Part shown: positions 1 to 64,000 of the stretch, piece after piece
How positions within the stretch are numbered: position 1 is the stretch's first letter
Layout of the letters: the number at the start of each line of letters is the position of its first letter
Source: a virus
Taxonomy: Duplodnaviria; Caudoviricetes
Strand: one strand, 5' to 3'
IMG/VR virus record: IMGVR_UViG_3300028591_000128
Coordinates: 1 to 64,000 of that record
DNA: 64,000 nt
Translations under genes and position numbers: made by a program
The notes under the pieces: generated by a model
Told to the model about the DNA's origin: nothing
Database searches by the model: none
Seen by the model: the letters and a program-made list of their open reading frames with translations, nothing else

Positions 1-112
1 GAGGCATAAGAGGAAGTAAATCGTAATCATCCGGCATATCTGCTACAAATGTCCAACTGAACCCACTTTCTACACCTGGAAGATCCTTAATAGCCGTTAA
101 TTTGTAATACAT
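1..112 (-). CDS. Hypothetical protein, partial (runs off left edge)
   Basis: ATG at 112 downstream of GTGAGG RBS; frame open to position 1 (MYYKLTAIKDLPG...). Confidence 0.55.
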   Translation of the reverse strand, partial: MYYKLTAIKDLPGVESGFSWTFVADMPDDYDLLPLMP

Positions 113-148
113 AATTATACATCCTCACTTTCTGCTTTGTATGGTTCA

Positions 149-367
149 TTACTCCGGGTCTTTCTTCTCCCACTCATCTTCGTGTTTGTAAAAGTCATTC
201 CAAGCCTGCTTTACACATTTATTAGCATCAATCAGCCTGCCGCAATCTTTAGGAATTGGTGTACCATTAGCTACACAATTCAAGATCACTTTTGCTGCAA
301 TACTACCATTGTTTATGGATTTATACTTAGTTTCATACCCATCCGGTATATCAATTACTAATCTCAT
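149..367 (-). CDS. Hypothetical phage protein (possibly truncated)
   Basis: ORF track; GGAG RBS; ends just before a PYKAESE-coding remnant. Confidence 0.55.
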   Translation of the reverse strand: MRLVIDIPDGYETKYKSINNGSIAAKVILNCVANGTPIPKDCGRLIDANKCVKQAWNDFYKHEDEWEKKDPE

Positions 368-725
368 TTCTGTTCTCCCCTATAAATATACTTGCCTCAA
401 TTACATCGTCATATGATGTAAATTTAATCATCGGTCTTATGTGATGCGATAGTTCCATTGCAAGATCCTGTTTGTAATATTCAATGGTAATGTCATCCTT
501 CGGAAGCGTAGATAAAATCTTCCGTTTGCTTCTAAACTCTTGAAAGTGCATAGTTGTATGAACAACATTCCGGATCGGTGAGTTAAAGTCATCGTACAGC
601 CTCTTCATCTTCTCCGAATCATTTATAATTTTATGCATCAATTCGTTATCACGTTTCAGTTTCTTCAATTTCTGCCGGTTGTTCATAATCTTCCCCCTCT
701 GTAAACATACAAAATAGACTATCAC
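351..725 (-). CDS. Hypothetical phage protein (true start probably MNNRQ)
   Basis: ORF track; tightly packed operon. Confidence 0.6.
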   Translation of the reverse strand: MIVYFVCLQRGKIMNNRQKLKKLKRDNELMHKIINDSEKMKRLYDDFNSPIRNVVHTTMHFQEFRSKRKILSTLPKDDITIEYYKQDLAMELSHHIRPMIKFTSYDDVIEASIFIGENRNEISN

Positions 726-894
726 TTACTATATCCCATGGCTCCATATTCAGATTGGATAGTATACTGAACCAATGTCTGTTACAGTTCGCTCTACTGC
801 TATTAGCACCTGCATCACATGGATATGGACAGGATTCACATGGCATAACCGCAGTTATAGAATTTATAATCTTTGCTATATCTGTTTTCATCAT
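649..894 (-). CDS. Hypothetical Cys-rich phage protein
   Basis: ORF track; CxxCxxxC motif. Confidence 0.55.
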   Translation of the reverse strand: MMKTDIAKIINSITAVMPCESCPYPCDAGANSSRANCNRHWFSILSNLNMEPWDIVSDSLFCMFTEGEDYEQPAEIEETET

Positions 895-1232
895 ATCTCT
901 CCAAGATCCATGTCCTTTACTACATCAAGTGTCTTTTCATAGTTTTTAATCCGATCATCAATATCCTGCTGTGTTATATCATGTGTAAAACCTTTTCTCA
1001 ATAAATTTTCAAGTACAGACATATCAATGCTGTCAGAGATATGTACATCTTCAAACATGATCCCTGCATCCTTGGCTAAAATCATCCTATCCATTACAGT
1101 ATGTAGTTTCAATAACTTTTCCAAAGCACATAGACAGGAAGCATTAAGTTCCCACCGTTTATTTGACATACACATATCTTCAATATCCTCATGTATATTA
1201 TGTACAAGATCACATAACTTTTGATTCATCAC
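891..1232 (-). CDS. Hypothetical phage protein
   Basis: ORF track; start/stop overlap with neighbours. Confidence 0.6.
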   Translation of the reverse strand: MMNQKLCDLVHNIHEDIEDMCMSNKRWELNASCLCALEKLLKLHTVMDRMILAKDAGIMFEDVHISDSIDMSVLENLLRKGFTHDITQQDIDDRIKNYEKTLDVVKDMDLGEI

Positions 1233-1555
1233 TTCGCATCTCCTTTCTGATCTCCATCATCATTAGCCCCACCTTTCATATAACCATTTTCCTCATTATC
1301 CAACTTATACCTTAACTCCAAGTATTTCCGTTTCCAACGCTTTGCTTTCTTCCTGGCTTTGTGAAGTTGTTTCATAAGTTTGTCTGTATTATCAGCAGTA
1401 TCATTGAGTAAATTACGATTTACTCCAAAAATCATTCCATCACTACTGATGTAACCAACATCATATACATTATCATTAACAAAGAATTTTATTTCGGTAT
1501 CTGAGGAAATGTCATCAATTTTTTCTAAATATTCAATCAAAACTTTGGATTTCAT
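1229..1555 (-). CDS. Hypothetical phage protein
   Basis: ORF track; GGAGG RBS. Confidence 0.65.
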   Translation of the reverse strand: MKSKVLIEYLEKIDDISSDTEIKFFVNDNVYDVGYISSDGMIFGVNRNLLNDTADNTDKLMKQLHKARKKAKRWKRKYLELRYKLDNEENGYMKGGANDDGDQKGDAK

Positions 1556-1558
1556 AAG

Positions 1559-1807
1559 CTACCTCCAGCTGATTTTCGTATAATCTCGGTCAATAAAACG
1601 CTCATAAGAATAATGATTATCCTTTAACCATTGTTCAGTAATGTCATATAAAGAGGCCGCATACCTGTCATAGATACAACAACTGTTACCGTGTTTTACA
1701 CTATATTTAATCAAGCGTTTTACTTCTTTTAATTCTGCTTTAGCTTTCTTTTTCTTCCATTTTTCATCGTTTGTAATACTAAGCATTTTTGCTCTCGCCG
1801 CATCCAT
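1559..1807 (-). CDS. Hypothetical phage protein
   Basis: ORF track; GGAGG RBS. Confidence 0.65.
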   Translation of the reverse strand: MDAARAKMLSITNDEKWKKKKAKAELKEVKRLIKYSVKHGNSCCIYDRYAASLYDITEQWLKDNHYSYERFIDRDYTKISWR

Positions 1808-1838
1808 CTTTAATCAACCTCCAATCAAACTTAGTTCC

Positions 1839-2387
1839 TTATCTACTATGAAAATACGGGAACTGAATCCACACATCATTTCGTCCGTTATTGTATTCTT
1901 CCACATTAACTATAATGTCATCACCTGAATGCTGCATATGTACTTTTTCATATTTCTCTTTCAATGCTTTTCCGACAAATTCCCTTAATTCATCTACATT
2001 TTTAGGTATCGGCTTTTTAGGTTCTTCTTTTTCTTTATCTTCGAAAAACTTCTTAATATCAAACCACTTATTCTTCGTAATATGACCTATACATTTAACA
2101 GTGCTACCAAGTCCCGCATCCCGAACTCTAACGTATTTTCCAACTAATCCTTCCCATGTATCAGATTCTAATGTATCCATGATCCGCATGATGCACTCCA
2201 TGCCAGATGCAGAACCTTTGAATTCATCTGCGCCAACATAACCATGTCCCAGCACATAACCACCAAAGTTACAGCCAATTCCGCTACCATCAATTGCAAT
2301 GTTGAACATTAGGCATCCGTAATCTGCCATTGACAATGATACGTTTGTTATTTTACCATTCCATGTTTTGAAATCTAAATCTTTCAT
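1839..2387 (-). CDS. Hypothetical phage protein
   Basis: 182-aa ORF with AGGAGG RBS. Confidence 0.7.
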   Translation of the reverse strand: MKDLDFKTWNGKITNVSLSMADYGCLMFNIAIDGSGIGCNFGGYVLGHGYVGADEFKGSASGMECIMRIMDTLESDTWEGLVGKYVRVRDAGLGSTVKCIGHITKNKWFDIKKFFEDKEKEEPKKPIPKNVDELREFVGKALKEKYEKVHMQHSGDDIIVNVEEYNNGRNDVWIQFPYFHSR

Positions 2388-2417
2388 TTGTATACCTCCT
2401 AATCAAACAATTTACAA

Positions 2418-2924
2418 TTACAATCCTGTTTGCGCACCAATCCAGTTTATGTTGCCTATACCAAATAATTCCAAAGAACTGTCTATATATTTATCACCTT
2501 TATTCCATCCGTAAGGTGTATTGGGTTCAAAATCCTCATCATATGTATATTCACGATCAAATTGAATCATCTGAACTTTTCCTTTGAAGCCCTTGATCAC
2601 AGTTGCACACCACGGATGTTCATTAACAAATTTTTCCGCTTCCGGATTTACTTTAAGAAGTTGATTATAGTTTGCAACAATGACCATTCCACTATCGGCG
2701 CAGAACTCACCGATTACACTAGATTCAACACAGTCCTTATAATCAGATGCTTTCCACACATGACAAGACCAATCTCCATACAAGGTATCATTTATGATAG
2801 AATCTACATCGATAAAAGAATAATCACCATTCCTAATGTAACAAGGATCCGTTATGATGATGTCGCAATTAAAATTCATTTCTTTTATAACTTTTTTCGC
2901 TAGTAAGTTCTCTGATGCTTCCAT
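2418..2924 (-). CDS. Hypothetical phage protein (ITDPCY...GDW...FCADSG motifs)
   Basis: Start reassigned to MEASEN after AAAAGGAGG; sigmaA-like promoter upstream. Confidence 0.7.
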   Translation of the reverse strand: MEASENLLAKKVIKEMNFNCDIIITDPCYIRNGDYSFIDVDSIINDTLYGDWSCHVWKASDYKDCVESSVIGEFCADSGMVIVANYNQLLKVNPEAEKFVNEHPWCATVIKGFKGKVQMIQFDREYTYDEDFEPNTPYGWNKGDKYIDSSLELFGIGNINWIGAQTGL

Positions 2925-2968
2925 AATGTATCCTCCTTTTGGATTATCGATAACAGTTCTATGATTTG

Positions 2969-2997
2969 ATATTATCACATATGTTGCCATATGTCAA
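2969..2997 (-). promoter_or_regulatory. sigmaA-type promoter
   Basis: TTGACA-17 bp-TAATAT on the minus strand. Confidence 0.55.
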
Positions 2998-3076
2998 TAT
3001 ACTTATGATAAATTTATTAAGAAAATTATCTTATTGAATGAATTGTTCGCTTTGAATATTATAACGATTTTCAACT

Positions 3077-3107
3077 AAAAAATGCAAGACTTTCGCCTTG
3101 CATTTTT
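3077..3107. terminator. Intrinsic terminator (bidirectional shape)
   Basis: A6-TGCAAG...CTTGCA-T5. Confidence 0.6.
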
Positions 3108-3176
3108 ATTATATGCTATAGTTCGTGTGGTTGTTCAAATAGACCCATTATCAATCCTCCCCATCATTCATGCGAA

Positions 3177-3389
3177 TTATCTACTTATTAGAATTTCTCG
3201 TACAGTTAATCCATAATCACTAAATAAATTGTGATACACTGGGCAATTATGCGCTTGATGAAAGAATCCGTCTGTACTATATGATAATATCTTTTCTTCG
3301 AACCAATGATACTCACCATAATCTGGATCATACATCAAAACTTCTACATATTTACCTATGATACACCAATCCGGAACATTTATAACCAT
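3177..3389 (-). CDS. Hypothetical phage protein
   Basis: ORF track. Confidence 0.6.
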   Translation of the reverse strand: MVINVPDWCIIGKYVEVLMYDPDYGEYHWFEEKILSYSTDGFFHQAHNCPVYHNLFSDYGLTVREILISR

Positions 3390-3390
3390 A

Positions 3391-3726
3391 TTACACTTCT
3401 TTCATCTTTGCCCCACAGTTACCGCAGTAATCATCATAACAGTTACCGCTTCCGCACCTGCTACAAGAGATATTACCATCTTCGTCACATAATCTACGTG
3501 CAACACTCCGCTCAGCATAACAATCAAGTGCATCCTTCATACCTTTATGATATGCTATATCAAGTGCGGCTGTCTGACTTGTTGCAGTAGTCCATTCCTT
3601 TGTAATATCCACCCCATACTTCTCATAGTTCTTTGCATATAAATAAGCAACCCCAAGAACCATAGGTGACATTTTGGATAATTCATGTAGTATAGCATGG
3701 ACACTTTCTTCATCAATCATGTACAT
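3391..3726 (-). CDS. Zinc-ribbon-containing phage protein
   Basis: Start reassigned to MYMIDE (GGAGG RBS); C-terminal CSRCG...YCGNCGAKM. Confidence 0.65.
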   Translation of the reverse strand: MYMIDEESVHAILHELSKMSPMVLGVAYLYAKNYEKYGVDITKEWTTATSQTAALDIAYHKGMKDALDCYAERSVARRLCDEDGNISCSRCGSGNCYDDYCGNCGAKMKEV

Positions 3727-4105
3727 CCTGCACCTCCATCTTTGCTCCACAGTTATTACAATACTTAGTCGGATAGCCTGACGGATTACCACATAAGGAA
3801 CATCTGTACTCTCCATTCTCACTATCTCTCTGATAATAGATCCACTTCCCTGCTCTTGGATTTGGGTACACAGATGGAAGTCTTGACAGATACTTCGCAA
3901 TATCATCATAGGACATGGCAAGATCATCCTGCTGTACCATATCGAATTGACGCTCAGCTTCTTCCCGGCTGATACAGTCACTACAATATTCTATCGGTGT
4001 ACCGTGTGCTATTACAGATTCAGCCATACGCATTGCGTAATTATTCTTTGATTTCATAACATAGTAATCATATTCAGATCTAAGTATATCAATCATCAGT
4101 TTCAT
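3713..4105 (-). CDS. Zinc-ribbon-containing phage protein
   Basis: C-terminal CSLCG...YCNNCGAKM, same tail as downstream gene. Confidence 0.7.
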   Translation of the reverse strand: MKLMIDILRSEYDYYVMKSKNNYAMRMAESVIAHGTPIEYCSDCISREEAERQFDMVQQDDLAMSYDDIAKYLSRLPSVYPNPRAGKWIYYQRDSENGEYRCSLCGNPSGYPTKYCNNCGAKMEVQDVHD

Positions 4106-4337
4106 TTTTATTCACCATCACCCTATCTTCAGATTCAACCCAAACATCCAAGCAATCATCATATTCCTTACGATACTCCGATGGGATATGAAATGGATTA
4201 AGTGCAAATACCTTTCGATTGAGATACTTATATGGAATCTCATAACATTTACCTTCCCACGACGCAATATCTTCAGGATCATTTATACGAACTTTTAAAT
4301 TAGTATTCATCAACCCACGCAATTTCTTTACTTTCAT
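4089..4337 (-). CDS. Hypothetical phage protein
   Basis: ORF track; overlapping start/stop. Confidence 0.6.
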   Translation of the reverse strand: MKVKKLRGLMNTNLKVRINDPEDIASWEGKCYEIPYKYLNRKVFALNPFHIPSEYRKEYDDCLDVWVESEDRVMVNKNETDD

Positions 4338-5062
4338 ACAGCCGTTCCTTTCTGCTTTCCACGGAAGGAAGTCTTAGTATCAAATCCATGCATTTCAATC
4401 TTATCGTTGTTTGTTGCACCGATAGGATCAATTCTTTCAGATTCTGTCTTAAGTAATGAAAAGTGCTCTTCAATTGCAGTAAATATTGAAACAGGGTCGA
4501 TAATTTCTGCAATTCCACAAGCTGTCAAGATTGGAATTGTTCTGACTTCACGAATCCATGTATTCTTATAGTCCTTATTAACTTCGTGACCATTCAGGTT
4601 TTGTGTGGTTGAAAGATTATTCGACTGTATAGCTGCAACCATCCTAGGTACATTCGACTTGATGAACTCGTAGTAAGTCTCTTTCTTTTTCTGTCGAATA
4701 AGAGTGTCATACATGAACGAAATTTCGGTAAGTTTAAGTACTTCTCTAGATTTACTGTAGTCCTTCCATGTGGACAACAGTTCCATCTTATAATCTGATG
4801 GCCTTCCGTAGTTGTTATATTGTACATCGTACAGAAGTATTAGCCAGAAAGTAGCCCCACACTGAAGTAGCACATACTTGTATCTGTGTTTCTCATGTAT
4901 GCTCGTGTCCTTGGTATAGATTGTATTGTACCATGCAGGTTCAAGAACTTCACAAAGTTGTGCCTTCGTCAACAGATATGATCCTCTCCGGTCAAACACG
5001 ATAGTGTCCTCGGAATTTTGTAAGTAATCATAGTAATCTGTGTTCTTATCAATTATTCGCAT
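4334..5062 (-). CDS. Hypothetical phage protein (MRIID..DYYD / HGFD.KTSFR)
   Basis: Start reassigned to MRIIDK after GGAGG. Confidence 0.7.
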   Translation of the reverse strand: MRIIDKNTDYYDYLQNSEDTIVFDRRGSYLLTKAQLCEVLEPAWYNTIYTKDTSIHEKHRYKYVLLQCGATFWLILLYDVQYNNYGRPSDYKMELLSTWKDYSKSREVLKLTEISFMYDTLIRQKKKETYYEFIKSNVPRMVAAIQSNNLSTTQNLNGHEVNKDYKNTWIREVRTIPILTACGIAEIIDPVSIFTAIEEHFSLLKTESERIDPIGATNNDKIEMHGFDTKTSFRGKQKGTAV

Positions 5063-5345
5063 ATATGTTCCTCCATATTCTAATCTCAGACGGGGTAACA
5101 GTGGTATTAAACAATTTTTCAAATTGAGCAACCGTCATGTCTTCCTTTGCATCATCAAGATCAACTTCTTCCGAATCAAAATCCACGGATGTAATGTTTG
5201 GAATCCACTTACCGTCACGTTTGTTTGATTCTTCAATGGCTAAACGATCCTGTTCCATTTCATCCTTTGTATGGTAAAAATGAGTTTCAACCTCTTCGTA
5301 TTCATACTCAATGAATTTTGTAACAGTCAGTTTATAAATGTTCAT
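5049..5345 (-). CDS. Hypothetical acidic phage protein
   Basis: ORF track; AAGGAGG RBS. Confidence 0.65.
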   Translation of the reverse strand: MNIYKLTVTKFIEYEYEEVETHFYHTKDEMEQDRLAIEESNKRDGKWIPNITSVDFDSEEVDLDDAKEDMTVAQFEKLFNTTVTPSEIRIWRNIYANN

Positions 5346-5389
5346 ATCCGAATACCTCCTTACTCAATCAAAATGTGATTTTATGGTAT

Positions 5390-5623
5390 TTAATTTTCAG
5401 AAGAAAACATAATATTCTTTATATTGTCATCCTTCATTTCAAGAATTGCATACCATAATTGATCAGGTATTTTATTATCTTCTTTCAACTTCTTTGCAAT
5501 GCTGTAAACTTTTGTAATTGAATTGATGTCGTCATTCAATAAAATATTATCCAATTCATTCATACTGCAACCTCCATTGATAATTGATAACGCTTTTATG
5601 AGTTTATGCAATACCATATTCAC
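5390..5623 (-). CDS. Hypothetical protein (true start probably MNELDN)
   Basis: ORF track; GGAGG before internal Met. Confidence 0.5.
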   Translation of the reverse strand: MNMVLHKLIKALSIINGGCSMNELDNILLNDDINSITKVYSIAKKLKEDNKIPDQLWYAILEMKDDNIKNIMFSSEN

Positions 5624-5632
5624 AAACGCTTC

Positions 5633-5860
5633 TTATTTTGAAACCACAACTCCTGCGCTTTGGAGTTCTGCAAACAATTTTGACGGCTGTGCGTAGTAAT
5701 CTGTTCCAAAATCCCCATTTGGACAATAAACACATGATTGAACAGTTTTTGCACCGATTTTTGGCATATTACCATACGATTCGCTTTTCAATTCTTCTCC
5801 ACATATTGGACATTTCAACATTCTATTTCCCCACTTTCTGCCTGTTGTGCGTTCCACCAA
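5633..5860 (-). CDS. Small Zn-finger protein (true start probably MLKCPICG)
   Basis: CPIC...CVYC motif. Confidence 0.55.
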   Translation of the reverse strand: MVERTTGRKWGNRMLKCPICGEELKSESYGNMPKIGAKTVQSCVYCPNGDFGTDYYAQPSKLFAELQSAGVVVSK

Positions 5861-6033
5861 TTTTCAAGTTCTGTATAACATGATTCACACAGATCTTTGT
5901 GTTCATCAAGATATGGATCGCCATCATCATATACAAATTCTGCAACGCCCAACAATTCAGGCTTTTCATTTTTATAATTCCACTTTTCAAATTCCTTTCC
6001 ACATCTATCACAATACATAACAACTTTACGCAT
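5815..6033 (-). CDS. Small Zn-finger phage protein
   Basis: CDRCG...DLCESC motif. Confidence 0.65.
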   Translation of the reverse strand: MRKVVMYCDRCGKEFEKWNYKNEKPELLGVAEFVYDDGDPYLDEHKDLCESCYTELENWWNAQQAESGEIEC

Positions 6034-6036
6034 AAT

Positions 6037-6195
6037 CTATTCCTCACTTTCTTGTTTCATATATTGAACAACTTTTTCAAAAAACCATTTGCTATCAACA
6101 CATATTTTATCAGCTTCATATGCAATCTCGTAATATAGCATTTCAGCCAAATCTTTTGCTTTTTGTTCCGCTTCTACTATCCATTGTTCTTTCAT
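6037..6195 (-). CDS. Hypothetical 52-aa protein (not in ORF track)
   Basis: Translated by hand: MKEQWIVEAEQ...QESEE. Confidence 0.5.
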   Translation of the reverse strand: MKEQWIVEAEQKAKDLAEMLYYEIAYEADKICVDSKWFFEKVVQYMKQESEE

Positions 6196-6388
6196 CCATC
6201 TTTCTCACTTTCTGCTTTGTATGGCTCAGATAGCGCAGTTATCTGATTATTTGATATATATCGGGAATATCAAATGATATAGCAGTTTCTTATGTGTTGC
6301 ATACATCCTTACCAAAAACCAATGTTTAGATATTCGCTTGTAGATAAATCCACAATCAGTTAATCTCTTGATTCGTGTTTCTCTTTCA

Positions 6389-6628
6389 TCATTCATAAAT
6401 TACTCCTATTCCATAGAACAACACTTCTAAAATTATAGAAATATATACACCTGGAATGATTATTTTGTAATATATAAATTCAAATATGGGACTGTTCCAT
6501 GTTTCTTTCCCGTCAACATTGGATGTGTTTCTACATTTAATAATGTACCCAATCCAATAGAAAGTAAGTGCAAATCCGAATAGAATATAGCAAATTGTGT
6601 CCATGTTCTTCAATACCTCTGGTTTCAT
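6389..6628 (-). CDS. Small membrane protein
   Basis: Two hydrophobic segments. Confidence 0.55.
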   Translation of the reverse strand: MKPEVLKNMDTICYILFGFALTFYWIGYIIKCRNTSNVDGKETWNSPIFEFIYYKIIIPGVYISIILEVLFYGIGVIYE

Positions 6629-6649
6629 CCTACTTCATTTCGTTCATAA

Positions 6650-7051
6650 CTATTCACTCTCCGAGTTTTCATAAGTCCAATTTACTGTTCCGTAGTATGC
6701 ATTCATTACAGTTATAACCGCCTGCCGTACAGGAAGTGGATCAACTTTCTGCTTAAACCATTCAATGATTGCATTCGGATCATCATGATCACGAAGATCC
6801 CCAAAAATTGACACAGTATAGGAAGCTATACTACCAATATCCGGATTCTCCCATACTGACTTATGCAAAGTTCCCTCACTTCCAGAGGGAAGAAAATGAT
6901 CTGGATGTTCCTCATACTCATCCCAAACTTCCTTTGGTGCTCCCCAAAGACGTTCCTTACCAAAGATTTTATCAAAATCCATATGATCTGTATCGGAAAA
7001 CCGAATGCAATCAATTCTCACGATTGCAGCAACATGGGTCCAATTACTCAT
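6650..7051 (-). CDS. Hypothetical phage protein (MSNWTHV...GSEG...GDLRD)
   Basis: ORF track; GAGG RBS. Confidence 0.7.
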   Translation of the reverse strand: MSNWTHVAAIVRIDCIRFSDTDHMDFDKIFGKERLWGAPKEVWDEYEEHPDHFLPSGSEGTLHKSVWENPDIGSIASYTVSIFGDLRDHDDPNAIIEWFKQKVDPLPVRQAVITVMNAYYGTVNWTYENSESE

Positions 7052-7277
7052 GAATTGTTACCTCACCTTCTGTAGTAGTTAAATCATTAATCATCTTAAT
7101 GAATTGTGTCTTTACATAAGACAGTGTACATTCATTTATCTCTCTACCTGGAGACCCTTCAGGCCAACTATTAATGTTTTCTTCATAGAATTTACGCTCA
7201 TAATTATCAAGCCACTTACGTATATCCGATATCTTAATTGTTTTTACTTTCATTAAAATCACCTGCCTATAATACAT
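7044..7277 (-). CDS. Hypothetical phage protein
   Basis: ORF track. Confidence 0.55.
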   Translation of the reverse strand: MYYRQVILMKVKTIKISDIRKWLDNYERKFYEENINSWPEGSPGREINECTLSYVKTQFIKMINDLTTTEGEVTIHE

Positions 7278-7316
7278 CAGATAAGTTTAGCTTTCGGTAT
7301 CTGGAACATCTGATGT

Positions 7317-7694
7317 TCAGTCCTTTTCATTTTTCAATATATCAATAATCGCTTTTGCCTGATCTACCGTAAGATCGGACTTGCTACATTTGCGCATCAT
7401 ATCTATTGCTTTAGATATAATTTTTGCTGCAATGATTCTTTCATATTCTTCTTCTGAATATGGTCTAATACAGGATCGTTGCCAAATATCTGCACCACGT
7501 GCATTTCCGTCTTTATTCCATAAAATCTTATATGTTTTATCTGTTGCAAAATTACCGGCAGGAGTCACTTTTGTTACAGTTGCAACTATACCAAAACCCA
7601 AATTTGGATAATAAAGCACCCTATCTCCTACTTTAATGTTATCAAATGTTGCCATAGTTATTACCTCCATTATATAGTCATCATCAAGTATCAT
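7317..7694 (-). CDS. Hypothetical phage protein (true start probably MATFDN)
   Basis: GGAGG RBS; sigmaA-like promoter (TTGACA-17-TACTAT) at ~7735-7763. Confidence 0.65.
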   Translation of the reverse strand: MILDDDYIMEVITMATFDNIKVGDRVLYYPNLGFGIVATVTKVTPAGNFATDKTYKILWNKDGNARGADIWQRSCIRPYSEEEYERIIAAKIISKAIDMMRKCSKSDLTVDQAKAIIDILKNEKD

Positions 7695-7811
7695 CCAATA
7701 TTATGTACTATGTGTATGTGGTTTCTATATAAGTATAGTATCATATTAAGAACAATATGTCAACATATTTAAGATAAATTTTTTAATAATTTTATCATAC
7801 TATGTAGGTAG

Positions 7812-8090
7812 TCAAATTTCGTCTTTCGTATATTCTTCAGATAGATATCCACCGCAATCTATGACAACCTGTAGCAGAAAATGCTTTGCATTCATTCGGA
7901 GTTCTTTACCTTCTGTAGTAGTTTCCAAGCAGGATTCATATGGCTTATCATACATTATGCTTGCAACTAAACTATACAGATCATGTTCATCCAGGTATCC
8001 TGGTGTATTAAATTTGCTTACAATCTCTTCAAATCTTTCAGTAATGGTATCAATTAGTTTCTGATTATATTTCATAAGACAATCCTCCAT
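7812..8090 (-). CDS. Hypothetical phage protein
   Basis: ORF track; preceded by AATCGTTATA motif. Confidence 0.6.
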   Translation of the reverse strand: MEDCLMKYNQKLIDTITERFEEIVSKFNTPGYLDEHDLYSLVASIMYDKPYESCLETTTEGKELRMNAKHFLLQVVIDCGGYLSEEYTKDEI

Positions 8091-8125
8091 TACATATTTG
8101 CATATTATAACGATTTTGACAAAGG

Positions 8126-8152
8126 AAAAGCAGATGCCATTGCATCTGCTTT
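8126..8152. terminator. Intrinsic terminator
   Basis: AAAA-GCAGATGC-catt-GCATCTGC-TTT. Confidence 0.65.
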
Positions 8153-8316
8153 AATTCTAATATCACCACTCTATCCAAACAAATTCTTGCGTAAATGTGT
8201 TTCCAGTGAGATCAGGATATGTAAATGTTTCCACTTTGTATCCAAGTTTCATAAGTATATCACGCACTTCCACACGAACAATCATTGGGATTGTTACGTA
8301 GCGTTGACCTATATAC

Positions 8317-8592
8317 TCATCCACCAAATGGTTCGTAATTTTCTTTTACAAAGCCTAACTTATGCTTACCATCAGAATTACGGAAGATACGCATGTTCAT
8401 GCCCTTAATACGGGCAACAAGTGCATCATACTTTTGCTTCTCAGCAGGATCGGTTTTGCTCAATCTATAGTGTTTGTCAAGATCCTCGACAAGACCACTC
8501 TCCAATCCTGTCATAAATGCATTGAAATTCCTCTTCTGTTTTGCTTCCTGCGCCTGCTTAAACATACCATATAAATCTTCATACTTATTCAC
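8317..8592 (-). CDS. Hypothetical phage protein
   Basis: GTG start with AGGAGG RBS. Confidence 0.6.
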   Translation of the reverse strand: MNKYEDLYGMFKQAQEAKQKRNFNAFMTGLESGLVEDLDKHYRLSKTDPAEKQKYDALVARIKGMNMRIFRNSDGKHKLGFVKENYEPFGG

Positions 8593-8620
8593 AATACATG
8601 ACCTCCTGTAGAATATTTTC

Positions 8621-8860
8621 TTAGTGAACCAATTCCATACTTGCAGGTATTGTATCTACAATTAAAGTATCCTGTACATCAACAGTACACTCTATGCGTT
8701 CCGGATCGGCATAATGATTAACAGAACTAAACTCACCGGCAGTAAATTTCTCAACCACCATAGAAACAAAGTTATTCCAACATTCTTCGGAGTATACCAC
8801 ACCATTCTTCTTTGGTTTCATGAAATCAGATTTCAAAAACGTAACGGTTGCTTTTGCCAT
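8621..8860 (-). CDS. Hypothetical phage protein
   Basis: ORF track; AGGTG RBS. Confidence 0.6.
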   Translation of the reverse strand: MAKATVTFLKSDFMKPKKNGVVYSEECWNNFVSMVVEKFTAGEFSSVNHYADPERIECTVDVQDTLIVDTIPASMELVH

Positions 8861-8866
8861 AACAAA

Positions 8867-9088
8867 TCACCTATCTTTCTCTGAATCTGAATCTGAATTC
8901 TTCTCATAGAACCTAATCGCACCTAAAATATACTTAGATGCTGACATACCACTGTCTTTTGCACTTTTCATAACACTTGCTTTTGTACCCTTTGGTGCAG
9001 TAATTGTGATCCGGTCATAATGTTCCTTTGTATATTCACTTACGTATTTCAACGGATCAAATTTTTCTTTCTTATTTATATCTTCCAT
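8867..9088 (-). CDS. Putative ribbon-helix-helix/Arc-like DNA-binding protein
   Basis: YDRITITAPKGTK...SGMSASKYILGAI pattern typical of small RHH proteins. Confidence 0.6.
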   Translation of the reverse strand: MEDINKKEKFDPLKYVSEYTKEHYDRITITAPKGTKASVMKSAKDSGMSASKYILGAIRFYEKNSDSDSEKDR

Positions 9089-9092
9089 ATTA

Positions 9093-9728
9093 TTATCTAT
9101 TCCTCATTTCATTTAATTTTGCACGTATACGGTTACGGATTTGTCTTAGTTTCAGATCTACTCTATAAAATGCCCTATCCCAACTATCTTCTTCAACATT
9201 ACCTATAAGGACACTCTCTACCCTAAAATTGATATTTTCCGGCAGAATGGATTCATCTATTATCTTATCCAATCTCAGCTTTTCATAAATCTCTGCTTTC
9301 TTTTCATCTGGTACAGTTGCATCTAACCCATGATCGGATATTCTTACATCAAAGATAAGTACACCACATGGATCATCGTTCATTCCAAATACGAAAAAGT
9401 ATTCGGACTTCTTAGAATCATTACTACGATACCTGTCCAAAATCTTAAGACCACGGTTCTCTATCAAGAACTCACAATCATCGTAGAAACTTTTAAGTTC
9501 TTTCTCAAGATCCGAAGATAGAACCTCATCTACATCTGAAAGTGGACCATTGATAAGTCTGCTTGGATTTACATCCGTATGATATCGCTTACCATCAAAC
9601 GAAACGGATGCAGATATCTTAGATTCATCAGCAGTATCATCATAAATGAGTGGGTATAGATTTAATGTTACCCTTATGGTATTAACATCCGGGAAGTTGT
9701 AGGTATTACTTTTTATATATTTCTTCAT
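9093..9728 (-). CDS. MKKYIK-leader protein with RISDH motif
   Basis: N-terminus MKKYIKSN; own promoter TTGACA-17-TATACT at ~9749-9777. Confidence 0.7.
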   Translation of the reverse strand: MKKYIKSNTYNFPDVNTIRVTLNLYPLIYDDTADESKISASVSFDGKRYHTDVNPSRLINGPLSDVDEVLSSDLEKELKSFYDDCEFLIENRGLKILDRYRSNDSKKSEYFFVFGMNDDPCGVLIFDVRISDHGLDATVPDEKKAEIYEKLRLDKIIDESILPENINFRVESVLIGNVEEDSWDRAFYRVDLKLRQIRNRIRAKLNEMRNR

Positions 9729-10021
9729 ATTTACACCTCCTTAATAGTAGTATAGCATATTACAACAATACTGTCAACAACATTGTTGATATATGAAGAA
9801 AATAAAAAATTAAGCCGGATTTTACTCCGACTTAATCATTGATTCACTACTGAGCCTGCTTGAACACGAACTTACCACCGCATTCACATTTCAATTTCGG
9901 ATCGTAAGCCTGCCAATTCTCATTGGATTTCTCTTCAAGAATCGGCTGTGGTTTTCCACAGTTTTCGCAGACACGAATGATCTTAGGTTTTTTCGTCATA
10001 TGTCGCAAATCCTTATAAAAT

Positions 10022-10327
10022 TCAATATCTTGGTTTGTTATCAAAAGAATCATAAGTAGATACATCATATCCCCAAGAAATGAGTTCATTTAATCTATCA
10101 CGATAATCATCAAGTAACGGATCATCGAAATCTAATGTAACATATGAAGTTACTGCTGAATCCGAATAAGTATCCAATTCCTCTCTTGCTAATTTGTAAG
10201 CATCTTCAAAAATGGACACAGGATATACTTTCTTGAACTCATATTCACCAAAAATATTCTTATCTTCAATACCATAGCACCGAACCCGTGGTTTATAATT
10301 AAATGATGATTTAATGTATTTCTTCAT
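10022..10327 (-). CDS. MKKYIK-leader protein (putative virion internal protein)
   Basis: MKKYIKSS; acidic body. Confidence 0.7.
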   Translation of the reverse strand: MKKYIKSSFNYKPRVRCYGIEDKNIFGEYEFKKVYPVSIFEDAYKLAREELDTYSDSAVTSYVTLDFDDPLLDDYRDRLNELISWGYDVSTYDSFDNKPRY

Positions 10328-10348
10328 AAATAATACCTCTGTATTTTC

Positions 10349-10729
10349 CTACCATTCATAAGAATCTCTAAATTCTTTATCATGTTCAGCAGTTTCAATG
10401 AATTGGTCAATATCATCATAAATGGATCTTCTAAGATCGTCTATGTTCTCTGGTGAATAGTTTCCATTCGCATCAAATTCCCATTCAGGAATCTCCCAAA
10501 ACGAATGATCTATCGTTGCTACAACTACATGATCATCATCTAACCAAGAATTTCTTCCAACATTTTCAAACTCAGAAACTTCTCCATTGGGATACAGATA
10601 AATATCAACTGGGTATGGAAGATTCTGAAGATGCACTTTCTCCATTACATCTGCAATCTTGTCGTAGTTATCTTCTGCAACCTGTGCCCAGTCTACTTGA
10701 TTGGAACTTGCTTTAACATACTTCTTCAT
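10349..10729 (-). CDS. MKKYIK-leader protein
   Basis: MKKYVKAS; acidic body. Confidence 0.7.
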   Translation of the reverse strand: MKKYVKASSNQVDWAQVAEDNYDKIADVMEKVHLQNLPYPVDIYLYPNGEVSEFENVGRNSWLDDDHVVVATIDHSFWEIPEWEFDANGNYSPENIDDLRRSIYDDIDQFIETAEHDKEFRDSYEW

Positions 10730-10735
10730 AATTAC

Positions 10736-10993
10736 TTATACCCCCCAATCCTCATCATCCTCATCATAAGGTAGTTGACCCTGTAATATTCCAAGCATAC
10801 ATTCAGAAAGTTGTCTAATCAATTCAAATAAGTCATCTGGAAAAACATCTCCAGAAGTTATTCCCATCTTGTCTTGAAAATATCCAAGAACTTCATCAAC
10901 TTTTTCCTCAAGTAACTCAGTTATCTCTTCCTTTGTAATTTCTTCAGATATATCACTCTGATAATTGGACTGTACATTAACATACTTCTTCAT
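10736..10993 (-). CDS. MKKYIK-leader protein
   Basis: MKKYVNVQS; AAAGGAG RBS. Confidence 0.7.
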   Translation of the reverse strand: MKKYVNVQSNYQSDISEEITKEEITELLEEKVDEVLGYFQDKMGITSGDVFPDDLFELIRQLSECMLGILQGQLPYDEDDEDWGV

Positions 10994-11022
10994 AATTATA
11001 TTCTCCTTTATAATATATTATG

Positions 11023-11358
11023 TTACCCAAGCCTATCATCTTTGTAAGCCTGCATATATGCCTTAACTACTGCATTAGCAATCTTCTTAGTATCACCTGT
11101 TAATGTACCAAAATCAGTTTCTACCTGCATATCACCAAGGTTTAACCGATTTAATGCCTTTATCAACTCATTCGTGAAGGTATCCTTATACTGTTCCAAA
11201 TCCTCTTCAACAAAGTTGGTTTCATCAAATGCTTCATCAAGAGCATCGTAGATATATTCTGTCAGTTCTTCTGGTGAACTGTTTACAGGATCGAATCGTT
11301 CTGCACAGGAAATAGTGGCACTATGTGATACACTTGAATTCTTTATATATCTCTTCAT
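11023..11358 (-). CDS. MKKYIK-leader protein
   Basis: Start reassigned to MKRYIKNS (GGAG RBS). Confidence 0.7.
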   Translation of the reverse strand: MKRYIKNSSVSHSATISCAERFDPVNSSPEELTEYIYDALDEAFDETNFVEEDLEQYKDTFTNELIKALNRLNLGDMQVETDFGTLTGDTKKIANAVVKAYMQAYKDDRLG

Positions 11359-11396
11359 AAGACAATATATCTCCATACTAAATTATTTTAGAAAAA

Positions 11397-12023
11397 TTAT
11401 TCAGCATCATCCGCATATTCATCTATAAATGCATAAAATTTATCTGAAAACTCTTGGAAAGCTTCTAAAAATTTTTCATACCAATTAATCCAACCCCTAA
11501 GATTCTCATTACTGTAACCCACTTCTTTGACATCATCAAAGTAGCTAGAAGTAGTGCTATAACTATATTTAGCACGTCGATACTTGAATTTACCATCAGG
11601 ATATATATATACATCATAGAAAGTAATATATTCAGCAAATGGGTCATAACTCAGTCCAAACTGTTCATCAATAGTTCCTACATTATCACAGTAGCAAAAT
11701 TCTTCCTCCATATATTTGCTAACCTTAGAATACCCGCCTTCAACATCATATATTTCTTTTGCTGTAGACAGTATGTCAACTGCATCCGGTACTAATAACT
11801 GTATTTGTCTATCTATATCAAAAAATTGTTCTTTAAGTTGTGCATACTCCTCCTGAAGTGCTCTTTGTTTAGCACCATGTTCATCTTTTTTACGCTGTAT
11901 TTTAGAATTAAGTTTTGCGGATCTACGTGCTTTAGCATCATCAACTGTTTTAGGTTCTCCCACAGTAAATTCTTCCGGTAAATTCTCATAGTAATTAGAA
12001 TGTGCTTTAATATACTTTTTCAT
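11397..12023 (-). CDS. MKKYIK-leader protein with coiled-coil
   Basis: MKKYIKAH; AAAGGAG RBS. Confidence 0.7.
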   Translation of the reverse strand: MKKYIKAHSNYYENLPEEFTVGEPKTVDDAKARRSAKLNSKIQRKKDEHGAKQRALQEEYAQLKEQFFDIDRQIQLLVPDAVDILSTAKEIYDVEGGYSKVSKYMEEEFCYCDNVGTIDEQFGLSYDPFAEYITFYDVYIYPDGKFKYRRAKYSYSTTSSYFDDVKEVGYSNENLRGWINWYEKFLEAFQEFSDKFYAFIDEYADDAE

Positions 12024-12045
12024 AATTATATTCTCCTTTATTTTA

Positions 12046-12327
12046 TTACATGCCCCAAATATCTACTCCAAGATAAGTAAGCAAATCCTCGAACCATACG
12101 GAATCTTCATAGGATTTATTCGGAACAGCTTCTCGCAATACATGCTTGTCACCTACATATACATCCCAAATAGGATCATCATTTGCAGGTACATCTGCAT
12201 CTGGGCTATTCCAAGCATCAACAATATCATCAACAGATTCGAATCGCCATGTTCTTGTATCTCCATCTATATTAAGGCTTTTGAATATAATTGATTCATT
12301 GGAACTTGCTTTAATATACTTCTTCAT
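12046..12327 (-). CDS. MKKYIK-leader protein
   Basis: MKKYIKAS; GGAGG RBS. Confidence 0.7.
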   Translation of the reverse strand: MKKYIKASSNESIIFKSLNIDGDTRTWRFESVDDIVDAWNSPDADVPANDDPIWDVYVGDKHVLREAVPNKSYEDSVWFEDLLTYLGVDIWGM

Positions 12328-12362
12328 AATTAGTTATACCTCCACTTTACACAATATGTTAC

Positions 12363-12722
12363 TTAAAGCAATGACTCTAATGCATTGGCAATTTCCATAA
12401 GTGTACCTTTTGCTTCTTCTAAATCTTCAAGAAGAGTACGTGCAGATGATGGTATACCATTTTCTCCTAACATTGAAGCATAAAGTTCAAATTCTTCATC
12501 AACATCGTATGCTTCGGCACTACGGATAAATTCACGAATAAACCCTTCCGGTGTTCCATCAAAATCAAATTCAGTAGGTATATCTTGACCTGCTGTATCT
12601 GTCCAAAATTCTACAAGACCATAATCACCTTCAATTTCATATCCAACACCAAGATCATCAAGTACAGATTCAATCTGTTCAAAGGTTAAATCATTTTCAG
12701 AACACTTTACATATTTTCTCAT
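12363..12722 (-). CDS. MKKYIK-leader protein
   Basis: MRKYVKCS; AAAGGAG RBS. Confidence 0.7.
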   Translation of the reverse strand: MRKYVKCSENDLTFEQIESVLDDLGVGYEIEGDYGLVEFWTDTAGQDIPTEFDFDGTPEGFIREFIRSAEAYDVDEEFELYASMLGENGIPSSARTLLEDLEEAKGTLMEIANALESLL

Positions 12723-12748
12723 AATAAATATTCTCCTTTATAAAGCGG

Positions 12749-12946
12749 TTAATTATAATAATCAATAAGAACTTGTATTGCACTTTCATCAAGATCAATA
12801 TAACGTCCGTTATCGTTTACTTTAAGTTTTGGAACAAAGTATTCATCTTCCTGCATATTCTGTAATGTTTTCTTTAACAAATCTGCCTTATAAGGATCTC
12901 TGGTTGAACACTTGATAGATTCCATTGATTTTATATATTTCTTCAT
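12749..12946 (-). CDS. MKKYIK-leader protein
   Basis: MKKYIKSM...IKCS. Confidence 0.7.
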   Translation of the reverse strand: MKKYIKSMESIKCSTRDPYKADLLKKTLQNMQEDEYFVPKLKVNDNGRYIDLDESAIQVLIDYYN

Positions 12947-12963
12947 AATTATTCTCCTTTATA

Positions 12964-13494
12964 TCAATCTATACAACTAACTTTAACCTTATACACATGT
13001 CCCATATATCCAAACACAATTTCAGATTTACCACGATCTACGTACTGCGTATCTCCGGTCTCATCATCAATTTCGGTGCAAAGGTCTGGATCAAACTGTG
13101 GGAATTGTGTATTTCCAAACAGAGTGTCAAAGATAATATCAGACATTTCTTTAGAATCCCCAGAACTTAATTTAGAAGATGATTCATCTGAAATTTCCGA
13201 ACAGTTAATAGATGTAGATGCTTCTATAAAATCCCTGCCCAATTTAAGTTCAAGGGCATAGTCTGAATCATAATTGTCAGTTACTCCCCATCCATTAAGA
13301 TAGGAACCATCTTCATCTACACCAGTCCATTCAATATCACTAATAATATCATCAACTGTTGGAAGATTTGTTTCATCAGCAGTGTCTTTCCCGGCATCAA
13401 GAATCTCTTTACGCTTTGCTTTTAATTCCGCTAAATATCTTTTAACTTTTTGCATACCACGATCTGTCAATTTATACATAATATTGTACCTCAC
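12964..13494 (-). CDS. Hypothetical protein, first gene of the leader-protein cluster
   Basis: ORF track; internal IEAS and INCS motifs. Confidence 0.65.
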   Translation of the reverse strand: MRYNIMYKLTDRGMQKVKRYLAELKAKRKEILDAGKDTADETNLPTVDDIISDIEWTGVDEDGSYLNGWGVTDNYDSDYALELKLGRDFIEASTSINCSEISDESSSKLSSGDSKEMSDIIFDTLFGNTQFPQFDPDLCTEIDDETGDTQYVDRGKSEIVFGYMGHVYKVKVSCID

Positions 13495-13680
13495 TTTATA
13501 ATAACGATTTACAACAAAGAATCACCTAATTATACATAAGGTTGAAAGCCGTAATATGAAGTTTATGGATCTTCCAACAGTATAATTTAGTAGTATTTAG
13601 AATATTTAGAATATTTAGTATATTTTACTGTTCTACAAACTCATACCATCTAAGCCAAAAAAAATAAGGATACTATTGAA

Positions 13681-15354
13681 TTACTTCGTGATTTTATTTA
13701 GTTGTTGTTTTAGATCTTCAATTTCCTTCTGTTGTACCTGAACCATTTTAATTAGATACGGAACAAACTTGTCATAGTCGATTGTAAGGAGACTTTGGTG
13801 AAGTCCCTTTGTTTCATCTATTTTAGACTCGTCATAATCATCAGGTACATTTACTACAAATGGAATCTGCTTTAATACATCTTCTGCAATTACACCGTAA
13901 TACTTATCACGTTTTGGATAGCCTTCAAGTATATAAGCATCTTTATAGTCAAAGGATTTCACATCAATATCGAGAATCTTTTTAGCTTCTGATTCTGTAA
14001 TATCTTCAATGTTTTTCTTGGTTAATCTACTGGAAGATGCGGCAGCACCAATAGCAGAACGGAAATTAGCAGGATTGGCAATACTATATGTTGCACCATT
14101 GATTGCTACTTCATTGGAGGGTAAAAATTTTCTTATAATACCGCCATGACCATTATCAGAATATAATCCCATACTGTCATCACCGCAATATAAGTAGCAT
14201 TGTATATTATTTCTATTTTTTGCAAAAAATCCAACTCCGGTTGTAATAGTTGATGTTGATATATATATAGAACCGTTAGTAATTGTTTGTGATCCGGTGT
14301 TTCCAATTTTTTTACTAAGCGCGGTTTTCAATGAGGTATTAGTTCCATCCCAAGTAGTTCCATAACAATTTATGTCAAAATGAGATAAAGCTAATCTTTT
14401 AGTTTCATCTGTAGTACTTCTAATAGTTAATAGTGCAGTGTCTGGCCCTGTTAAATATATCTGTCCACTAGATCCGTCTAGCGTTATTGTTCCATCACCA
14501 TTTATACTCATGCAATTATAATATGGATTAAAATATAATTTACTACTCTTTCTTGCACCCTCTGTCCTTGTCGTGTTATCAGCTGTTGCGCTAAATAGTA
14601 ATTCGTAATTAGCATCTGTGCTATTTGTTGCAGTTTGAATTACAGCATTATTTGTATCTGTAGCAGCAATAGTGACCGTACCACTTGAGTTTGTTACCGA
14701 TACATTAGATCCAGCTTTAAGATTCAATGCTGTCGTGTTATTACCAAGTATTTCTGTACCATTAACTTGAATCGGTCTGTGTGTATTTGTATCTGATGTA
14801 GGAGGTGTATACCCCAGTGCAGTGGTAACTTGCGCTTTGGTTAAAGCAGAACCAGCAGTAACGTGTCCTGTTGCATTAACTGTTACAGATTGATATGTTC
14901 CAGCGGTTACGCCTGAATTCGCATGTGATAGTGTTCGTGTGCCACTTGTTGTTATTGCAGAAGAACTGTCAATCGATATTGGAGAAGTTGCTTTAATGGT
15001 AATAGACGTAACAGTTCCAGTATTAGAAGTTTTGTTGTTCCATGTGTATTTTTCTCCAGTAGTAACCAAAGAAACATCAGTTCCTCCAGAAGCTGCTGCT
15101 TTTGATGAATAAGTAGTATCTACCGCAGATAGCACTAAAGTGTTAGTCAAAGAATATGCCTTTAGTGTCATGTTAGTTCCAGCTTCTATTGTTATTGCGT
15201 CATCTTCAGAAGTAGAGTTTGATTTAAGTGTTCCTCCTACATAGCCTCCAGATGTTTGTGCTCCACTGTATTTTAATGAAGTTATTCCGGATGCATATAT
15301 GGTATTCAAGACCCTGGCAGACCCCGTACAAATCAGATCCCCTACATGTGCCAC
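13681..15354 (-). CDS. Tail fibre/spike protein with C-terminal peptidase S74 intramolecular chaperone domain
   Basis: Thr/Ser/Gly-rich fibre repeats; SSRLTKKNI...YGVIAEDV...IDYDKFVPYLIKMVQ followed by coiled coil. Confidence 0.8.
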   Translation of the reverse strand: MAHVGDLICTGSARVLNTIYASGITSLKYSGAQTSGGYVGGTLKSNSTSEDDAITIEAGTNMTLKAYSLTNTLVLSAVDTTYSSKAAASGGTDVSLVTTGEKYTWNNKTSNTGTVTSITIKATSPISIDSSSAITTSGTRTLSHANSGVTAGTYQSVTVNATGHVTAGSALTKAQVTTALGYTPPTSDTNTHRPIQVNGTEILGNNTTALNLKAGSNVSVTNSSGTVTIAATDTNNAVIQTATNSTDANYELLFSATADNTTRTEGARKSSKLYFNPYYNCMSINGDGTITLDGSSGQIYLTGPDTALLTIRSTTDETKRLALSHFDINCYGTTWDGTNTSLKTALSKKIGNTGSQTITNGSIYISTSTITTGVGFFAKNRNNIQCYLYCGDDSMGLYSDNGHGGIIRKFLPSNEVAINGATYSIANPANFRSAIGAAASSSRLTKKNIEDITESEAKKILDIDVKSFDYKDAYILEGYPKRDKYYGVIAEDVLKQIPFVVNVPDDYDESKIDETKGLHQSLLTIDYDKFVPYLIKMVQVQQKEIEDLKQQLNKITK

Positions 15355-15512
15355 GATCCATCACCTACCTTTCCCATGATGATTTCTTCTTTTATAAGTC
15401 ATCACCATCCTTTCTTAAAACTAGTGTGACGACGCGTCCTGCCACACTATTATAAAAGGTGGAGTTGATCTGCCCCACCTTGGTTAATAAGTTGCTGATT
15501 TATTATTGTGTG

Positions 15513-16151
15513 TTAGATTTCAATGAATTCGGTTGCTTGGATATGCGTGTCAAAAATAGAAAAGAATGGTGCGGATTGATTATCAACTCTTAAATATACA
15601 TCTTGATATCCAGTTGTAATAACAGCTATCCATCCAGGAATACCACCTTGATGGGAATTCCAAGCACCAACTGCTCCCCACCAATTTCCGTTTGTTCCAT
15701 TATTAGTACAGAAATATGTACTTGATCCAAATTTATATAATCCACCCCAACTATAATTTGTGTATCCTGAGGTGGTTATTTTGGTTACATTCGCAGAAGA
15801 TACATCAGAATATACTGCATTATATGGGTTTACAGTTTGTATCCAACGAAACTTATATTCAGTAGATCCTGTAGTGTACATGGACTTAATCATAAATTCA
15901 TATTGCCCATTTGTAATAAGGTTTACTATAGGCATATTCCACCATCGATCTGCATCTGTGTAAAATGCTTTAGTAAAATCATTTGATTGTGCAAATCGAA
16001 CAGATGCAGGATTATTGTGATGACAGATCCTTATCCACACAGAATTATCCGGTTCTACATATAGATTCGTATCATATATAGATTGGAATGATTCTGTAAA
16101 ACTTCCACTATACACAATTCCTTGTTTTGTAATATTACTCATCCTAAGCAC
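15513..16151 (-). CDS. Tail-associated protein, fibrinogen C-terminal-like domain
   Basis: WIRI.HH, YEFMIK, FRWIQ, WWGAVGAW pattern; tail context. Confidence 0.55.
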   Translation of the reverse strand: MLRMSNITKQGIVYSGSFTESFQSIYDTNLYVEPDNSVWIRICHHNNPASVRFAQSNDFTKAFYTDADRWWNMPIVNLITNGQYEFMIKSMYTTGSTEYKFRWIQTVNPYNAVYSDVSSANVTKITTSGYTNYSWGGLYKFGSSTYFCTNNGTNGNWWGAVGAWNSHQGGIPGWIAVITTGYQDVYLRVDNQSAPFFSIFDTHIQATEFIEI

Positions 16152-16161
16152 ACCTCCTTCC

Positions 16162-17967
16162 TTATGTTTCTACAAACTCCCCTTGTGTTAGTAGTGTTCC
16201 GTTATTTGATAAAGATACTGGTGTGTTGTATAATCTCTTTACTTGGTCTGCGGATAAGCATGTTGCGTATAGACGGAAGTCGGATACATTACCAGCTTCA
16301 GCATAATTCGACCCGATTCCTCTTCCAACACTTAAATAATCTAAAGTCATAGTCCCTGTAGCAGCTTTACTTCCTTCATAAACACCATTTCTATATACCT
16401 TAATATTAGAACCATCATAAGTTACTACAAAGTACATCCATGTATTTAATATATAAGTTCCTGCATTATGCTCATAATAGAATTCACCGCTAGGATATTT
16501 GAAACTATTATCACCATACCAGTACCAAGTGGTATTGTTTGTTGAAATATCTGGGCAACTTCCCATAAGTATCTTATTGGATGCAGTATGTTTTCCCCAA
16601 AATGCTATAGTAAATTTATCAAGAGTTATAGAAGGTCTACCAAACACACCAGAAGTAGTAGTTACTTTTGTTGATGTTACATATCTTGGAGTATCGCTAT
16701 CATAAGTGACATTTGTTTTAGTGCCATGATGATTATATCCACTTACATCATATTCTGTAGTAGATCCGAGTCCCATAGTTGAATATCCGACATCAGATGT
16801 ATGTGGTATCCAAGGCGTATCATTAACTCCTTCTTCTAATTTCATATTCTTCATCATGATCCATACATTAGTATTATGTAGATAACCACAATTCATATAT
16901 ATGGTTTGACTCGTTCCTTTACCTGTAAAATCATCAATAGTAGTTGTTCTAAATACAATGTGTGACCATCTATCTGCATTAAATGTATTTTGTATTACCT
17001 CTACGCTTGCATTAATACTATTGGTTCCATTTCCCTGCAAAAATCCAGCAAATCCTATACTACCAGAGCCAGACCCAATAACATCAAATGATAGAGTATA
17101 TGTTGTACTTGGTTTAATAGCCGCTCTATCCCAATTATCATAGTGAAGATATGACCAACTACTATGTGCTGTAGAATTTCTTGTTATCTTAGCACATGGG
17201 ATACCACCATCATATTCTATTGATCTCGTAGACCCACCAGTTGCTTCTGAAAATCCAAATGCATTTGTAGATGTAGAATCAGTATTAGATCCTTTTGCAA
17301 GATTCGGCATAGGTAAACTCAGCGGATAATGCACCACTAATCCCTTTGATAAAATCTCGATTTCTTGTAAAGATAATGCGCTATCATAAATTCTGAAATC
17401 ATTCAATTTACCTCGTATTGCCCCACCATGACCAAATTGAATTATACCATTGAAATGTCCTGTGCCTTTACCGGATGTTGATTCTGCAATCAATACACCA
17501 TCTCTATATGATTTAATACTAGAACCGTCCATAGTCACACAAACATGATGCCATTGATTTTTCATATCATTTGGAATAATTGTGTGACTCGCAGCCCAGA
17601 TATTATTTGTAGTATTATTATGTGTAGAACATGCTCGAAGATTAGAATTAAAACATGCTTCAAATCTGAATCCACTTCCAGATGTACCACTTGCATTAGC
17701 ATCACCTAAGAATAAAATTCTTCTCCAGTCACCTAAACTAGTATCTCCAGTCAACACATTTACCCAAAATGCGATAGTAATATTTGAACCGTCTAATCCA
17801 TTAAGTTCATCACAACTGAAACTTAATGTAGGATTTACACTAAGGTCTAAACATTTTCCAAGTTTACCATCATTTGCATAAACAGGGGTTCCGCTAATGT
17901 AGTTAAGTTTTCCGACACCTTGATTATTTACATCACCATTCAACGGCATCCATACAACTAAACTCAT
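16162..17967 (-). CDS. LamG/concanavalin A-like lectin-domain tail protein
   Basis: Two LamG repeats (TIAFW...WHHVCVT.DG...LNDFRIY; WMYFVVTYDG...SDFRLY) around a CBM-like domain. Confidence 0.8.
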   Translation of the reverse strand: MSLVVWMPLNGDVNNQGVGKLNYISGTPVYANDGKLGKCLDLSVNPTLSFSCDELNGLDGSNITIAFWVNVLTGDTSLGDWRRILFLGDANASGTSGSGFRFEACFNSNLRACSTHNNTTNNIWAASHTIIPNDMKNQWHHVCVTMDGSSIKSYRDGVLIAESTSGKGTGHFNGIIQFGHGGAIRGKLNDFRIYDSALSLQEIEILSKGLVVHYPLSLPMPNLAKGSNTDSTSTNAFGFSEATGGSTRSIEYDGGIPCAKITRNSTAHSSWSYLHYDNWDRAAIKPSTTYTLSFDVIGSGSGSIGFAGFLQGNGTNSINASVEVIQNTFNADRWSHIVFRTTTIDDFTGKGTSQTIYMNCGYLHNTNVWIMMKNMKLEEGVNDTPWIPHTSDVGYSTMGLGSTTEYDVSGYNHHGTKTNVTYDSDTPRYVTSTKVTTTSGVFGRPSITLDKFTIAFWGKHTASNKILMGSCPDISTNNTTWYWYGDNSFKYPSGEFYYEHNAGTYILNTWMYFVVTYDGSNIKVYRNGVYEGSKAATGTMTLDYLSVGRGIGSNYAEAGNVSDFRLYATCLSADQVKRLYNTPVSLSNNGTLLTQGEFVET

Positions 17968-18208
17968 ACCAAATCACCACCTAACATAGTAATCTGATAT
18001 GAAGAAAATATTAAATTCCCATCCCCCAGAAGAAAATAGTTAGCTGAATCTAACCTGGGGGTAGTAAATTTAAGGTATTTCATAACTTATACCTCCTTTT
18101 TCTCTAATGACATACTATATATAGTAGTTATTATTTTTCTATATCCACTATATATAGTATGCCTGATAAAATGATTGTTTTATGGGGAACATATAGCTCC
18201 AAATGCAA

Positions 18209-21200
18209 TTATGCTGTAAATATAAAGTCCATGCTTGATGTTGTATCATTATAACGTAATGTACAAGATTTACTTGTAGTAGTTTTACTACCAACTGCAA
18301 GATCTCCACCGACTCTAAAATGAGGAGATTGTTGCGTTGATGAATCAACATAAAAATATGTTCCCGTTTGAGTCGAACCATTATGAGCAACAAACCATTT
18401 ATGACTATAAGAAGATGGATTGCACCCTAACCACCATACATTATCTCCTGTACCAGAAGTAGAATTAGCTGCTCCACCCATAACAAAAGAACAATATCCA
18501 CCATTACCTCTATTAATACGAATACCTTCTGCCCATGAAGAGTTAGCTGAAGTTATACTGAGACATCCCGTCATCGTATCTCCAGTTTTACTTACTTTAC
18601 CACTGATATCTTGATGAGCAGTAAGTACTTTAGTTCCACCAGAATATAAACATCCGTCTGTTCCAACATATGCGGTATCTTGTGAATATGTCTGCGGATT
18701 AGCTGCTTGACTTGTCGCACCGATTAAAAATATCTTAGATGAAGTATCTGTAGATCCGGCAGTGTTTTTAGTGTCAGTATCTGTGAATTTTGCACCAGAT
18801 GGTACAGAAGTCGCTATTGTATAACCGCTAGACTTCATTCCTCCTGTTGTGCCATTAGTGATTACTACTTGACCCGATGTAGGTGTTGCAGTAAATTGCC
18901 CTATAGCATTCCAAGATGTATAAGTACCATTATTTTTTCCACGAAAATACAGATTCGGAAAATCACCCATACCCATGAACAATTCTCCATTATAATTGGT
19001 ACCACCACCCCAAGTAGCTGACAGTAACATACAACCATAACCACTTGTAGACAATCCTATATTAGAATTATTTGCCCTTGAGCAAAATGCTTTAACAGTT
19101 CCTGCCGAAGTCTGGCATACATAAGCCGTTCCTTCTTTATAAGTCGTGTCTTGATTCAATAATGTTGCACTATCTGCGTTTCCAGTCAAATTACCGCTAA
19201 ATGTACTTGCAACTGTTCCAGTGATAGTCATTGTACCAGAACCATTTATACTTATCTTCTGTGCAGTAGATCCACTATACGGAACAAGCTGTATTCCGGT
19301 AGCACCATTTAATCCCTTTACACCTAATGTACCTGCTACATTTATATCACCAATGGCTACATCATCACCTATGTTATTGTATGTATTATTAGCAGTATTG
19401 ATAGCACCAGTCAATGTCCCACCGGATTTCTTCAAATAGGTAGTATTTATAGCATTCCCATCGCTATCTTGTGTTGCTTTAGTTGCACTTCCTGCACTTG
19501 TCGCATAATTAACTGATTTATTTGCATCTGCTGTGTTATCTACATTTCCAAGACCTACATCGGATTTTGTGGGCTTATTGCTAGAATCAAAAATCTTTCT
19601 CCAACTTCCCCAAGTTGTTCCATTACTAGATCTTACATATAACGGTGTAGTCCTCTGATCTCCAGCATTAGCAGGGCCTGCGAGTTCCCATGTATTATAT
19701 GCATCCTCATTCCAACCTCTTACATGTAGCAAACTCCAAAAATTACCATCAGGCATGGATCTATTACTGAAAAAGAAATTAGATTGATATCGCATACAAT
19801 TTGTAGTTATATCTACGCTTCTAACATCATGCACGTGTATTCCACAAGTAGGTAACGTGCTTTGAGTAGAAGATCCGAGTTGTAATGTACCAGTTAACGT
19901 ACCACCTGCAAGTTTAAGATATGTAGACTTGATTGTATTCCCATCACTGTCTTGGGTTGCTTTTGTAGCAGAAGTTGCTGTTGATGCATTACCAGATAAA
20001 TTACCATAGAAACTTCCAGTTGCCTTAATATTTGGTGCTATAAAATATTCTCCACCTTGAGTACCATTTAGAGTAAGTGAAGCAGGTGATTGAACTGAAT
20101 CATAGTCAGTCCATGTCAGTGATCCACTCTGACTTCCATCTGCATTCTTGAATACTATTTTTGGGTTACTGTCTGCAAATGTACTGGATGCGACAGTTGG
20201 TTTCTGTATAGTAATATAATTATTTGTTTGAATATGATCTACTGTTATCTGATTTCCGTACCACCCACCGTAAGTTGGAACTTCGGTGTAATAAGCACCT
20301 GATGGACTATCAACTATCGCAATGGTTTGTGGCGTAAACGATGTATATATGGTTGCTGAAGTACAATCTGCATCAAATCTGAGATATACATCATCGCTAT
20401 TACTTATAACTTTATATACACCACTTAATCCTCTATGAGAATATACTTGACCATAGCCCCACCACTTAGTACCTCGTGAACCCGTGTACAATACATGACA
20501 TCCGACTCGATTATTTCCGCCAGTACGAATTTGAATTACTTCAATATGTGAATTCCAATTTGCAGTAGATACTTTTACATACCAAACTGTATCAGCAGTT
20601 GGTTGCGCTAATTGTGTGCTCGAAACGTATCTGTCATAATAAATATGATACCCGTCAACTTTATCAGCGTTATCGGCTGTACCTTGTAGATTTCCAATAA
20701 ACTTAGGTGCGGTTACACTCACTGGAAAACTTGATGTGCCATCTGTATTTAATAGCACTGCTTCTCTAGCAACAGCATTAGATGTATTATATTGGCGAAC
20801 TACTGTTTTTTCACAATTAGTCATTCCTCCGTCATCACCAGTTGCAATCTCTAGAACAGTATCTGACTCACCTGTCCCTGTAACTCTGATCCAACCAACA
20901 TCATAAAATGTTGCAGGATTGGATATAGCAATACCATCTTTGAATATTTCAGTAGTACCTGCCGCAAGACTTGTTACTTTCCCGGCAGATAGAGGCATTG
21001 ACACATTATTGTAAGCAATTCTTCCAGTAATCGTATCCCCCGCCTTATTCACAGGAGTATACCCTAAAGCAGTAGTAACATTAGAAGAAGTAAGCTCACT
21101 CCGAATAGTAGCAGAAGATTTGTTCTCAACATTATTGAGTGACATAGCGGTTTTCATGTTTGCAACAGTTGATTTTCTAAAATATCCGTCACTGTTTGCA

Positions 21201-24200
21201 TATATGATGAAACTATCTGAGGTAGGTGTTTCTGCACTACTACTTTGATTAAAATACTTTGCAAATATATAACCACTTGCAGTTCTTCTGGCTATTGTAT
21301 TATTTGATGCCGCAGTATCTGAAGCATAGCCATTTAATTTAGCGGAATCAGATGCAGTAGCTGCATTTCCGGAGATACTACCATTGATTGTGTTTAGGAA
21401 TCTAGCCGCTCCGGTCACAATGAGATTACCCACATTCGCTTCTGTTATACTCGCAGATCCTGTTGTAAGATAATTAGTGTCAAGATCATTTGTAGCAATA
21501 GCAGAAGAGGCAGAAACATTTGTGGTTGAAAGCGTTCCTGTTGAAGGATTGAATGTGAGGTTATTATTTTTCCTTGCTGTTTCCGTCCTCGTTGTATTAT
21601 CAGCAGTAGCAGAGAATAATACCTCATATGTAGCGTTTGTATTCGTTGCTGTTTGTGTTACTAAAGTGTCTGTATTATTATCACTCGGCATAGTAAATAT
21701 GTAGGATGTACCACCAGCAGTTATTGCATACTTACCGCCATGCGCAAGTGTGATCTGGTTAGTACCTGTAGATGTTGCAATCGAAGTTGCGTGAGTATGC
21801 CCACTTGTTGCATAAGCCGAGGATTCTGTATAAGCTGCGCTCTTTAATCCATGCACAGGAACGGATTGAGCAGATCCACCACTTGGTGTTACTGAGAATG
21901 CACCATTCGTAGATCCCTCTGCAAATGTGTAAGTTGTATTCGTGTTTGGATTCGCTGGCATCTTAATAGAATCTACAGCAAGTCCGGTTACATGCCCTTT
22001 AGCGTCTCGTTTAATCGTTACTCCGGTAACAAGAGATGTGGAATTCCATGTTGCTGCTGTGGTACTACTTGCATCTGCGTCCAACTGTGATCCGGTGTTT
22101 TCAGCAGGAGTGTAGTGATTACCTACAGCCGTAACTTTAGTATCTGTGTTTACGGTATATGTCGGTGCAGCCCAACTACCATCTTCCCTAAGAAATTTGG
22201 TAGACTGAGATTGACTTGATACTGCACTTCCTTTAGGTGCGACACCGGCAGAAGATGCGCTCACCTTTGGTATATTGGCAGTTACAGAAGCGGTATCACT
22301 ACCAGCTCTCGTAAGAGTCATCTTGACCGGACTATTTGCCGAAGCCGTTGTGTCATCCGCAAATGATGCAGTATTTACATACCTATCTGTGTTTGTTACC
22401 GTCTCTGTGGCACTTGCAATTCCAGTTACATGACCATATTCATCCAATGTAATATCTTGGACATATGTACGACCAGAGTTATTAACGCTTGCCTGACTAC
22501 TTGTATCTGCGTGTGATATACTAACTTTATTTCCCGTAGCATTAAAGGATACAGTAGTAGCACTTCCGTTCACAAAATCAATAGCACCGGAAGAAATGCC
22601 TGTGCCAAGCTTCTCTGTACCATTGATCTTAATATTTCTCCATGTATCTTCCACATCATCGCCAGAAGGTATATATACCCATTGATATGCAGAATCTATT
22701 TTGGTACTGACAAACATATCTCCGACTTTAGCAGCTTGAGAAGCATACGTGCCAGCCGTGATTACCTTGTAAGTCCAACCCTCATTAGAAGATGAAGCCG
22801 TTGGGAGAGAAGTAATAGTACCATTTGTACCAAGCGTTCCCTTAAATATCATTGGCTCCGGTAAGTTATCTATCGCAGTTGAAATTGCAGATGCTACCGC
22901 TCCAGATGTAACCAAGTCACCACTTCCACTCGTTACAGATGTGGTAAAGTTTTTCGCAGCCGCCGTACCAAGACCAGTTACTGCAATAGTCACCTTATCA
23001 TTGGTTGCATCAGGTGTTAGGCTGATATTACTACCGGCAGATAACTCCAATGTATCCGTCTTTCCATCAGCAGCGATAGTCGTAGTACCAACCTTTACGT
23101 TGCTGAAAGCGTTTTGGTTAACTTCCGCACCGCTTGCTATTCCAGCAAGTTTACTCTTTTCCGTAGAAGTGTAGTTGTTATCCGTATGAACGTAACTTGC
23201 ATCAGATACATAGTCACTGTCATTTGTTAAGTCACTCGTTTTGGTAGGAACAGTAACATTGACTGCCTTGTTTGCATCCGGAGTAAGTGCAGTACCATTC
23301 ACCTTTACTGATTCAATAACATTAACATCTGCACCAGCTTCAACGCCATCTAATTTCTTTTTGTCATTTGCAGACATCAGACCTGATTTTGATTGTGTCG
23401 CATCAGCAATACTCGGAGTAACCTTTACTGTCTGTTTAGATCCACCGCTTGGAGTTACTGAAAACCCATTAGTACCATTTTCAAATGTGTATGTGGTATT
23501 ATTGTCCGGTACCGTAGCGGTAGACAATACATTACCATTCTTGTCTTTCAGCTGCAGAACATGCCCATCAGACGGATTCTGACCAAGGCTTGTCGCATAG
23601 GTTGTCCGAATGTCATCTCCATCTTCATCGGCAGTTGCGGAATCTGCATGGGTAGCATTCGGGACAGTTATACTGATGGGCGAACCAGAAGACGGTGTTA
23701 ACACTATCTTCCCAGTTGCAGGATCTGCTGAAAGCGTATAAGTAGTATCATTGTCGGGAATAGTAATAGTAGTGTCATTTCCATCACTGTCATGTAAAGT
23801 AAATTTATGTTTATCGGTTGAATCCTGAATAAGTGTATAGGTGGTATCTTTTGCAGAGAACACTACACGATCTGATACTGCTGTTGGAGTAAGTGTTATG
23901 TTGTCTCCTGCAACAATACTGAGTGTGTCTGTTTTACTATCTGCGGATAGGGTGGTGACAGTCTGTCCTTGAGTTACTTCGACAGCACTGAATGCAAACT
24001 GATTGACTTCAGCGCCACTTGCCACACCATCCAGCTTTGTCTTATCTGACGCTGACATTAAACCAGACGCAGACTGTGTAGCATCCGAAATAACGATGTC
24101 AACATCATAGGTGTTTCCATCGTTATCGGTTATAGTTATTATGTTTGGGTTTGACGGATTACTGGAAATAGTGATATCTTTTTGACTGAATGTGAAAGTA

Positions 24201-24331
24201 TCACCATTTCTTTTTGTTGCAGTAAATGTATTTCCGCTACGGCTTATACTCGCTATAGCGGAATTATCCTGTACATAGTATTCTGAACCATCTGGGAGTT
24301 GTAGTTCACTTAGCTTTTGCATATCCGGCAT
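18209..24331 (-). CDS. Long tail fibre protein (2040 aa)
   Basis: Repeats GLMSASDKTKLDG, GAEVNQ.AFS, ATKATQDSDGN.I, VGLGNVDNTAD; T/S/G-rich. Confidence 0.85.
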   Translation of the reverse strand: MPDMQKLSELQLPDGSEYYVQDNSAIASISRSGNTFTATKRNGDTFTFSQKDITISSNPSNPNIITITDNDGNTYDVDIVISDATQSASGLMSASDKTKLDGVASGAEVNQFAFSAVEVTQGQTVTTLSADSKTDTLSIVAGDNITLTPTAVSDRVVFSAKDTTYTLIQDSTDKHKFTLHDSDGNDTTITIPDNDTTYTLSADPATGKIVLTPSSGSPISITVPNATHADSATADEDGDDIRTTYATSLGQNPSDGHVLQLKDKNGNVLSTATVPDNNTTYTFENGTNGFSVTPSGGSKQTVKVTPSIADATQSKSGLMSANDKKKLDGVEAGADVNVIESVKVNGTALTPDANKAVNVTVPTKTSDLTNDSDYVSDASYVHTDNNYTSTEKSKLAGIASGAEVNQNAFSNVKVGTTTIAADGKTDTLELSAGSNISLTPDATNDKVTIAVTGLGTAAAKNFTTSVTSGSGDLVTSGAVASAISTAIDNLPEPMIFKGTLGTNGTITSLPTASSSNEGWTYKVITAGTYASQAAKVGDMFVSTKIDSAYQWVYIPSGDDVEDTWRNIKINGTEKLGTGISSGAIDFVNGSATTVSFNATGNKVSISHADTSSQASVNNSGRTYVQDITLDEYGHVTGIASATETVTNTDRYVNTASFADDTTASANSPVKMTLTRAGSDTASVTANIPKVSASSAGVAPKGSAVSSQSQSTKFLREDGSWAAPTYTVNTDTKVTAVGNHYTPAENTGSQLDADASSTTAATWNSTSLVTGVTIKRDAKGHVTGLAVDSIKMPANPNTNTTYTFAEGSTNGAFSVTPSGGSAQSVPVHGLKSAAYTESSAYATSGHTHATSIATSTGTNQITLAHGGKYAITAGGTSYIFTMPSDNNTDTLVTQTATNTNATYEVLFSATADNTTRTETARKNNNLTFNPSTGTLSTTNVSASSAIATNDLDTNYLTTGSASITEANVGNLIVTGAARFLNTINGSISGNAATASDSAKLNGYASDTAASNNTIARRTASGYIFAKYFNQSSSAETPTSDSFIIYANSDGYFRKSTVANMKTAMSLNNVENKSSATIRSELTSSNVTTALGYTPVNKAGDTITGRIAYNNVSMPLSAGKVTSLAAGTTEIFKDGIAISNPATFYDVGWIRVTGTGESDTVLEIATGDDGGMTNCEKTVVRQYNTSNAVAREAVLLNTDGTSSFPVSVTAPKFIGNLQGTADNADKVDGYHIYYDRYVSSTQLAQPTADTVWYVKVSTANWNSHIEVIQIRTGGNNRVGCHVLYTGSRGTKWWGYGQVYSHRGLSGVYKVISNSDDVYLRFDADCTSATIYTSFTPQTIAIVDSPSGAYYTEVPTYGGWYGNQITVDHIQTNNYITIQKPTVASSTFADSNPKIVFKNADGSQSGSLTWTDYDSVQSPASLTLNGTQGGEYFIAPNIKATGSFYGNLSGNASTATSATKATQDSDGNTIKSTYLKLAGGTLTGTLQLGSSTQSTLPTCGIHVHDVRSVDITTNCMRYQSNFFFSNRSMPDGNFWSLLHVRGWNEDAYNTWELAGPANAGDQRTTPLYVRSSNGTTWGSWRKIFDSSNKPTKSDVGLGNVDNTADANKSVNYATSAGSATKATQDSDGNAINTTYLKKSGGTLTGAINTANNTYNNIGDDVAIGDINVAGTLGVKGLNGATGIQLVPYSGSTAQKISINGSGTMTITGTVASTFSGNLTGNADSATLLNQDTTYKEGTAYVCQTSAGTVKAFCSRANNSNIGLSTSGYGCMLLSATWGGGTNYNGELFMGMGDFPNLYFRGKNNGTYTSWNAIGQFTATPTSGQVVITNGTTGGMKSSGYTIATSVPSGAKFTDTDTKNTAGSTDTSSKIFLIGATSQAANPQTYSQDTAYVGTDGCLYSGGTKVLTAHQDISGKVSKTGDTMTGCLSITSANSSWAEGIRINRGNGGYCSFVMGGAANSTSGTGDNVWWLGCNPSSYSHKWFVAHNGSTQTGTYFYVDSSTQQSPHFRVGGDLAVGSKTTTSKSCTLRYNDTTSSMDFIFTA

Positions 24332-24368
24332 TGGATCAATCCTCCCGAAACAAATAAGTTTCTATAAA

Positions 24369-25256
24369 TTAAGAAACTGTTATAGTTGTTGGTGTTCCTG
24401 TGAACTGAGCTTGTTCAATATCACCTTCCGGCGTATATTGACCAGATGCAGATACTGCCGAAGTAGCATTCTCTCCCTCCGCAGTAATCTGTGCAAGCGT
24501 TCCTGTAAATGTAGGCTGTGTGATTGTATCAACATCAACGGCAACAGTTTGATCTGCACCCTTTGTAGGAAGTGTTCCAGGACTGCCTCCAGTAATTATT
24601 AACTTTCCATCCTGTACAGTAAATGTTGGAAGTACAGGAAGCGTACCTACATCTGTGATACTATTGACTGTATCATGTGTAAGTGTCACATTTGCACCTG
24701 TATTTACACCAGCAGGGGTATAATCCACAGGATGCCCTGTAAATACTTGTGCCTCAGCCGTACCATCTACGCCGATGGTTGCTTCGGTACCTGTAAATGC
24801 TTGTGCATTTACAGAACCTTGTGGAGTGTATTGTGTAGATGCAGTATCTTTGAATGCAAGTGCTTTTAGTGCTCCAGAAGAACCATACTCTTGCCAATGA
24901 TGTCCAGTCCAAGCAAACTCTAATTCACGAACAGGTTCTTCTGAGTCACTATCTGAATCAGAATCCTGTTCTGGTCGGTATGTAACGACATCTCCATTTT
25001 CAGGATAGTATGGAGTAGATGGATCATCTACTAAAATGATTGGAGAAGTAGTTGCACCATCATATAGTTCCGTTAGCGTTCTACCACGGAAATGCATGAC
25101 CTGTGCAATCATTTCTTGCAACTCGGCAATAGCTTGTCTGGCTTCCTCATCTTTTATCCAATACGAATTCCCAGAGGGTAATTGAAACCACCATATCTCA
25201 GGTTTCAGGATAGGTTCTTCAGAATCATTATCTATGATATTCGGATCATTTGGCAT
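24369..25256 (-). CDS. Structural/tail-associated protein, paralogue of 62466..63176
   Basis: Start reassigned to MPNDP after GGAGG; shares DGATT.PI, LAFKD.AS and GTLP motifs. Confidence 0.65.
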   Translation of the reverse strand: MPNDPNIIDNDSEEPILKPEIWWFQLPSGNSYWIKDEEARQAIAELQEMIAQVMHFRGRTLTELYDGATTSPIILVDDPSTPYYPENGDVVTYRPEQDSDSDSDSEEPVRELEFAWTGHHWQEYGSSGALKALAFKDTASTQYTPQGSVNAQAFTGTEATIGVDGTAEAQVFTGHPVDYTPAGVNTGANVTLTHDTVNSITDVGTLPVLPTFTVQDGKLIITGGSPGTLPTKGADQTVAVDVDTITQPTFTGTLAQITAEGENATSAVSASGQYTPEGDIEQAQFTGTPTTITVS

Positions 25257-25273
25257 CTTTATATACCTCCGCA

Positions 25274-25732
25274 TTAGTGGGTTGTAAATATCAGTTTTCC
25301 TGGAACATTGTCATCTACATAACAACGAACTTTGTTGTTCCAGTTATCTTTATCTTGCTGTGTAACGTGAATTACACTATTATCAACATGATCTTGATAG
25401 TAATCTTCAATAAATGGCATATCTATCAGATAGCTTGTGCCATCTCCGACTTTTAGTCCTGGAATAAGTGTACCATTTAAATCATGATGGTCAGAGTATA
25501 CATATACGGTACCTCTAACTGATTTTAATGTTGGTGTGGAATTCCAATTAGCGGTAGTGTCAATTAAGACCCTACCGCCAAATAATTGCGTACCTAAATA
25601 GATTTGACCTGTCTTCTCTATGAAATATAATCCGTTCTGGTTTATATCTGCAGGAAGATGATCTGACTTGACATAATAATGTTTTACTAATTCATAATCT
25701 TGTGGTTCTGACATATCACACCACCTCAACAT
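25274..25732 (-). CDS. Tail-associated structural protein
   Basis: LKVGDG.S...D.PF and HVTQ.DKDNWN motifs common in fibre-anchor proteins. Confidence 0.6.
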   Translation of the reverse strand: MLRWCDMSEPQDYELVKHYYVKSDHLPADINQNGLYFIEKTGQIYLGTQLFGGRVLIDTTANWNSTPTLKSVRGTVYVYSDHHDLNGTLIPGLKVGDGTSYLIDMPFIEDYYQDHVDNSVIHVTQQDKDNWNNKVRCYVDDNVPGKLIFTTH

Positions 25733-25758
25733 ATATTTTCAAAGTTACAAAACCATTG

Positions 25759-25995
25759 CTAAAAACTTACATAGTTGACACTATAGAAATTACATCCAGG
25801 ATGAGCATCGATGATCCAGTTTTCTAATGAATACTGTCTATCTGCTTCTGCGGAATAATTTCCATCTTCGTAATATGGGAAGTATTTTACAATTTCTGTA
25901 CCATCATCATATCGACCTACAGCTTCCCAATATTCACCAGAATCAGGTTCAGGTTGTATAGAACATGTTATAGGTCTATTAATATACCGTTTCAT
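25759..25995 (-). CDS. MKKYIK-leader-like protein
   Basis: MKRYINRPITCS; AAAGGAG RBS. Confidence 0.65.
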   Translation of the reverse strand: MKRYINRPITCSIQPEPDSGEYWEAVGRYDDGTEIVKYFPYYEDGNYSAEADRQYSLENWIIDAHPGCNFYSVNYVSF

Positions 25996-26010
25996 AATAA
26001 ATTAACTCCT

Positions 26011-26475
26011 TTACAGAAAATCATTATCTTTCAGTGCTTTTTGATATGCAGAATTGATATTCGCTATAGCATGAACAGCCTTGTTGTTCTTGTATCCTGG
26101 GTGCTCATCGCAATAGTGTTCATATTCTGTTATATCCTCATTCGTTTGGTCAAACCACTCTTCAGAATGACGCACCTTTAGTTTAATTTCATCCGAACCT
26201 CTAAGAATACGAACTCTGCGAGTGTCAGCGACTGTTTTAAGATGTTCTTGACGAATCTTCTCATCATTTGCATTCATCTTTTCAGATAAATCTTTTATGC
26301 TTTGATGCATCTCATCTTTCATCGTGTTTACATTCTCATTTACAGATTTGATCTCTTTTGTTAGTTCTTCTAATTTGGAATTCTTCGTATCTTTTCTAGT
26401 TATGAGGAACTGAATGAATCCGAACACTGCTGAACTACCTAGGATTGATAGTATTATAGTTAATACTGGTCCCAT
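26011..26475 (-). CDS. Membrane protein, holin-like candidate
   Basis: N-terminal TM (ILGSSAVFGFIQFLI), coiled coil, YE.YC..HP.YKN tail. Confidence 0.5.
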   Translation of the reverse strand: MGPVLTIILSILGSSAVFGFIQFLITRKDTKNSKLEELTKEIKSVNENVNTMKDEMHQSIKDLSEKMNANDEKIRQEHLKTVADTRRVRILRGSDEIKLKVRHSEEWFDQTNEDITEYEHYCDEHPGYKNNKAVHAIANINSAYQKALKDNDFL

Positions 26476-26512
26476 TACACCACCTCCTCAATAATATAGA
26501 TAATCATCAGGA

Positions 26513-27685
26513 TCATTCACCTGTAACAGTAGATGCAAATACGAAACCTACTGCCTTTCTACCATTTCCCGGAAGTGTATATTCAATTCTCTTGAAAGTA
26601 ATTCCAGTAGTTGGGTCAGAATATTCACCACCAAGTATTCTCACTGCACCAATAATATCATCAATCGGATGCTTGATACTTGGAGTAGCATAAACTCTTG
26701 TAGTTTTCTTTAAAGCTGCAGATGTTTTTTCATCATTAGATGCAGATGGAGTTACAGGCTCAGTGATAGGTTCAGGATCCGTTGTAGGTGTCGGATCAGT
26801 TGTAGGTGTCGAATTCGACTCAGTATCTGCTGATGCATCATCAACTGTATCCGTGTCACTATCAGCATCTACGTCACTATCAGCATCTACGTCACTAGCA
26901 TCATTAGCATCTGTGTCGGTATCGGTGTCGGAATCTACATCAGTGTCAACATCAGCATCGCTATCTGTATCACTATCACTGTCAGCATCATTAGCAATAG
27001 CAATTACAGTATATATTCCGGCTTCATCGGGTCCAGAAATTGCGTAATTCTCAGTATCAACAGCTCCGTCTGGAATAGAGCCTTTGAATGAACCACCAGT
27101 GACTGTTACTATGGTTGCCGAATCGTCTTCTTTAGATATTGCAGAAGTTTCAGAACGGATTACACCGGAAGTTACTACTGCTATACCTCGTTTATGCACA
27201 TCAATTGCATGGGCATCACCAGCATCAATCAACCCAGAGGAAACTTCTACCTTACTATTTGCAGTTGCAATAGTGTAACCTTCTACATCAATTACAGGAC
27301 CATCACCTGTGGTGGAAGAAATGTATGCACCAGAAATATTAAGTTTCGCTTTCTTTTGAACTTTGACAACCGTTCCTGTACCAGTTACAGTAAGATCATT
27401 TGCTAATGTAAGAACAGTATCAGCCCCATCTATACATATACCAGTTGGTACAGCACTTGTGATGAAACCATTTGAGATAGTATAATTACCACCTGTAATG
27501 AGAATACCATTCTCTGCGGAAATAGATATTGTATTAGAATTTAAGTCAATATGTAGTTTTTTGTCAGATGAAAATTCTGTAGAAGATGTAATAGAAATGG
27601 AATCAATTAACTGGATACGGTCATTATCATTTGCGGAAGCAATCGCTTCAAGCAGTTCTTGAAGTGTACTTACTGTTGTATTCAT
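26513..27685 (-). CDS. Beta-helix-like protein with D-S/D-T and P-T low-complexity linker
   Basis: LQELLEAI...IDLN.NTI...ISGA/VTGGSF repeats; DADSDSDTDSD tract. Confidence 0.6.
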   Translation of the reverse strand: MNTTVSTLQELLEAIASANDNDRIQLIDSISITSSTEFSSDKKLHIDLNSNTISISAENGILITGGNYTISNGFITSAVPTGICIDGADTVLTLANDLTVTGTGTVVKVQKKAKLNISGAYISSTTGDGPVIDVEGYTIATANSKVEVSSGLIDAGDAHAIDVHKRGIAVVTSGVIRSETSAISKEDDSATIVTVTGGSFKGSIPDGAVDTENYAISGPDEAGIYTVIAIANDADSDSDTDSDADVDTDVDSDTDTDTDANDASDVDADSDVDADSDTDTVDDASADTESNSTPTTDPTPTTDPEPITEPVTPSASNDEKTSAALKKTTRVYATPSIKHPIDDIIGAVRILGGEYSDPTTGITFKRIEYTLPGNGRKAVGFVFASTVTGE

Positions 27686-27702
27686 TTTAACTCCTCCTGA
27701 AT

Positions 27703-28137
27703 TTATATCATATTATCAATTCGAATCTTCCTCATTTCATCCCAGATTATGTTGGACAGTATTCTAACACGGGCTTTACGAGGTTCATCAAATATGTCCT
27801 TGTACTTATATATAAGGTGGTTCTTCTCTCTTGACTCCAATATAGTTTCCCTTGTTGCATCTCTAACTAATTTATCTTCAATATATAAAAGCCTGTCCTC
27901 TGCATAACGGAGATCAAGTGTTTTACGAATCTTCCTATACTCAAGATTCTTCCTTAATGTTTTAGGTTCTATCCCGGTAATTACCCAAGATATTGCCTGT
28001 GATTCCGTTATACAATTATGGACAGACTTCGCTCTATGTCTTGCTACTTTACTAACATAGTCAATAGCAGCAAATATGCTCCCATCAAATGCTTCTACAT
28101 AAGTATTAAATTTTGAATCATAACACCAATGGGTCAT
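27703..28137 (-). CDS. Hypothetical protein
   Basis: ORF track. Confidence 0.6.
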   Translation of the reverse strand: MTHWCYDSKFNTYVEAFDGSIFAAIDYVSKVARHRAKSVHNCITESQAISWVITGIEPKTLRKNLEYRKIRKTLDLRYAEDRLLYIEDKLVRDATRETILESREKNHLIYKYKDIFDEPRKARVRILSNIIWDEMRKIRIDNMI

Positions 28138-28316
28138 AGTTTATTTTGTGAAATAGTTGTATTGATTTAGTGAAATTAATTAAATTTCCTTAAAGTTCAT
28201 AAAATTTAATTAAGTATTTAAGAGAATTTTACATAATTTGAATTAATTTTCAATAATGTAAATAAAATTTACATTATTGATGCTGTTCCAAGAATATCCT
28301 CAATCTGTTTTGTAAA

Positions 28317-29012
28317 TCACTTAGAAATCGTATTCGCCACTTCTTTGATAGCTTCCATGTAATCCCTATCACGCTCCTGCGTTTCAACACTCAACTGATC
28401 GAACGGAACAATACTCTTATGATCGTGACCATAACAGTATGGGTGATTTTTCTTCTTAAAATTCATATCCATCGCCCAAGCATCATGTACATCCTCAAGA
28501 GTAACATTATCACCCTTTACGAGAGCGAGTAAAGCATACAGACGAACAAGATTCTCATCATCCTTGAGTCCTGACTTCTCTTTAGTGATTCTAACAACCC
28601 GATCAATGTATGTTTCACCGTTATGCGGTCCAAATAGAACATTGTACCCCATATCTGTAAGTATTGTACGAATACAGGATGTACTATACCGATCCAAATA
28701 AATATTTCGTATGGAGAATCTATCGGAAATATTCTGCACTGCATCTAATAACATACCGACGATAGAATCTCCAGAAAACTCACAGAATGACATAAGTTCA
28801 AAATTATCCGGAACTAACACACATTGGATATTGAAACCATCAGTTATTGAATGCTCAATATGGATGTCAACTATAGCATGATGCCAATCAGACCGATTAA
28901 AATTTCCTGTAGCATTTGGATTGTCGCAGACATACACTTGTCCATTGTATTCAACTAAATAATCTTTCTTATAATATTTAGTTGTGCCAAATACTGGAAT
29001 ATGTATATTCAT
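28317..29012 (-). CDS. Protein with N-terminal CBM5/12-like motif and C-terminal RyR-like domain
   Basis: YKKDYLVEYNGQVYVC...W; VHDAW...HKSIVPFDQLS.ETQERD. Confidence 0.55.
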   Translation of the reverse strand: MNIHIPVFGTTKYYKKDYLVEYNGQVYVCDNPNATGNFNRSDWHHAIVDIHIEHSITDGFNIQCVLVPDNFELMSFCEFSGDSIVGMLLDAVQNISDRFSIRNIYLDRYSTSCIRTILTDMGYNVLFGPHNGETYIDRVVRITKEKSGLKDDENLVRLYALLALVKGDNVTLEDVHDAWAMDMNFKKKNHPYCYGHDHKSIVPFDQLSVETQERDRDYMEAIKEVANTISK

Positions 29013-29467
29013 TAGACTACCTCCTTATGCATATCAGCATAACTCTTTAACCTGTCCCAAATCTTATCAAGAATATGTTTACGATTTTCAACAGAATCCT
29101 GTCTCCAAACAAGGTTCTCTTCTTCATACTTCCGGTTCTCTGTAAATGTATTGATCGCCCAATCAAGAAACTGTGGCATTGGATGCTTTGAAATACTGTT
29201 AAACAACTCACCGTATCCGTAAAGATCCTTTGTGAATGTATTTACATCATTTACAAGAATCTCAAAATCCACACCATTCAAAGACATATCAATAAGTTCT
29301 ATGATCAAGAATATATCATTATAGGAGATGTAGCTACTATCCTTTATATTCTTAATGTAGTTATCAATGAATGGAACAAGTTCCGTTTCTACATTCAGTT
29401 TCTCAATATCATACATCAGATCAAGCGCACTATCATTACACAGTATTCCAGTATCCCATGTGCCCAT
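29012..29467 (-). CDS. DUF4259-like protein
   Basis: N-terminal MGTWDTGILCNDSALD matches the MGxWxxGxxxNDxAxD signature. Confidence 0.6.
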   Translation of the reverse strand: MGTWDTGILCNDSALDLMYDIEKLNVETELVPFIDNYIKNIKDSSYISYNDIFLIIELIDMSLNGVDFEILVNDVNTFTKDLYGYGELFNSISKHPMPQFLDWAINTFTENRKYEEENLVWRQDSVENRKHILDKIWDRLKSYADMHKEVV

Positions 29468-29484
29468 AACAAACCCTCCAAGTA

Positions 29485-29661
29485 TTACTTCTGCATTGTC
29501 AATAAAATAGGCCGCCCGGTTATTGTAGAGAGTTCCTGCAACAAGGAATAATATCTCTCAACATCTGACACCTCTTTCAAATCAATATGCGTCATATCTA
29601 TAACATTATCAGATTCGCCATAAGATGGTTTAATCTGTCTTCCAACTAATTCTACTGTCAT
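29485..29661 (-). CDS. Hypothetical 58-aa protein (not in ORF track)
   Basis: GGAGG RBS; MTVELVGRQ...LTMQK. Confidence 0.5.
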   Translation of the reverse strand: MTVELVGRQIKPSYGESDNVIDMTHIDLKEVSDVERYYSLLQELSTITGRPILLTMQK

Positions 29662-29706
29662 GTTCTTGCCTCCATATAGAATAGAATCTACAAGTATTGT
29701 AACGAT

Positions 29707-29994
29707 TCACATGTCCTTTAACTGATACTGCATATCTTCCACCTGCTTAGCATCTCTTGGAGAATAGTTAGTTGCAGATCCATACCCGCCCTTACTCCGG
29801 TAATTCGAATGTCCCTTTCGTGTATTGGTCTTTACACTTTTACCTCTACTCATTACAGCATTCATTTCGTTGTTATTTGCAAGTTTTCCATAGTAGAACT
29901 CGTCCTTATCTAACCACCTATTCAATGCTTTCATTAGGCTTGATCTTTGCTTTATCTTTTTAGTTCTACGTCTTCTACGTTCTGAACGTTCCAT
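29707..29994 (-). CDS. Basic hypothetical protein
   Basis: ORF track; Arg/Lys-rich N-terminus. Confidence 0.6.
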   Translation of the reverse strand: MERSERRRRRTKKIKQRSSLMKALNRWLDKDEFYYGKLANNNEMNAVMSRGKSVKTNTRKGHSNYRSKGGYGSATNYSPRDAKQVEDMQYQLKDM

Positions 29995-30038
29995 ACGAAC
30001 CTACTTTCTATAAAAAACATCATGTGGCTTGTCCGTGT

Positions 30039-30396
30039 GTTTGATGCCTATGTAATGTTACATGTCGTAAATTCAAATCCTTACTATTGACAAATGTATT
30101 TTATGTTTGACACCTGTGCAATTTCATAGTCTACCAAAACGGATACGCCTAAACCGTACGCTAGTTTGACACCTATGCAATTTCATAGTATATCAAAACC
30201 TTTGATGATTGAATAGCGTCCAACCTTAAGTTTGACACCTGTGCAATTTAACATGTTATCAAAACTCTGATAGTAGATCAATTTCCATTGTCCACGTTTG
30301 ACACCTATGTAAATTCACAGTATACCAAACTGTATAAGAACTCAGCTGCAAGTATCCTATGTTTGATACCTATGTAATTTCGCACTGTATCAAAAC
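30039..30396 (-). CRISPR. CRISPR array A: 6 repeats, 5 spacers
   Basis: 35-36-nt repeats (plus strand GTTTGACACCTRTGYAATTT....TATCAAAAC) starting at 30039 (degenerate), 30105, 30164, 30230, 30296, 30361; spacers 30, 23, 30, 30, 30 nt. Confidence 0.92.
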
Positions 30397-30510
30397 CTCA
30401 AATCACACATGTATTCAGTTTTGATAACATATTTTACAAAGGCTTGGTGAGTGCGTTACGACTAAATCTGAGTAAAGTCTACCTCACCATAAGGTTGTCA
30501 AATCAACCCC
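30397..30510 (-). ncRNA. tracrRNA-like module A plus leader ending ATTTGAG
   Basis: 5' hairpin GGTTG-ATTTGA-CAACC, GGTGAG/CTCACC stem, anti-repeat GCCTTTGTAA..ATGTTATCAAAAC. Confidence 0.8.
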
Positions 30511-30558
30511 ATATATAAATATTTAAATTTTAATTGTATGTAACAACATATTCTTCTG

Positions 30559-32031
30559 GTGAACTCTCCACCACCTATAGAGGCTGGTGGCTTCGTAAGA
30601 AGGTTGATATTTAAGTTTCCACCTAAAATTAGGCAATCCTTATTCTTACAGGCGTGTCCACTTCGCCGCTACCGTATAGGACTGTTAAATCCACAACGCT
30701 ACTTTTTCTTAAAATATTCAACGCACCATTGACATCTGCGTTAAGTAATATTCCGTCAGCAGTTTTGTACAACCCCCTGCGTACACGTGTTCCGCTGAAT
30801 TCATATGACTGCGGATTATCTGCATTGTATACGGGGATGTTATCATGATCCCAGAATGATGCTTGTGAAGTATAGCTTTCTTCTTGCTTGACAAAAATAA
30901 TGCTGTTCAGTTCACAAAGATATTCCAGTTTGGAACGCAGTTTACCATATGGAATATTGACAAAGTTCTGATTGTTACGCTTGTCCATACTAGAATTACG
31001 TTGAAATGTTTCATTATATCCGATTACAAGCGTTCCAATATCATGAGCAATACAATAATTAGTAATTTTTCTTGCAGTTTTGCTCATATAATCGTTGACT
31101 GTTCTGTTTCTTTTATCAGCTAAGATTTTCTGACGATTTGTTGTTCTTCTTTTATCACCCTGTCTGTATTTGATACATTGCAGCCGTGCATTTTCTTTGT
31201 TGAACCATTGATTGATAGATTTAAGTCTTCTCCCATCAATAATGAATGATCTGCCAGTGCTTGATACTGCGGTTACAAGATTATTCACACCTAAATCCAA
31301 AGCAAGTGCATTGTTTTTATTAAGATTTCTTTGAGTACATTCAGTTTCGTAAGTATACTGAATTTCAAAGAACCTTGCTTCCGATTTTGGAATGATTCTG
31401 ATTTCCTTGATATGCTTGTCAGCAAGTATCGGCGGCATTTTGATTTCAACAGGCTTGTGTGTTTTCCTGAATGCATTGGAATATGGAAGAATCAGTTTGT
31501 TCCCATTCAATCGGACAAATCCTATCACGAGTGTTGTGAATCCGTCTTTAGGAAGATACTGTGGTAATTTACAGTCTCTAAAAGAATATTTTCCTTTTTT
31601 CGCAAGTTTCAGCAGTCCGAAAAAACTTTTGAACGATCCGTCTACTTCTTTCAAAATCTGCTGTGCCATATTAGAGTTGAGCATTTTGTAATTTGGACTG
31701 TCTTTCAGCAATGCATAATTCTTTTCGTATTTCAGATATTCTCCTTCTGTGAAGTAATACTGACGGACATTGTAAATTGCTTCATTAGCAAGGTTTTTTG
31801 CTGTGTGGCACAATTCTCTCAAAATGCCGTATTCTTCTTTTGACAGATGTTTCACTTTTTGCTTTACCGTTAGATACATAGTTTTCCTCCTTCCTTTTAG
31901 ATTTAGGACATTTTCCATGTATCTATTACAACATACATTTTACTGATTGTCAATAGTTTCAGTAAAAACAATCTGCATTCATCCACCACTTTTGCTTTGC
32001 TTAGAAGTGGTGGTATTCTGCCGAAAATTGG
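30559..32031 (-). mobile_element. IS200/IS605-family (IS1341-like, tnpB-only) insertion sequence
   Basis: Left-end hairpin CCACCACTT...AAGTGGTGG near TTTAT; right-end hairpin CCACCA..TGGTGG ending GTTCAC; removal restores ATCAGAAGAAT, also seen upstream of module B. Confidence 0.8.
30629..31879 (-). CDS. tnpB: RNA-guided endonuclease TnpB
   Basis: Start MYLTVKQ after AGGAGG; RuvC-I LALDLGVNN, QEESYTS (rearranged RuvC-II Glu), RuvC-III NADVNGALNI. Confidence 0.92.
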   Translation of the reverse strand: MYLTVKQKVKHLSKEEYGILRELCHTAKNLANEAIYNVRQYYFTEGEYLKYEKNYALLKDSPNYKMLNSNMAQQILKEVDGSFKSFFGLLKLAKKGKYSFRDCKLPQYLPKDGFTTLVIGFVRLNGNKLILPYSNAFRKTHKPVEIKMPPILADKHIKEIRIIPKSEARFFEIQYTYETECTQRNLNKNNALALDLGVNNLVTAVSSTGRSFIIDGRRLKSINQWFNKENARLQCIKYRQGDKRRTTNRQKILADKRNRTVNDYMSKTARKITNYCIAHDIGTLVIGYNETFQRNSSMDKRNNQNFVNIPYGKLRSKLEYLCELNSIIFVKQEESYTSQASFWDHDNIPVYNADNPQSYEFSGTRVRRGLYKTADGILLNADVNGALNILRKSSVVDLTVLYGSGEVDTPVRIRIA

Positions 32032-32057
32032 ATAAAGTGTAGCACACTCTGTTTTCT

Positions 32058-32799
32058 TTTTGATACCTATGTAATTCCATACCTAAACAAAACATTATTC
32101 CAAGCCAATTAAATCATCCTCTCATTTGACACCTATGTAATTTAATCATCAATCAAAACTTCTGATAAATATGCAGTTGGTGGTCATGATTTGATACCTG
32201 TGTAATTTCATAGTTTATCAAAACTATAACGTATTACCATTGAGTTTGACTATGTTTGATACCTATATAACTTTGCAGTCTGTCAAAACCGGTATCTTAC
32301 CTAAGCCGTTTTCCACAGGTTTGATGCCTATGTAAACTCACAGTCTAACAAAACCAAGATGTTCCTGTCGATGCCATCAAGGAAGTTTGACATCAGTGTA
32401 ATTTCATAGCCCAACAAAACTGATAAGCAAATAAGACGAAAATGCCGCTCAGAGTTTGACACCTATGTAATTTCACAGTCCAACAAAATCCTCAGACAAA
32501 TACCTGTTCGACACCTGTGTAATTTCATCGTCTACCAAAACTCCACAATGATTGACTTGAAATACCCCTTCGTTTGACACCTGTGTAACTTCATGGTTCA
32601 ACAAACCGAACCGCTATCCAAATTACGCTTAGTTTGACACCCGTGTAATTTCACAGTTCATCAAAACAACATATGCATGGGAAATGGAGCCGCCAACGTT
32701 TGACACCTGTGTAATTTCACAGTTCAACAAAACGAATATGCGCTGGAACAGTTCTATCAGAAAGTTTGACACCCGTGTAATTTCACAGTCCAACAAAAC
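32058..32799 (-). CRISPR. CRISPR array B: 12 repeats, 11 spacers
   Basis: Repeats (plus strand consensus GTTTGACACCTGTGTAATTTCACAGTYCAACAAAAC) at 32058, 32124, 32189, 32254, 32319, 32385, 32454, 32506, 32572, 32632, 32698, 32764; spacers 30, 29, 29, 29, 30, 33, 16, 30, 25, 30, 30 nt. Confidence 0.95.
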
Positions 32800-32910
32800 C
32801 TCAAATCACACGTATTCAGTTTTGACAGAGCATATTTACAAAGGCTTGGTGAGTGTGTTATAGATTGGATGTTCAATCATACCTCACCTTAAGGCCGTCA
32901 AATCGGCCCT
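32800..32910 (-). ncRNA. tracrRNA-like module B plus leader ending ATTTGAG
   Basis: 5' hairpin GGCCG-ATTTGA-CGGCC, GGTGAG/CTCACC stem, anti-repeat GCCTTTGTAAAT..CTGTCAAAAC. Confidence 0.8.
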
Positions 32911-32976
32911 GTATATTAAATTTTATATTTGAATTTAACAGATTCTTCTGATTTTCATACACCTCCAGGGCCAGTG

Positions 32977-33125
32977 GTTTGATGCTTATGCTATCCATAG
33001 TTTCAACATTTGACACCTATGCAATCATGATAGTTGAATCATGTAGGATTGCAAGAGCTTAGTGAGTGTGTTACAGACAATGCTGAGACCATCCTGCCTC
33101 ACTTTACGGCTGTCAAATCAGCCGG
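32977..33125 (-). ncRNA. tracrRNA-like module C with fused repeat end and one degenerate repeat
   Basis: GGCTG-ATTTGA-CAGCC hairpin; followed by ATTGCATAGGTGTCAAAT (ends 33008) and a degenerate repeat at 32977-33007. Confidence 0.7.
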
Positions 33126-33147
33126 TTAGTATAATAACAATTCTGCC

Positions 33148-33274
33148 GCTTGATATCTATGTAATTATCTGTATTCCATCAATAACTTTGATATCTACTT
33201 AGACATAGACTCGGTGAGTGCGTTATAAGCAAGAAAAATCTGCTATGCAACACCATAAGGCTGTCAAATCAACC
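33148..33274 (-). ncRNA. tracrRNA-like module D (overlaps the cas12f stop codon) with one degenerate repeat
   Basis: GGTTG-ATTTGA-CAGCC hairpin; anti-repeat TCTATGT complementary to ACATAGA in the repeat at 33148-33186. Confidence 0.65.
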
Positions 33275-34603
33275 AATTACCGTCATATTTTTAGCCTTAT
33301 TATAGGCATGACTTATCGTTTTACCGCAATGAGGACAAGTGAATGATACTTCCTGTGTCCACTCGAATACCTTCGGAATGACTTCTTCTGTACAGAATAC
33401 TTCTCCACATGAACTACATACATTCCGGACTGTCCGAAGAACATCAGTCTTTTTATCTGTCTTATCAGCCATCTTACTTGTGGTTACAACAATACCCTCA
33501 CGTTCTGCCTTATAGGTAATGAACTGCACCAACTGATAATAAGACCAATTCCGGAGCAATACCGGGTAATCATCAAGATCAGACTTCGTTACGTCTTCTA
33601 CAACGATAGCTGATACTTTATTCTCCTTTGCAAACTCTACAACCATTTTACTAAGATTATGGTTATATGTCTGCACATAATTCTTCTCGTAAGATTTATG
33701 TGTTTCAAGTTTTGCCAACTTCTTTCCACGACCATGCCCACCATTGGAATACTTTAAAGCTCTCTGAAGATTCTCAAAGTGGATCTGAATGTCCTTGCGT
33801 TTTGCTACAAGATCATTCTTTATTGATCCACCAATCTCATGTTCATCATCATCTGTAGAAAGTGCGGCAACAAGACATTTATCATATCCAAGAGCAAGTC
33901 CCATGATCTTACCATGTTCAGGTATATATTCTTCTGCATCCTTCTCAATCTTAACGGAAAGATTTAAAATTATCTTACCTTTGTTCGTGATTTGAATCGT
34001 GCTACCACAAACCTTATAATGTTCTGGATCGGTTACAATAGATTCCAAAAGTGATGGAAGGAACTTATCCGGACTCTTATTCTTACCTGCACCAAGATAC
34101 AGCTTGAAATGGATTCCGTTTACAAACTTAAAGAAATAGGCATTTACTGTCTTTTCCGTTCCATCATCTGTAGTGTATGTATCATCACCAGTATAAATAG
34201 TAATGAATCTGCTTGGAACCATAAGTGGGAAATCTCTTTTGTAAAATGGTAGATTCCGCTCACCCTTTGCAAGTCCATTCCTCAATGCTATGGAGAAATC
34301 CTGCTTTACTTTCATACCACAGTTACCAGCCATACCCAAACCCTTTGCCTGTTTCATATCATATATGGCGGTATTTGTGTTCCGGAAGATCATCTTCATC
34401 TCTTCCTTGAAGTTCGGATCGTTGAAATTCTTATCATACTTATAATACAGGCATCCAACCTGTGACATATAAGTATTCAAGATACAATACTGATTGTAGA
34501 TCCCATCACGAAGGTACTGATATACCCTATCCCGTTCTTCTTTATCACCTACCGGGAATAACTGAATCTTCTTCGTTGTGATTGTAGTTGTTTTCTTCTG
34601 CAT
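33269..34603 (-). CDS. cas12f: Cas12f1-like (type V-F) effector, predicted nuclease-dead
   Basis: Family motifs YLRD..YNQY, NGL.KGER....YKRDFPL, GGHGRGKKL, TYNH.LS..VV.FA, LRNWSYYQL...I.YKA.REGI and CxxC/CxxC; RuvC-I reads GLALG (normally GVDLG) and RuvC-III reads SHAYNKAKN (normally NADYNAARN). Confidence 0.88.
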   Translation of the reverse strand: MQKKTTTITTKKIQLFPVGDKEERDRVYQYLRDGIYNQYCILNTYMSQVGCLYYKYDKNFNDPNFKEEMKMIFRNTNTAIYDMKQAKGLGMAGNCGMKVKQDFSIALRNGLAKGERNLPFYKRDFPLMVPSRFITIYTGDDTYTTDDGTEKTVNAYFFKFVNGIHFKLYLGAGKNKSPDKFLPSLLESIVTDPEHYKVCGSTIQITNKGKIILNLSVKIEKDAEEYIPEHGKIMGLALGYDKCLVAALSTDDDEHEIGGSIKNDLVAKRKDIQIHFENLQRALKYSNGGHGRGKKLAKLETHKSYEKNYVQTYNHNLSKMVVEFAKENKVSAIVVEDVTKSDLDDYPVLLRNWSYYQLVQFITYKAEREGIVVTTSKMADKTDKKTDVLRTVRNVCSSCGEVFCTEEVIPKVFEWTQEVSFTCPHCGKTISHAYNKAKNMTVIG

Positions 34604-34673
34604 ACTCGTGTACTCCTTGTACTATTGATATTTTGTATGTTTTTGGTATTCTACATCCTATAACGATTTCAAC

Positions 34674-34835
34674 TTAAAAATCTAACATACCGAATTTACG
34701 AAACCCCTTCTTCCAAGCAACACGTTCTTTCTTATGGTACATCATATCCCGTTTCATTCGAAATACTGGACCTTTCTCACCACCACAGTCAAGATATGTA
34801 CGCTTGCACTTATTCTTCTTATTCTGACTTGCCAT
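34674..34835 (-). CDS. Small basic 53-aa protein upstream of cas12f (not in ORF track)
   Basis: AAAAGGAGG RBS; MASQNKKNKCKR...GMLDF. Confidence 0.55.
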   Translation of the reverse strand: MASQNKKNKCKRTYLDCGGEKGPVFRMKRDMMYHKKERVAWKKGFRKFGMLDF

Positions 34836-34843
34836 GACAACAA

Positions 34844-34933
34844 CCTCCTTTTGGATACTTAATATTTGTTCATTACAAGTATAAGTATATACTAATATTT
34901 ATAGAAAGTCAATACCAAAAATGAAAATATTTT
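34844..34933 (-). promoter_or_regulatory. sigmaA-type early promoter/RBS cassette, duplicate of 42278..42368
   Basis: TTGACT-17-TATACT...AAGTATCCAAAAGGAGG. Confidence 0.7.
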
Positions 34934-34961
34934 CTACAAAAAATCTTTCACAGATGACATT

Positions 34962-35624
34962 CTAGTCAATTGAAATCTTAGCAAACTTATCTATATCCTT
35001 TTGTGTATCTATATCACAAGTATAGTCATTGATTACTGTATAGTTTGTGTAATCTATCTTGTTAATAGGTGTTCCCTTAACTACCTGCCAGAACTCCCAA
35101 GCTATTGGTGCTCTTCTGAATTTCTTTTGATCTGCAAGTTTCCTACATTCTTCTTGTACTTTTTTCAAATGATTTGTATTTACAACTTTGAAAGCAAATG
35201 GTTCTGCGTAAGGTTTGATATATTCTTTTGAGAATGGTGGAGCAGATGCGAAGAATTCGATATCATCTGTAGATGTGTTCACGATAATATTGATCGCGTT
35301 TTGCGAGAACACAACATCCCCCATAAGGTAGCAAGCAGGCTCACCGATTGGGTAAAAGGCATCGCACCAATACCCGGAAGAATGTCCTGGCCGGTGTACT
35401 ACCCAATTATTGTTATTCATCCATAGATAATTTACATCTATATCATGACAATGTACCTTTATAGATTCGACATTTGTTGATACATAAATATCCTCATGCG
35501 GAATACCGGATTTTTCTAATAATCTTGCGGTCCGCTGTATAAGGGTTTCACCATTGATCCTAACCAACTGCCTTGGCAATTCCCAATGTTCATACTTACC
35601 ACCTGCCATAATAATGTAAATCAT
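34962..35624 (-). CDS. Nucleotidyltransferase (NTP-transferase/LicC-like fold)
   Basis: IIMAGG....W..PRQLV.INGETLI.RT, LMGDV, DIDT..D. Confidence 0.75.
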   Translation of the reverse strand: MIYIIMAGGKYEHWELPRQLVRINGETLIQRTARLLEKSGIPHEDIYVSTNVESIKVHCHDIDVNYLWMNNNNWVVHRPGHSSGYWCDAFYPIGEPACYLMGDVVFSQNAINIIVNTSTDDIEFFASAPPFSKEYIKPYAEPFAFKVVNTNHLKKVQEECRKLADQKKFRRAPIAWEFWQVVKGTPINKIDYTNYTVINDYTCDIDTQKDIDKFAKISID

Positions 35625-35634
35625 AGTATCTCCA

Positions 35635-35751
35635 TTAAAATATTATATAACATAGTCCTGACATTATGATATACTCATCAAGATTCTTATAAGTCAGAAC
35701 AGTGTAATCAAACTTCCATGTTTTCATACAAAGTTTTAAGTAGTCAAGCAT
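35635..35751 (-). pseudogene. Possible truncated capsular-polysaccharide-synthesis (GT32-like) fragment
   Basis: 38-aa ORF with GGAGG RBS; YLKLCMKTWK..Y.VL.YKNLDEYI resembles the GT32 N-terminus. Confidence 0.4.
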
Positions 35752-35776
35752 CTGTCCTCCACAAAATATAAATATG

Positions 35777-36436
35777 CTATTCATATTTATCCCAATCTAT
35801 GTGTCCATATGCAACCTTTCTAATTATTTGACCACCTTTACGCAACGGTCTAAGATAATGGAATTCATCTGTATCAACTTCCATGTTAGGAAATACGTTG
35901 TGTTTTATAAGTTCTTCTGGAAGGATGATAGCATGATTTCCAAGTGCTTTATTAAAATAAGTTTCTAATTTACCACTAATTTCAGCCCATCCGATTCTAT
36001 TCATAAATTTTATGTGCTGAATCAATGCAGAATTAGCTTTTGTTCTAACGGTAATATTTTCTTCTCTAGAAGATGTATCAGATGCAACTTTTCGTCTAGC
36101 TATACCTACAAGTTTCATACCATGATTTTTACGATAAACTGATACAACATATACTCGATCTATGTCAAGATCGGAATCAGAACTAGGTTGTGGACCATCA
36201 TAAGTAATATACCATAGATAAGAATCATTGATAAATCTATCCATATCCTTAAATGATCTAAACCCACCAAGTTCATCATAGGCTTCATCAATAAATGCAA
36301 ATAACTCATCACTAAATTTGCGTTTACTCTCTACATCAGAAATAAATCGTTTAGACGCAAGAATAACATCTACATCATGTAATTCAAATGTTGTGAATCT
36401 GTCAGTTTCTATAGCACTATGTATGTATAATTTCAT
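35777..36436 (-). CDS. MKKYIK-leader-like protein
   Basis: MKLYIHSA from the second Met; directly downstream of the HTH gene. Confidence 0.65.
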   Translation of the reverse strand: MKLYIHSAIETDRFTTFELHDVDVILASKRFISDVESKRKFSDELFAFIDEAYDELGGFRSFKDMDRFINDSYLWYITYDGPQPSSDSDLDIDRVYVVSVYRKNHGMKLVGIARRKVASDTSSREENITVRTKANSALIQHIKFMNRIGWAEISGKLETYFNKALGNHAIILPEELIKHNVFPNMEVDTDEFHYLRPLRKGGQIIRKVAYGHIDWDKYE

Positions 36437-36438
36437 AA

Positions 36439-36627
36439 TCATATCTCCAAATCAAAATCTATCTTCACTAATCTATTCAGCAGATATAGATAACTATCCG
36501 GTGTTCTCTGTCTACCTTGTTCCCAATTCTGTAATTGTTGTACTCCAAGATAGTATTTTGCTGCGAACTTTGTCTGTGATAATCCAGTAAGTTTTCGTAG
36601 TTCCTTCACAGGAATAAGATTCTCCAT
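36439..36627 (-). CDS. XRE-family helix-turn-helix regulator
   Basis: KELRKLTGLSQTKFA....G...LQNWEQG...P. Confidence 0.8.
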   Translation of the reverse strand: MENLIPVKELRKLTGLSQTKFAAKYYLGVQQLQNWEQGRQRTPDSYLYLLNRLVKIDFDLEI

Positions 36628-36683
36628 TATCCCACCACCTTTCTAATTATATGTTATACTATAATTTCGTATTTGTCAAGCAT

Positions 36684-36718
36684 AAAAATAAGACCCTTAG
36701 AGTATTCCAAGGGTCTTA
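36684..36718 (-). terminator. Intrinsic terminator
   Basis: TAAGACCCTT...AAGGGTCTTA with T-tract on the minus strand. Confidence 0.65.
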
Positions 36719-36726
36719 CTGATATT

Positions 36727-38112
36727 TTATTCAAATCTTGCAAGTGTATATGCAAGTTCTGTTTCAAATGAATCCTTAGCTGCCAATAAGCATTGCTGAA
36801 TTGTGCCATCAAAGTTGCAATAATACAAATCAATAGTACATATGATGGTTGCAATATCTTCCCTAAGTACATCAAGTACAGATTCTACATTATCTCTATC
36901 AACAGCATCTGCAAGTTTCATTGGATGTGGTGCATATCCGAATAACTTATAATGTTCGACAGATAGTTGATCAATAAGACCATTAGACATCCACATATAA
37001 GAATCTGCAATCGTCTTTATACTTGTGTAATTAGGACCAGTTACATTCCAAGATGCCCACAGGCAATCTAATGACAAGTTGTATAATGTACGGAGAATGT
37101 CATCTATACATGTATCCATACTGACTTCAAAGTAATCACAGGGAACTATGTCATAGTTATCCCCATCCATTTCTACAGAATATGATGCAGGTTCATTCTC
37201 TGGAAGAGAATCTACAAAATCCGGATTTTCTACTATATTGGATACTAACTCAGTGGTATCTGTAACATTACAAGGTGAATCTATAGCAACCAACTGAATA
37301 TCCATCATATCATTTGCTACTACTTTTTGTAATGTAACTTTTATATTAGTAGACAACTGTATAGGTTGTGTATCTTCCACAGTTTCATCAACACCTAATT
37401 TCTCAAACAGCTTCACCATCTCATCATCTATGGTATCATTAACAGTTTTTTTAACTAACTTCGCAAACTCTTCATTTGTTAATTCAGAAACATCTATATC
37501 TTCACTCAAACTTAACTTTACAGCCTTATCAACAACTGCCTTTGAGTTATCATCTTCTTTTCTTCTCAATGCACAATCAATGATTGCGTAATCATCAGAA
37601 CATCCTACAAGTTTTATACCAAATATATATGGGTAGTTACCTTTTTTCTTTTGATCTTCAGTATAATCTCCGGCTGTTAATACTTCCATATAATCCCAAC
37701 CGCTATCAAACTTAACTTCTTTGCCATCTTTTCCATTAGTACGTATCTTCTCAACAGTATCCTCTGTAAGAACCTTGTCAAAAGTCTTATTGAGGGATTT
37801 AAGAAATGTATCAAACAACTTAGCACCTGTATTTAAAATAGTAGAAACTAATCCAGCTTCTACAGATTCTTTACCATCAGTAGATTCTGAATCATAAATA
37901 TAGTCTTCAGGATAATTCTCCCGCATGTAGTTGGATTCGTATTCATCATCCTGCCATGCAAAATTAATCCGTTCTTTCAAATTCTGATAAGTTTCATGAT
38001 CAAATTCATCCCAAGTGGATTCATCAGGATGTTGTTTCAACCAATCTTCTAATTCTTTTTCCAATTTATATGGATCTTCATACTGTCTATACATGGCAAA
38101 ATTTCCTTTCAA
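36727..38112 (-). CDS. Acidic head-region protein with C-terminal Dps/ferritin-like domain
   Basis: WNVTGPNY motif; located downstream of neck and head genes. Confidence 0.55.
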   Translation of the reverse strand: MKGNFAMYRQYEDPYKLEKELEDWLKQHPDESTWDEFDHETYQNLKERINFAWQDDEYESNYMRENYPEDYIYDSESTDGKESVEAGLVSTILNTGAKLFDTFLKSLNKTFDKVLTEDTVEKIRTNGKDGKEVKFDSGWDYMEVLTAGDYTEDQKKKGNYPYIFGIKLVGCSDDYAIIDCALRRKEDDNSKAVVDKAVKLSLSEDIDVSELTNEEFAKLVKKTVNDTIDDEMVKLFEKLGVDETVEDTQPIQLSTNIKVTLQKVVANDMMDIQLVAIDSPCNVTDTTELVSNIVENPDFVDSLPENEPASYSVEMDGDNYDIVPCDYFEVSMDTCIDDILRTLYNLSLDCLWASWNVTGPNYTSIKTIADSYMWMSNGLIDQLSVEHYKLFGYAPHPMKLADAVDRDNVESVLDVLREDIATIICTIDLYYCNFDGTIQQCLLAAKDSFETELAYTLARFE

Positions 38113-38194
38113 CTTACAATGGAAAAGACCTCCGGATGAAATCTATTCACCCAAAGGTCCCATCCTCTACCAATTATCCAATCTAAATGATTGA

Positions 38195-38632
38195 TTACTG
38201 TGTTTTCTTAGACTTCGGAACTACACGAATAGACTTAGAAGCCTTTACAGGTTTTGTAGCCACAGACTTACGTGATGCGGAAACAGGACGACGAGCCGGC
38301 ATAGGACGACGAGATGCGGAAACAGGACGAGCCATAGGTCTGCGAGCACCCATAGGTCTGCGAGATGCAGAAACAGCTTTCTTACCACGGAATGCTCTAC
38401 GAGAAGATTCCAGGATTTCTTCATCACCTTCAGCGGATACAGTGTACTCTTCTACAGTCTCACCTTCGCCTACTACGAATGTTACATCGTCACCTTCAGC
38501 AGTAACTTCTACAGTTTCACCAGTAACCTCTGCTACAAGTTCTGCTACATCCTGGGCTTCAAACAGCAGTTCAGATGCCTCCGGTGCTACTTCAATCTCT
38601 TCATCAGCCATAATTCTACGATTCTTAAGCAT
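38195..38632 (-). CDS. Putative head core protein, acidic N-half and basic PVSASRR repeats
   Basis: Repeated VSASRR/PMxARR units; structural operon. Confidence 0.6.
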   Translation of the reverse strand: MLKNRRIMADEEIEVAPEASELLFEAQDVAELVAEVTGETVEVTAEGDDVTFVVGEGETVEEYTVSAEGDEEILESSRRAFRGKKAVSASRRPMGARRPMARPVSASRRPMPARRPVSASRKSVATKPVKASKSIRVVPKSKKTQ

Positions 38633-38656
38633 AGGTTGTATCTCCTTTTCATAAAA

Positions 38657-39367
38657 TTAATTTAATACTACGAATTTGTTTTTTCTTGCTTCCAACTCTT
38701 CATGTATCGATTCAAGTTCAGCATTTGCTTCTGCAAGTAATGCTTCACCATCAAGTGATACATTTGAACCATCTACTTTATATTTTGACCTTGAACGACC
38801 AATTGCCTTTTTCATATTGGCTTCGCTCATACGGATAAGATAATTTATCCAAGTCTCATTCTTTATTTCGGATACATCCTGATAATCAGGTACATATCGA
38901 ATAGTTACTACAGATGGACGTGGATCTCTGTGAGCACAATATACTACTTGGTTGTCCGGATCATACTTCCATTGGAAATCCGTACTAAGTGTATTTCTTA
39001 CTTGTGCCATAGCCATTTCTGTCATGATTGGGTCAATGTTGATAGTGCTTGTATTTCCGACTTGACTGTAAGTGTTTACAGCCGCTGCCACTTGGAATAC
39101 ATTCCCACTATCAATAGTACTCATTGTTAACCCAATCCTTGGAACTGCAGCTTGTACATACAGTACATTAGTTGTATGTATTCCTACAGAAAGTAAATCT
39201 ATTCGTGTGCTAAACGGCACTGTCTTTTCCACAGGCGTTTTCATGTATCGCTTCAGTTCCCTGAATGCAATCATTACAGCTTTTTCTACTTGCAGTTCCT
39301 CGACATTATCATTAGTAGGGAAGCCGAGCATAAAACTTACCTGGTCGACTATCTCTTCCATTCTCAT
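38657..39367 (-). CDS. Neck/head-completion protein (T4 gp13-like)
   Basis: C-terminal GRSRSKY....SLDGEALLAEA..EL..I.EEL. Confidence 0.65.
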   Translation of the reverse strand: MRMEEIVDQVSFMLGFPTNDNVEELQVEKAVMIAFRELKRYMKTPVEKTVPFSTRIDLLSVGIHTTNVLYVQAAVPRIGLTMSTIDSGNVFQVAAAVNTYSQVGNTSTINIDPIMTEMAMAQVRNTLSTDFQWKYDPDNQVVYCAHRDPRPSVVTIRYVPDYQDVSEIKNETWINYLIRMSEANMKKAIGRSRSKYKVDGSNVSLDGEALLAEANAELESIHEELEARKNKFVVLN

Positions 39368-39401
39368 AATGCCCGACCTCCTATACTAATAATTTCTGAG
39401 A

Positions 39402-39899
39402 TTACTCAGTATCTGTGTCAGTATCTGTATCGGTGTCAGTGTCAGCTTCCGGTTCCGGACCAAACTTCTCGTCACCAACCTCGATGTAGAATCCCTGCTT
39501 CCACATGTTGCGAGCCATCTGAGTCCAATAGATCTGCTCTTCATAACCCTCAATCTCAAATGTGATACCAGTATTCTCTGCACCTGTCTTAGATGCTTTG
39601 TAAGCTGCAAGCTTGGCAATCTCAAACTGAGCAAACTTGCCAGTGAAAGAAGCCTGCGGAAGAAGTCCAGCTACAGAACCCCATCCTTCAACATTAGTAG
39701 CATAGATGGACTTGCCATAAGACTTTCCATCACCTACAGAACCTTCATTCTTGTAACCCTCTGTAAATACAGGAGTATCTACATAAGAGTTATTCGGAAG
39801 GAAGTAACGTGCAATCTCAGCACCATTGCGGATCTCGTCTACAATTGGACCAGTGTAAATAATCTTAACTGTTACTGCTGCCATGATATCTCCTTTCAT
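39402..39899 (-). CDS. Structural protein with (DT)n tail
   Basis: Late-operon position; C-terminus EADTDTDTDTDTDTE. Confidence 0.6.
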   Translation of the reverse strand: MKGDIMAAVTVKIIYTGPIVDEIRNGAEIARYFLPNNSYVDTPVFTEGYKNEGSVGDGKSYGKSIYATNVEGWGSVAGLLPQASFTGKFAQFEIAKLAAYKASKTGAENTGITFEIEGYEEQIYWTQMARNMWKQGFYIEVGDEKFGPEPEADTDTDTDTDTDTE

Positions 39900-39965
39900 T
39901 CACACAAAGTGAATTTCTATGTAATGTAATTGTATAAGCTCTCACCCTCGTCCAATTACCTACAA

Positions 39966-40634
39966 TTATATATAAGGTTGAACCATATTTGGCAATTTTA
40001 TAGATAATTTATCCGCTATAGATTGATCAAAAAACTTTGCTCTTGATGGAAGTTTTCTTGGTGCTTTCTCAGAAGAAGTGGACCAACCAAGAAGATAATC
40101 AACATGATCTACCAAATTAGGCTTTGCATTTATATAAGGTGCATCAGGTACACACTTTTTCAAGTATGTTCTAAATACCATATCATCCCCACGATTTGTC
40201 CTTTTCCATTTATCATACACACCAGACTTTGAATGATAAAAATTAAATGCACACCCACTTGCAAGTTGGTCTGGAATCCTTATACATGGAAATGATAACC
40301 ACATTTGATTTCTTTCCGTTGCAGGATTGTTGAAATTCTCTTTCTTACCATCATCGTATCGTGTACAGATTCCACAGACAATGCCATTGAACCAATCGTA
40401 AGATTCTGCAAGTTCTTTAAAATTATCTGCAATTACAACATCATCTTGTAAATGCCATGTATGTCCAGATCCTTCACACATACTAAATGCTTTCATACAT
40501 GCATATACACATCCCAAATGGTTAGAATCAAGAAAAATATCAATATTATCAACTCCCTGTGCCTTTAAAGATGGTACTAGAAATTGATGAACGTACCAAA
40601 GTCTTTGGTTACATGCATGAATTAATACTTTCAT
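39966..40634 (-). CDS. Glycosyltransferase-like protein (GT-A fold)
   Basis: WHLQDDVVI (DxD-like), GDD and PNLVDH motifs. Confidence 0.6.
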   Translation of the reverse strand: MKVLIHACNQRLWYVHQFLVPSLKAQGVDNIDIFLDSNHLGCVYACMKAFSMCEGSGHTWHLQDDVVIADNFKELAESYDWFNGIVCGICTRYDDGKKENFNNPATERNQMWLSFPCIRIPDQLASGCAFNFYHSKSGVYDKWKRTNRGDDMVFRTYLKKCVPDAPYINAKPNLVDHVDYLLGWSTSSEKAPRKLPSRAKFFDQSIADKLSIKLPNMVQPYI

Positions 40635-41038
40635 ATGATAATCTTCTTTTCTGCCGGTGTATCTTTCAAAATAGATATTTTTGCTTTCATCCCATCAAGC
40701 ATTTTTAATGCGTCATCAGCCTGTTGCACAAGGATATCCATATCTGAAAGTATACCTATTTTCGGAACATCCGGGTATATAGCATCCAAGTATCGAATTA
40801 CACTACTGACACCTTCAGCATAACCATCCTTATCTGGAAACATAATGACAATCGTATCACCTTCTGATAATTCAAATGTATCCAATATAGCACATTCATC
40901 ATCGGATAATTTCTCAAGTTTGTCTTTCACTTCCCAAGTCGAAACACATTCGTTAAGAAGTTTACTAATAACTTCCTCTGAATATAATCTACTCAAATGT
41001 AACACCCCCAAATCGTTATAATAATAGTATTCTACCAT
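40631..41038 (-). CDS. Hypothetical protein
   Basis: ORF track. Confidence 0.55.
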   Translation of the reverse strand: MVEYYYYNDLGVLHLSRLYSEEVISKLLNECVSTWEVKDKLEKLSDDECAILDTFELSEGDTIVIMFPDKDGYAEGVSSVIRYLDAIYPDVPKIGILSDMDILVQQADDALKMLDGMKAKISILKDTPAEKKIII

Positions 41039-41160
41039 TCGGATGGAAAATTTTCAACAATTTACAGAATTTTTCAAAATAGTTGTTGACATATATACTT
41101 ATATGATATATACTTATAAATGTAAAGAACAAATCAAGTATCCAAAAGGATGGTTCTAAT

Positions 41161-41319
41161 ATGTTTACACTTACAGTTGTTTGGTTTGATGGTGACAAGG
41201 CTGAATACAGATACGAAAATGAGCAGGATGCTCGTAACGGTGAAAGAAATATGATTACTGCTTTTGGTAGTCAGATTGCTTGGACAGGAATTCGAAAAGA
41301 AGTTTCTGTAGCATTCTAA
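41161..41319 (+). CDS. Hypothetical 52-aa protein (not in ORF track)
   Basis: Follows TTGACA-17-TATACT promoter at ~41086 and AAAGGA RBS. Confidence 0.55.
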   Translation: MFTLTVVWFDGDKAEYRYENEQDARNGERNMITAFGSQIAWTGIRKEVSVAF

Positions 41320-41380
41320 CCAATAATAAGATTCTTTAAAATTTATATGTCTTAGCGAAAAATGAGAGGGGATAACTGAA

Positions 41381-41551
41381 ATGAAAAGTGAAGCACAAAT
41401 TAAGGAAAAACTTGCTGAACTATATGACATAGCTAAAGAAGATGATCCAACTTTGCAAAAGTATGTTGAGCCACCACTTATTAAAATCAAGCGTGATTCA
41501 CTCAGACTAGCAATTTATGAATTGTTATGGTGTTTAGATATACTAGGATAA
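41381..41551 (+). CDS. Hypothetical 56-aa protein (not in ORF track)
   Basis: GAGAGGGG RBS; MKSEAQIKEK...LDILG. Confidence 0.5.
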   Translation: MKSEAQIKEKLAELYDIAKEDDPTLQKYVEPPLIKIKRDSLRLAIYELLWCLDILG

Positions 41552-41579
41552 AAGAAGGGAGTCATGGAGGTAAAGAATA

Positions 41580-41738
41580 ATGGGGAAAAAGCGTGGAATG
41601 GGTTTGATTGAAGTTCTTACTACCATATTTATCGTCCTTAAACTGTGTGGATTAATTGATTGGTCATGGTGGTGGGTACTATCTCCAATATGGATTTCAT
41701 TTATATTGCTTGTTATTTGGTATACGTTGTTTGATTAA
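41580..41738 (+). CDS. Small phage membrane protein (not in ORF track)
   Basis: IFIVLKLCGLIDWSWWWVLSPIW motif, widespread in phages; GGAGG RBS. Confidence 0.7.
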   Translation: MGKKRGMGLIEVLTTIFIVLKLCGLIDWSWWWVLSPIWISFILLVIWYTLFD

Positions 41739-41765
41739 TAATAAAATAATAAGGAGGATTATAAT

Positions 41766-42029
41766 TTGGCAACATCAGAAGCATTAAAGAAAGCTATTAG
41801 AAAATATGACAAGGAGCATACGAAGCAGATCCTACTAAAACTGAATAAAGGGACAGATGCAGATATACTACAAAAACTAGATAAAGTTGATAATAAACAG
41901 GGATATATAAAGGGTCTGATCCGGGATGATATAAAATCTGAAACTAAAAACAGCAATCTACATGCACATTCAGAAAATGAGGTGGTAAATGATGCGGATA
42001 AACAAGACGACATTCGAAAAACACTATGA
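41766..42029 (+). CDS. Small putative DNA-binding (RHH-like) protein
   Basis: KYDK..TKQI.LKLN..TDADIL..L....NKQGYIK.LIR. Confidence 0.6.
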   Translation: MATSEALKKAIRKYDKEHTKQILLKLNKGTDADILQKLDKVDNKQGYIKGLIRDDIKSETKNSNLHAHSENEVVNDADKQDDIRKTL

Positions 42030-42279
42030 CTACATTACAGGAATTGCACCTAAACTTATAGAAGCTGAACGCACTGTAGATGAGATCAAGCATTCAAAAG
42101 AATGGAAAGAAGCCTACGGATATTTCCAGACACTATATAACCGTGGGCATTTAAAAGAGCGTCCTACTCAGAAAAATGGATATAAGATAATCGCCGGACG
42201 TAATATGGTAAGCATATCTGATATAGAAGACATACTTACTGAAGAGCAGTTGCAGATTATCCGTGAAAGAATTTTGTAA
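41989..42279 (+). CDS. Hypothetical protein
   Basis: ORF track; GAGGTG RBS. Confidence 0.6.
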   Translation: MMRINKTTFEKHYDYITGIAPKLIEAERTVDEIKHSKEWKEAYGYFQTLYNRGHLKERPTQKNGYKIIAGRNMVSISDIEDILTEEQLQIIRERIL

Positions 42280-42368
42280 AAATATTTTCATTTTTGGTAT
42301 TGACTTTTTATCTATATTAGTATATACTTATACTTGTAAGGAACAAATATCAAGTATCCAAAAGGAGG
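42278..42368 (+). promoter_or_regulatory. sigmaA-type early promoter/RBS cassette
   Basis: TTGACT-17-TATACT; near-identical to 34844..34933. Confidence 0.7.
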
Positions 42369-42376
42369 GTTCAAAC

Positions 42377-43063
42377 ATGTGTACAGAGAATATGGATAAG
42401 ATGATTGAAAAGATTAGCAACCTGCTTGACTTGGCAAATAATAATCCTAATGAACATGAAGCATTAGCCGCTGCTCTGAAAGCACAAGAGTTGATGGCTA
42501 AGTATCATATCGAACTCACAGACCTTGACCATGATGCCGGAGTAGAAATCATAGAGGAATCATGCATGGTAGATGGATCTGGACCGTCGAAGTGGAAAGC
42601 AAAACTGGCAAACATTGTCGCAGAAAACTTCTGCTGTAAGGTATACCACAGGGAAGAACGTGGCATCTTCACTAAAATAACAAAAAATTATGTAGTATTC
42701 TATGGATATGAGCATGACGCTAGGATTGCAAAGGAAGTATTTACGTTCCTGTTCAATACCGGTATCAAACTTGCAAGACATGAATACTATGTAGCAAAGA
42801 GATCCGGAAAGTACACAAAATATGTGATGAACACCTATCTCATTGGGTTCTGTGAAGGAATCAGAGAAGTTCTTGCAAAACAGTGTACAGCACTTATGGT
42901 TGTAACACCGAAAGAAGTAATTGATTCCTATAACGAAATGTCACAGGGATTTAAGACAAAAAGATCAAAAGTAACCATTGGTGGTGATTCTGGAATCTAT
43001 GAACGAGGGATCCGGGATGGTAAGGATGTAGCAAATGCAAGATCCATAGAGCAGGCAAGTTGA
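42377..43063 (+). CDS. DUF2786-domain protein
   Basis: Start reassigned to MCTEN; IEKI..LL.LA...PNEHEA..A..KAQELMAKY. Confidence 0.75.
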   Translation: MCTENMDKMIEKISNLLDLANNNPNEHEALAAALKAQELMAKYHIELTDLDHDAGVEIIEESCMVDGSGPSKWKAKLANIVAENFCCKVYHREERGIFTKITKNYVVFYGYEHDARIAKEVFTFLFNTGIKLARHEYYVAKRSGKYTKYVMNTYLIGFCEGIREVLAKQCTALMVVTPKEVIDSYNEMSQGFKTKRSKVTIGGDSGIYERGIRDGKDVANARSIEQAS

Positions 43064-43079
43064 AAGGGGTGCAAATATT

Positions 43080-43673
43080 ATGACGAAGAAAGAACTGTGT
43101 AAGATTTTTACAGATAAGGTAACAGAATATATCGAAAATGAATATGTAATCACTCCGAATAGTTTTTCAGGATCTGATGGAACAAGTCGTGTTGATCTTG
43201 TTAAAGATGATAGTTTTATCAGAATTTATATGGATGAAGAGCCTGATTTTGATTCTAATGTAGATAAAATTTACATTAGAGTTGCAGAACGAAAACTGAT
43301 CGGAAAAGAAAAGAAAAATATCTACAATATGGATATTGTCTGGACAAAGGAACTTACAACAATTTATGAACTTAGTTTCATCACCATCGGTAAGTACAGA
43401 CACCCATACTATGTTACAGAAGAAGAATATGCGGAACTTAAAGATAAGATTGCGGAAAGAACTAAACGCAGATATGAGAAATATGCATCCGCAGTACGGA
43501 ATATCTATACATTCCCTGATAGTGCAAAAGCAAAAGTACTTTCATTCATTCAGAGTAAACCGAAATGCAAATCTGTAAAACTGAAAGATATTGAAAAAGT
43601 TGAAAAGCATGTATATGATGACTTCGTAACCTACAAAGTTTACTGTAGGGGTAAAACTTATGCACTTAACTGA
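43080..43673 (+). CDS. Hypothetical phage protein
   Basis: 197-aa ORF with AAAGGGG RBS. Confidence 0.65.
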   Translation: MTKKELCKIFTDKVTEYIENEYVITPNSFSGSDGTSRVDLVKDDSFIRIYMDEEPDFDSNVDKIYIRVAERKLIGKEKKNIYNMDIVWTKELTTIYELSFITIGKYRHPYYVTEEEYAELKDKIAERTKRRYEKYASAVRNIYTFPDSAKAKVLSFIQSKPKCKSVKLKDIEKVEKHVYDDFVTYKVYCRGKTYALN

Positions 43674-43716
43674 TGTAACTTGAATTTACTGTATAAAAAT
43701 AGCAAAATTTATACAC

Positions 43717-43756
43717 AAAAATAACCACTCAAATGATATATGAGTGGTTATTTTTT
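43717..43756. terminator. Bidirectional terminator between the convergent island and the capsid operon
   Basis: AAAAATAACCACTCA...TGAGTGGTTATTTTT. Confidence 0.8.
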
Positions 43757-43811
43757 ATTTGTATATTTAGACGAGGGTGAGAGTTTTTCGTCTTATATTG
43801 TTTGGTGATTC

Positions 43812-45341
43812 TTAGAATACACCAAGGATCTTACCAGAAACTACGGTCTCAGGTACAGTTACCTTCATAGCATACATCGTTGCAGTTCCCTGCTGTACGG
43901 AAGCATTTGCCAGACCAATTGCATCTGTAGAAACAATCGGCATGTACTCACCATACAGAGCAGAGTTACGACGAATGTCATTGCTCTTGCAGCACATTAC
44001 CCAAGTATCCGGATTGTAGTTCGGATCGCAATATACTTCAAACTGATCCAGAGTACCGGACTTGAACGGACCAACATTATCTGTAGTAGCATCTGCCTTA
44101 AAGCCATTAATCATGCTGATGTAGGAATTTACATTCGTACCAACAATCAGACGGTTCGGCTGGCTAAGACGTGTTGCCTGATATACAGATGCAGCTGCCT
44201 GTGTCAGCTTCAGTTTGAACATATTGAGATAATCAGAAGGATATGCTGCACCAGTCAGTACTGGAGATGCATCCCAGTTGAACTGAGGCTTGTAAGATGC
44301 TACTCTTGCAAGCTCTGCAAAACCTGCCGTATTGATTTCAGCAGTCAGTTCACCAATAGCAGCTTCCTTTGCTACATCAGCAATATTGGAACCATACTCT
44401 TGCTGAGCTGCGAATGCCGCATAAATTGACCAGTAGCAAGCAATCTCATGTGCTTCTGCTACAAGATTGAACTCATCCAGCTCAAGGTAACCCTTAGCCA
44501 TCTGAGCACCATACTCATAACCATAACCACCATTACCAGGTGTTCTCGGACCTACGTTCTCGTTATCATACTGATAGGTAACCTTTACATCATTACCTGC
44601 GGCAGGTGTAAACTGACCAGAAGTGATGCTTACAAGACCTGTAGAGTAATCAATATATCCGATAGCAGTCTTTGTTCCTGCATCAACAATGTTACCATTA
44701 CCATCATCAACATAATCAGTAACATTACCAGCTGCGTTGTACTTCAGAGTTACAGTGTTCGGAAGAACAGGTGTATAAGCTACTGCAAGGTTATCTGTAA
44801 TTTCAGTACCATCTGCCATCAGCTCATTCTTAACAACACGGCCTGTGAAGTTAGGATCGATACCCTGACGGTTTACAAACGGACTAGACAGAACATCACC
44901 AGCCTTTGTCTCACCCTTTGTATTCTCAGCAATAAACTTGAAGTAAGGAACAAGTTGCTGACGAGACCGCATTGCTACAGAACCATAAACATCAAGAATA
45001 AGAAGCTTCTGAACGAACATCGGAAGCAGTTCCAGGAAGTCCGGACGAGCCATGATGTTTGTTGTGTTAGTTGCTGCTGTTACGGCAGAAGCACCTCTAC
45101 GCATATTGGTCTGAAGCTGACGAGCGAACTGTCTCTGTTCAGGTGTAAGACCTGCAAGTTTTGCATTGGATACAGATGCCTTACGGTTCTGTACGGCTGC
45201 TGTGATATTTGTCTTTGCAGTAATCGGACGACGCATAGCCGGACGAGTTCCAAAAGTAGGACGAGCCTGTGCTACTCCACGAGATGCAACAATCTTACGA
45301 GTTGCAGGAGTAGCCTTATGAATAGTCTTCTTAATAGCCAT
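43812..45341 (-). CDS. Major capsid protein (T4 gp23-like, HK97 fold) with basic N-terminal propeptide
   Basis: Follows prohead protease; AAFAAQQEYG...ELTAEIN, G.F.SGTL..FEVY.DP and YGEYMP motifs. Confidence 0.8.
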   Translation of the reverse strand: MAIKKTIHKATPATRKIVASRGVAQARPTFGTRPAMRRPITAKTNITAAVQNRKASVSNAKLAGLTPEQRQFARQLQTNMRRGASAVTAATNTTNIMARPDFLELLPMFVQKLLILDVYGSVAMRSRQQLVPYFKFIAENTKGETKAGDVLSSPFVNRQGIDPNFTGRVVKNELMADGTEITDNLAVAYTPVLPNTVTLKYNAAGNVTDYVDDGNGNIVDAGTKTAIGYIDYSTGLVSITSGQFTPAAGNDVKVTYQYDNENVGPRTPGNGGYGYEYGAQMAKGYLELDEFNLVAEAHEIACYWSIYAAFAAQQEYGSNIADVAKEAAIGELTAEINTAGFAELARVASYKPQFNWDASPVLTGAAYPSDYLNMFKLKLTQAAASVYQATRLSQPNRLIVGTNVNSYISMINGFKADATTDNVGPFKSGTLDQFEVYCDPNYNPDTWVMCCKSNDIRRNSALYGEYMPIVSTDAIGLANASVQQGTATMYAMKVTVPETVVSGKILGVF

Positions 45342-45389
45342 AATACTATTATCTCCTTTAACTTAATATTTTATAATTTTTCTCGATTC

Positions 45390-46913
45390 TTACAATGTAA
45401 CAAGGTCATCATCATCATTATCAGAAAAATCTCCAACATCAATGAAATCATCATCTTGACTTACGGATTGTTGGGAACCTACATTAGTTGAACCAATAAT
45501 AGATTGTAATTCTCTGACAGATGTAGCCGAAGTCACACGCACATCTTCGAGGTGGACGCCAATTGCGTTTGCGTATAAATTAGCATACGCATCCTGATAT
45601 TCTTGTATCAGTTTAGTTGCCGCCGACACCTCTTGTTGAAGTTTCTTAATCTTTGCATCCAGGTTAGATGTCCTACTCTCCGACTCTGTAGCTGCTGTGA
45701 CGGTTTCACGTAACTCAGAACGAAGATCAGAAATGACAGAATCTTTTTCATCAATGTCATTAGCGGTGGCTTCAATCCTCTGCTTATATATAAGGTTGGA
45801 CGTTGAAAGTGATTTATTTTCTTTAGAAAGTTGTTCATTTGCAGTAACTAAATTACTCATTTTCTTGTCCAACTTAATTTTTTCATCTTTCAATTTCGTG
45901 TTAGTTGACTGCATTATCTTGCATCTTTTCTTGGATTCATCAAGATCAGATTTAATAGATTTCATTTGAGACGCAGTAATTCTTTCAAGTGTTTTAATCT
46001 TTCTACTTGCAGAAGACTCCATAATAGCAATATGATTGTTCAGCATAGAAACTTCATCATTAAGTGATGCATTTATTTTTCTAAGTTCAGAAATCTCCTT
46101 ATGACTAGATTCACTAAGTTTATTAAATCTATCCCGTGAATCAGCCAGTTCATTACGTGTAGAAAGATATAATTGTGTGATCCCTTCAATTCTCTGCTCT
46201 TGAATATCAATATCTTCAGATTCATCAGATGTATCTTCAGATGATTGTACCTTACAATTTTCAAGTTCTTTCTTCTTAGCATCAATCATCTTGTATTCAT
46301 CAGACTGCTCTGCAAATTGAGCTTGAATGACATCAAGTGCTTCCGAAGAAGTGATAGATTGCAGATTTGTACGAACTGCCGCACATACTGCTTTGTATTT
46401 AGCTTGCTTATCCGCGTCAGTGGAAGCTGCAATAGCAGTAAATTCTGGTACAGATTCCGGATATGCTGGAAATGCCACAATGTCAAATCCACGGAATACA
46501 AATGTATCAGGATCTACAGAGTTATTGTAAATATCACCTGCACCTCTTACAGAGATACCAAATTTCACTCCGGCATCAATGAATTTCTTTACAACTTGTC
46601 CTACAGGTGTGTCAACAAGATTGAATTTCCCATAGATTTTACCATTGTCATCAATATGCCCTTCTGTCATTACGATACAAGCATTACGGAAGTCCATACA
46701 ATTAGGATCTTCAGGATGTCCACAGAACCCAATAAACCAACCATTTTCAATTCCTTCTGCATATTCTTCTGAAGCAAATACATTTTCCCAAACTTCACGA
46801 GTAATATCGAGACCATTCTTATTCGTGATATTAGAATCTGCACATTCACCTTCAAATGTACCTATAATTACCGGATTATTCAGATCAGCCGCTTTTACCG
46901 AACTTTTCTTCAT
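45390..46913 (-). CDS. Prohead core protease (T4 gp21-like) fused to coiled-coil scaffold
   Basis: NKNG...W, GFCGHPE, DTPVG, GISVRGAG and FDIVAFPA motifs; long C-terminal coiled coil. Confidence 0.85.
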   Translation of the reverse strand: MKKSSVKAADLNNPVIIGTFEGECADSNITNKNGLDITREVWENVFASEEYAEGIENGWFIGFCGHPEDPNCMDFRNACIVMTEGHIDDNGKIYGKFNLVDTPVGQVVKKFIDAGVKFGISVRGAGDIYNNSVDPDTFVFRGFDIVAFPAYPESVPEFTAIAASTDADKQAKYKAVCAAVRTNLQSITSSEALDVIQAQFAEQSDEYKMIDAKKKELENCKVQSSEDTSDESEDIDIQEQRIEGITQLYLSTRNELADSRDRFNKLSESSHKEISELRKINASLNDEVSMLNNHIAIMESSASRKIKTLERITASQMKSIKSDLDESKKRCKIMQSTNTKLKDEKIKLDKKMSNLVTANEQLSKENKSLSTSNLIYKQRIEATANDIDEKDSVISDLRSELRETVTAATESESRTSNLDAKIKKLQQEVSAATKLIQEYQDAYANLYANAIGVHLEDVRVTSATSVRELQSIIGSTNVGSQQSVSQDDDFIDVGDFSDNDDDDLVTL

Positions 46914-46941
46914 TATTATCTCCTTTCGAACACACTATGTT

Positions 46942-47313
46942 CTAAAGCATTTTCTTAGCAACACCTGCTGAAAGTCTAACAAGACCACCAACAAGTAATG
47001 TCTTAGCAAGTTCCTTTATAATTCCAGATTCAACAGGTTCGTCACCCTCACCTGGAACTACAACATCAATAGATTCATCAAGGTTTTCATAGGCTTCAAG
47101 ATTCGTATCCTCAACCTTTTCAACAACTTGATCGTCTACGGATACATCTGTTGAATTATCGGTATCTATTATATATAAGGATGAACCAATATTCAACTGA
47201 ATTTGACCATCTATTGTTTCTGAAATCCCTACATCAAGGTCTTGAAGTTCTTCTATTTTTGAAAGAAGATCAATAAGTGATGCTGGTGTAAATACTATGC
47301 TTTCCATATTCAT
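46942..47313 (-). CDS. Hypothetical head-region protein
   Basis: ORF track; acidic; VESG motif. Confidence 0.6.
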   Translation of the reverse strand: MNMESIVFTPASLIDLLSKIEELQDLDVGISETIDGQIQLNIGSSLYIIDTDNSTDVSVDDQVVEKVEDTNLEAYENLDESIDVVVPGEGDEPVESGIIKELAKTLLVGGLVRLSAGVAKKML

Positions 47314-47326
47314 TACTCCCTTCTAT

Positions 47327-50300
47327 TTATGATTGTGATCCATTTCGGATTCTAAGACCTGTAATTGTTACATCTTCCATATTGGATACAGTAAGGAAGA
47401 ACTCCCAATTTGTATTGTTTTTAGGTAAGAAATCAGTATTGTTATGGTTCAACTCCGGTGTAGTTGCTAATAGTGTGTTGTCTTTATAGAATTTTAGCAC
47501 AAGTTTACCATTAGCACCTTCATCAGATTCAATCTTGAATGTAGAATTTGCAAAATAAGTTAAACCTTCTACACCTAAACTAACAAATCCTGCGTGTTCT
47601 ACCGTTGGGTTAAATGTATACCAATCTGCACTAAATCCCCATTGCCCGTAATCTTCATCGGCAGTTATGAACCCAATGTACTGACTAGCATCACCTATAA
47701 GATTTCCAATGATCCAAGAATCTGCCCAATCACGGTGATACATTGTGCAATCAGTTACATCAAATTCTACTACTGTACCGGGAACGAACAAGGTTGCAGG
47801 TACACATATGTTTTTGCCATCAGCATCCTGTATACGAATACCTGTACCTTGCACCCACTCACCTGTAGCAGGTGTTGTAGTGTTATCTGCAAATGTCAAG
47901 TTTGCAGACTGTTCAGTATCAACAAGACTAGATGTAAAATCCCAATTGTATGTCCAACTTGTTGATGTAGGTACAAATGTACCGAAAGTTGAAGTTCTCG
48001 GTGGTTTGTTTACAAGTATAGGTGTAGTTACATTCTGACCACCTATAGAATCAGTACGTGTTCCATTTGTTCCGAAGCAATATGCATCGTATTCTTCCCC
48101 TGCCTGATCATAATAATAAGGATAATTTGCTTGATCAATATGGACTACTTGCAAACCTGTTGTATCCCAAGTACCTCCACTCCAATTTGGAAATCTGTAA
48201 CCTTGCTCAAATGCATGGTATGTTTCATTACCAACATCATCTAAGTTAGATGCACACATTCTAGTAAAGTCAGAAGAATAATTAATAAATATCCAATGAT
48301 CTAATGATGAGAAGTCTAGTACACCTGGCATCGGACGATCATGACCTGAATAATTCTCTACATCATTAGGTTTGTAGAACATTTCAGAAAAATCTGTAAC
48401 ATCATGCACATCCCAAGAAGATAAATCTACATTTATGAGATAATGTAAATTACTAAACATATTGGACAATGATGCATCATCAATATACCAATTACGTGCA
48501 ATAATTGTTTGGAACTTCGGACTATCATTTATAATATCTGAACCAGTAAATCCGAATATTTCAGATAAACTTGTATGGTCTCCAAAACGTATGGTCATGT
48601 TGTTCCATACAAGTTTATTTATATCTGAGTTTTGGAAGAAATCTGTGTAACATCCTTCGCCATGACTTAAACTCATTCCATGACTATCAGGTAGTATCAG
48701 CACAGAGTGATCACTTACTGATCCGAATGAAGCACTTTCAAACATACTTGATAGGTCAGTAGATTCTCCAATGTTCCAAGAACTCATGTCAAATATGTAT
48801 CCATCATATTCTTGCGAATATGTACTAGGAAGAATTGCGTTTTTGAACATTGAATCACATGTGAAGTAACCGTTATCATTAATCCATCCATCAAAATCAG
48901 TGCTAGAGTAATTATGTAGATCACAACCTTCGAACATTCCAGAAACAGATTCTATAGAATTTATGCTCCAGTTACTAAAAATTCCTGATGGGACTTTACG
49001 ATGTTCACCAGTATATCCATAACTGAACATGAATTCAAAATTGGTTACTCTACTTACATCCCAGTTTTCTAATCCATGAACCTGTAATAATAAATCAGCC
49101 AGTGATTGCGAGCTAGTTGCAAACATGTACGACATATCTGTAACACTACTTGTATTCCAGGATGAAGTGTGTAAATCATTATAGAACTCTTTAGTGGATT
49201 CAAACATATGGGACATATTCGTAACATGACTTACATCCCAAGATGATACATCCCCATATACAACTGCACCACGGAACATGTTCTCCATAGTGGTGACACT
49301 GGAGGTATCAAGATAAGATATATCTACATAAGTATCACAATCTTCAAACATACTCTCCATAGTTGTTACATTAGATGTATCCCAATGTAGCTCCGCTTGT
49401 GACCCCTTGTATTCTTTGAATGTACTATTCATGTACATAACATTTGAAGTATCTAGATGTTCAGGAATAGGTATATCCGAACCCTCAAATGCATAGTTCA
49501 AATTTACAAGTGAATCTAGTTTCAAGTTGGATAAATCATCACCATAGAAATATCCTGTGTAATCATATTGGAATATTCCACTCATGGTAGTTACATTTGC
49601 TGTATCCCATTCCCTGATACCGTATATGCAATGTATGTGGTCCATACTCGCAAAGGTATTGGATAGATTTGTTATGTTCTGAGTACTCTCCATATCAATA
49701 CCCAGGTATTTACATGGGTTATCAGCAAACAGATTCTCTAATGATGTGAGATTATACGCATCCCAATTTCGGAATGAAATAGTTTCTGTACCATTTATTG
49801 CTGCAAGTATGTCCTTGAAATTCTGCAAGTTAGTAAATTGCAACGGTGTATCACAATAATAAAGCCCATCGTCATAGTACACGTAAGTAGTAGGGTCAGT
49901 TGTATCTAATGATTGAGCATGCATTCTGAATTCTTCAGCAGTTTCACCAATGGACTGGGGCTCTTCGTAGTAGTAAGACTCACTATTTTCAGGTAAGTGA
50001 TACTCCAGTACAGCTGTATCATAACCTGTTTCAAGTGGTAAGAACCTATAAGCACTACTAGACGCAGATCTTAATTGATTGATACCACTGGAACTTAATG
50101 TGACGAATCCAGAAGGTGTAGCAGGTGTAAATGTTCCAAATCCAGAACCAGCTTTCGGTTCAGCAATACCTTTACCATATGGATTAAATGCGTAATATGG
50201 GTAATCAAACTCCCCAGATTCATACTGAGATAATCCAGTCCTATCCCAAGTACCATTCCAATTTGGGAATCTATAGGTGTTCTCACAAGGTTTTTCGTTG

Positions 50301-53300
50301 AACCAACAGCAAGGTACAGGATAGCCATTACCATAATAGTCCACATCATCCTCAGTAGCATCCGGATCTGAACAATGTAGCACGGATCCGCACATCTCAT
50401 AGAAGTCTACACCACTAGAAATATCCCAATCATCCAATGATGAGTAATCAATGATACCAGGAGATGGACTAGCCTCATCAGGTTCTAGAGCTTCTAATCT
50501 ACTAAACATTTGCCGGAAGTTAGTTATGTGTGATACATCCCATCCAGATAAATCTATTGCACATAACTTACGCCAACGTGTGAAGAAATTAGATAAATCT
50601 GTTATAGATGGATCAAATGTCCAGTTTTTAGCTTCAAAGTAGTATATATGATTATCTGCAAAGAATGCTTTTATCTTATTCAATGTAGATACACTGTCAA
50701 CATGTATGTTATTCAGCACCACTTTAGGTACGCTACATAGATCCATTGCATGTGAATAATATGTTAAATTGCTGAAATTAAATGTTGGCAATTTAATATA
50801 GAAGTTATCAGGATGTTCTACATTTAATGGAACTGCATAATATCCAGTGTCTCCTACATAAACATCCTCTGAATATGCTGGATGTATATCATCATCTTCA
50901 TAGCGTGAATAATGGTAGTAAATAGGTTTAGATGTAAATCCGTGAAACATGTGTTCTACATCTGTCACATTCCGTACATCCCATTCAGAAAGATCTAATG
51001 GTAAACAAATACCTCTAGCATCTGCAAACATGCTATTCATATCTTGTGCAGATGAACTTACTTTCATAGAGGAGAAATATCCAGTCTCATATTCAGATGT
51101 TGGACTGACCCATGCAGATAATGAATATGCACCTCCAGACCCATATGCTGATATACTATGTGTATCTGTATGAGTATCATAATCATCTCGTACATATACA
51201 CTCTGTTTACCTAGAACACCCTCAAGCATGTGGCTGAAGTTTACACCACCAGAACAATCAAGGTTCATCAATGCAGCACTAGCTGATGGTAACTGATAAA
51301 ACGCATAAGAAAAATTGGTTACACTACTTACATCCCAGTTTATCGCATAACCTGTATATGCGTGTGGAACATAACCATTTGTCAACGCAAACGTGTAAAA
51401 ACCATATGCAGATTCATAATCCAATTGAGATAATTTGTCAGTTTGATAGAACATGCCCTCCATATTTTCAAGATTGGGCGTACAATCATAGTCATCTGCA
51501 TAGAAGTTTATGAAAATGGAAGAACCATCATATCCAGTTATACTACTAAACATGTAGGATGTATCTGTAAGATATGGAAATCCACCATTGGAATTAGCAT
51601 AAAGTGTTCCAGGACTCGATCCAGCATTTATATCTGCACCATCAAACATATGTGACATACTAACTGCGTATTTAGCAAAATCATATTCGTAATCATATAG
51701 CTGTACATAAGCTATAGTAGAATGATAGAACATGTAAGATGCATCTACTTCACGATTGAATGTAAACCATCCGGAATTGATACTATCTGCATCAATGTTT
51801 GCAAGCATATATGTTGCATCTATAGGATATGCTGATTCATGAGTAGAAGATCCAAAAATGAACTTCGCACCATTCACCAAATAATATCCCGAATGAGTAT
51901 ATATACCAGGGTTAGCACCATCAAACATATGACTTACATTTTCAACATTTGGTAATTCCACTGGATCAGATCCATATATATTAGAGAATTCACCATTAAA
52001 TTCGGAAAACATATATGATGCGTCTGTTACGTTTGCCAGTACATCCATGAATGCGGAATGACCCTCTGGGATTTCGTATACGCTTCCATTGAAGATTCCA
52101 TCAAAAGAATCTACACTACCTTGGAACATCCCTTTGGTAGATGTTACATTTACTGCGGAATCTATTCCAAATAACTGCCATGTAGTATGTACATGATATG
52201 CAGGATCAGCATTACGTCTAGTAAGTTCAGTAGATTCTCTAGATGCAAATAAGTAATCCATATTAGTTACTCTAGAATAATCCCAATCCAATAAATCTAC
52301 AAACAATTCATTTGGATTATCTTGCGGAGATAAACAAGTGTAAAATGCATTCATGACCGTATGGATATTTTCATCATCTAAGAATCCGATTGGAGTTGCC
52401 TCACAAGTGTAGAATATCTGATCTGATAATGTTGTAGTTCCTGAGTGCTCCCAATCCCCACTTACTGCGTATATAGGATATTCGTCCATTGATGTAGGAA
52501 TTGTAGATGTTGGATATTGCTTAATTTCTGAAGCATCAATGTAATCAGTAGTATTGGTGAAGTCTCCACCTATGTAGTACCCAGAGTAATATCCAGTTTC
52601 CGGATTGTATAATTGAACGATGCGTCTGAGCTTAGGAGTATAGTATCCTGAAGATGGTAATAATTCTGCGAAGTCATCAGCATATTCATTTGGAAGATAT
52701 GTGTAATCAACTCCATTAAAATGCCATTTAGTCATATCCTGTGTAATCATTGTAAGATTATAGAACGGATCTGTAGTTCTTGTGCTATAGTTTACTTCAC
52801 CTTCAGCAGTCCACCAAAATATTGTTTCTGTGTCATCTTCATTTGTAACAAAATCAAGATACAGATTCTCTTCCGTACTAAATACAGTAGGGTCAACAAG
52901 ATAACCTCTTTTCTCATCTGCCTGTTCAAAATAAACAGAACGACTACGAGAAGGAAGTTTCTCCAAGAATATTTTATTTAAAGCTCCAGAACTTGTTGCT
53001 CCTGTTGTAAGATAGAAATCATGATATGCAGGAGGCTCTGGAACAGGTTCAATGGAACCTTTTAGGAATTCGTTGATGCTTCCTATCTGTATCTTCCATA
53101 CAACTTGTACAACTTGATTTGTTCCAACTTTTAGTATGTTCTCTTTGAGGATCTTCCTGTTTTCTGGAACAGTCATATCCCAGTTAGATTCATTTGGAGG
53201 ACCGATTCTATATCCTGCAAGAAGTCCATTTTCACTACCAAGTTGCCAAGTCTTTTTCGACCATAGACCTGCTTCTGTAATGAACACATAATCTTTACCT

Positions 53301-54283
53301 TCTTCACGAAATTGTTTTAATGCTCCAGTGCTAATCATAGCACTATAAACTACATCAATTACTTTAGGCTGTTCGGATGCGTATTCTGGAACAATGTCAC
53401 GATAAGAAATCTCAACTCTAGGAAATGTGGTAGAAATGAGTTCCATGTTTATAGTTCTACCATTCGATGGTTGAGCAGTATCAGGTAACTTAGTCCATTT
53501 GGAATCATTAAATGGTCCTGCAGGAACAGATGTATCTGAAGTACATTCGTATAAGAACCCTTTGTACATTACTTGGTCTGCATTATGACCAGAAGATGCA
53601 GCTCTATAAGAAGAAGTAACATCGTAGGATGTAAATGCGTATCCAAGTCCGGGATATTTTCTCCCATTATTATCATCTCTTGGATATCCATCAGCCCCAT
53701 AACCCGGAACACGTTTCATGTACTCAACAAATCGTGCTTCTTCGTTGTAGGATACAAACGCATTGTAAGCCTCATCATACGCAACTTTAGCATCATCTCT
53801 TGCTTGCTTCTTACCAGCAATTCGGTTTGAACATACTTGACAAGATTCACAAGCTGTAGTTGCAGGATAGTATGGGCATTCATCTTTAAGTGCTGCTTCA
53901 GCATCATCTAATGCATCCTTGGCTGCATTCATTTCTTCAAGAAGTCTTTGATACTCAGGATCTGTAGAGCTTGGAATTTCATCCCCAATTCCAGCAGGAA
54001 GTCCTTCTGCATCTTGTTCCTGATTTAGAAGACCCATTGTTCCAAGTGAAATATATCTCGGAACATAGTTAGAAAGCATGGAGTAACCTGGATTAAGTCC
54101 ATGCCGTTCATTTGGCATAAAATCACCAATAAGATGATGTGCAACACCATACAGAAGTGAGTTAGTAGCAGCGTTATGTCCACTTACTTCTTGAACTACA
54201 TCCCCTGTCAATCTATCAAGAACTTGAATAGATACATTCTGCTTTATATCTAATTTCTTTGCAATTTCTGAAATATTCTGCAT
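47327..54283 (-). CDS. Giant virion protein (2318 aa): tail/baseplate-like N-terminus plus BspA/DUF285-type LRRs
   Basis: Many WDVSxVTxMxxMF repeats; N-terminal HNAATN and ITEAGLW motifs. Confidence 0.75.
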   Translation of the reverse strand: MQNISEIAKKLDIKQNVSIQVLDRLTGDVVQEVSGHNAATNSLLYGVAHHLIGDFMPNERHGLNPGYSMLSNYVPRYISLGTMGLLNQEQDAEGLPAGIGDEIPSSTDPEYQRLLEEMNAAKDALDDAEAALKDECPYYPATTACESCQVCSNRIAGKKQARDDAKVAYDEAYNAFVSYNEEARFVEYMKRVPGYGADGYPRDDNNGRKYPGLGYAFTSYDVTSSYRAASSGHNADQVMYKGFLYECTSDTSVPAGPFNDSKWTKLPDTAQPSNGRTINMELISTTFPRVEISYRDIVPEYASEQPKVIDVVYSAMISTGALKQFREEGKDYVFITEAGLWSKKTWQLGSENGLLAGYRIGPPNESNWDMTVPENRKILKENILKVGTNQVVQVVWKIQIGSINEFLKGSIEPVPEPPAYHDFYLTTGATSSGALNKIFLEKLPSRSRSVYFEQADEKRGYLVDPTVFSTEENLYLDFVTNEDDTETIFWWTAEGEVNYSTRTTDPFYNLTMITQDMTKWHFNGVDYTYLPNEYADDFAELLPSSGYYTPKLRRIVQLYNPETGYYSGYYIGGDFTNTTDYIDASEIKQYPTSTIPTSMDEYPIYAVSGDWEHSGTTTLSDQIFYTCEATPIGFLDDENIHTVMNAFYTCLSPQDNPNELFVDLLDWDYSRVTNMDYLFASRESTELTRRNADPAYHVHTTWQLFGIDSAVNVTSTKGMFQGSVDSFDGIFNGSVYEIPEGHSAFMDVLANVTDASYMFSEFNGEFSNIYGSDPVELPNVENVSHMFDGANPGIYTHSGYYLVNGAKFIFGSSTHESAYPIDATYMLANIDADSINSGWFTFNREVDASYMFYHSTIAYVQLYDYEYDFAKYAVSMSHMFDGADINAGSSPGTLYANSNGGFPYLTDTSYMFSSITGYDGSSIFINFYADDYDCTPNLENMEGMFYQTDKLSQLDYESAYGFYTFALTNGYVPHAYTGYAINWDVSSVTNFSYAFYQLPSASAALMNLDCSGGVNFSHMLEGVLGKQSVYVRDDYDTHTDTHSISAYGSGGAYSLSAWVSPTSEYETGYFSSMKVSSSAQDMNSMFADARGICLPLDLSEWDVRNVTDVEHMFHGFTSKPIYYHYSRYEDDDIHPAYSEDVYVGDTGYYAVPLNVEHPDNFYIKLPTFNFSNLTYYSHAMDLCSVPKVVLNNIHVDSVSTLNKIKAFFADNHIYYFEAKNWTFDPSITDLSNFFTRWRKLCAIDLSGWDVSHITNFRQMFSRLEALEPDEASPSPGIIDYSSLDDWDISSGVDFYEMCGSVLHCSDPDATEDDVDYYGNGYPVPCCWFNEKPCENTYRFPNWNGTWDRTGLSQYESGEFDYPYYAFNPYGKGIAEPKAGSGFGTFTPATPSGFVTLSSSGINQLRSASSSAYRFLPLETGYDTAVLEYHLPENSESYYYEEPQSIGETAEEFRMHAQSLDTTDPTTYVYYDDGLYYCDTPLQFTNLQNFKDILAAINGTETISFRNWDAYNLTSLENLFADNPCKYLGIDMESTQNITNLSNTFASMDHIHCIYGIREWDTANVTTMSGIFQYDYTGYFYGDDLSNLKLDSLVNLNYAFEGSDIPIPEHLDTSNVMYMNSTFKEYKGSQAELHWDTSNVTTMESMFEDCDTYVDISYLDTSSVTTMENMFRGAVVYGDVSSWDVSHVTNMSHMFESTKEFYNDLHTSSWNTSSVTDMSYMFATSSQSLADLLLQVHGLENWDVSRVTNFEFMFSYGYTGEHRKVPSGIFSNWSINSIESVSGMFEGCDLHNYSSTDFDGWINDNGYFTCDSMFKNAILPSTYSQEYDGYIFDMSSWNIGESTDLSSMFESASFGSVSDHSVLILPDSHGMSLSHGEGCYTDFFQNSDINKLVWNNMTIRFGDHTSLSEIFGFTGSDIINDSPKFQTIIARNWYIDDASLSNMFSNLHYLINVDLSSWDVHDVTDFSEMFYKPNDVENYSGHDRPMPGVLDFSSLDHWIFINYSSDFTRMCASNLDDVGNETYHAFEQGYRFPNWSGGTWDTTGLQVVHIDQANYPYYYDQAGEEYDAYCFGTNGTRTDSIGGQNVTTPILVNKPPRTSTFGTFVPTSTSWTYNWDFTSSLVDTEQSANLTFADNTTTPATGEWVQGTGIRIQDADGKNICVPATLFVPGTVVEFDVTDCTMYHRDWADSWIIGNLIGDASQYIGFITADEDYGQWGFSADWYTFNPTVEHAGFVSLGVEGLTYFANSTFKIESDEGANGKLVLKFYKDNTLLATTPELNHNNTDFLPKNNTNWEFFLTVSNMEDVTITGLRIRNGSQS

Positions 54284-54294
54284 GTCTACCCCCT

Positions 54295-54666
54295 CTACGG
54301 AATCTCGGAAGTTGTAGATTCTTCATCATGTACTGTAATCGTTGTAGTTCTATAAGAATTAGTTCCTTTGATTTCTAATCTATATTCTCTTGGTGCAAGT
54401 TCTTGATTCAGTGGATTATCCTCGTGCTTGGGTTCATGTGGATCAATCCGTCTATGAAGATTTGGATTTGTAAATCCGGTTACTTGATCTTTATCATATG
54501 CAATTTGATCTTCAATTGTACCATCCTCGGTCTGAACCCAACCGGAACCTGCACCTGCAATAGGATAAGGAACCTCATTTCCATCTGCATCTGTGTATGT
54601 TAAGTTTTGAAGGTCGGATTCTGTATAAGTTTTATCTAAATTTGGCCAAATTGTAGGGTCGGGCAT
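54295..54666 (-). CDS. Hypothetical late protein
   Basis: GGAGG RBS; late motif upstream. Confidence 0.6.
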   Translation of the reverse strand: MPDPTIWPNLDKTYTESDLQNLTYTDADGNEVPYPIAGAGSGWVQTEDGTIEDQIAYDKDQVTGFTNPNLHRRIDPHEPKHEDNPLNQELAPREYRLEIKGTNSYRTTTITVHDEESTTSEIP

Positions 54667-54730
54667 ATACTACCACCTCCATTACTTCTTATAAGATTAT
54701 ACAAGGTTGGGTTTCTATGAACACATAGAA

Positions 54731-54760
54731 AGGGTGGTGAGCAAGTCTGCGCACCACCCT
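54731..54760 (-). terminator. Stem-loop after endolysin
   Basis: AGGGTGGTG...CACCACCCT. Confidence 0.55.
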
Positions 54761-54769
54761 AGGAACAAC

Positions 54770-55897
54770 TTATTTAACTATAACATAACCATCCTTGTCA
54801 AACTCATAATCAACTTTATTGATTCGAACTGTTCGACTTGATGGATACCATCCTTCGGCAGTAGTAAACCACTTACCTTTAGAATCTGATTTCCAATACC
54901 CCTTCTGCTTGTAAGTTTGCTTACCGTTCGCATCTAAGAACAACCCATCAATCCACTCGATATTTGCCATGTGTCCATCAGGATATAGATAGTACTTGCA
55001 ACCATTTATGGTTTGCCATCCGGTAAGCATAGCACCATCAGCACCAAGGTAGTACCAACCGCCTTTGTAAAGTTCCCACTTGTTCTTCACCATGTTGCCA
55101 TTTTCATCGTAGTAATACCACTTGCCGTTCTTCTTAACCCATCCGGTCTGAATCTCTACATCACTGATGTATCTTGTACCTTGATATAGACCACAAGACC
55201 ATCCAGACTTGTGCTGAAGCCATGTATTACCACTAGCATCATGACGAAGTTTTGTACAAGTAACCTTGTCACCCTTTTTCAAAGATCCTGTTGATGCATA
55301 CTTATTTCCCGGACCCTTTCGAATCTGTACACCATCATACTTAACTTCATAAGTATTGTCTACTTTGTATCCATCCATTTCCTTTGGTTCTGGTTCAGGT
55401 GTTACATTATAAACAGGATGTCCATAATCAAGGATATCACTATTAGAGCGATAATAGCTCTTCGCCTTTACACCAGATACACCGCTACTTACATAGCAGT
55501 TACCTTCATAAGTATAAATCATCTTATCAGTTACTTTGTAAACAAACCCAATATGTCTTGGATATGGAAGTGATCCGAAGTAAACTGCGCATCCTACAGT
55601 TGGATTGTTGTCTACCCTTCCAATACTTTTCAGATATTCTCTCGAATACCTTACACCTGCTCCTAAACTGTCCTTTGGACGATTTAGAACTGTTCTTGCT
55701 CGGTCTTCTCCCAAGGCATTTATGAAATTCCAATCGAAGAAAACTGTGCACCAATCATATCCGTACTTGTTTCCGTTGTACCAATCCGTATAATTCTTGT
55801 CGATATCAAGTGCATATTTAGACTTTCTATCTTTACAAGTATATCCAGTTGCTACTTGGTCTGCAAAGGATTTTATTACCTTCTCAAGTTCAGTCAT
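54770..55897 (-). CDS. Endolysin: CHAP domain, SH3b and choline/cell-wall-binding repeats
   Basis: WCTVF, HIGFV and TYEGN (CHAP); IRKGPG..Y; GWVKKNGKWYYY..NG.M repeats. Confidence 0.88.
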   Translation of the reverse strand: MTELEKVIKSFADQVATGYTCKDRKSKYALDIDKNYTDWYNGNKYGYDWCTVFFDWNFINALGEDRARTVLNRPKDSLGAGVRYSREYLKSIGRVDNNPTVGCAVYFGSLPYPRHIGFVYKVTDKMIYTYEGNCYVSSGVSGVKAKSYYRSNSDILDYGHPVYNVTPEPEPKEMDGYKVDNTYEVKYDGVQIRKGPGNKYASTGSLKKGDKVTCTKLRHDASGNTWLQHKSGWSCGLYQGTRYISDVEIQTGWVKKNGKWYYYDENGNMVKNKWELYKGGWYYLGADGAMLTGWQTINGCKYYLYPDGHMANIEWIDGLFLDANGKQTYKQKGYWKSDSKGKWFTTAEGWYPSSRTVRINKVDYEFDKDGYVIVK

Positions 55898-55986
55898 GTT
55901 GGCATCACCCCTTTCATATAATATATTTGTAGAATAATTCTACATAACTATATAAAAGGTAGATGCCTTGCAATTTTAAATTATGA

Positions 55987-56991
55987 TTAAGCTATCTTAT
56001 TCTCTGCGAAAAATTTTCCTAAATTTGCATCTCTGGTTACATCAGAATATACTTGCAACATAGTTGCAGAATCCCAGTTCACCATATCCATAATGATATC
56101 AAGTGGAACATTCTGTTTAATGAGCATAGTTGTAAAATAATGTCTGATACTATGCCAATAGAAATCTTTTCCAAGTATTTTTGTAAAATCATCTGCCCAA
56201 TGATTTAATGACTCTATTGATAGTGGTTTATTGTGAAACTTATAAGATACAAATAGACAATCTCCACGAATCTTGTGTTTCTTATAATCTTCCATAAGAA
56301 GATCAAAGTAAGGCTTGAATTTATCTTTCAACACATATAGATGAATCTGTTTTCCTTGTACTCCTCTACCTTTCGTTTTGATAGGATTAGTAGACTTCCA
56401 CAACGAATCATAAATCACATTTTCATCTTTGAAGTCAGAAATCTTGAATCTAAATAATTCTGATTTTCTTCTACCAGAATACATAGCCAATGCTAACGCC
56501 GCTGCCTGCCGAATCCTATCATGTGCTACAAGATAATCCAGTAGTCCGTTTAATTCATCTTCTGTAAATACAGTTTTCGGTAGAACTTTTTTAACCGGAG
56601 GTGAATCTATCTGCTTTACAATATTCTTATACCCAGGATACTCATCATCCAAAATCTTTTCAATATAAGTAGACATAGTAGAAAGTGCAGACTTTACACA
56701 ATGCATCCTACTGGATGACCAATTCAATGTGTAGAGTGCGTAATCTTGAAACCGAATAAAATCACGTTTTGTAACCTTCGTAAATTCCTTATTACAATTA
56801 TGTATCAAGTTATACACAAAGAATGCTTCGATATTTTTCTGATACTCATAGATAGTAGTCGGTGCTCTGTCAATAGACTTCATGTAAGATAAGAAATCAC
56901 GAAGTAGAAATTTGTTCTCCGGTTTCACTAATTTCAAAGAGTTCTCATCAGTTAATGGATTTTTCTGTACTTTTCTCGCCATAAGTATCAC
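55987..56991 (-). CDS. Tyrosine recombinase/integrase family protein
   Basis: SGRRKSE (R), KTKG (K), HSIRH (HxxR), NW and terminal Y. Confidence 0.85.
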   Translation of the reverse strand: MILMARKVQKNPLTDENSLKLVKPENKFLLRDFLSYMKSIDRAPTTIYEYQKNIEAFFVYNLIHNCNKEFTKVTKRDFIRFQDYALYTLNWSSSRMHCVKSALSTMSTYIEKILDDEYPGYKNIVKQIDSPPVKKVLPKTVFTEDELNGLLDYLVAHDRIRQAAALALAMYSGRRKSELFRFKISDFKDENVIYDSLWKSTNPIKTKGRGVQGKQIHLYVLKDKFKPYFDLLMEDYKKHKIRGDCLFVSYKFHNKPLSIESLNHWADDFTKILGKDFYWHSIRHYFTTMLIKQNVPLDIIMDMVNWDSATMLQVYSDVTRDANLGKFFAENKIA

Positions 56992-57069
56992 ACTCCTTTT
57001 GGATTATTGACAATATAATGTGGTTATATATTATAACGATTTACCCCATCAAATTTCTAATGAAATTAT

Positions 57070-57103
57070 AAAAAGAACTCCCCAAGTTCATTGAGGAGTT
57101 CTT
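57070..57103 (-). terminator. Intrinsic terminator
   Basis: AAGAACTCC...GGAGTTCTT with T-tract on the minus strand. Confidence 0.6.
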
Positions 57104-57183
57104 AGAAGTGACATAAAATAACGGTTTTATGGGGTTATTATCGGATCGTTTTCGGAATTTTCGACCGTTGACGATCCATGATG

Positions 57184-60009
57184 CTAAATATCAAATCTTT
57201 CCTTCGTTATATTTTTGAAGTAAAATTTTCCATTATGTGTCAAATCCGAATCGTGCCATCCTCCGTATCTGTAACCATATTCAATCCGAATCGGATCATG
57301 TGTAAGAATTGCGGTTGTCAAATCCTGATAGCATAACTTCCACAGGCAGTAGCTGATTCCGTGTTCATTTAATGTGTCAAACATCAGCTGCGCTTCTTCG
57401 TCATCATAATCACCATACCCTGTCCCTTCGGAATTTCCCCATTCTGTTTCAAAGAACGGAATTCCGGCATTGATGATAGGAAGGATGAATTCTTCGACCG
57501 TATTTTCTGCCGTGTAAATATGCCGCGAAATGAATACATTCATATTATTTGTGGTATTATATAAAGTATTCATTGCTGAAGCTCCATCCGTACCGACACC
57601 GCAAATAACGATGGCAGAAGGATCAATTCCGCGAATATAATCAGCACACGCTTTATTTGTGGAAAGCATTCCACTTGATGAATTTGACCACGGTTCATTC
57701 TGAAGTTCCCACAGAAGATTGTCATGTGTCGAAAGATATGTGTCAGCAAAATATTTGAAGAATGCCAGCTGCTGGCTTGCGTACTGCGTAACATCCCCAT
57801 CCGTCAAGAGCGTATGCCAATCAATGATAATATAAAGCCCCTGATTCGTTGCATTCTTGATCAGTTTATCCGCTATTGCTTTTAATTCGTCTGAATGGTT
57901 AAGCCATCCGTGACCGTTCCTTCTGTTTGATCCGCTTGGAATAAAATCATTCAGATAAAATGTCATTCTTATGCAATTACACCCACGATACACAAGGGTT
58001 TTGAAAACGTCCGTTGTATAAAGATTCTGGTATTCATTCATAAAATGTGTACCGAATCCGGAAAGAACAATCGGGCTATTCTGTGCATCAAGAATCTGGT
58101 TGCCTGATTTGTGAATTTTCCCACGCTTCAGATATGTATCTTTGTATGGATCAATTTCTGCCGCTTCCAAAACATCAGCCAACTGCGAAAGACCATCTTC
58201 TGCCCTGATCTTCAAAATGGAATTAGCGTATGTCTTCTGATTGATCGTTGTCATTCCAGAAACCAACACACTGTTTGGAATCTCCGGAATATCTTCTTCG
58301 GTGATGTCAACTGTCCCCGCTGTGTCATAATGACCACCGACAAACACGATTCGCACGAATCCGTCTGCAACTGAAGTCCATTCTGTTAAATACTGCGGCG
58401 GCTGTTCCTTGTTGTAACTTCTATATTTGAAGGTCTTCACATTATCATATGAAAATACATCCATATAATAGCTTGATTTAATGGTTGTTCCAACTTTTAC
58501 TGGAATATATCCAGAAACTGCCTTTGTTGATGATGCAATATATTCACCAGTTGATGTGTTAAGTTCTCCAAACTCAATAGATGTATTGTCCATGATTTGT
58601 GAAAATCTTTCACCAGTAAGCATCGAAGACGGTGCTTTGTTTTGCTTTGTAAAAGTTCCGTCCAGAATATAACTATCCGGCTTATAATAGAAATTGATAC
58701 TATCGGCAACGCTAATATCCGAATCATCTGTCTTTGCAAGTGCAAATCTGAAATAATCGGTTTCTCCGAATTCATAAAGAAATTCTGTCAAATTAACTTC
58801 GCCAGTTATCCACGGATCACTTGATACAAACCCCCTGACATCCGGCTTGAAATAATCGACAGTTCTGGCCGTTCCGTCCTGACGATAACAAGTTATAAGA
58901 AACTTGTATCCCGGTTTGCATCCTACACAGGCATATTTTGCCGGTGTTTTTGTTCTAATTCGTGTAGATGATGCGGCGGAATTTGATCCGTTCGGGTTTA
59001 TTCCGCCATATGCCCATGACGATTCGTTGATTTTAAGTGTATTTATTCCGATTGTTTTCTGATTGAATTCAAGATCATTTATTTTTGATTCGGTTGTTGT
59101 AAGTTCTGCAACAGAAAGAGCTGATCCAGCTGTCGGACTGATTGCAGAATCATCAGAATTCGCAAGTAAAAATTCATAGTAATAATCAGGATTCACCATG
59201 ATTTCTATTCCGTCAGTAAGCCATGATGACGAATATCTGCCGATGAATGTTGATGCACTAATTACATTTGACGAATAATAATAAACCATGTATTTCTTTC
59301 CAGCTGATACAGAAAGTTTAATTATTTCTCCGTCTATCGTTCGCGGAAGAATCGTTCTGATCCTGGTTGTTGATGATAATTTTGCACCAGTTCCGTCAAG
59401 TGAACCAGATTCCCAGTTGAAAGATAATGGGTATTCGCCAGACATAACTGCATTATAAAGACTTGCATCTACCTTTGTAATCATTTCTTCCGGCGAATCA
59501 TACTCTACCCCATCAAATCCTGTTTTCATGTCGTTGACTTGACTATCAATCGCTCTTACTGCATCTCCGGCAGTAGGGTAAGTATGTCCAGTGGAATCAA
59601 CACGAATGTTGGTTAGTTCTGCATCCCCAGTGGTAGATCCGTCAGTTAGTGCAGTAAAAGTATCTATCTGACCTTGTAAGGAATTGATACTGTTGTTCAA
59701 GTCTGTTTGATTGGATAATGTTCCATTGATCTGTCCCCAAGTAGACCCACGCCTATCAGTAAGGCGTGAGTCATTTCCCATAACCACTTGTGTAGCAGAT
59801 GCATCACCGCTTGATGCAACATCTTTAGGCGATGCTGTACCAAGGGTTGGTTTGTTTGTTAAATCGTTGTAATCTCCGCTGAAGTTGTTAAGTCCTTCTA
59901 CTGCGTTATCCATTTCGGAGATTGTGTATGTATCAGATGTTCCATTTTTCTCACGAATCATATTTGCGAGATTCTGGATATCACCTTCTTCGTAAAGTTT
60001 CATGCTCAT
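57184..60009 (-). CDS. Virion-associated protein with C-terminal GH5 glycoside hydrolase domain
   Basis: N-terminal fibre motifs (YNDLTNKP, WG.I.GTLSNQTDL, DAEL..IRV...G.TY.TAGDAVR); GH5 motifs YIIIDWH, ELQNEP, H.Y, ETEWG. Confidence 0.8.
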   Translation of the reverse strand: MSMKLYEEGDIQNLANMIREKNGTSDTYTISEMDNAVEGLNNFSGDYNDLTNKPTLGTASPKDVASSGDASATQVVMGNDSRLTDRRGSTWGQINGTLSNQTDLNNSINSLQGQIDTFTALTDGSTTGDAELTNIRVDSTGHTYPTAGDAVRAIDSQVNDMKTGFDGVEYDSPEEMITKVDASLYNAVMSGEYPLSFNWESGSLDGTGAKLSSTTRIRTILPRTIDGEIIKLSVSAGKKYMVYYYSSNVISASTFIGRYSSSWLTDGIEIMVNPDYYYEFLLANSDDSAISPTAGSALSVAELTTTESKINDLEFNQKTIGINTLKINESSWAYGGINPNGSNSAASSTRIRTKTPAKYACVGCKPGYKFLITCYRQDGTARTVDYFKPDVRGFVSSDPWITGEVNLTEFLYEFGETDYFRFALAKTDDSDISVADSINFYYKPDSYILDGTFTKQNKAPSSMLTGERFSQIMDNTSIEFGELNTSTGEYIASSTKAVSGYIPVKVGTTIKSSYYMDVFSYDNVKTFKYRSYNKEQPPQYLTEWTSVADGFVRIVFVGGHYDTAGTVDITEEDIPEIPNSVLVSGMTTINQKTYANSILKIRAEDGLSQLADVLEAAEIDPYKDTYLKRGKIHKSGNQILDAQNSPIVLSGFGTHFMNEYQNLYTTDVFKTLVYRGCNCIRMTFYLNDFIPSGSNRRNGHGWLNHSDELKAIADKLIKNATNQGLYIIIDWHTLLTDGDVTQYASQQLAFFKYFADTYLSTHDNLLWELQNEPWSNSSSGMLSTNKACADYIRGIDPSAIVICGVGTDGASAMNTLYNTTNNMNVFISRHIYTAENTVEEFILPIINAGIPFFETEWGNSEGTGYGDYDDEEAQLMFDTLNEHGISYCLWKLCYQDLTTAILTHDPIRIEYGYRYGGWHDSDLTHNGKFYFKNITKERFDI

Positions 60010-60031
60010 TGTTCAACATTACTCCCTTCTT

Positions 60032-62449
60032 TTAGTACTGTATGTTTTGTCCGACTGGTAAACTAGCAGCAACCCATTTACCATTAACAACTGTTAATAC
60101 TTTTCCATCATCTAAATCTGATACTTCTGGAAGTTCAACTGCGCTTTCAATGAGGTCAACAATCGGCTGAAACTCCTCTGTGATATACTCCACCTCCATA
60201 TCTCCCGTACTGCTCTCTATGTGGGTGTAGCCGGAGAGAGATTTGATTGGGAGGTTGGTTTGGGTGATGGTTTCAGTGGTGGGAGTGGTGAGCAATCCAC
60301 ATATTTCCAAGTTGTTATTTGATAAATAATTAGTAAAATCAGAAAGACTTGAAGCACTCGGAAATCCTACATATAATCGGTTATTTACATAAGCAAAAGA
60401 TGGGCCTCTTCCAGCGTATGCACTTTCATTGTCCGCAACAAGATAATTGGAAAATCCATTATCAAGTGTTTGCCCCCAAATTGAAGCAAACCCTAAATTA
60501 CCGTCTAATATAAAACATGTCGGTCTATCTACTGAGGCTTGTTGCCAGTTTTCTGTGCCATCAAATACAACCTTTTTCCACTCTGTTGTCACTTCCCCAT
60601 TCACCACATCCTCACTCCCTCGATAGATAGCAGAGGGGTAGGTGGTGGTGTGGGTGGTGGAGGTGTAGGGTTCGTATGTGGTTGGTACAGAACCCTTTTC
60701 AATTTGCCAATCATAATCAAGTGGGTCATTTCTGACCGGATTATATCGACTTGCCACCGTCACATATCCATCAATCGACTCACACGTTATAGGTGTTGAA
60801 TTGATAACTCCATTGGTGGCTGATGATGCACCACTATCTACATTTCCCGGCAAGAAGAAAATATCTCTATAATTTTCCTGTCCTCCGCCTGTTGGAGGGC
60901 AATTAGTTGACATGGTAAATGTTCCCTCACCAACAAACATAGGCTTATATGTGAGAGTGCCTGTGTGGTTGAAATCATTTTTATCACAGAGGTTCTTCCC
61001 CCTCACCTCAATCTCCCCCTCCGTATATCCGCTTATGGGGCAGATGTTGGAGTAGGGGGTGAAGGTGGGGTCGGATTCTGTAGAGAGACGAATCATGGGC
61101 TTGAATAAAAGGTTGTTCGCCGTGTAACCGTTACGGATAGTAATATATGCCGAGCTGATATTTGCGGTTGGGGTAGTTTCTGATATGAGTCTCCAATCAT
61201 TTGCATTATATGCGTTTATAAATATATCCGTTACATCGGAATATACCTGTAATGCAAATGTGGTTTCAGAACCTCCGTTTATACCACCATTTACAACATA
61301 AGTTCCATCAAATGTGCCTAACGATGTAATATTCGCAACAAGGAAATAAGTAACCGCATTTGCCGTACCATTTACTTTTATACCCGTAACATTATCATCA
61401 CCATCCGTTTCTAACGTAAAAGTTACTCCATTCCGAGTGTAGACATTTCCACTCCAAGTACCACCAGTATTGATTGCCTTTATCCCGTCAACCGTCATAG
61501 GGAGTTTATTCTTTCCACTACCACCTACCCACGGCTTATCATATCCATGCAAGTCCTGATTTCCTTGGATGGCGGTTACGCACTTTACCAAAGGTGCGTC
61601 TGCTCCATCGGTTATCTCGATAGGATTTCCGCTTGCGGTCTTGGTTACGGATGCTTTATCTTCTATTTCCTCTGTAATCTTATTACTACTCCATGTAGTA
61701 TCTGTATCTGTTGCGGTATCATCAATTATATTATCAATCTTATCAGTTATTGATTCACCATTGATCTCTACATCCTGTGCAGTTACTACACCTTCTTTAG
61801 ATACTTTGAAAGTTGCATCAGAATAATCATCTTGTGATCCACCACCTGCAAACAAGTATCCGGAATTCGGTTCAGCTATTTCTGAAAACTTTCCATCATC
61901 TACATATACTTGTGCAGAATCTAACATATATCTTGCGGCATCTTCAAGAGACAGAGTTTTATCCGGAATTACAGAAATTCCAGTAGCAGGACTTCCCCAA
62001 TAGGCATAAGTACCGCCACAGTAATACCATGTTGTACCATTATAATCAAAACTATATGCTGTGTTATTCCATGAGAAATATGTTGAATCTGCTTCTGTAG
62101 ATACCAATACAATAGCATGATTCTGACCATCACCTGGTGTACCAATTACTCCACCAAATGCAGGCTTCGCATTCGTCTTAGTGTATGTTCGATCCCCTAA
62201 TGAGAACTCAGCCGCAGTATCAAAATAATATGTTTTATTCTCACATCCCCAACCGAGTTCGTTTACATCATAATTTGCATAAACTTTTACACCATCTTCG
62301 GATATATCAATGTTGTCCGGTGGTGTAATATCATCAACTCTCTGTGTAAGTGAAGTTAAATCCGTTCTTCCTTTCTTATCAACAAGTTCAATTTCATCTT
62401 GTATTCCAAACTCTTGTAGATTTAATTTACTTGCAGGTCTTGTAGCCAT
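60032..62449 (-). CDS. Structural/tail-associated protein
   Basis: TWSS.KI, GKN.L, PY.NICPISG and DDGKVL.V.NGKW motifs. Confidence 0.65.
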   Translation of the reverse strand: MATRPASKLNLQEFGIQDEIELVDKKGRTDLTSLTQRVDDITPPDNIDISEDGVKVYANYDVNELGWGCENKTYYFDTAAEFSLGDRTYTKTNAKPAFGGVIGTPGDGQNHAIVLVSTEADSTYFSWNNTAYSFDYNGTTWYYCGGTYAYWGSPATGISVIPDKTLSLEDAARYMLDSAQVYVDDGKFSEIAEPNSGYLFAGGGSQDDYSDATFKVSKEGVVTAQDVEINGESITDKIDNIIDDTATDTDTTWSSNKITEEIEDKASVTKTASGNPIEITDGADAPLVKCVTAIQGNQDLHGYDKPWVGGSGKNKLPMTVDGIKAINTGGTWSGNVYTRNGVTFTLETDGDDNVTGIKVNGTANAVTYFLVANITSLGTFDGTYVVNGGINGGSETTFALQVYSDVTDIFINAYNANDWRLISETTPTANISSAYITIRNGYTANNLLFKPMIRLSTESDPTFTPYSNICPISGYTEGEIEVRGKNLCDKNDFNHTGTLTYKPMFVGEGTFTMSTNCPPTGGGQENYRDIFFLPGNVDSGASSATNGVINSTPITCESIDGYVTVASRYNPVRNDPLDYDWQIEKGSVPTTYEPYTSTTHTTTYPSAIYRGSEDVVNGEVTTEWKKVVFDGTENWQQASVDRPTCFILDGNLGFASIWGQTLDNGFSNYLVADNESAYAGRGPSFAYVNNRLYVGFPSASSLSDFTNYLSNNNLEICGLLTTPTTETITQTNLPIKSLSGYTHIESSTGDMEVEYITEEFQPIVDLIESAVELPEVSDLDDGKVLTVVNGKWVAASLPVGQNIQY

Positions 62450-62465
62450 TTGTCAAGCCCTCCTA

Positions 62466-63176
62466 TTATTCAACAGTTATAGTCTTTTCTGATTTTGTAA
62501 GTGTTGTATCTACACTACCGGATGGTGTTCCTGTTACACTTACATTTCCACTTGTACCTGTAAATGTAGGTTGTGTTGATACACCATCTGCAACAGTTAC
62601 AGCCTCATAAGTCGGAAGTGTTCCGGCATGGAATACTAACACATCATCTACAAGTTCAGCGGTAGGAAGTGTCCCGGCATTAGTCATACTATTTATGGAA
62701 TCTGTAGATAATACTACATCACTTATAGTTCCATCTGGTGTAAATGTACCTGTGGAAGTTAGGGCATCTCCTGTAAATGTACTGGATGCATCTGTGACAT
62801 AATCATCAACTGTGCCAGATGCACTATCCTTAAATGCAAGAAGTCCTAAACCGGATACATCGCCAAGTGCTTGCCATACTTCCCCATCATAGATAAACTC
62901 ATCATGATTGTAAGATGCCATATCTCCACGAACTGCGGTTACAGATTTACCATCAACTTGAATAGGATTAGTAGTTGCACCATCAGAAAGTGGAGTAGTT
63001 GTTACACCAATCCACTTTACGGCTTTCTCTCCACCACCGCCACCACCTTGTTCAAGGAGTTCCATCAATAATTCCTCAACCCGTGTTTGAGGTGGTTGTA
63101 ATTCATTACTTGCACCAAGCATATTTTCAAGTATTGCTTCAACTCGATTCTGTGGATTACCTAAATCTCTTGTCAT
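62466..63176 (-). CDS. Structural protein, paralogue of 24369..25256
   Basis: Shared GVTTT.L.DGATT.PI, LAFKDSASG and TQPTFTGT motifs. Confidence 0.65.
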   Translation of the reverse strand: MTRDLGNPQNRVEAILENMLGASNELQPPQTRVEELLMELLEQGGGGGGEKAVKWIGVTTTPLSDGATTNPIQVDGKSVTAVRGDMASYNHDEFIYDGEVWQALGDVSGLGLLAFKDSASGTVDDYVTDASSTFTGDALTSTGTFTPDGTISDVVLSTDSINSMTNAGTLPTAELVDDVLVFHAGTLPTYEAVTVADGVSTQPTFTGTSGNVSVTGTPSGSVDTTLTKSEKTITVE

Positions 63177-63290
63177 AATTTGTTACCTCACGAATCATTC
63201 TATTATATAACTATAAAAGGTTTGATAGTACAAAGAAAGGGCGAATCTTAGGTTAGTAAGATCCACCCATGTGCTAGTTTACTTAGGAAA

Positions 63291-64000
63291 CTATTCAGTA
63301 TCAGAATCCGAATCAGAATCCGTATCGGAATCAGGTTCATACTCATTGAAGAATACACCGTAATCAATTCGCATGAACTGTCCGGATGTTTTTGTAAATG
63401 GTTGTGAAGGTGTCCAAACAGTTGCAAGATAATTTTGCATACGCATTACAGTTATAGTACAATCTACGGTAGTTGAATTTGATACTACAATATAGGAAAT
63501 CATCGGCTTATCATTAGATTTACATACTGTAGAAGTTGTTGCAGGTCCATATGTCATATTTACAGGGGAAATAGTGTTAGAATCAAAGTTGAATACACTT
63601 GTATTGTTACCATAACCATTACACAGTAACATTCTTCCAGAACCCAAGGATCTACTTGTCAGTTCCCAACCAAATGTGTTTGTGCATTCTTGGAAATTTC
63701 CCCAAGTACCATTTGTACGTTTCATTGAATAGATTATGTCAGTTTCACGAAGTTCCGAGTAAACATATCCATAGTACCCATTTATCCAAGCAACTGTGTC
63801 CTTATCAATCCAAATAGCTTCACGCATAGTATACATCGTACGAGTTCCAGAATATAAATTAGGTATGATAGATTCTGTGCATGTACCGGCTACGGGATCA
63901 ATTTCCCACATCTTCTGATCATAACCATTACCCCACTCTGTACCACCTTGATTAGCACTTAAGCATATTAAAGTTGTACCATTATCTTGAATGAGTCTGT
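63291..64000 (-). CDS. Structural protein, partial (5' end beyond window), with D-S/D-T tail
   Basis: Frame open to the window edge; ends EPDSDTDSDSDSDTE. Confidence 0.6.
   Translation of the reverse strand, partial: RLIQDNGTTLICLSANQGGTEWGNGYDQKMWEIDPVAGTCTESIIPNLYSGTRTMYTMREAIWIDKDTVAWINGYYGYVYSELRETDIIYSMKRTNGTWGNFQECTNTFGWELTSRSLGSGRMLLCNGYGNNTSVFNFDSNTISPVNMTYGPATTSTVCKSNDKPMISYIVVSNSTTVDCTITVMRMQNYLATVWTPSQPFTKTSGQFMRIDYGVFFNEYEPDSDTDSDSDSDTE

Follow-up and report, generated by a model that had tools for sequence, protein, structure and literature searches.

A temperate-type rumen phage carries a stand-alone effector of type V-F1 Cas12f1 descent. Two of the three catalytic residues of its RuvC domain are gone, and the protein probably silences host genes through binding rather than cutting. 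Silencing by binding is probable because the cutting residues are lost, the protein and its guide RNAs are strongly conserved, and two of the guides match an abortive-infection (Abi) gene. On balance we lean toward a phage-borne multiplex RNA-guided DNA-binding repressor that would be aimed, at least in part, at a host Abi system. The locus lies on the minus strand of the 64,000-nucleotide window analyzed here (positions 1 to 64,000 of IMG/VR record IMGVR_UViG_3300028591_000128). The full record, 106 kb long and ~71% complete, is a phage, as is evident from its head protease, major head, endolysin, integrase and virion protein genes as well as from its place in IMG/VR.

The effector is encoded by a 444-aa ORF (33269..34603, minus strand) that scores above cutoff for the Pfam family Cas12f1-like_TNB (PF07282) and is also matched by NCBIfam guided_TnpB/Cas12f2. 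Searching the PDB with phmmer returns RhCas12f (9nzp, E 1.7e-49) and CnCas12f1 (8hr5, E 3e-40), and the top Foldseek matches to an AF2 model of the protein are all Cas12f. When the sequence is aligned with solved Cas12f1 proteins, RuvC-I reads GLALG opposite GVDLG, with Ala237 replacing the Asp, and RuvC-III reads SHAYNKAKN opposite NADYNAARN, with Ala433 in the equivalent position. Glu336 of RuvC-II (IVVED) is retained as the sole remaining member of the catalytic triad, and the CxxC...CxxC zinc ribbon (C396, C399, C423, C426) is invariant across the clade of dead proteins described below. A preliminary description had already noted a full-length Cas12f1-family ORF of this length with an intact zinc finger, Asp-to-Ala changes at RuvC-I and RuvC-III and only the RuvC-II Glu left, and had proposed alignment to characterized Cas12f1 proteins and structural modeling as a check; the PDB, Pfam and fold matches bear out the family assignment, and the alignments and the model agree with the substitutions and the fold. 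As judged from these comparisons, the effector is a Cas12f1 family derivative and not a functional nuclease member.

In the phylogenetic tree, at least 63 homologue clusters share one origin with 100% support, and by this evidence the double Asp loss is the mark of a monophyletic, diversified clade. The RuvC-I residue is Ala, Ser or Val and the RuvC-III residue Ser, Ala, Arg, Gly or Tyr in all 63 members, with D-E-D kept in 51 sister sequences. The clade is sister to active Cas12f1 of Lachnospiraceae and their phages, nested within Bacillota Cas12f1, and stands apart from the Bacteroidota sigma-E dCas12f lineage (Fta dCas12f). Among close relatives of the effector dN/dS is 0.039, 0.027 and 0.021, indicating purifying selection, and the ORFs are unbroken and full-length across the deep phylogeny. 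The preliminary description had argued for exaptation rather than decay, calling for dN/dS across homologues and naming frameshifted, neutrally decaying homologues as the evidence that would count against it; the contrary was found. Exaptation is strongly supported by these sequence data, given a monophyletic dead clade, dN/dS values of 0.02-0.04 and conserved, covarying RNA scaffolds.

Those scaffolds, four in number, lie downstream on the same strand, where the earlier reading had placed tracr-like RNAs. Scaffold A (33209..33274, minus), recognized by covariation, overlaps the ORF's 3' end; after the scaffold come a single degenerate repeat and a guide-like stretch of ~24 nt, down to about 33127. 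Scaffold B (33057..33123, minus), recognized by covariation together with a reading of the sequence, has an anti-repeat that a loop joins in cis to the 3' half of a repeat (to about 33007), and thus from its letters is a natural single-guide form; here, too, a degenerate repeat and guide-like stretch follow, to about 32940. Scaffolds C (32844..32908, minus) and D (30442..30508, minus) likewise covary, and their anti-repeats and leaders extend to 32800 and 30397, respectively, the leader after scaffold C having ATTTGAG as its last letters. Across 16 copies from six loci the scaffold folds into three helices in which 94.6% of cells are paired, as opposed to 36-48% in slid controls, and 9 of the 18 base pairs show double changes. 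The pseudoknot between loop and repeat end covaries in four variants (AUUUGA:UCAAAC, AUUCAG:CUGAAC, ACUUGA:UCAAGC and ACUUUG:CAAAGC). Every well-sampled locus of the clade has a scaffold and mini-array downstream of the effector gene. The tracrRNAs of the clade would be very short, at about 65-90 nt. An Rfam search matched the scaffolds to no family, and a promoter and terminator scan gave the same counts as shuffled sequence, so that we claim no promoter. The scaffold 3' end (GUCAAAAC) and the next ~19 nt were considered as a conserved built-in guide and rejected, the stretch being unconserved in loci L002, L004 and L008, where the leader is short.

Two CRISPR arrays accompany the scaffolds: array 2 (32058..32799, minus), whose 12 heterogeneous repeats enclose 11 spacers and whose leader-proximal end is at 32799, and array 1 (30039..30396, minus), defined by repeat spacing, with 6 repeats (the last degenerate) and 5 spacers. 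Both have 36-nt repeats at ~66-nt spacing, and together they hold 16 internal spacers. That count agrees with the preliminary description, though what it gave as two arrays is better described as two scaffold-plus-array modules with an unrelated IS between them. This IS200/IS605-type TnpB-only insertion (30556..32057, minus, borders approximate) immediately follows the final repeat of array 2. Its ORF (30629-31918, 429 aa) has the canonical Asp in both RuvC-I and RuvC-III, subterminal hairpins are present, and a 253-kb sibling phage is without this TnpB, which is an unrelated insertion and not part of the dead Cas12f system.

The neighbors of the effector are phage ORFans. No match to Cas1 or Cas2 was found across the 106-kb, ~71%-complete record, nor any to sigma-70 region 2 (Sigma70_r2), extending to the whole record the earlier statements that cas1/cas2 and a sigma partner are absent; no transposase-like conserved neighbor was seen, and within 6 kb the divergent loci have no protein family in common except the effector. 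A TniQ search gave no match, as did its positive control. An integrase lies ~2 kb downstream in L002, and in L202, a deep-branching member that has no array, a Replic_Relax gene directly follows the effector.

The spacers suggest a link to host defense. One (32094..32123, minus) matches the gene for a 178-aa protein, the partner of an AbiLi-like ATPase, at 26/30 positions with the first 13 nt perfect and a 5' flank of TTTTTG; another (32355..32384, minus) matches the opposite strand of the same gene at 24/30, with a 5' flank of CTTATA, and its variant in sibling L089 matches at 25/30, one base better than the window's allele. The target is a 537-nt ORF in a rumen Lachnospiraceae MAG, located after the ATPase (PADLOC AbiLi, E 1.5e-41) and next to a fragment of a type I HsdR. 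Four more operon copies, taken from other samples, match at both sites as well (23-26/30), and none of 3000 shuffled spacer sets reached either match. Both sites are inside the coding region rather than at an attachment site or promoter. Neither Pfam nor PADLOC matches the 178-aa protein itself, and none of its PDB fold matches is significant; Atlas otherwise offers automatic names only, and a connection to RloB/TOPRIM is faintly suggested by weak Atlas RloB/DUF4276 leads, weak OLD C-terminal fold matches and a CEGxNE motif at the N-terminus. A target is thus assigned to two of the 16 spacers and to none of the other 14; neither match is perfect, so the searches did not recover the true host allele. 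The spacer search proposed in the preliminary description has therefore tied two guides to one defense-linked gene, while the protospacer flanks, TTTG and TATA, give no clear PAM. Its suggestion that the phage silences host defense genes gains direct though limited support from these two spacers on an AbiL-like two-gene operon.

Other searches yielded no further targets. There is no self-targeting in the 106-kb record, where the best matches (16/17 and 14/15 nt) are at chance level; GenBank phages have no meaningful match to either array; and exact-pattern scans of IMG/VR with three spacers and of JGI metagenomes with one returned only the same phage's own arrays. Comparing array 1, the L089 arrays and the arrays of clade member L006 with 401 Lachnospiraceae genomes gave only chance-level E-values or matches to repeat or AT-rich parts, and the rpsB start region, a LysR gene and the znuA start were discounted as targets on these grounds. 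The L008 arrays matched nothing in their own MAG. A 24/30 match in L152 is expected by chance across 400 genomes. In genome G002, a 20-nt repeat-like match in contig 79 is not an array, and no CRISPR array was found near L010, its active Cas12f1 relative.

We envisage that each of the four modules would yield a short tracrRNA comprising hairpin 1, a stem 2 that encloses stem 3, and then the anti-repeat, with two of them running on into CRISPR arrays and one acting as a single guide through its cis-fused repeat half. The crRNA repeat would pair with the tracrRNA twice: the 3' end of the repeat would form the pseudoknot with the hairpin-1 loop, and the central part of the repeat would bind the anti-repeat. 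Once loaded with these RNAs, the ribonucleoprotein would find PAM-flanked DNA matching any of its guides, of which there are at least 16, and stay bound to it uncut, blocking transcription as a natural multiplex form of CRISPRi. At least two guides would be aimed at the small partner gene of the AbiL-like ATPase/partner operon in Lachnospiraceae, and the phage or prophage would probably shut down defense genes of its host or of rival elements at least partly through this system. For a defense gene that is constitutively expressed, silencing that begins after infection may arrive too late, except with a lysogenic phage or under induction of the system.

Could the locus instead be what is left of a phage Cas12f1 system that was once active and is now decaying, without a function? 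Its repeats are unusually heterogeneous (none of 136 pairs identical, mean identity 79%), an IS has inserted, and adaptation genes are absent, but the sequence-based selection data already contradict this idea and we give it almost no credence: besides the low dN/dS and the unbroken ORFs, compensatory changes preserve the RNA helices and the pseudoknot, and conservation within the repeats falls on the positions that pair with the tracrRNA. Very unlikely, in our estimation, is a protein that still acts as a nuclease, a nickase or an RNA-targeting enzyme by means of catalytic residues that have moved or a metal site that the dimer completes. Rearranged RuvC sites do exist in TnpB/Cas12 (PMC10691335), Glu336 is mostly kept, and the clade frequently has Asp at +4 of RuvC-I (GYD) and, in many members, Asp or Glu at -2 of RuvC-III. 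These extra acidic positions, however, are unconserved: GYN, GYS, GYT and GFN also occur at the former and the window's effector has Ser at the latter, the clade alignment contains no invariant acidic residue near the motifs that is specific to the dead clade, and Glu336 gives way to Asp, Gln or Lys in 12 members. Targeting of mRNA is argued against by the opposite sense of the two guides.

A dominant-negative anti-CRISPR decoy would soak up host type V-F (or repeat-compatible) crRNAs or occupy phage protospacers, shielding the phage from an active host Cas12f1. The nearest relatives are indeed active enzymes from Lachnospiraceae and from phages of this family, whose repeats are similar and whose leaders also end in ATTTGAG, four tracr copies accompany one protein, and a phage dead-RuvC Cas9 has been proposed as a decoy (PMC11656645). 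We nonetheless consider this quite improbable, as the phage retains its own arrays, four spacers are kept across a dS of about 0.6, the two assigned spacers match a host gene and not the phage itself, and a host V-F array with matching repeats was not found in one candidate host-like genome. An RNA-guided targeting module, on the other hand, would recruit a recombinase, relaxase, RNA polymerase or host nuclease for guided integration, mobilization or activation, rather than serve as a simple roadblock. Inactivated TnpB/Cas12f lineages do pair with sigma-E, relaxases and tyrosine recombinases (PMC10691335; PMC13472631), and the phage's integrase, like the L002 and L202 neighbors mentioned above, fits such a role; the lack of a common neighboring family or of a sigma factor, and target sites within a coding region, make it unlikely.

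The repressor that we favor has several points of contact with known systems. The genes cas1, cas2 and cas4 are common, if not universal, beside Cas12f1. With type V-F1 Cas12f1 (RhCas12f 9nzp, CnCas12f1 8hr5, AsCas12f 8j12) the phage system shares family, fold, a size of ~415-500 aa and the zinc-ribbon TNB domain, and also, here from sequence alone, a tracrRNA plus crRNA, a pseudoknot to the repeat 3' end and 36-nt repeats; it differs in its replaced RuvC-I and RuvC-III Asp residues, in its record without cas1/cas2 matches, in its several short tracr-plus-array modules with heterogeneous repeats, and in its carriage by phages or mobile elements. The dCas12f-sigmaE activators (Hoffmann et al., Nature 2026, PMC13472631) are likewise nuclease-dead Cas12f descendants employed in gene regulation, and these workers also describe a CRISPR-associated dCas12f cluster predicted to repress an efflux operon; the phage clade, by contrast, has a separate origin inside Bacillota Cas12f1, is full-length with its zinc finger, has arrays and no sigma-E, and resides in phages. 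TldRs, including the prophage fliC-associated TldR (Wiegand et al., bioRxiv 10.1101/2023.11.30.569447), provide a parallel in which a phage-encoded dead TnpB-family protein uses a guide RNA to block a host gene sterically, as would be the case here, and module B resembles a fused single guide. TldRs, however, descend directly from TnpB and use one fixed omega-RNA-like guide with linked cargo (fliC, oppF or csrA), whereas the phage system, whose sister group is array-bearing Cas12f1, stems from a CRISPR effector and has multiplexed arrays of 16 spacers, a split tracr:crRNA and no linked cargo gene.

Phage ICP1 (reviewed in PMC11656645) also encodes a CRISPR system, of type I-F, with spacers against a host anti-phage element, the PLE island, but that system is a complete, cleaving and adapting class 1 system rather than a single dead class 2 effector with no adaptation module. 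Cas12m (V-M) and Cas12c (V-C), type V effectors carried by mobile elements, silence by RNA-guided DNA binding without cleavage, as the phage system presumably does; they belong to other Cas12 lineages (Foldseek rank 34 or lower against the effector model), need no tracrRNA, and defend plasmids or hosts instead of giving a phage a tool against a host gene. In Cas12k/CAST, the Tn7-like genes tnsB, tnsC and tniQ adjoin the effector; around the effectors of the phage clade no transposase-like conserved neighbor was seen.

We found no paper on this dead Cas12f clade in the literature, and in it Cas12f would have turned into a binder a second time, independently. Its members represent full-length natural dCas12f scaffolds of ~420-450 aa, presumably selected for binding, and their short tracrRNAs and natural single-guide form are of interest for compact CRISPRi/a tools, while the many tracr-plus-array modules illustrate stages from split tracr:crRNA to fused guide RNAs. 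Among dead RNA-guided proteins, TldR and dCas12f-sigmaE are known to regulate genes in bacteria, and Cas12m is known as a weapon of plasmids. If our reading is true, the phage system would add a new counter-defense strategy in which immunity genes are silenced instead of their proteins being inhibited. More tentatively, and as something short of an even bet, the dead Cas12f lineage may serve large rumen and gut Lachnospiraceae phages as a multiplex, heritable and updatable anti-defense device, in what would be the first natural case of binding-type CRISPR interference turned by a virus on host immunity. Its arrays would silence Abi and other defense operons and perhaps other host genes, with guides maybe acquired via host type II-A-like adaptation machinery that recognizes the conserved ATTTGAG leader end.

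The effector, a 444-aa ORF on the minus strand (34603..33269), matches both the Pfam Cas12f1-like_TNB and NCBIfam guided_TnpB/Cas12f2 models, and its best sequence matches in the PDB are bona fide Cas12f1 enzymes, the matches being RhCas12f (9nzp, E 1.7e-49), CnCas12f1 (8hr5, E 3e-40), AsCas12f (8j12, E 1e-18) and Fta dCas12f (9n9c, E 7e-17). A fold search with its AlphaFold2 model (pLDDT 83.4) ranks these same Cas12f structures first, before TnpB, Cas12k and Cas12m. The preliminary description held that this protein had lost the catalytic aspartates of RuvC-I and RuvC-III while keeping the RuvC-II glutamate, and alignment to characterized Cas12f1 proteins confirms this. HMMER aligns GLALG with GVDLG and SHAYNKAKN with NADYNAARN, so both catalytic Asp residues are Ala (Ala237 and Ala433); Glu336 is retained and the four zinc-ribbon cysteines are invariant.

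The loss is shared by a large group of homologues. Among the best 120 clusters, the 114 of at least 380 aa fall into two groups. In 63 clusters, extending to ~37% identity, both aspartates are absent, with Ala, Ser or Val at RuvC-I and Ser, Ala, Arg, Gly or Tyr at RuvC-III; the other 51 (~36–40% identity) carry the canonical D-E-D triad. In a maximum-likelihood tree, a long stem with 100% support separates the dead group from all other sequences. When Bacillota and Bacteroidota relatives from genomes are added, in a second tree, the dead clade is sister to active Lachnospiraceae and phage Cas12f1, within Bacillota Cas12f1, and the 365-aa sigma-E-associated dCas12f proteins (including that of Flagellimonas taeanensis) fall in a distant Bacteroidota group; the inactivation is therefore independent of theirs. 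Between the window's gene and those of two sibling phages, dN/dS is 0.039, 0.027 and 0.021 (dS 0.34–0.59). The earlier suggestion of exaptation rather than decay is thus borne out by purifying selection and by the monophyly of the dead group: the effector belongs to a clade of its own, and one that has not decayed. Catalytically intact Cas12f1 relatives (36–39% identity) are also common in large viral contigs (L090–L139, IMG/VR, 90–186 kb), and arrays are short (4–5 repeats) at L090 and L120, the two such phage loci inspected.

The phage itself is represented by an IMG/VR virus record of 106,310 bp, estimated to be 71% complete, and the window covers its first 64 kb; it codes for a head maturation protease, a major-head-like protein, an endolysin, an integrase and virion/tail-fibre proteins, and the neighbours of the effector in the window are phage ORFans. 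Two giant minus-strand ORFs (18209–24331 and 47327–54283; 2040 and 2318 aa) are present, as is a 390-aa ORF (26513–27685) with a long Asp/Ser/Thr-rich low-complexity tract of DSDTD-type repeats and without a PHROG match.

All parts of the system lie on the minus strand. Downstream of the effector come three copies of a structured element of ~65 nt, starting at 33274 (A), 33123 (B) and 32908 (C), the last followed by a 12-repeat array (32799..32058); beyond a 429-aa TnpB ORF (31918..30629), a fourth copy (D, starting at 30508) precedes a 6-repeat array (30396..30039). An alignment of sixteen scaffold copies, taken from six loci, yields three helices, in which 94.6% of cells are paired and double compensatory changes occur at 9 of the 18 pairs, figures to be read with the caveat that the structure was derived from these same sequences; sliding the registers by 1–3 columns leaves just 36–48% paired. 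Hairpin 1 has a loop of invariant length (6 nt), stem 2 reads GGUGAG/CUCACC (GGCGAG/CUCGCU in the dead-clade locus L008), and the inner hairpin differs from copy to copy.

The loop of hairpin 1 can pair with the 3'-terminal bases of the cognate CRISPR repeat, and changes in one are matched in the other: AUUUGA pairs with UCAAAC in the window, its sibling phage L089 and the dead-clade loci L002, L004 and L006, AUUCAG with CUGAAC in L008, ACUUGA with UCAAGC in L203, and ACUUUG with CAAAGC in L201. This pairing is the pseudoknot already familiar from guide RNAs of Cas12f and TnpB. Cas12 tracrRNAs generally pair with the repeat 3' end as a pseudoknot, and the Cas12p family has a conserved AAAC:UUUG version (10.1101/2025.01.20.633832). 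The segment after stem 2 is complementary to mid-repeat in the manner of an anti-repeat; read directly from the sequences, the pairing spans 12 consecutive bases in L002, 13–14 of 16 in L008 and ~9 of 11 in the window. In module B, a loop joins the anti-repeat to a repeat 3' half, with a UGCAA:UUGCA duplex variant, and this module appears to be a natural single-guide form. The repeats are unusually diverse within arrays (0 of 136 pairs identical, mean identity 79%), the conserved positions being a 5' UUUG and the tracrRNA-pairing 3' half. An Rfam search of the RNA components matched no family. L008, which has four modules, also carries tRNA-like 3' halves (GGTTCGATTCC motifs) at 3840–4125, between two scaffold+array modules.

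The TnpB gene between the arrays is not part of the system. L089, a 253,527-bp sibling phage with 97% protein identity, has an empty site at which the two scaffold+array modules adjoin. The window and the 40-kb sibling L088 are colinear, TnpB included. By flank alignment the insertion starts right after the last repeat of the longer array and spans ~32057 to 30556, with CCACCAC-type subterminal hairpins at both ends; its ORF matches NCBIfam guided_TnpB (E 8.5e-56), and it is an ordinary IS200/IS605-type TnpB element. This TnpB-only element directly follows a repeat 3' end (…UCAAAA), which may be its target-adjacent motif.

The motif ATTTGAG directly precedes the first repeat of each array (32800–32806 and 30397–30403), and this leader end is kept across the dead clade, including L002, L004, L008 and L201, as well as in the active phage relative L090. 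Together with the array geometry, 36-nt repeats of GTTTT…AAAC form and 30-nt spacers, it resembles the motif that anchors the leader in one group of type II-A arrays, and spacers may be acquired by host machinery. The absence of cas1 and cas2, at first noted for the window, holds across the whole 106-kb record, in which neither Cas1 nor Cas2 finds a match. Four spacers are common to the window and L089 (27–29 of 29–30 nt, one short spacer 15/16); the four leader-proximal spacers and most others differ. The arrays still turn over.

Searches with the spacers gave no match in the phage's own record or in GenBank phages; scans for exact patterns, with three spacers in IMG/VR and one in JGI metagenomes, gave only copies of the phage's own array. 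Among genomes, the 11-spacer array has one clear match, in the rumen Lachnospiraceae MAG RUG11200. Spacer 32094–32123 matches it at 25 of the first 26 nt (26/30 overall; 5' flank TTTTTG), and spacer 32355–32384 matches the other strand of the same 537-nt ORF at 24/30 (5' flank CTTATA), its L089 allele at 25/30. The first match alone is only moderately significant over all the genomes searched (E 1.6e-4 per genome × ~400 genomes); the second is independent and lies in the same short ORF, where none of 3000 shuffled spacer sets attained 25/29 (their maximum was 22) or, for the second-best match, 23/29 (maximum 20). The ORF codes for a conserved 178-aa protein (1047 homologues at E ≤1e-10) and lies immediately downstream, with a 4-nt overlap, of a 394-aa AAA_21 ATPase (PADLOC AbiLi, E 1.5e-41; AriA, 2e-16), beyond which lie an HTH gene and the N-terminus of a type I HsdR. 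The two-gene operon is found beside different chromosomal genes in other samples, and both protospacers and their flanks are conserved in those copies (23–26/30). Since the site 1 mismatch to the MAG is a synonymous third-position change and the site 2 differences lie in a segment variable among homologues, the real target is probably another allele of the 178-aa family, beyond the sequences searched. Neither Pfam nor PADLOC has a match for this protein itself; an N-terminal CEGxNE motif, weak Atlas pointers to RloB and DUF4276, and weak OLD C-terminal rows in a fold search are only leads toward an AbiLii/TOPRIM-like partner. A further L089 spacer (8572–8601) resembles a ribosome-binding site and start codon (GGAGGAAG…ATGAATGTAA) and aligns at 26/30 with the region around the rpsB start in one Lachnospiraceae genome, with a chance-level E over all genomes, a hint that certain guides may lie over translation-start regions.

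Other roles for the effector are possible. It might retain residual catalysis; additional acidic residues close to the motifs, such as the Asp of GYD and an Asp/Glu at position −2 from the lost RuvC-III Asp, are not conserved, the second being absent from the window's effector, and the Glu336 position is replaced in 12 dead-clade members. The bound complex might instead recruit another machine. Within 6 kb, the effector is the sole protein family shared by the window, L089, L002, L004, L006 and L008, and sigma-70 region 2 has no match in the 106-kb record, so that the reported lack of a sigma-factor partner stands. In L202 (5001–7670), a deep-branching dead-clade member (P0058) has no array downstream; a gene for a 470-aa Replic_Relax-like protein begins 4 nt after it, and this arrangement suggests another kind of partnership, one on a conjugative or mobilisable element. 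The effector might also act as a dominant negative towards V-F systems of the host.

Related in concept are the TldRs, which include prophage-encoded repressors of host fliC (10.1101/2023.11.30.569447), and dCas12f-sigmaE; the paper on the latter also mentions a distinct cluster of CRISPR-associated dCas12f, illustrated by a Chitinophagaceae MAG, for which repression of an efflux operon is predicted (PMC13472631). Altered catalytic sites have been remarked on in large branches of Cas12f (PMC10691335), and binding-only effectors include Cas12m, Cas12c, V-O and V-P. Full-text literature searches turned up nothing that describes the Bacillota/phage dead clade, its multi-tracr architecture or guides that a phage directs at an Abi operon.

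What we observe is the list of parts and the target matches alone. The suggestion that the phage silences host defence gains from two spacers matching the partner gene of an AbiLi-like ATPase; the silencing itself we only infer. By analogy with Cas12f, Cas12m, TldR and dCas12f, the simplest reading is that every module would be transcribed together with its tracrRNA, that tracr:crRNA pairs would load the dead Cas12f, and that the complex would bind PAM-flanked DNA and remain there, on both strands within the Abi partner gene, blocking its transcription.

Follow-up and report, generated by a model that had tools for sequence, protein, structure and literature searches.

How does a phage keep its CRISPR arrays up to date when it carries no adaptation genes, and which effector reads those arrays? 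The question is raised by a locus in a phage of the gut or rumen (IMG/VR record IMGVR_UViG_3300028591_000128, 106 kb in full). We call the window the stretch of 64,000 nucleotides that was analyzed, positions 1 to 64,000 of that record, and all coordinates refer to it. An earlier note, made from the letters of this DNA, had read the locus as a chimera: a captured Cas9-type array, read by Cas12f and kept updatable by the type II-A integrase of the host. Our own answer is that the phage probably borrows the spacer-acquisition machinery of its putative host, and we set out here which parts of the locus support that answer and how firmly.

The effector

The locus consists of an effector gene followed by tandem tracr-array modules, all on the minus strand. 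The effector gene (33269-34603) encodes a protein of 444 amino acids that carries the Pfam domain Cas12f1-like_TNB (PF07282) and belongs to the V-F1 clade of RhCas12f1 and CnCas12f1. The best solved relative is RhCas12f1 (9NZP, E-value 1.7e-49); the matches to CnCas12f1 (8HR5, E-value 3e-40) and AsCas12f (E-value 1e-19) likewise describe a small TnpB-derived effector with a RuvC fold and a zinc ribbon. What is missing are the catalytic-site aspartates of RuvC-I and RuvC-III. The phage protein has GLALG in RuvC-I, where the sister clade has GVDLG, and SHAYNKAKN in the C-terminal RuvC-III, where the sister clade has NADFNAARN. Homologs with as little as 37% identity share this loss, whereas the triad is intact in the sister clade. 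Because both aspartates are absent, the effector is predicted to be nuclease-dead.

A further open reading frame lies between the two arrays (ORF1, 30629-31918, minus strand, 429 aa). It is not the Cas12f but an unrelated TnpB, carried by a TnpB-only insertion of the IS200/IS605 family (30562-32058, minus strand) that is outside the CRISPR system. ORF1 matches OrfB_IS605 (PF01385) with an E-value of 5e-27 and the guided_TnpB model NF040570 with 190 bits, for a cutoff of 100, and has no detectable similarity to ORF2. Both ends of the insertion have CCACCA...TGGTGG hairpins. In two relatives (L009 and L012) the whole 1,497-bp segment is missing, and the position equivalent to 32059 of the window joins that of 30561 directly. 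We considered ORF1 as a second effector and rejected it: it is a canonical TnpB without similarity to ORF2, inside an insertion that has no counterpart in relatives.

Tandem tracr modules and the guide scaffold

Four tracr-like modules can be read on the minus strand. Module A (33187-33301), supported by repeat families D5/D6, extends into the 3′ end of the effector gene; joined to it are truncated repeats (ATATCAAAG and similar), and the spacers are short. It shares a GGTTGATTTGACAGCC hairpin and a CACTCACC stem with the RhCas12f1 tracrRNA. Module B (32965-33130) is fused to the truncated repeat GATTGCATAGGTGTCAAAT, which is followed by a second degenerate repeat end, GCATCAAAC. With up to 4 mismatches allowed, the 106 kb of the phage itself contain no target for the fixed guides of these fused modules. 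Module C (32811-32935) contains the hairpin GGCCGATTTGACGGCC, a stem GGTGAGG..CACTCACC, and the anti-repeat segments CCTTTGTAAAT and GTCAAAAC; its hairpin and stem show compensatory changes both from copy to copy and from relative to relative. Module D (30408-30535) is a paralog of module C. Each array has its own RhCas12f1-like tracr module ahead of it, homologous to the validated RhCas12f1 tracr, and the leader is only ~20-45 nt long and continuous with that module.

[quoted passage not shown] Because of this pseudoknot covariation, comparative analysis establishes a Cas12f-type scaffold as the reader of the arrays. This part of the chimera proposed in the earlier note stands.

The tracr-leader-array module has been duplicated whole, with ~75-79% identity between copies (families D5-D7). 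For that reason, the two leader-repeat junctions of the window do not count as independent observations.

Arrays, repeats, and spacers

Array 2 (32058-32799, minus strand) has 12 repeats and 11 spacers, with its leader-proximal end at 32799, and array 1 (30039-30396, minus strand) has 6 repeats and 5 spacers. Every one of the 18 repeats measures 36 nt and reads GTTTTG...TCAAAC on the minus strand. In order, the spacers measure 30, 30, 24, 30, 16, 33, 30, 29, 29, 29, and 30 nt in array 2, and 29, 30, 30, 23, and 30 nt in array 1; that is, eight of 30 nt, four of 29 nt, and one each of 33, 24, 23, and 16 nt. The same preference holds across the phage family, in which 83 of 98 unique spacers are 29-30 nt long (65 of 30 nt and 18 of 29 nt). 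The repeat is confined to these arrays in the 106-kb record (18 forward matches, 0 reverse, 0 for the control).

Repeats decay away from the leader. Identity to the consensus in array 2 falls from 34-36/36 at the leader end to 26-28/36 at the far end, and the last repeat of array 1 retains 24/36. Within arrays, repeats are separated by 2-10 substitutions, so acquisition must be rare. The best conserved section of the repeat is the 3′ 20 nt, which is the section that a type V crRNA uses; the 5′ half is the most variable (68% conservation), and positions 1-6 are 94% conserved, old repeats included. The phage repeat is also quasi-palindromic.

Likeness to type II-A

On the plus strand, CTCAAATCACA occurs at both 30397-30407 and 32800-32810. 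[quoted passage not shown] It contains the ATTTGAG that anchors Group 1 type II-A leaders: an ATTTGAG/GTTT junction with 36-nt repeats is the published Group 1 type II-A arrangement (Van Orden 2017, PMC5382924). How specific is this signal? We compared 29 csn2-adjacent arrays as a type II-A reference with 29 control arrays beside the best-scoring Cas2 genes, all of the latter I-C-like. The leader end is exactly ATTTGAG in 26 of the 29 csn2-linked arrays and GAG|GTTT is found in all 29; where the consensus repeat is complete, it measures 36 nt, and the modal spacer length is 30 nt. Neither ATTTGAG nor the 36/30 geometry occurs in any of the 29 I-C-like controls, which have repeats of 32-34 nt, spacers of 33-36 nt, and leader ends such as TTTTTGCT.

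The family of phages whose effectors are 32-98% identical to ours has 16 distinct arrays; 10 of them carry ATTTGAG|GTTT without a change, and the remainder are off by 1-2 nt. The motif persists down to 32-37% effector identity despite changes in the sequence upstream and in the repeat cores. By this distribution, the II-A likeness is to be read as old and family-wide, and not as a recent capture by this phage, a point on which the earlier note needs correcting.

The repeats themselves are less telling. On the plus strand, the phage repeat agrees with the GTTTGAGAGTAGTGTAATTTCA type of csn2-linked II-A repeat at 26 of 36 positions; the best values are 24/36 in the leader orientation and 25-26/36 reversed, for a shuffle mean of 18-19, a similarity that exceeds chance but is moderate and orientation-ambiguous. 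Being quasi-palindromic, the repeat resembles II-A about as well in one orientation as in the other. Across the family, identity to II-A repeats is 20-28/36 (56-78%), for shuffle means of 16-20 with a standard deviation of ~2. The repeats do not resemble those of the nearest characterized V-F1 Cas12f systems, which are 29-32 nt long (Kong 2023 Suppl. Data 1, PMC10090079); at the native RhCas12f1 locus, repeats measure 30 nt and spacers 36-37 nt.

These results bear out most of what the earlier note had stated: 36-nt GTTT...AAAC repeats with modal 30-nt spacers, TGTGATTTGAG abutting both arrays, repeats that decay with distance from the leader, ATTTGAG as a II-A leader-anchoring motif, and a plus-strand repeat resembling those of II-A. 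But the locus is not a II-A system, since it has no Cas1 or Cas2 and a Cas12f-type tracr lies upstream; its II-A likeness is limited to array signals.

Spacer gain without adaptation genes

In a close relative (L011, 98% effector identity) and in the contig L244, array 1 has one more unit at the leader junction, placed between two identical copies of repeat 1. The added spacer has a 29/29 match outside any array, in a mobile element (L243) that encodes an HTH repressor and a P4/D5-type primase. This protospacer, the only one found, has CC immediately 5′, which suits a C-rich Cas12f PAM and not a 3′ PAM chosen by Cas9. In array 2, three groups have different leader-proximal spacers, namely the lineage formed by the window and L011, then L009, and then L012; mutated trailer spacers are common to them, some also to L010. 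Acquisition is therefore polarized, at the leader end, and with duplication of the first repeat. The turnover among relatives that the earlier note called for is thus present.

Neither Cas1 nor Cas2 is found in the 106-kb record or in a 253-kb relative that is 100% complete, and a search of 10 more related phage genomes, of which 8 reach a completeness of 94% or more, yields no Cas1 either. Spacer acquisition in trans is well supported. On all three points by which the earlier note had asked to be judged (the kind of repeat, cas1/cas2 in the phage, and spacer variation among relatives), the outcome is in its favor.

The L243 protospacer came from one metagenome scan. The 98 family spacers, compared with all local loci and the whole record, yielded no credible protospacer; five spacers scanned in IMG/VR returned the arrays themselves or no match; both array regions gave only chance matches (E-value at least 0.8) to GenBank phages; and L243 has no match among GenBank phages.

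A proposed mechanism

We read the locus as a type V-F-like CRISPR system that the phage carries, centered on the nuclease-dead Cas12f (33269-34603). The tracr hairpin loop ATTTGAC pairs with GTCAAA, the last bases of the 36-nt repeat, so crRNAs have the layout of type V, in which the spacer comes after the 3′ part of the repeat. The dCas12f complex would then bind the DNA of competing mobile elements, most likely silencing and not cutting it. As for memory, the arrays carry II-A adaptation signals: the leader end ATTTGAG, the GAG|GTTT junction, 36-nt repeats ending in AAAC, and 30-nt spacers. New repeat-spacer units enter at the leader-repeat junction even though the phage has no Cas1 or Cas2, the most likely agent being the Cas1-Cas2 of a putative II-A host (with Csn2 and Cas9), acting in trans, and useful spacers would be retained by selection. 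Adaptation by type II-A in vivo is said, in 2015 work by Heler and by Wei, to require Cas9, Csn2, and tracrRNA as well.

That the integrase is the type II-A Cas1-Cas2 of a putative host we consider slightly better than an even bet. Several observations given above weigh against it: the moderate, orientation-ambiguous similarity of the repeats, the rarity of acquisition, the short leader that runs on from the tracr, and the CC that lies 5′ of the single protospacer. The requirement of II-A adaptation for further components, and the genome surveys described below, weigh on the same side. A broader reading, to which we give somewhat less than even credence, is that a family of large gut and rumen Clostridia phages uses dCas12f and a two-purpose, chimeric 36-nt repeat. 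The leader end and the 5′ and 3′ termini of the repeat would be kept for the host's Cas1-Cas2-Csn2-Cas9, and its 3′ two-thirds for the phage's own V-F tracrRNA. Memory formation would be outsourced to a Cas9 system, and the memories used for RNA-guided silencing of rival phages and satellites.

Which hosts could supply such an integrase? Among 399 Clostridia genomes sampled, only 24 contain Csn2, which makes II-A hosts a minority; Cas2 is far commoner (136 of 401). The exact phage-type repeat has no match in 185,579 species-representative genomes, and with a looser pattern the matches listed are swamped by single chance matches. The effector family occurs in 1 of 400 Clostridia genomes, the RhCas12f1 locus itself, which gives no statistical power for co-occurrence with Csn2; in that genome, the repeat is present only in the Cas12f array, so we do not propose that Cas12f arrays as a rule imitate another array of the same cell. 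A host link through 386 spacers of the sampled II-A arrays was tried and rejected, the best match being an unconvincing 25/30 in A-rich phage sequence.

Alternative explanations

Could ATTTGAG|GTTT be kept for a reason that lies in RNA? The motif might be the 3′ end of a Cas12f tracr or omega-like scaffold, or its linker to the first repeat; as such it could pair as an anti-repeat, take part in an alternative pseudoknot, or mark a processing site. The II-A identity would then be a coincidence or a distant evolutionary echo, with spacers gained by another route. Only 8-45 nt separate the tracr module from the motif, which is retained even where a locus has 1-2 repeats. In this lineage the repeat core AAATTACAC is complementary to GTGTGATTT, as the CAAA of the repeat is to TTTG; the leader's GTGTGATT is fused directly to GCATAGGTGTCAAA in the fused modules; and the strong conservation of repeat positions 1-6 has a matching CAAAAC in the lineage's tracr. 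We nevertheless consider this explanation unlikely. The 7-mer is invariant while the adjoining tracr and repeat cores change, without any covariation, a pattern that suits protein recognition on DNA better than base pairing. TTTG would suffice for the pairing, leaving the A and GAG unexplained, as are the 36/30 geometry (the active relative RhCas12f1 has 30/36) and the polarized gain with duplication of repeat 1.

An integrase acting in trans could also come from another host type (I-B, I-C, III, II-C, or V), or be a II-A-related Cas1 of an undescribed system, with the II-A-like junction only partly relevant. The greater frequency of Cas2 over Csn2 in Clostridia speaks for it, as do adaptation modules known to serve across types: type IV-A3 uses I-E adaptation (Benz 2024, cited in PMC11656645) and VI-B uses II-C adaptation (PMC8092290). 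It is made quite improbable by the 30-nt spacers and the GAG|GTTT junction, which fit II-A specifically, and by the I-C-like arrays, the only controls sampled, which differ from the phage arrays in repeats, spacers, and leader ends. Less probable still is that the arrays are mainly decoys and dCas12f secondary. Their II-A-like repeats would then work as an RNA anti-CRISPR that sequesters the tracrRNA or the Cas9 of the host or, in a variant, would feed phage-chosen guides to host Cas9. The repeats are indeed II-A-like in both orientations, and phage repeat mimics reportedly inhibit host CRISPR, in work by Camara-Wilpert from 2023. Yet the side of the repeat that a Cas9 tracrRNA would pair with, the 5′ half, is the most variable; the 3′ end covaries with the phage tracr loop, within the best conserved 20 nt; and identity to real II-A repeats is only 56-78%. 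Racr RNAs, which would be a precedent for such decoys, are mentioned in a review on mobile genetic elements (PMC11656645).

Relation to known systems

The locus has features of several known systems. With Group 1 type II-A (the S. thermophilus CRISPR1 type) it shares the ATTTGAG end, GAG|GTTT, 36-nt GTTT...AAAC repeats, 30-nt spacers, and growth from the leader end, where repeat 1 is duplicated as a unit is added. Unlike those systems, the phage has no cas9, cas1, cas2, csn2, or Cas9-type tracrRNA, a Cas12f-type tracr lies upstream, the leader is short (~20-45 nt), and the repeats are heterogeneous and 56-78% identical to those of II-A. [quoted passage not shown] It differs in being phage-borne, in lacking the RuvC-I and RuvC-III aspartates throughout the subclade, in having several tandem tracr-array modules, and in its 36-nt repeats and 30-nt spacers, versus 29-32 nt and 36-37 nt.

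The type IV-A3 plasmid system (Benz 2024, as summarized in PMC11656645) is likewise borne by a mobile element and nuclease-free. It has no adaptation module of its own, acts by silencing rival elements, and receives its spacers from a host system that belongs to another type. There, the system is class 1 (IV-A with DinG), the host system is I-E, the carriers are plasmids, and the case is shown experimentally, whereas here a class 2 dCas12f, a putative host II-A, and phages are involved, and the case is built from sequence. TldR, dCas12f-sigmaE, CRISPR-associated dCas12f, and Cas12m (Wiegand 2023; Hoffmann 2026, PMC13472631) have also lost RuvC residues and retained RNA-guided DNA binding, with a predicted role in transcriptional control that we predict for the phage clade too. 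Those proteins are chromosomal, mostly from Bacteroidetes or Enterobacteria, and for the most part their guides are fixed or they work with sigma-factor partners; the present clade is carried by phages of Clostridia-type hosts, and its multi-spacer arrays can be updated. Virus-borne mini-arrays (reviewed in PMC11656645) are short viral arrays with no adaptation genes and with spacers against competitors. They use the effector of the host as well, while this phage has its own effector and tracr, of a CRISPR type other than that of the adaptation signals on its arrays.

Implications

If the broader reading is true, no earlier case would have linked type II adaptation to type V interference across types, and none such would have been on a virus. 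Under the preferred reading, the sharing of adaptation and interference would reach beyond different types within one cell, to a Cas9 system of the host on one side and a type V effector encoded by the phage on the other, and leader-repeat signals would be kept for an enzyme that the element itself does not encode. ATTTGAG|GTTT beside a foreign repeat body is a concrete substrate for studying the specificity of the II-A integrase. The compact dCas12f, with its natural tandem tracr-array and fused-guide modules, may interest builders of multiplexed CRISPRi tools. Naturally nuclease-dead Cas12f proteins gain a phage-borne clade with multi-spacer, updatable arrays, one that points to phage-versus-satellite or phage-versus-phage silencing in rumen and gut communities.

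Organization of the locus

The full IMG/VR virus record is 106,310 bp long and estimated to be 71% complete, and the window is its first 64 kb. The locus lies on the minus strand and opens with a 444-aa ORF (33269-34603), the effector. Three copies of an element of about 115 nt stand between this ORF and a 12-repeat CRISPR array (array 2, 32799 down to 32058); beyond that array lie a 429-aa ORF (31918-30629), the element once more, and array 1 with its 6 repeats (30396 down to 30039). In both arrays the repeats are 36 nt long with consensus GTTTTGATAGACTGTGAAATTACATAGGTGTCAAAC, the spacers are chiefly 29-30 nt, TGTGATTTGAG directly abuts repeat 1, and the repeats decay with distance from that end, just as the earlier note had observed. 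The two leader-repeat junctions are not independent, because they belong to duplicated modules. We are nearly certain of this anatomy.

The 429-aa ORF encodes a canonical TnpB (OrfB_IS605, 5e-27; NF040570, 190 bits) with no detectable similarity to the 444-aa effector. It sits in a 1,497-bp minus-strand IS200/IS605-family element (30562-32058) that carries TnpB only, is bounded at both ends by CCACCA...TGGTGG hairpins, and has inserted precisely behind the final repeat of array 2. The element is present in the window and in the related phage locus L011, and absent from three other related loci (L009, L010, and L012). The 429-aa ORF belongs to an IS200/IS605-type insertion at the leader-distal end of array 2 and was rejected as an effector of the locus.

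A predicted nuclease-dead Cas12f

The sole Pfam match of the 444-aa protein is the Cas12f1-like TNB domain, and its closest solved relatives are RhCas12f1 (9NZP, E-value 1.7e-49; identity checked against the paper and the native locus) and CnCas12f1 (8HR5, E-value 3e-40). In an alignment of 20 homologues that includes its relatives and a sister clade, the protein, like every relative with at least 37% identity, has G-x-A/S/V-x-G at RuvC-I and YSYNKAKN at RuvC-III, where the sister clade (about 40% identity) retains GVDLG, E, and NADFNAA (RuvC-III, NADFNAARN). The RuvC-I and RuvC-III aspartates have therefore been lost, and we predict that the effector clade is nuclease-dead. The subclade is a large natural dCas12f clade, mostly phage-borne.

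RNA scaffolds co-adapted with the repeats

In the ~115-nt element the hairpin GGYYGATTTGACRRCC comes first and a GGTGAGG...CACTCACC stem next, the same hairpin-then-stem plan as in the experimentally validated RhCas12f1 tracrRNA. Across the phage family, the loop of the hairpin changes in step with the 3′-terminal bases of the repeat: GATTTGAC occurs with TCAAAC, GACTTTGC with CAAAGC, GATTTTGC with CAAAAC, and GATTTGGC with CCAAAA. The covariation indicates that the arrays are co-adapted to a Cas12f-type tracr and are read from the leader side as the 3′ part of the repeat plus spacer. The conservation over the 18 repeats, which is 94% at positions 1-6, 68% at positions 7-16, and 90% at positions 17-36, fits this reading.

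Two of the four tracr-like modules (32965-33301) are fused to the truncated repeats ATATCAAAG and GATTGCATAGGTGTCAAAT, followed by short fixed sequences, and look like natural single-guide or omega-RNA-like forms. Their putative guides have no match with up to 4 mismatches in the phage's own 106 kb. In several relatives (L161:7823, L163:7668, L165:7772, L196:2845, and L159:10176) a second tracr-array module is present, either 5′ of the effector gene or farther downstream, and it is thus common in this family for one effector to have more than one module.

Spacer gain at the leader end

Are these arrays still acquiring spacers? L011, whose effector is 98% identical, is identical to the window through array 1 save for a single added unit at the junction, in which a 29-nt spacer is flanked by two copies of repeat 1. 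These two copies are identical, whereas all older repeats differ from each other. Another contig, L244, has the same extra unit. In array 2, the leader-proximal spacers are distinct in each of the window/L011 lineage, L009, and L012, and the older spacers are common to all three, with point mutations; some of the older ones also occur in L010 (82% identity). At the level of sequence, the patterns in the two arrays bear the marks of integrase-mediated, polarised acquisition.

A 16-nt 'spacer' of array 2, AGGTATTTGTCTGAGG (32212-32247), recurs in L012 (7736-7760) as AGGTATTTGTCTGAAG, directly 5′ of the first repeat called there, which suggests internal deletions and rearrangements besides the gains at the leader end.

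The newest spacer matches 29/29 nt, outside any array, the metagenome contig OCVV010256606.1 (L243:1181-1209). The protospacer is in a 91-aa ORF; a D5_N/P4-type primase gene follows some 60-90 nt downstream, and a divergent HTH repressor gene lies on the other side of that ORF. Lying between repressor and primase genes, the target looks like part of the early region of a temperate phage or of a satellite-like element. A crRNA from this spacer would pair with the coding strand of the ORF.

A type II-A-like junction across the family

Among the 167 type II-A loci surveyed by Van Orden 2017 (PMC5382924), the 87 loci of Group 1, from 42 genera, share ATTTGAG as leader end, a GAG/GTTT junction, and 36-nt repeats with AAAC at the 3′ end; the II-A leader motif named in the earlier note is thus a real one. 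Our own sample, 29 csn2-adjacent arrays from two samples of about 400 genomes each, has the exact ATTTGAG leader end in 26 arrays and GAG/GTTT in all 29, with 36-nt repeats and modal 30-nt spacers where the consensus repeats are complete. The motif is in 0/29 control arrays, which lie beside the top-scoring Cas2 genes of the same class and are I-C-like only (32-34-nt repeats, 33-36-nt spacers).

Repeats of the nearest characterised Cas12f systems measure 29-32 nt (Kong 2023, Suppl. Data 1, which also lists the clostridial Cas12f1 repeat GTTTTATCTTAACTATATGGAATGTAAAT), and in the native RhCas12f1 locus repeats of 30 nt alternate with spacers of 36-37 nt behind a leader of about 230 nt. ATTTGAG occurs in that leader too, 10 nt ahead of the first 30-nt repeat (GGTATTTGAGCTAAAGGG/GTTAAAAGC; L275:3065-3095), where it could be a remnant or chance. 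No second array with the RhCas12f1 repeat is found in the RhCas12f1 genome. Several clostridial Cas12f1 repeats, GTTTTATCTTAACTATATGGAATGTAAAT for example, look like clostridial type I-B repeats, a possible hint that in other Cas12f loci, too, the arrays follow a co-resident adaptation system.

The II-A-like junction is family-wide and no quirk of one phage. It reads TGATTTTGAG/GCTTTGG, ATATTTGAG/GTTTCAG, AAATTTGAG/GTTTTGG, and ATATTTGAG/GGTTTGG in the loci of homologues with 57%, 51%, 46%, and 37% identity, and GTGTGATTTGAG/GTTTTAGATATG... in many 90-190-kb IMG/VR phages with 32-39% homologues. Ten of 16 distinct family arrays have the exact ATTTGAG and the other 6 differ by 1-2 nt, in arrays whose repeat cores and sequence immediately 5′ of the motif vary freely. 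Of the 98 unique spacers in the family, 65 have a length of 30 nt and 18 of 29 nt. The repeat bodies are identical to the best II-A repeat at 20-28 of 36 positions (shuffle means 16-20), which is significant for most arrays, yet moderate and about equal in reverse orientation. It is from the reverse orientation that the earlier note's likeness to GTTTGAGA..TGTGTAATTT II-A repeats arises.

Which integrase fills the arrays?

Neither Cas1 nor Cas2 is found in the 106-kb record (71% complete) or in a 253-kb, 100%-complete relative, and no Cas1 is found in ten further related phage genomes, 8 of them at least 94% complete. Given the spacer gain, acquisition is therefore very probably in trans, by some host integrase. 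Because the junction and geometry are II-A-type, a II-A integrase is the best candidate, and we lean, though only just, towards it. The earlier proposal that a host II-A integrase updates arrays read by Cas12f is thus partly supported: acquisition in trans is well supported, and the II-A identity is inferred from junction and geometry.

A 51% relative resides as a prophage in a rumen Eubacterium sp./Lachnospiraceae NE2001-like genome. Several points weaken the II-A reading. Only 24 of the 399 Clostridia genomes sampled have Csn2, and an exact-pattern search for the phage repeat in 185,579 species genomes gave 0 matches. II-A adaptation in cells also requires Cas9, Csn2, and tracrRNA, which weakens the case further. 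The lone protospacer, with flanks 5′ ...TTTTGCC and 3′ TTTCTC..., has a CC directly 5′, in keeping with the C-rich PAMs of the RhCas12f1/CnCas12f1 clade, and lends no support to a choice of spacers by Cas9. Alternatively, ATTTGAG could be conserved for a reason at the RNA level, as it runs on from the tracr without a break and, in this phage's lineage, pairing of GTGTGATTT with the core of the repeat is conceivable, but ATTTGAG lacks the covariation that simple pairing should leave.

Comparison with known systems

The locus is not type II-A, since it is without cas9, cas1, cas2, and csn2 and without a Cas9 tracr; nor is it canonical V-F, since it has lost the catalytic residues and its arrays differ in geometry. 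Bacterial CRISPR-associated dCas12f proteins are already on record (Hoffmann 2026, PMC13472631), and a limited literature search found no description of a phage-borne dCas12f clade with II-A adaptation signals in its arrays. The locus resembles VI-B systems, whose arrays are filled by II-C machinery (PMC8092290). It would work most like the plasmid type IV-A3 systems, which, according to Benz 2024 as cited in PMC11656645, are without nuclease or adaptation module, have their arrays filled by host I-E machinery, and repress rival plasmids.

What the first reader, a model, noticed from the sequence alone, without database searches (positions are those of the whole stretch)
30397..33274. Four tandem tracrRNA-like modules with compensatory base changes serving one effector
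Seen on the minus strand: four copies begin with a hairpin around an invariant ATTTGA loop: GGTTG/CAACC (30510), GGCCG/CGGCC (32910), GGCTG/CAGCC (33125) and GGTTG/CAGCC (33274). Each then has a GTG...TAACRCACTCAC motif and an anti-repeat. The loop TTTGA is complementary to the repeat 3' end TCAAA, as in the Cas12f pseudoknot duplex. Anti-repeats track their local repeats: A ATGTTATCAAAAC vs GTTTTGATAACAT; D TCTATGT vs ACATAGA; C TTCAAC vs GTTGAA. From memory, module B resembles the start of the OsCas12f1 scaffold (AGGGCCGA...CGGCC...ACACACTC); this needs verifying. Typical type V-F loci have a single tracrRNA.
Basis: partly seen in the sequence, partly recalled or inferred. Interest (0 to 1): 0.85.

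Follow-up and report, generated by a model that had tools for sequence, protein, structure and literature searches.

The report
Four guide-RNA scaffolds, one dead Cas12f
A large phage carries a miniature CRISPR protein (Cas12f) that has lost its cutting residues, together with four diverged copies of its helper RNA: two head small CRISPR arrays and two are already fused to a guide, a layout that recurs in related phages and shows one protein running several guide sets.

Summary
On the minus strand there are exactly four homologous about 84-nt RNA scaffolds: A 30510, B 32910, C 33125, D 33276. Each has a 5-6 bp hairpin around an ATTTGA loop, a GGTGAG/CTCACC-closed stem 2, and then an anti-repeat. 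Covariation supports all three helices, in the paralogues and in 52 homologues. The hairpin loop co-varies with the last five bases of the local CRISPR repeat in at least nine codes in fetched loci, plus RhCas12f1, which supports the pseudoknot.

- The closest characterised system is RhCas12f1, not OsCas12f1.
- The effector (444 aa) has lost both RuvC aspartates, as has its whole clade.
- The copies are not strictly tandem. A and B each head a degenerate array. C and D are fused, sgRNA-like units, and D overlaps the cas12f stop codon. A TnpB insertion sequence splits the locus.
- Orthogonal channels are not supported in this window, because all four copies share one loop code and B pairs equally well with both arrays. 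Relatives do carry two or three cassettes with different codes.

Two or more scaffolds occur in 34 of 53 related viral loci and in all 8 dead-clade loci examined. This scan had already noted similar two-cassette phage Cas12f loci on other DNA. Guide targets remain unknown. I found no paper describing this layout.

The parts
33269..34603 (-). Cas12f-family effector, 444 aa, naturally nuclease-dead (A237 and A433 in place of the RuvC-I and RuvC-III Asp; E336 and the zinc finger are kept)
   Evidence: Pfam Cas12f1-like_TNB, 3.7e-07. Best PDB match is 9nzp_A (RhCas12f), 1.7e-49. Alignments show D to A at both sites. Single copy in the record.
33194..33276 (-). Module D scaffold: hairpin 1 (GGTTG/ATTTGA/CAGCC) overlapping the cas12f stop codon (33271-33269), then stem 2
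   Evidence: Model R1 72.6 bits, E 5.9e-15. In the orthologue in L010 hairpin 1 changes on one side (G:U to A-U), and one stem-2 pair changes on both sides (GGTG/CACC to GATG/CATC).
33148..33193 (-). Module D anti-repeat joined by a short loop to a truncated repeat that ends TCAAGC (fused, sgRNA-like)
   Evidence: The MFE fold gives a third long hairpin and a free 3' tail. TCTATGT pairs with ACATAGA.
33126..33147 (-). Guide slot of D (22 nt); also the AT-rich stretch just upstream of module C
   Evidence: Conserved with 3 changes in L010. A promoter-like hit on the minus strand lies at 33159-33131. No target was found.
33042..33125 (-). Module C scaffold (GGCTG/ATTTGA/CAGCC; stem 2 AGTGAG/CTCACT)
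   Evidence: R1 83.3 bits, E 1.3e-17. The closing pair of stem 2 is A-U here against G-C in A and B.
32977..33041 (-). Module C anti-repeat fused to a truncated repeat (ends TCAAAT at 33008), followed at once by a degenerate 31-nt repeat (33007-32977)
   Evidence: Fold. This stretch differs by indels among the three sister phages, while the scaffold is conserved.
32800..32910 (-). Module B: scaffold, a 29-nt anti-repeat, then a linker ending ATTTGAG directly before the first repeat
   Evidence: R1 93.5 bits, E 4e-20. Duplex with repeats -11 to -25 kcal/mol.
32058..32799 (-). CRISPR array 1: 12 non-identical 36-nt repeats and 11 spacers of 16-33 nt
   Evidence: Three spacers are shared with sister phage L011 with 1-2 point changes.
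30559..32031 (-). Inserted IS200/IS605-type element with tnpB (ORF 31918-30629, 429 aa), placed after TTTAT (32036-32032). Not part of the system.
   Evidence: Pfam OrfB_IS605 5e-27. No similarity to the 444-aa protein. Absent at the same place in L004/L011. The left border is inferred.
30397..30510 (-). Module A: scaffold, a 28-nt anti-repeat, then a linker ending ATTTGAG
   Evidence: R1 92.3 bits, E 7.9e-20. It pairs better with array 2 than with array 1 (-17.2 against -13.6 kcal/mol).
30039..30396 (-). CRISPR array 2: 6 non-identical 36-nt repeats and 5 spacers

Best explanation
This is a phage-borne type V-F-derived guide-RNA locus. One Cas12f-family protein is served by four paralogous tracrRNA-type scaffolds that arose by duplication of whole scaffold-plus-repeat cassettes.

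Shown by covariation: each RNA, read from the minus strand, folds into hairpin 1 and stem 2.

Supported by complementarity and covariation:
- The sequence right after stem 2 pairs along the CRISPR repeat.
- The hairpin-1 loop (UUUGA) pairs with the last bases of the repeat (UCAAA), just 5' of the guide, forming the pseudoknot core known from Cas12f and TnpB RNAs.

Modules A and B sit where a leader would and head arrays. One transcript could therefore give a cis-paired first guide, plus tracrRNA for the other repeats in trans. Modules C and D have the anti-repeat joined to a truncated repeat by a short loop, so they would be natural single guides. D starts inside the last codon of cas12f, like an omega RNA.

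Inferred: the protein lacks two of the three RuvC carboxylates, across its whole clade. The complex most likely binds DNA without cutting and blocks transcription or replication of its targets, as Cas12m, TldR and dCas12f do. Four copies would give more scaffold per guide and separate promoters. In this window they do not form separate channels.
For: - Homology and number. Four R1 hits and no others in the 106-kb record.
- Structure, paralogues. In 11 paralogues and orthologues, 91.8% of cells are paired, 12 of 20 pairs have double changes, and 0 of 500 shuffles reach this.
- Structure, homologues. In 52 homologues, 95.6% are paired against 71% in shuffles. The covariation score is 0.50 against 0.14 shuffled and at most 0.055 with slid partners.
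- Strand. G:U pairs are frequent, and nearly all hits lie on the cas12f strand.
- Pseudoknot. Loop and repeat end match in nine codes in fetched loci: TTTGA/TCAAA, TTCAG/CTGAA, CCTTT/AAAGG, TTTTG/CAAAA, TTTTA/TAAAA, TTTCG/CGAAA, TTTAC/GTAAA, TTTCA/TGAAA and CCTTG/CAAGG. RhCas12f1 has ATTTA/TAAAT. The match sits at the repeat-spacer border: upstream identity is 0.45-1.0 and downstream 0.2-0.4.
- Anti-repeat. Duplexes span repeat nt 1-29 at -15 to -26 kcal/mol. Across 21 cassettes, cognate pairing averages -10.3 and non-cognate -6.1 kcal/mol, with 0 of 5000 permutations as good.
- Fused form of C and D.
- Effector. RhCas12f is the best PDB match. D to A at RuvC-I and RuvC-III, shared by homologues of 37-81% identity.
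- No adaptation genes. No Cas1 or Cas2 in the record. Spacers are inherited with point changes.
- Layout conserved. All 8 dead-clade loci examined have 2-4 modules.
- Published background. Stem 1, the pseudoknot and stem 2 form the conserved Cas12f/TnpB RNA core (PMC12255294).
Against: - No expression data.
- The promoter scan is at chance level.
- No guide target was identified.
- Repeats here are unusually heterogeneous.
- The guide slots of C and D are short or repeat-like.
- D's stem 2 has two non-pairs, and sister phage L011 lacks D. Some copies may therefore be decaying.
- One RuvC glutamate remains, so residual nicking cannot be excluded.
- Binding of these RNAs by the protein is untested.
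Confidence: 0.72

Rival explanations
1. Only A and B are working tracrRNAs. C and D are decaying leftovers of cassette duplication with no present function.
For: - The stretch after C differs by indels among three sister phages and holds a repeat-like sequence where a guide should be.
- D's stem 2 has U:U and U:C non-pairs.
- L011 has a single D/C chimera instead of two modules.
- No targets were found for the C and D guide slots.
Against: - The C and D scaffolds score E 1e-17 and 6e-15 against the model.
- Between the window and L010, D shows one paired change in stem 2 and a G:U to A-U change in hairpin 1, while the scaffold stays far better conserved than the flanking mini-array.
- Fused first units followed by normal arrays also occur in relatives with intact Cas12f, for example L012 at 6312.
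Confidence: 0.2
2. The four scaffolds form orthogonal channels: each tracrRNA loads only its own array.
For: - Relatives with one Cas12f carry two or three cassettes whose loop/repeat-end codes differ. L012 to L017 have TTCAG, CCTTT and TTTTG.
- Cognate anti-repeats pair better than non-cognate ones across the family.
- Module A prefers array 2.
Against: - All four loops in this window are ATTTGA, and all repeats end in the same code.
- Module B pairs as well with array 2 (-17.7) as with its own array (-16.3 kcal/mol).
- In relatives the same spacer occurs in arrays of different code.
Confidence: 0.1
3. The repeated units act only at the DNA level, as duplicated CRISPR leaders or promoters, or as ends of degenerate IS elements, and not as structured RNAs.
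For: - A and B lie exactly where leaders lie and end in ATTTGAG, a conserved type II-A leader-end motif (PMC5382924).
- An IS with tnpB sits in the locus.
Against: - Compensatory and G:U changes keep three helices on one strand only.
- The loop and anti-repeat co-vary with the repeats.
- Module A keeps the same upstream sequence in L011, which has no IS.
- The leader role is compatible with the tracrRNA role rather than an alternative to it.
Confidence: 0.03

Closest known systems
RhCas12f1 (type V-F1) with its tracrRNA:crRNA (Kong et al. 2023, PMC10090079; structure 9NZP, PMC13186708)
   Same: - Best solved relative of the effector (E 1.7e-49).
- Its tracrRNA opens with the same hairpin (CGGTTG, loop ATTTAG, CAACCG), and the loop matches the repeat end TAAAT.
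- This is followed by a xxTGAGG...CACTCxx stem 2.
   Different: - Rh has an intact RuvC and is described with one tracrRNA.
- Rh has two further stems between stem 2 and a short anti-repeat.
- Here the anti-repeat follows stem 2 directly and runs along almost the whole repeat.
- Here there are four copies, two of them fused to a repeat.
dCas12f-sigmaE RNA-guided transcription systems of Bacteroidota (Hoffmann et al., PMC13472631; PDB 9N9C)
   Same: - Nuclease-dead Cas12f homologues.
- Several scaffold copies per locus. Three copies spaced 207 nt apart were seen in L119.
- Single fused guides thought to derive from repeat-spacer units.
   Different: - No sigma factor gene was found among the eight nearest ORFs.
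- The protein keeps its C-terminal zinc finger rather than being truncated.
- Split tracrRNA plus true arrays are present.
- Phage and Firmicutes setting.
- The PDB match is only 7e-17.
Cas12m (type V-M) and TldR: binding-only RNA-guided repressors on plasmids and phages (PMC11013384, PMC11656645, 10.1101/2023.11.30.569447)
   Same: - RuvC-inactive TnpB/Cas12 relatives carried by mobile elements.
- They silence targets by binding rather than cutting.
   Different: - Different protein clades.
- Cas12m uses no tracrRNA.
- TldR uses one omega-type guide.
- Neither is known to have several co-evolving tracrRNA-array cassettes.
TnpB omega RNA (reRNA)
   Same: - Module D begins inside the 3' end of the protein gene.
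- D is a single RNA with scaffold, pseudoknot partner and guide slot.
- The stem 1/pseudoknot/stem 2 core is shared.
   Different: - No transposon ends or TnpA are associated with it.
- The scaffold also exists in split form with arrays in the same locus.
Two-cassette phage Cas12f loci noted earlier in this scan (e1-5779118, e1-5758342)
   Same: - One phage Cas12f with more than one paralogous tracrRNA-array or fused-guide cassette.
- The loop matches its own repeat. I saw the same in L012 to L060.
   Different: - Those that I checked encode a catalytically intact Cas12f.
- This window has four copies, a dead effector and a single loop code, with both fused and split forms side by side.

Membership tests
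Type V-F (Cas12f) tracrRNA | Encoded next to a cas12f gene and a CRISPR array | tested here: met
   D, C and B lie between cas12f and array 1. A lies directly before array 2.
Type V-F (Cas12f) tracrRNA | Anti-repeat complementary to the CRISPR repeat | tested here: met
   Co-linear duplex over repeat nt 1-29, at -15 to -26 kcal/mol. Cognate pairing beats non-cognate across 21 cassettes.
Type V-F (Cas12f) tracrRNA | Conserved RNA core: stem 1, a pseudoknot with the repeat 3' end, and stem 2 | tested here: met
   Helix covariation. Loop/repeat-end covariation in at least nine codes. The core is as described in PMC12255294.
Type V-F (Cas12f) tracrRNA | Expressed as a discrete RNA and bound by the effector | not testable with these tools
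There is no Rfam family for Cas12f tracrRNA.
Type V-F CRISPR-Cas12f nuclease system | Effector with the intact RuvC triad D-E-D | tested here: not met
   A237 and A433 replace the two Asp residues, and only E336 is kept. The same loss is seen in homologues of 37-81% identity.
Type V-F CRISPR-Cas12f nuclease system | Adaptation genes cas1 and cas2 (present in many, though not all, V-F loci) | tested here: not met
   No Cas1 or Cas2 match in the 106-kb record, which is about 71% complete.
dCas12f-sigmaE activator system | Operonic ECF sigma factor (rpoE) next to dcas12f | tested here: not met
   No sigma-factor domain in the eight neighbouring ORFs scanned. The wider record was not scanned for rpoE.
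dCas12f-sigmaE activator system | Single chimeric guide RNAs with no tracrRNA | tested here: inconclusive
   C and D are fused forms, but A and B are split forms with arrays.
TnpB omega RNA | Scaffold overlaps the 3' end of the nuclease gene, and the guide abuts the transposon right end | tested here: inconclusive
   D overlaps the stop codon, but no transposon ends are present. The real IS in the locus has its own, unrelated TnpB.
Type II-A-style CRISPR leader | Leader ends in ATTTGAG directly before a 36-nt repeat with about 30-nt spacers | tested here: met
   A and B end in ATTTGAG before GTTTTG... repeats. The motif is named in PMC5382924. The role of host adaptation proteins is untested.

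The most novel reading that the evidence does not exclude
A lineage of large phages uses a nuclease-dead Cas12f as a heritable, multiplexed silencing device. Several independently promoted tracrRNA-guide cassettes supply vertically inherited guides against host or rival-element genes. One guide gives a borderline match inside an AbiL-type abortive-infection operon of a Lachnospiraceae genome. Cassette duplication, followed by co-evolution of loop, anti-repeat and repeat, generates new and eventually orthogonal guide channels. In the same locus, tracrRNA and crRNA are found both split and fused, so the split/fusion transition between omega RNA and tracrRNA:crRNA can be observed directly.
Probability: 0.25. 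Interest if true: 0.85.

Novelty: new variant of a known kind. Interest (0 to 1): 0.62.

Why it matters
Characterised Cas12f systems are described with one tracrRNA. Here one effector has four co-evolving scaffolds, and relatives have up to three mutually distinct loop/repeat codes.

- This gives a natural set of compensatory variants that defines which RNA contacts matter in Cas12f guides. It also suggests ready-made orthogonal scaffolds for compact editors or CRISPRi.
- Fused and split forms sit side by side next to a gene-overlapping copy. This bears on how omega RNAs became tracrRNA plus crRNA, and how they collapse back again.
- The loss of both RuvC aspartates across a phage-associated clade that keeps its arrays points to phage-run, RNA-guided silencing. 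The targets of that silencing are still to be found.

Tried and rejected
- Rfam: no family matches the scaffolds. The only hit is a chance-level RAGATH-20 match inside array 2.
- A sequence pattern for the scaffold in IMG/VR found only the two sister phages. L008 and L009 were chance hits in coding DNA.
- OsCas12f1 as the nearest scaffold: rejected in favour of RhCas12f1.
- TnpB (429 aa) as a second user of module A: rejected. It is unrelated to the effector, and module A stands without it in L004/L011.
- Orthogonality inside this window: not supported.
- The promoter and terminator scan was no better than shuffles.
- Guide targets:
  - No match beyond chance in the phage's own 106 kb.
  - None in INPHARED phages.
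  - None in 401 Lachnospiraceae genomes with either array, except one 25/26-nt match in an AbiLii-like gene of G002 (E 1.5e-4 per genome, about 0.06 after 401 genomes). Homologous genes in 24 other genomes match no better than 22/30, and no copy was found in IMG/VR. I treat this only as a lead.
  - A 19-mer of a conserved spacer hit 103 metagenome stretches. These are a common coding motif plus the arrays themselves.
- The short element ACGTGTGATTT in the A and B linkers is complementary to repeat nt 17-29, and it pairs with the first repeat in the MFE fold of B. It is absent from L063 and other cassettes, and I could not assign it a role.
Full report
**What is there**

The window is the first 64 kb of a 106-kb IMG/VR virus record estimated 71% complete. 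Reading the minus strand from 34603 downward, the order is:
- a 444-aa ORF (34603-33269);
- module D (33276-33148) with a 22-nt slot;
- module C (33125-33008) followed by a degenerate repeat;
- module B (32910-32800);
- array 1, with 12 repeats of 36 nt (32799-32058);
- a tnpB-carrying insertion (about 32031-30559);
- module A (30510-30397);
- array 2, with 6 repeats (30396-30039).

**Check of the observation**

The four hairpins, the invariant ATTTGA loop and the TAAC[A/G]CACTCAC motif are as described. The four copies align at 72% mean column identity.

A covariance model was built from the four copies plus their seven counterparts in two sister phages: L003/L010, and L004/L011 (a 253-kb phage). 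It finds exactly four matches in the whole record, at E 5e-21 to 7e-16. This is far beyond chance.

**RNA structure**

RNAalifold on the 11 copies predicts hairpin 1, a stem 2 closed by GGTGAG/CTCACC, and an inner helix. It gives 20 pairs, 12 of them with compensatory double changes.

Pair counts on the same alignment:
- 91.8% of cells are paired.
- No shuffle out of 500 reaches the observed covariation.
- Sliding the partners drops pairing to 35-46%.

On 52 model-aligned homologues from 33 sources:
- Pairing is 95.6%, against 71% in shuffles.
- 17 of 20 pairs show double changes.
- The covariation score is 0.50, against 0.14 in shuffles and at most 0.055 for slid partners.
- That alignment is fitted to the model, which favours the structure. 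The independent MAFFT alignment gives the same answer.

Frequent G:U pairs, and the fact that almost all hits lie on the cas12f strand, fix the transcribed strand.

**Pseudoknot**

In every cassette that has an array, the five bases after the first loop base are the reverse complement of the last bases of the repeat. I found nine such codes in fetched loci: TTTGA/TCAAA, TTCAG/CTGAA, CCTTT/AAAGG, TTTTG/CAAAA, TTTTA/TAAAA, TTTCG/CGAAA, TTTAC/GTAAA, TTTCA/TGAAA and CCTTG/CAAGG. RhCas12f1 itself has ATTTA/TAAAT.

The complement sits at the repeat-spacer border. Sequence upstream of it is conserved between units and sequence downstream is not.

Published Cas12f structures name stem 1, the pseudoknot and stem 2 as the conserved RNA core shared with TnpB (PMC12255294).

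**Anti-repeat**

The anti-repeat begins directly after stem 2 (GCCTTTGTAA pairs with TTACAYAGG of the repeat). It continues co-linearly to the repeat's 5' end, leaving two bases and then the pseudoknot segment.

Across 21 distinct cassettes, cognate duplexes average -10.3 kcal/mol against -6.1 for non-cognate ones. The cognate array ranks first in 11 cassettes, and none of 5000 permutations does as well. Some rows there are mis-assigned, because a module without its own array picked up the next array; this works against the result.

Inside this window, A prefers array 2 (-17.2 against -13.6). B does not discriminate (-16.3 against -17.7).

**Two forms of cassette**

A and B end with a 19-21-nt linker and ATTTGAG, then a full repeat. 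C and D have the anti-repeat joined by a 5-6-nt loop to a truncated repeat. They fold into hairpin 1, stem 2 and a long third hairpin, with a free tail ending TCAAAT or TCAAGC. These are single-guide forms.

D's hairpin 1 contains the last codon and the stop codon of the effector gene, which is the position of an omega RNA.

In L011 the first module has D's 5' arm and C's body. This fits unequal recombination within the shared GATTTGACAGCC.

**The effector**

Pfam sees only the Cas12f1-like TNB domain. The best solved relative is 9nzp_A at 1.7e-49, which is RhCas12f (PMC13186708). OsCas12f (9nzq) scores only 1.1e-10.

Alignments to RhCas12f, to 8hr5 and to a canonical homologue show Ala at both RuvC aspartate positions: MGLALG against GVDLG, and SHAYN against NADYN. 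The glutamate is kept. The same loss is seen in 28 homologues of 37-81% identity, so this is a conserved dead clade and not a recent accident.

No Cas1 or Cas2 is found in the record. Three spacers are shared with L011 with one or two point changes. The guides are therefore inherited, not recently acquired.

**The second ORF**

The 429-aa protein is an ordinary TnpB (OrfB_IS605, 5e-27). It is unrelated to the effector. It is missing at the same site in L004/L011, where array 1 runs straight into the sequence upstream of module A. It is an insertion, so one effector serves the four modules.

**Relatives**

- Of 53 related IMG/VR loci, 34 have two or more model hits.
- Those at 34-39% identity encode a catalytically intact Cas12f. 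They often carry three cassettes with three different loop codes around one gene.
- All eight dead-clade loci examined have two to four modules: the window, L010, L011, L063, and L287 to L290.
- The layout is therefore a lineage trait and not tied to loss of the nuclease.
- Bacillus-type relatives have one scaffold and no array.

**Comparison with what is known**

I found no paper describing several tracrRNA cassettes for one Cas12f. The virus-CRISPR survey of 2022 is not in the searchable library, so I could not check it.

Hoffmann et al. describe dCas12f-sigmaE systems with several fused guides. They also mention a separate cluster of dCas12f near arrays in Bacteroidota (PMC13472631). This is the nearest published analogue.

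This scan had already noted two-cassette phage Cas12f loci on other DNA.

**Function**

Targets are unresolved. One spacer (32123-32094) matches 25 of 26 bases, from its repeat-proximal end, inside the second gene of an AbiLi-type operon in a Lachnospiraceae genome. The 5' flank there is T-rich, and the single mismatch within the 26-nt aligned stretch is synonymous. After correction for 401 genomes the expectation is about 0.06, and no better allele was found. It is a lead, not a result.

Binding without cleavage is inferred from the lost aspartates and from Cas12m, TldR and dCas12f precedents.

**Verdict**

The finding is real and correctly read in its essentials. It is best described as a new variant of a known kind. 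Its mechanism is well supported at the RNA-pairing level. At the level of expression, protein binding and biological target it remains open.

Noticed in passing
window 33269-34603 (-): The Cas12f-family effector has Ala at both RuvC aspartate positions (237 and 433). So do homologues down to 37% identity, many of them on 70-160-kb contigs. This looks like a conserved nuclease-dead clade that keeps its CRISPR arrays.
   Followed up: yes
window 30559-32036 (-): An intact tnpB element (429 aa) is inserted after TTTAT, between array 1 and module A. It is absent at this site in the 253-kb sister phage (L004/L011). Its right end reads ...GAGTTCAC, followed by CAGAAGAATATG.
   Followed up: partly
window 32800-32806 and 30397-30403 (-); arrays 32058-32799 and 30039-30396: Both arrays are preceded by ATTTGAG and have 36-nt repeats starting GTTTTG with about 30-nt spacers. 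This is the signature of type II-A leaders and arrays (PMC5382924) and may mean that host II-A adaptation proteins can feed these arrays.
   Followed up: partly
window 32094-32123 (-); L143:1501-1526: A spacer matches 25 of 26 nt inside the second gene of an AbiLi-like abortive-infection operon in a Lachnospiraceae MAG. The 5' flank is TTTTTG and the single mismatch within the aligned 26 nt is synonymous. Statistically borderline.
   Followed up: partly
window 32058-32799 (-): No two of the 12 repeats are identical, and spacer lengths range from 16 to 33 nt. Related dead-clade loci (L287 to L289) have homogeneous repeats, so this array looks old or degenerating.
   Followed up: partly
L011:6328-6411 compared with window 33125-33276: The first module of the sister phage combines D's 5' arm with C's body. 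This suggests unequal recombination between tandem modules within the shared 12-nt GATTTGACAGCC.
   Followed up: partly
window 32801-32816 and 30398-30415 (-): The linkers of A and B hold a short element (ACGTGTGATTT or ACATGTGTGATTT) complementary to repeat nt 17-29. This is a second, competing partner for the first repeat. It is absent in L063. Its role is unknown.
   Followed up: partly
L012-L017 and L018-L060 (IMG/VR phages of 90-190 kb): These phages encode a catalytically intact Cas12f flanked by two or three tracrRNA-array cassettes with different loop/repeat-end codes. In some, the same spacer occurs in arrays of different code (L060 against L037 and L038).
   Followed up: partly
L063:3820-4110: Between the second and third cassettes of this Lachnospiraceae contig lie sequences that look like tRNA 3' halves (GGTTCGATTCC). 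They were not examined.
   Followed up: no
window 18209-24331 (-) and 47327-54283 (-): Two very long ORFs (2040 and 2318 aa). For the first, neither Pfam nor PHROGs gave an informative match. The second was not examined.
   Followed up: no
L080, L081, L084, L088 (Priestia, Bacillus, Ectobacillus, Paenibacillus): Shorter relatives of the effector are each followed by one scaffold of the same fold but by no array. These are probably TnpB-like elements with omega RNAs related to these tracrRNAs.
   Followed up: no
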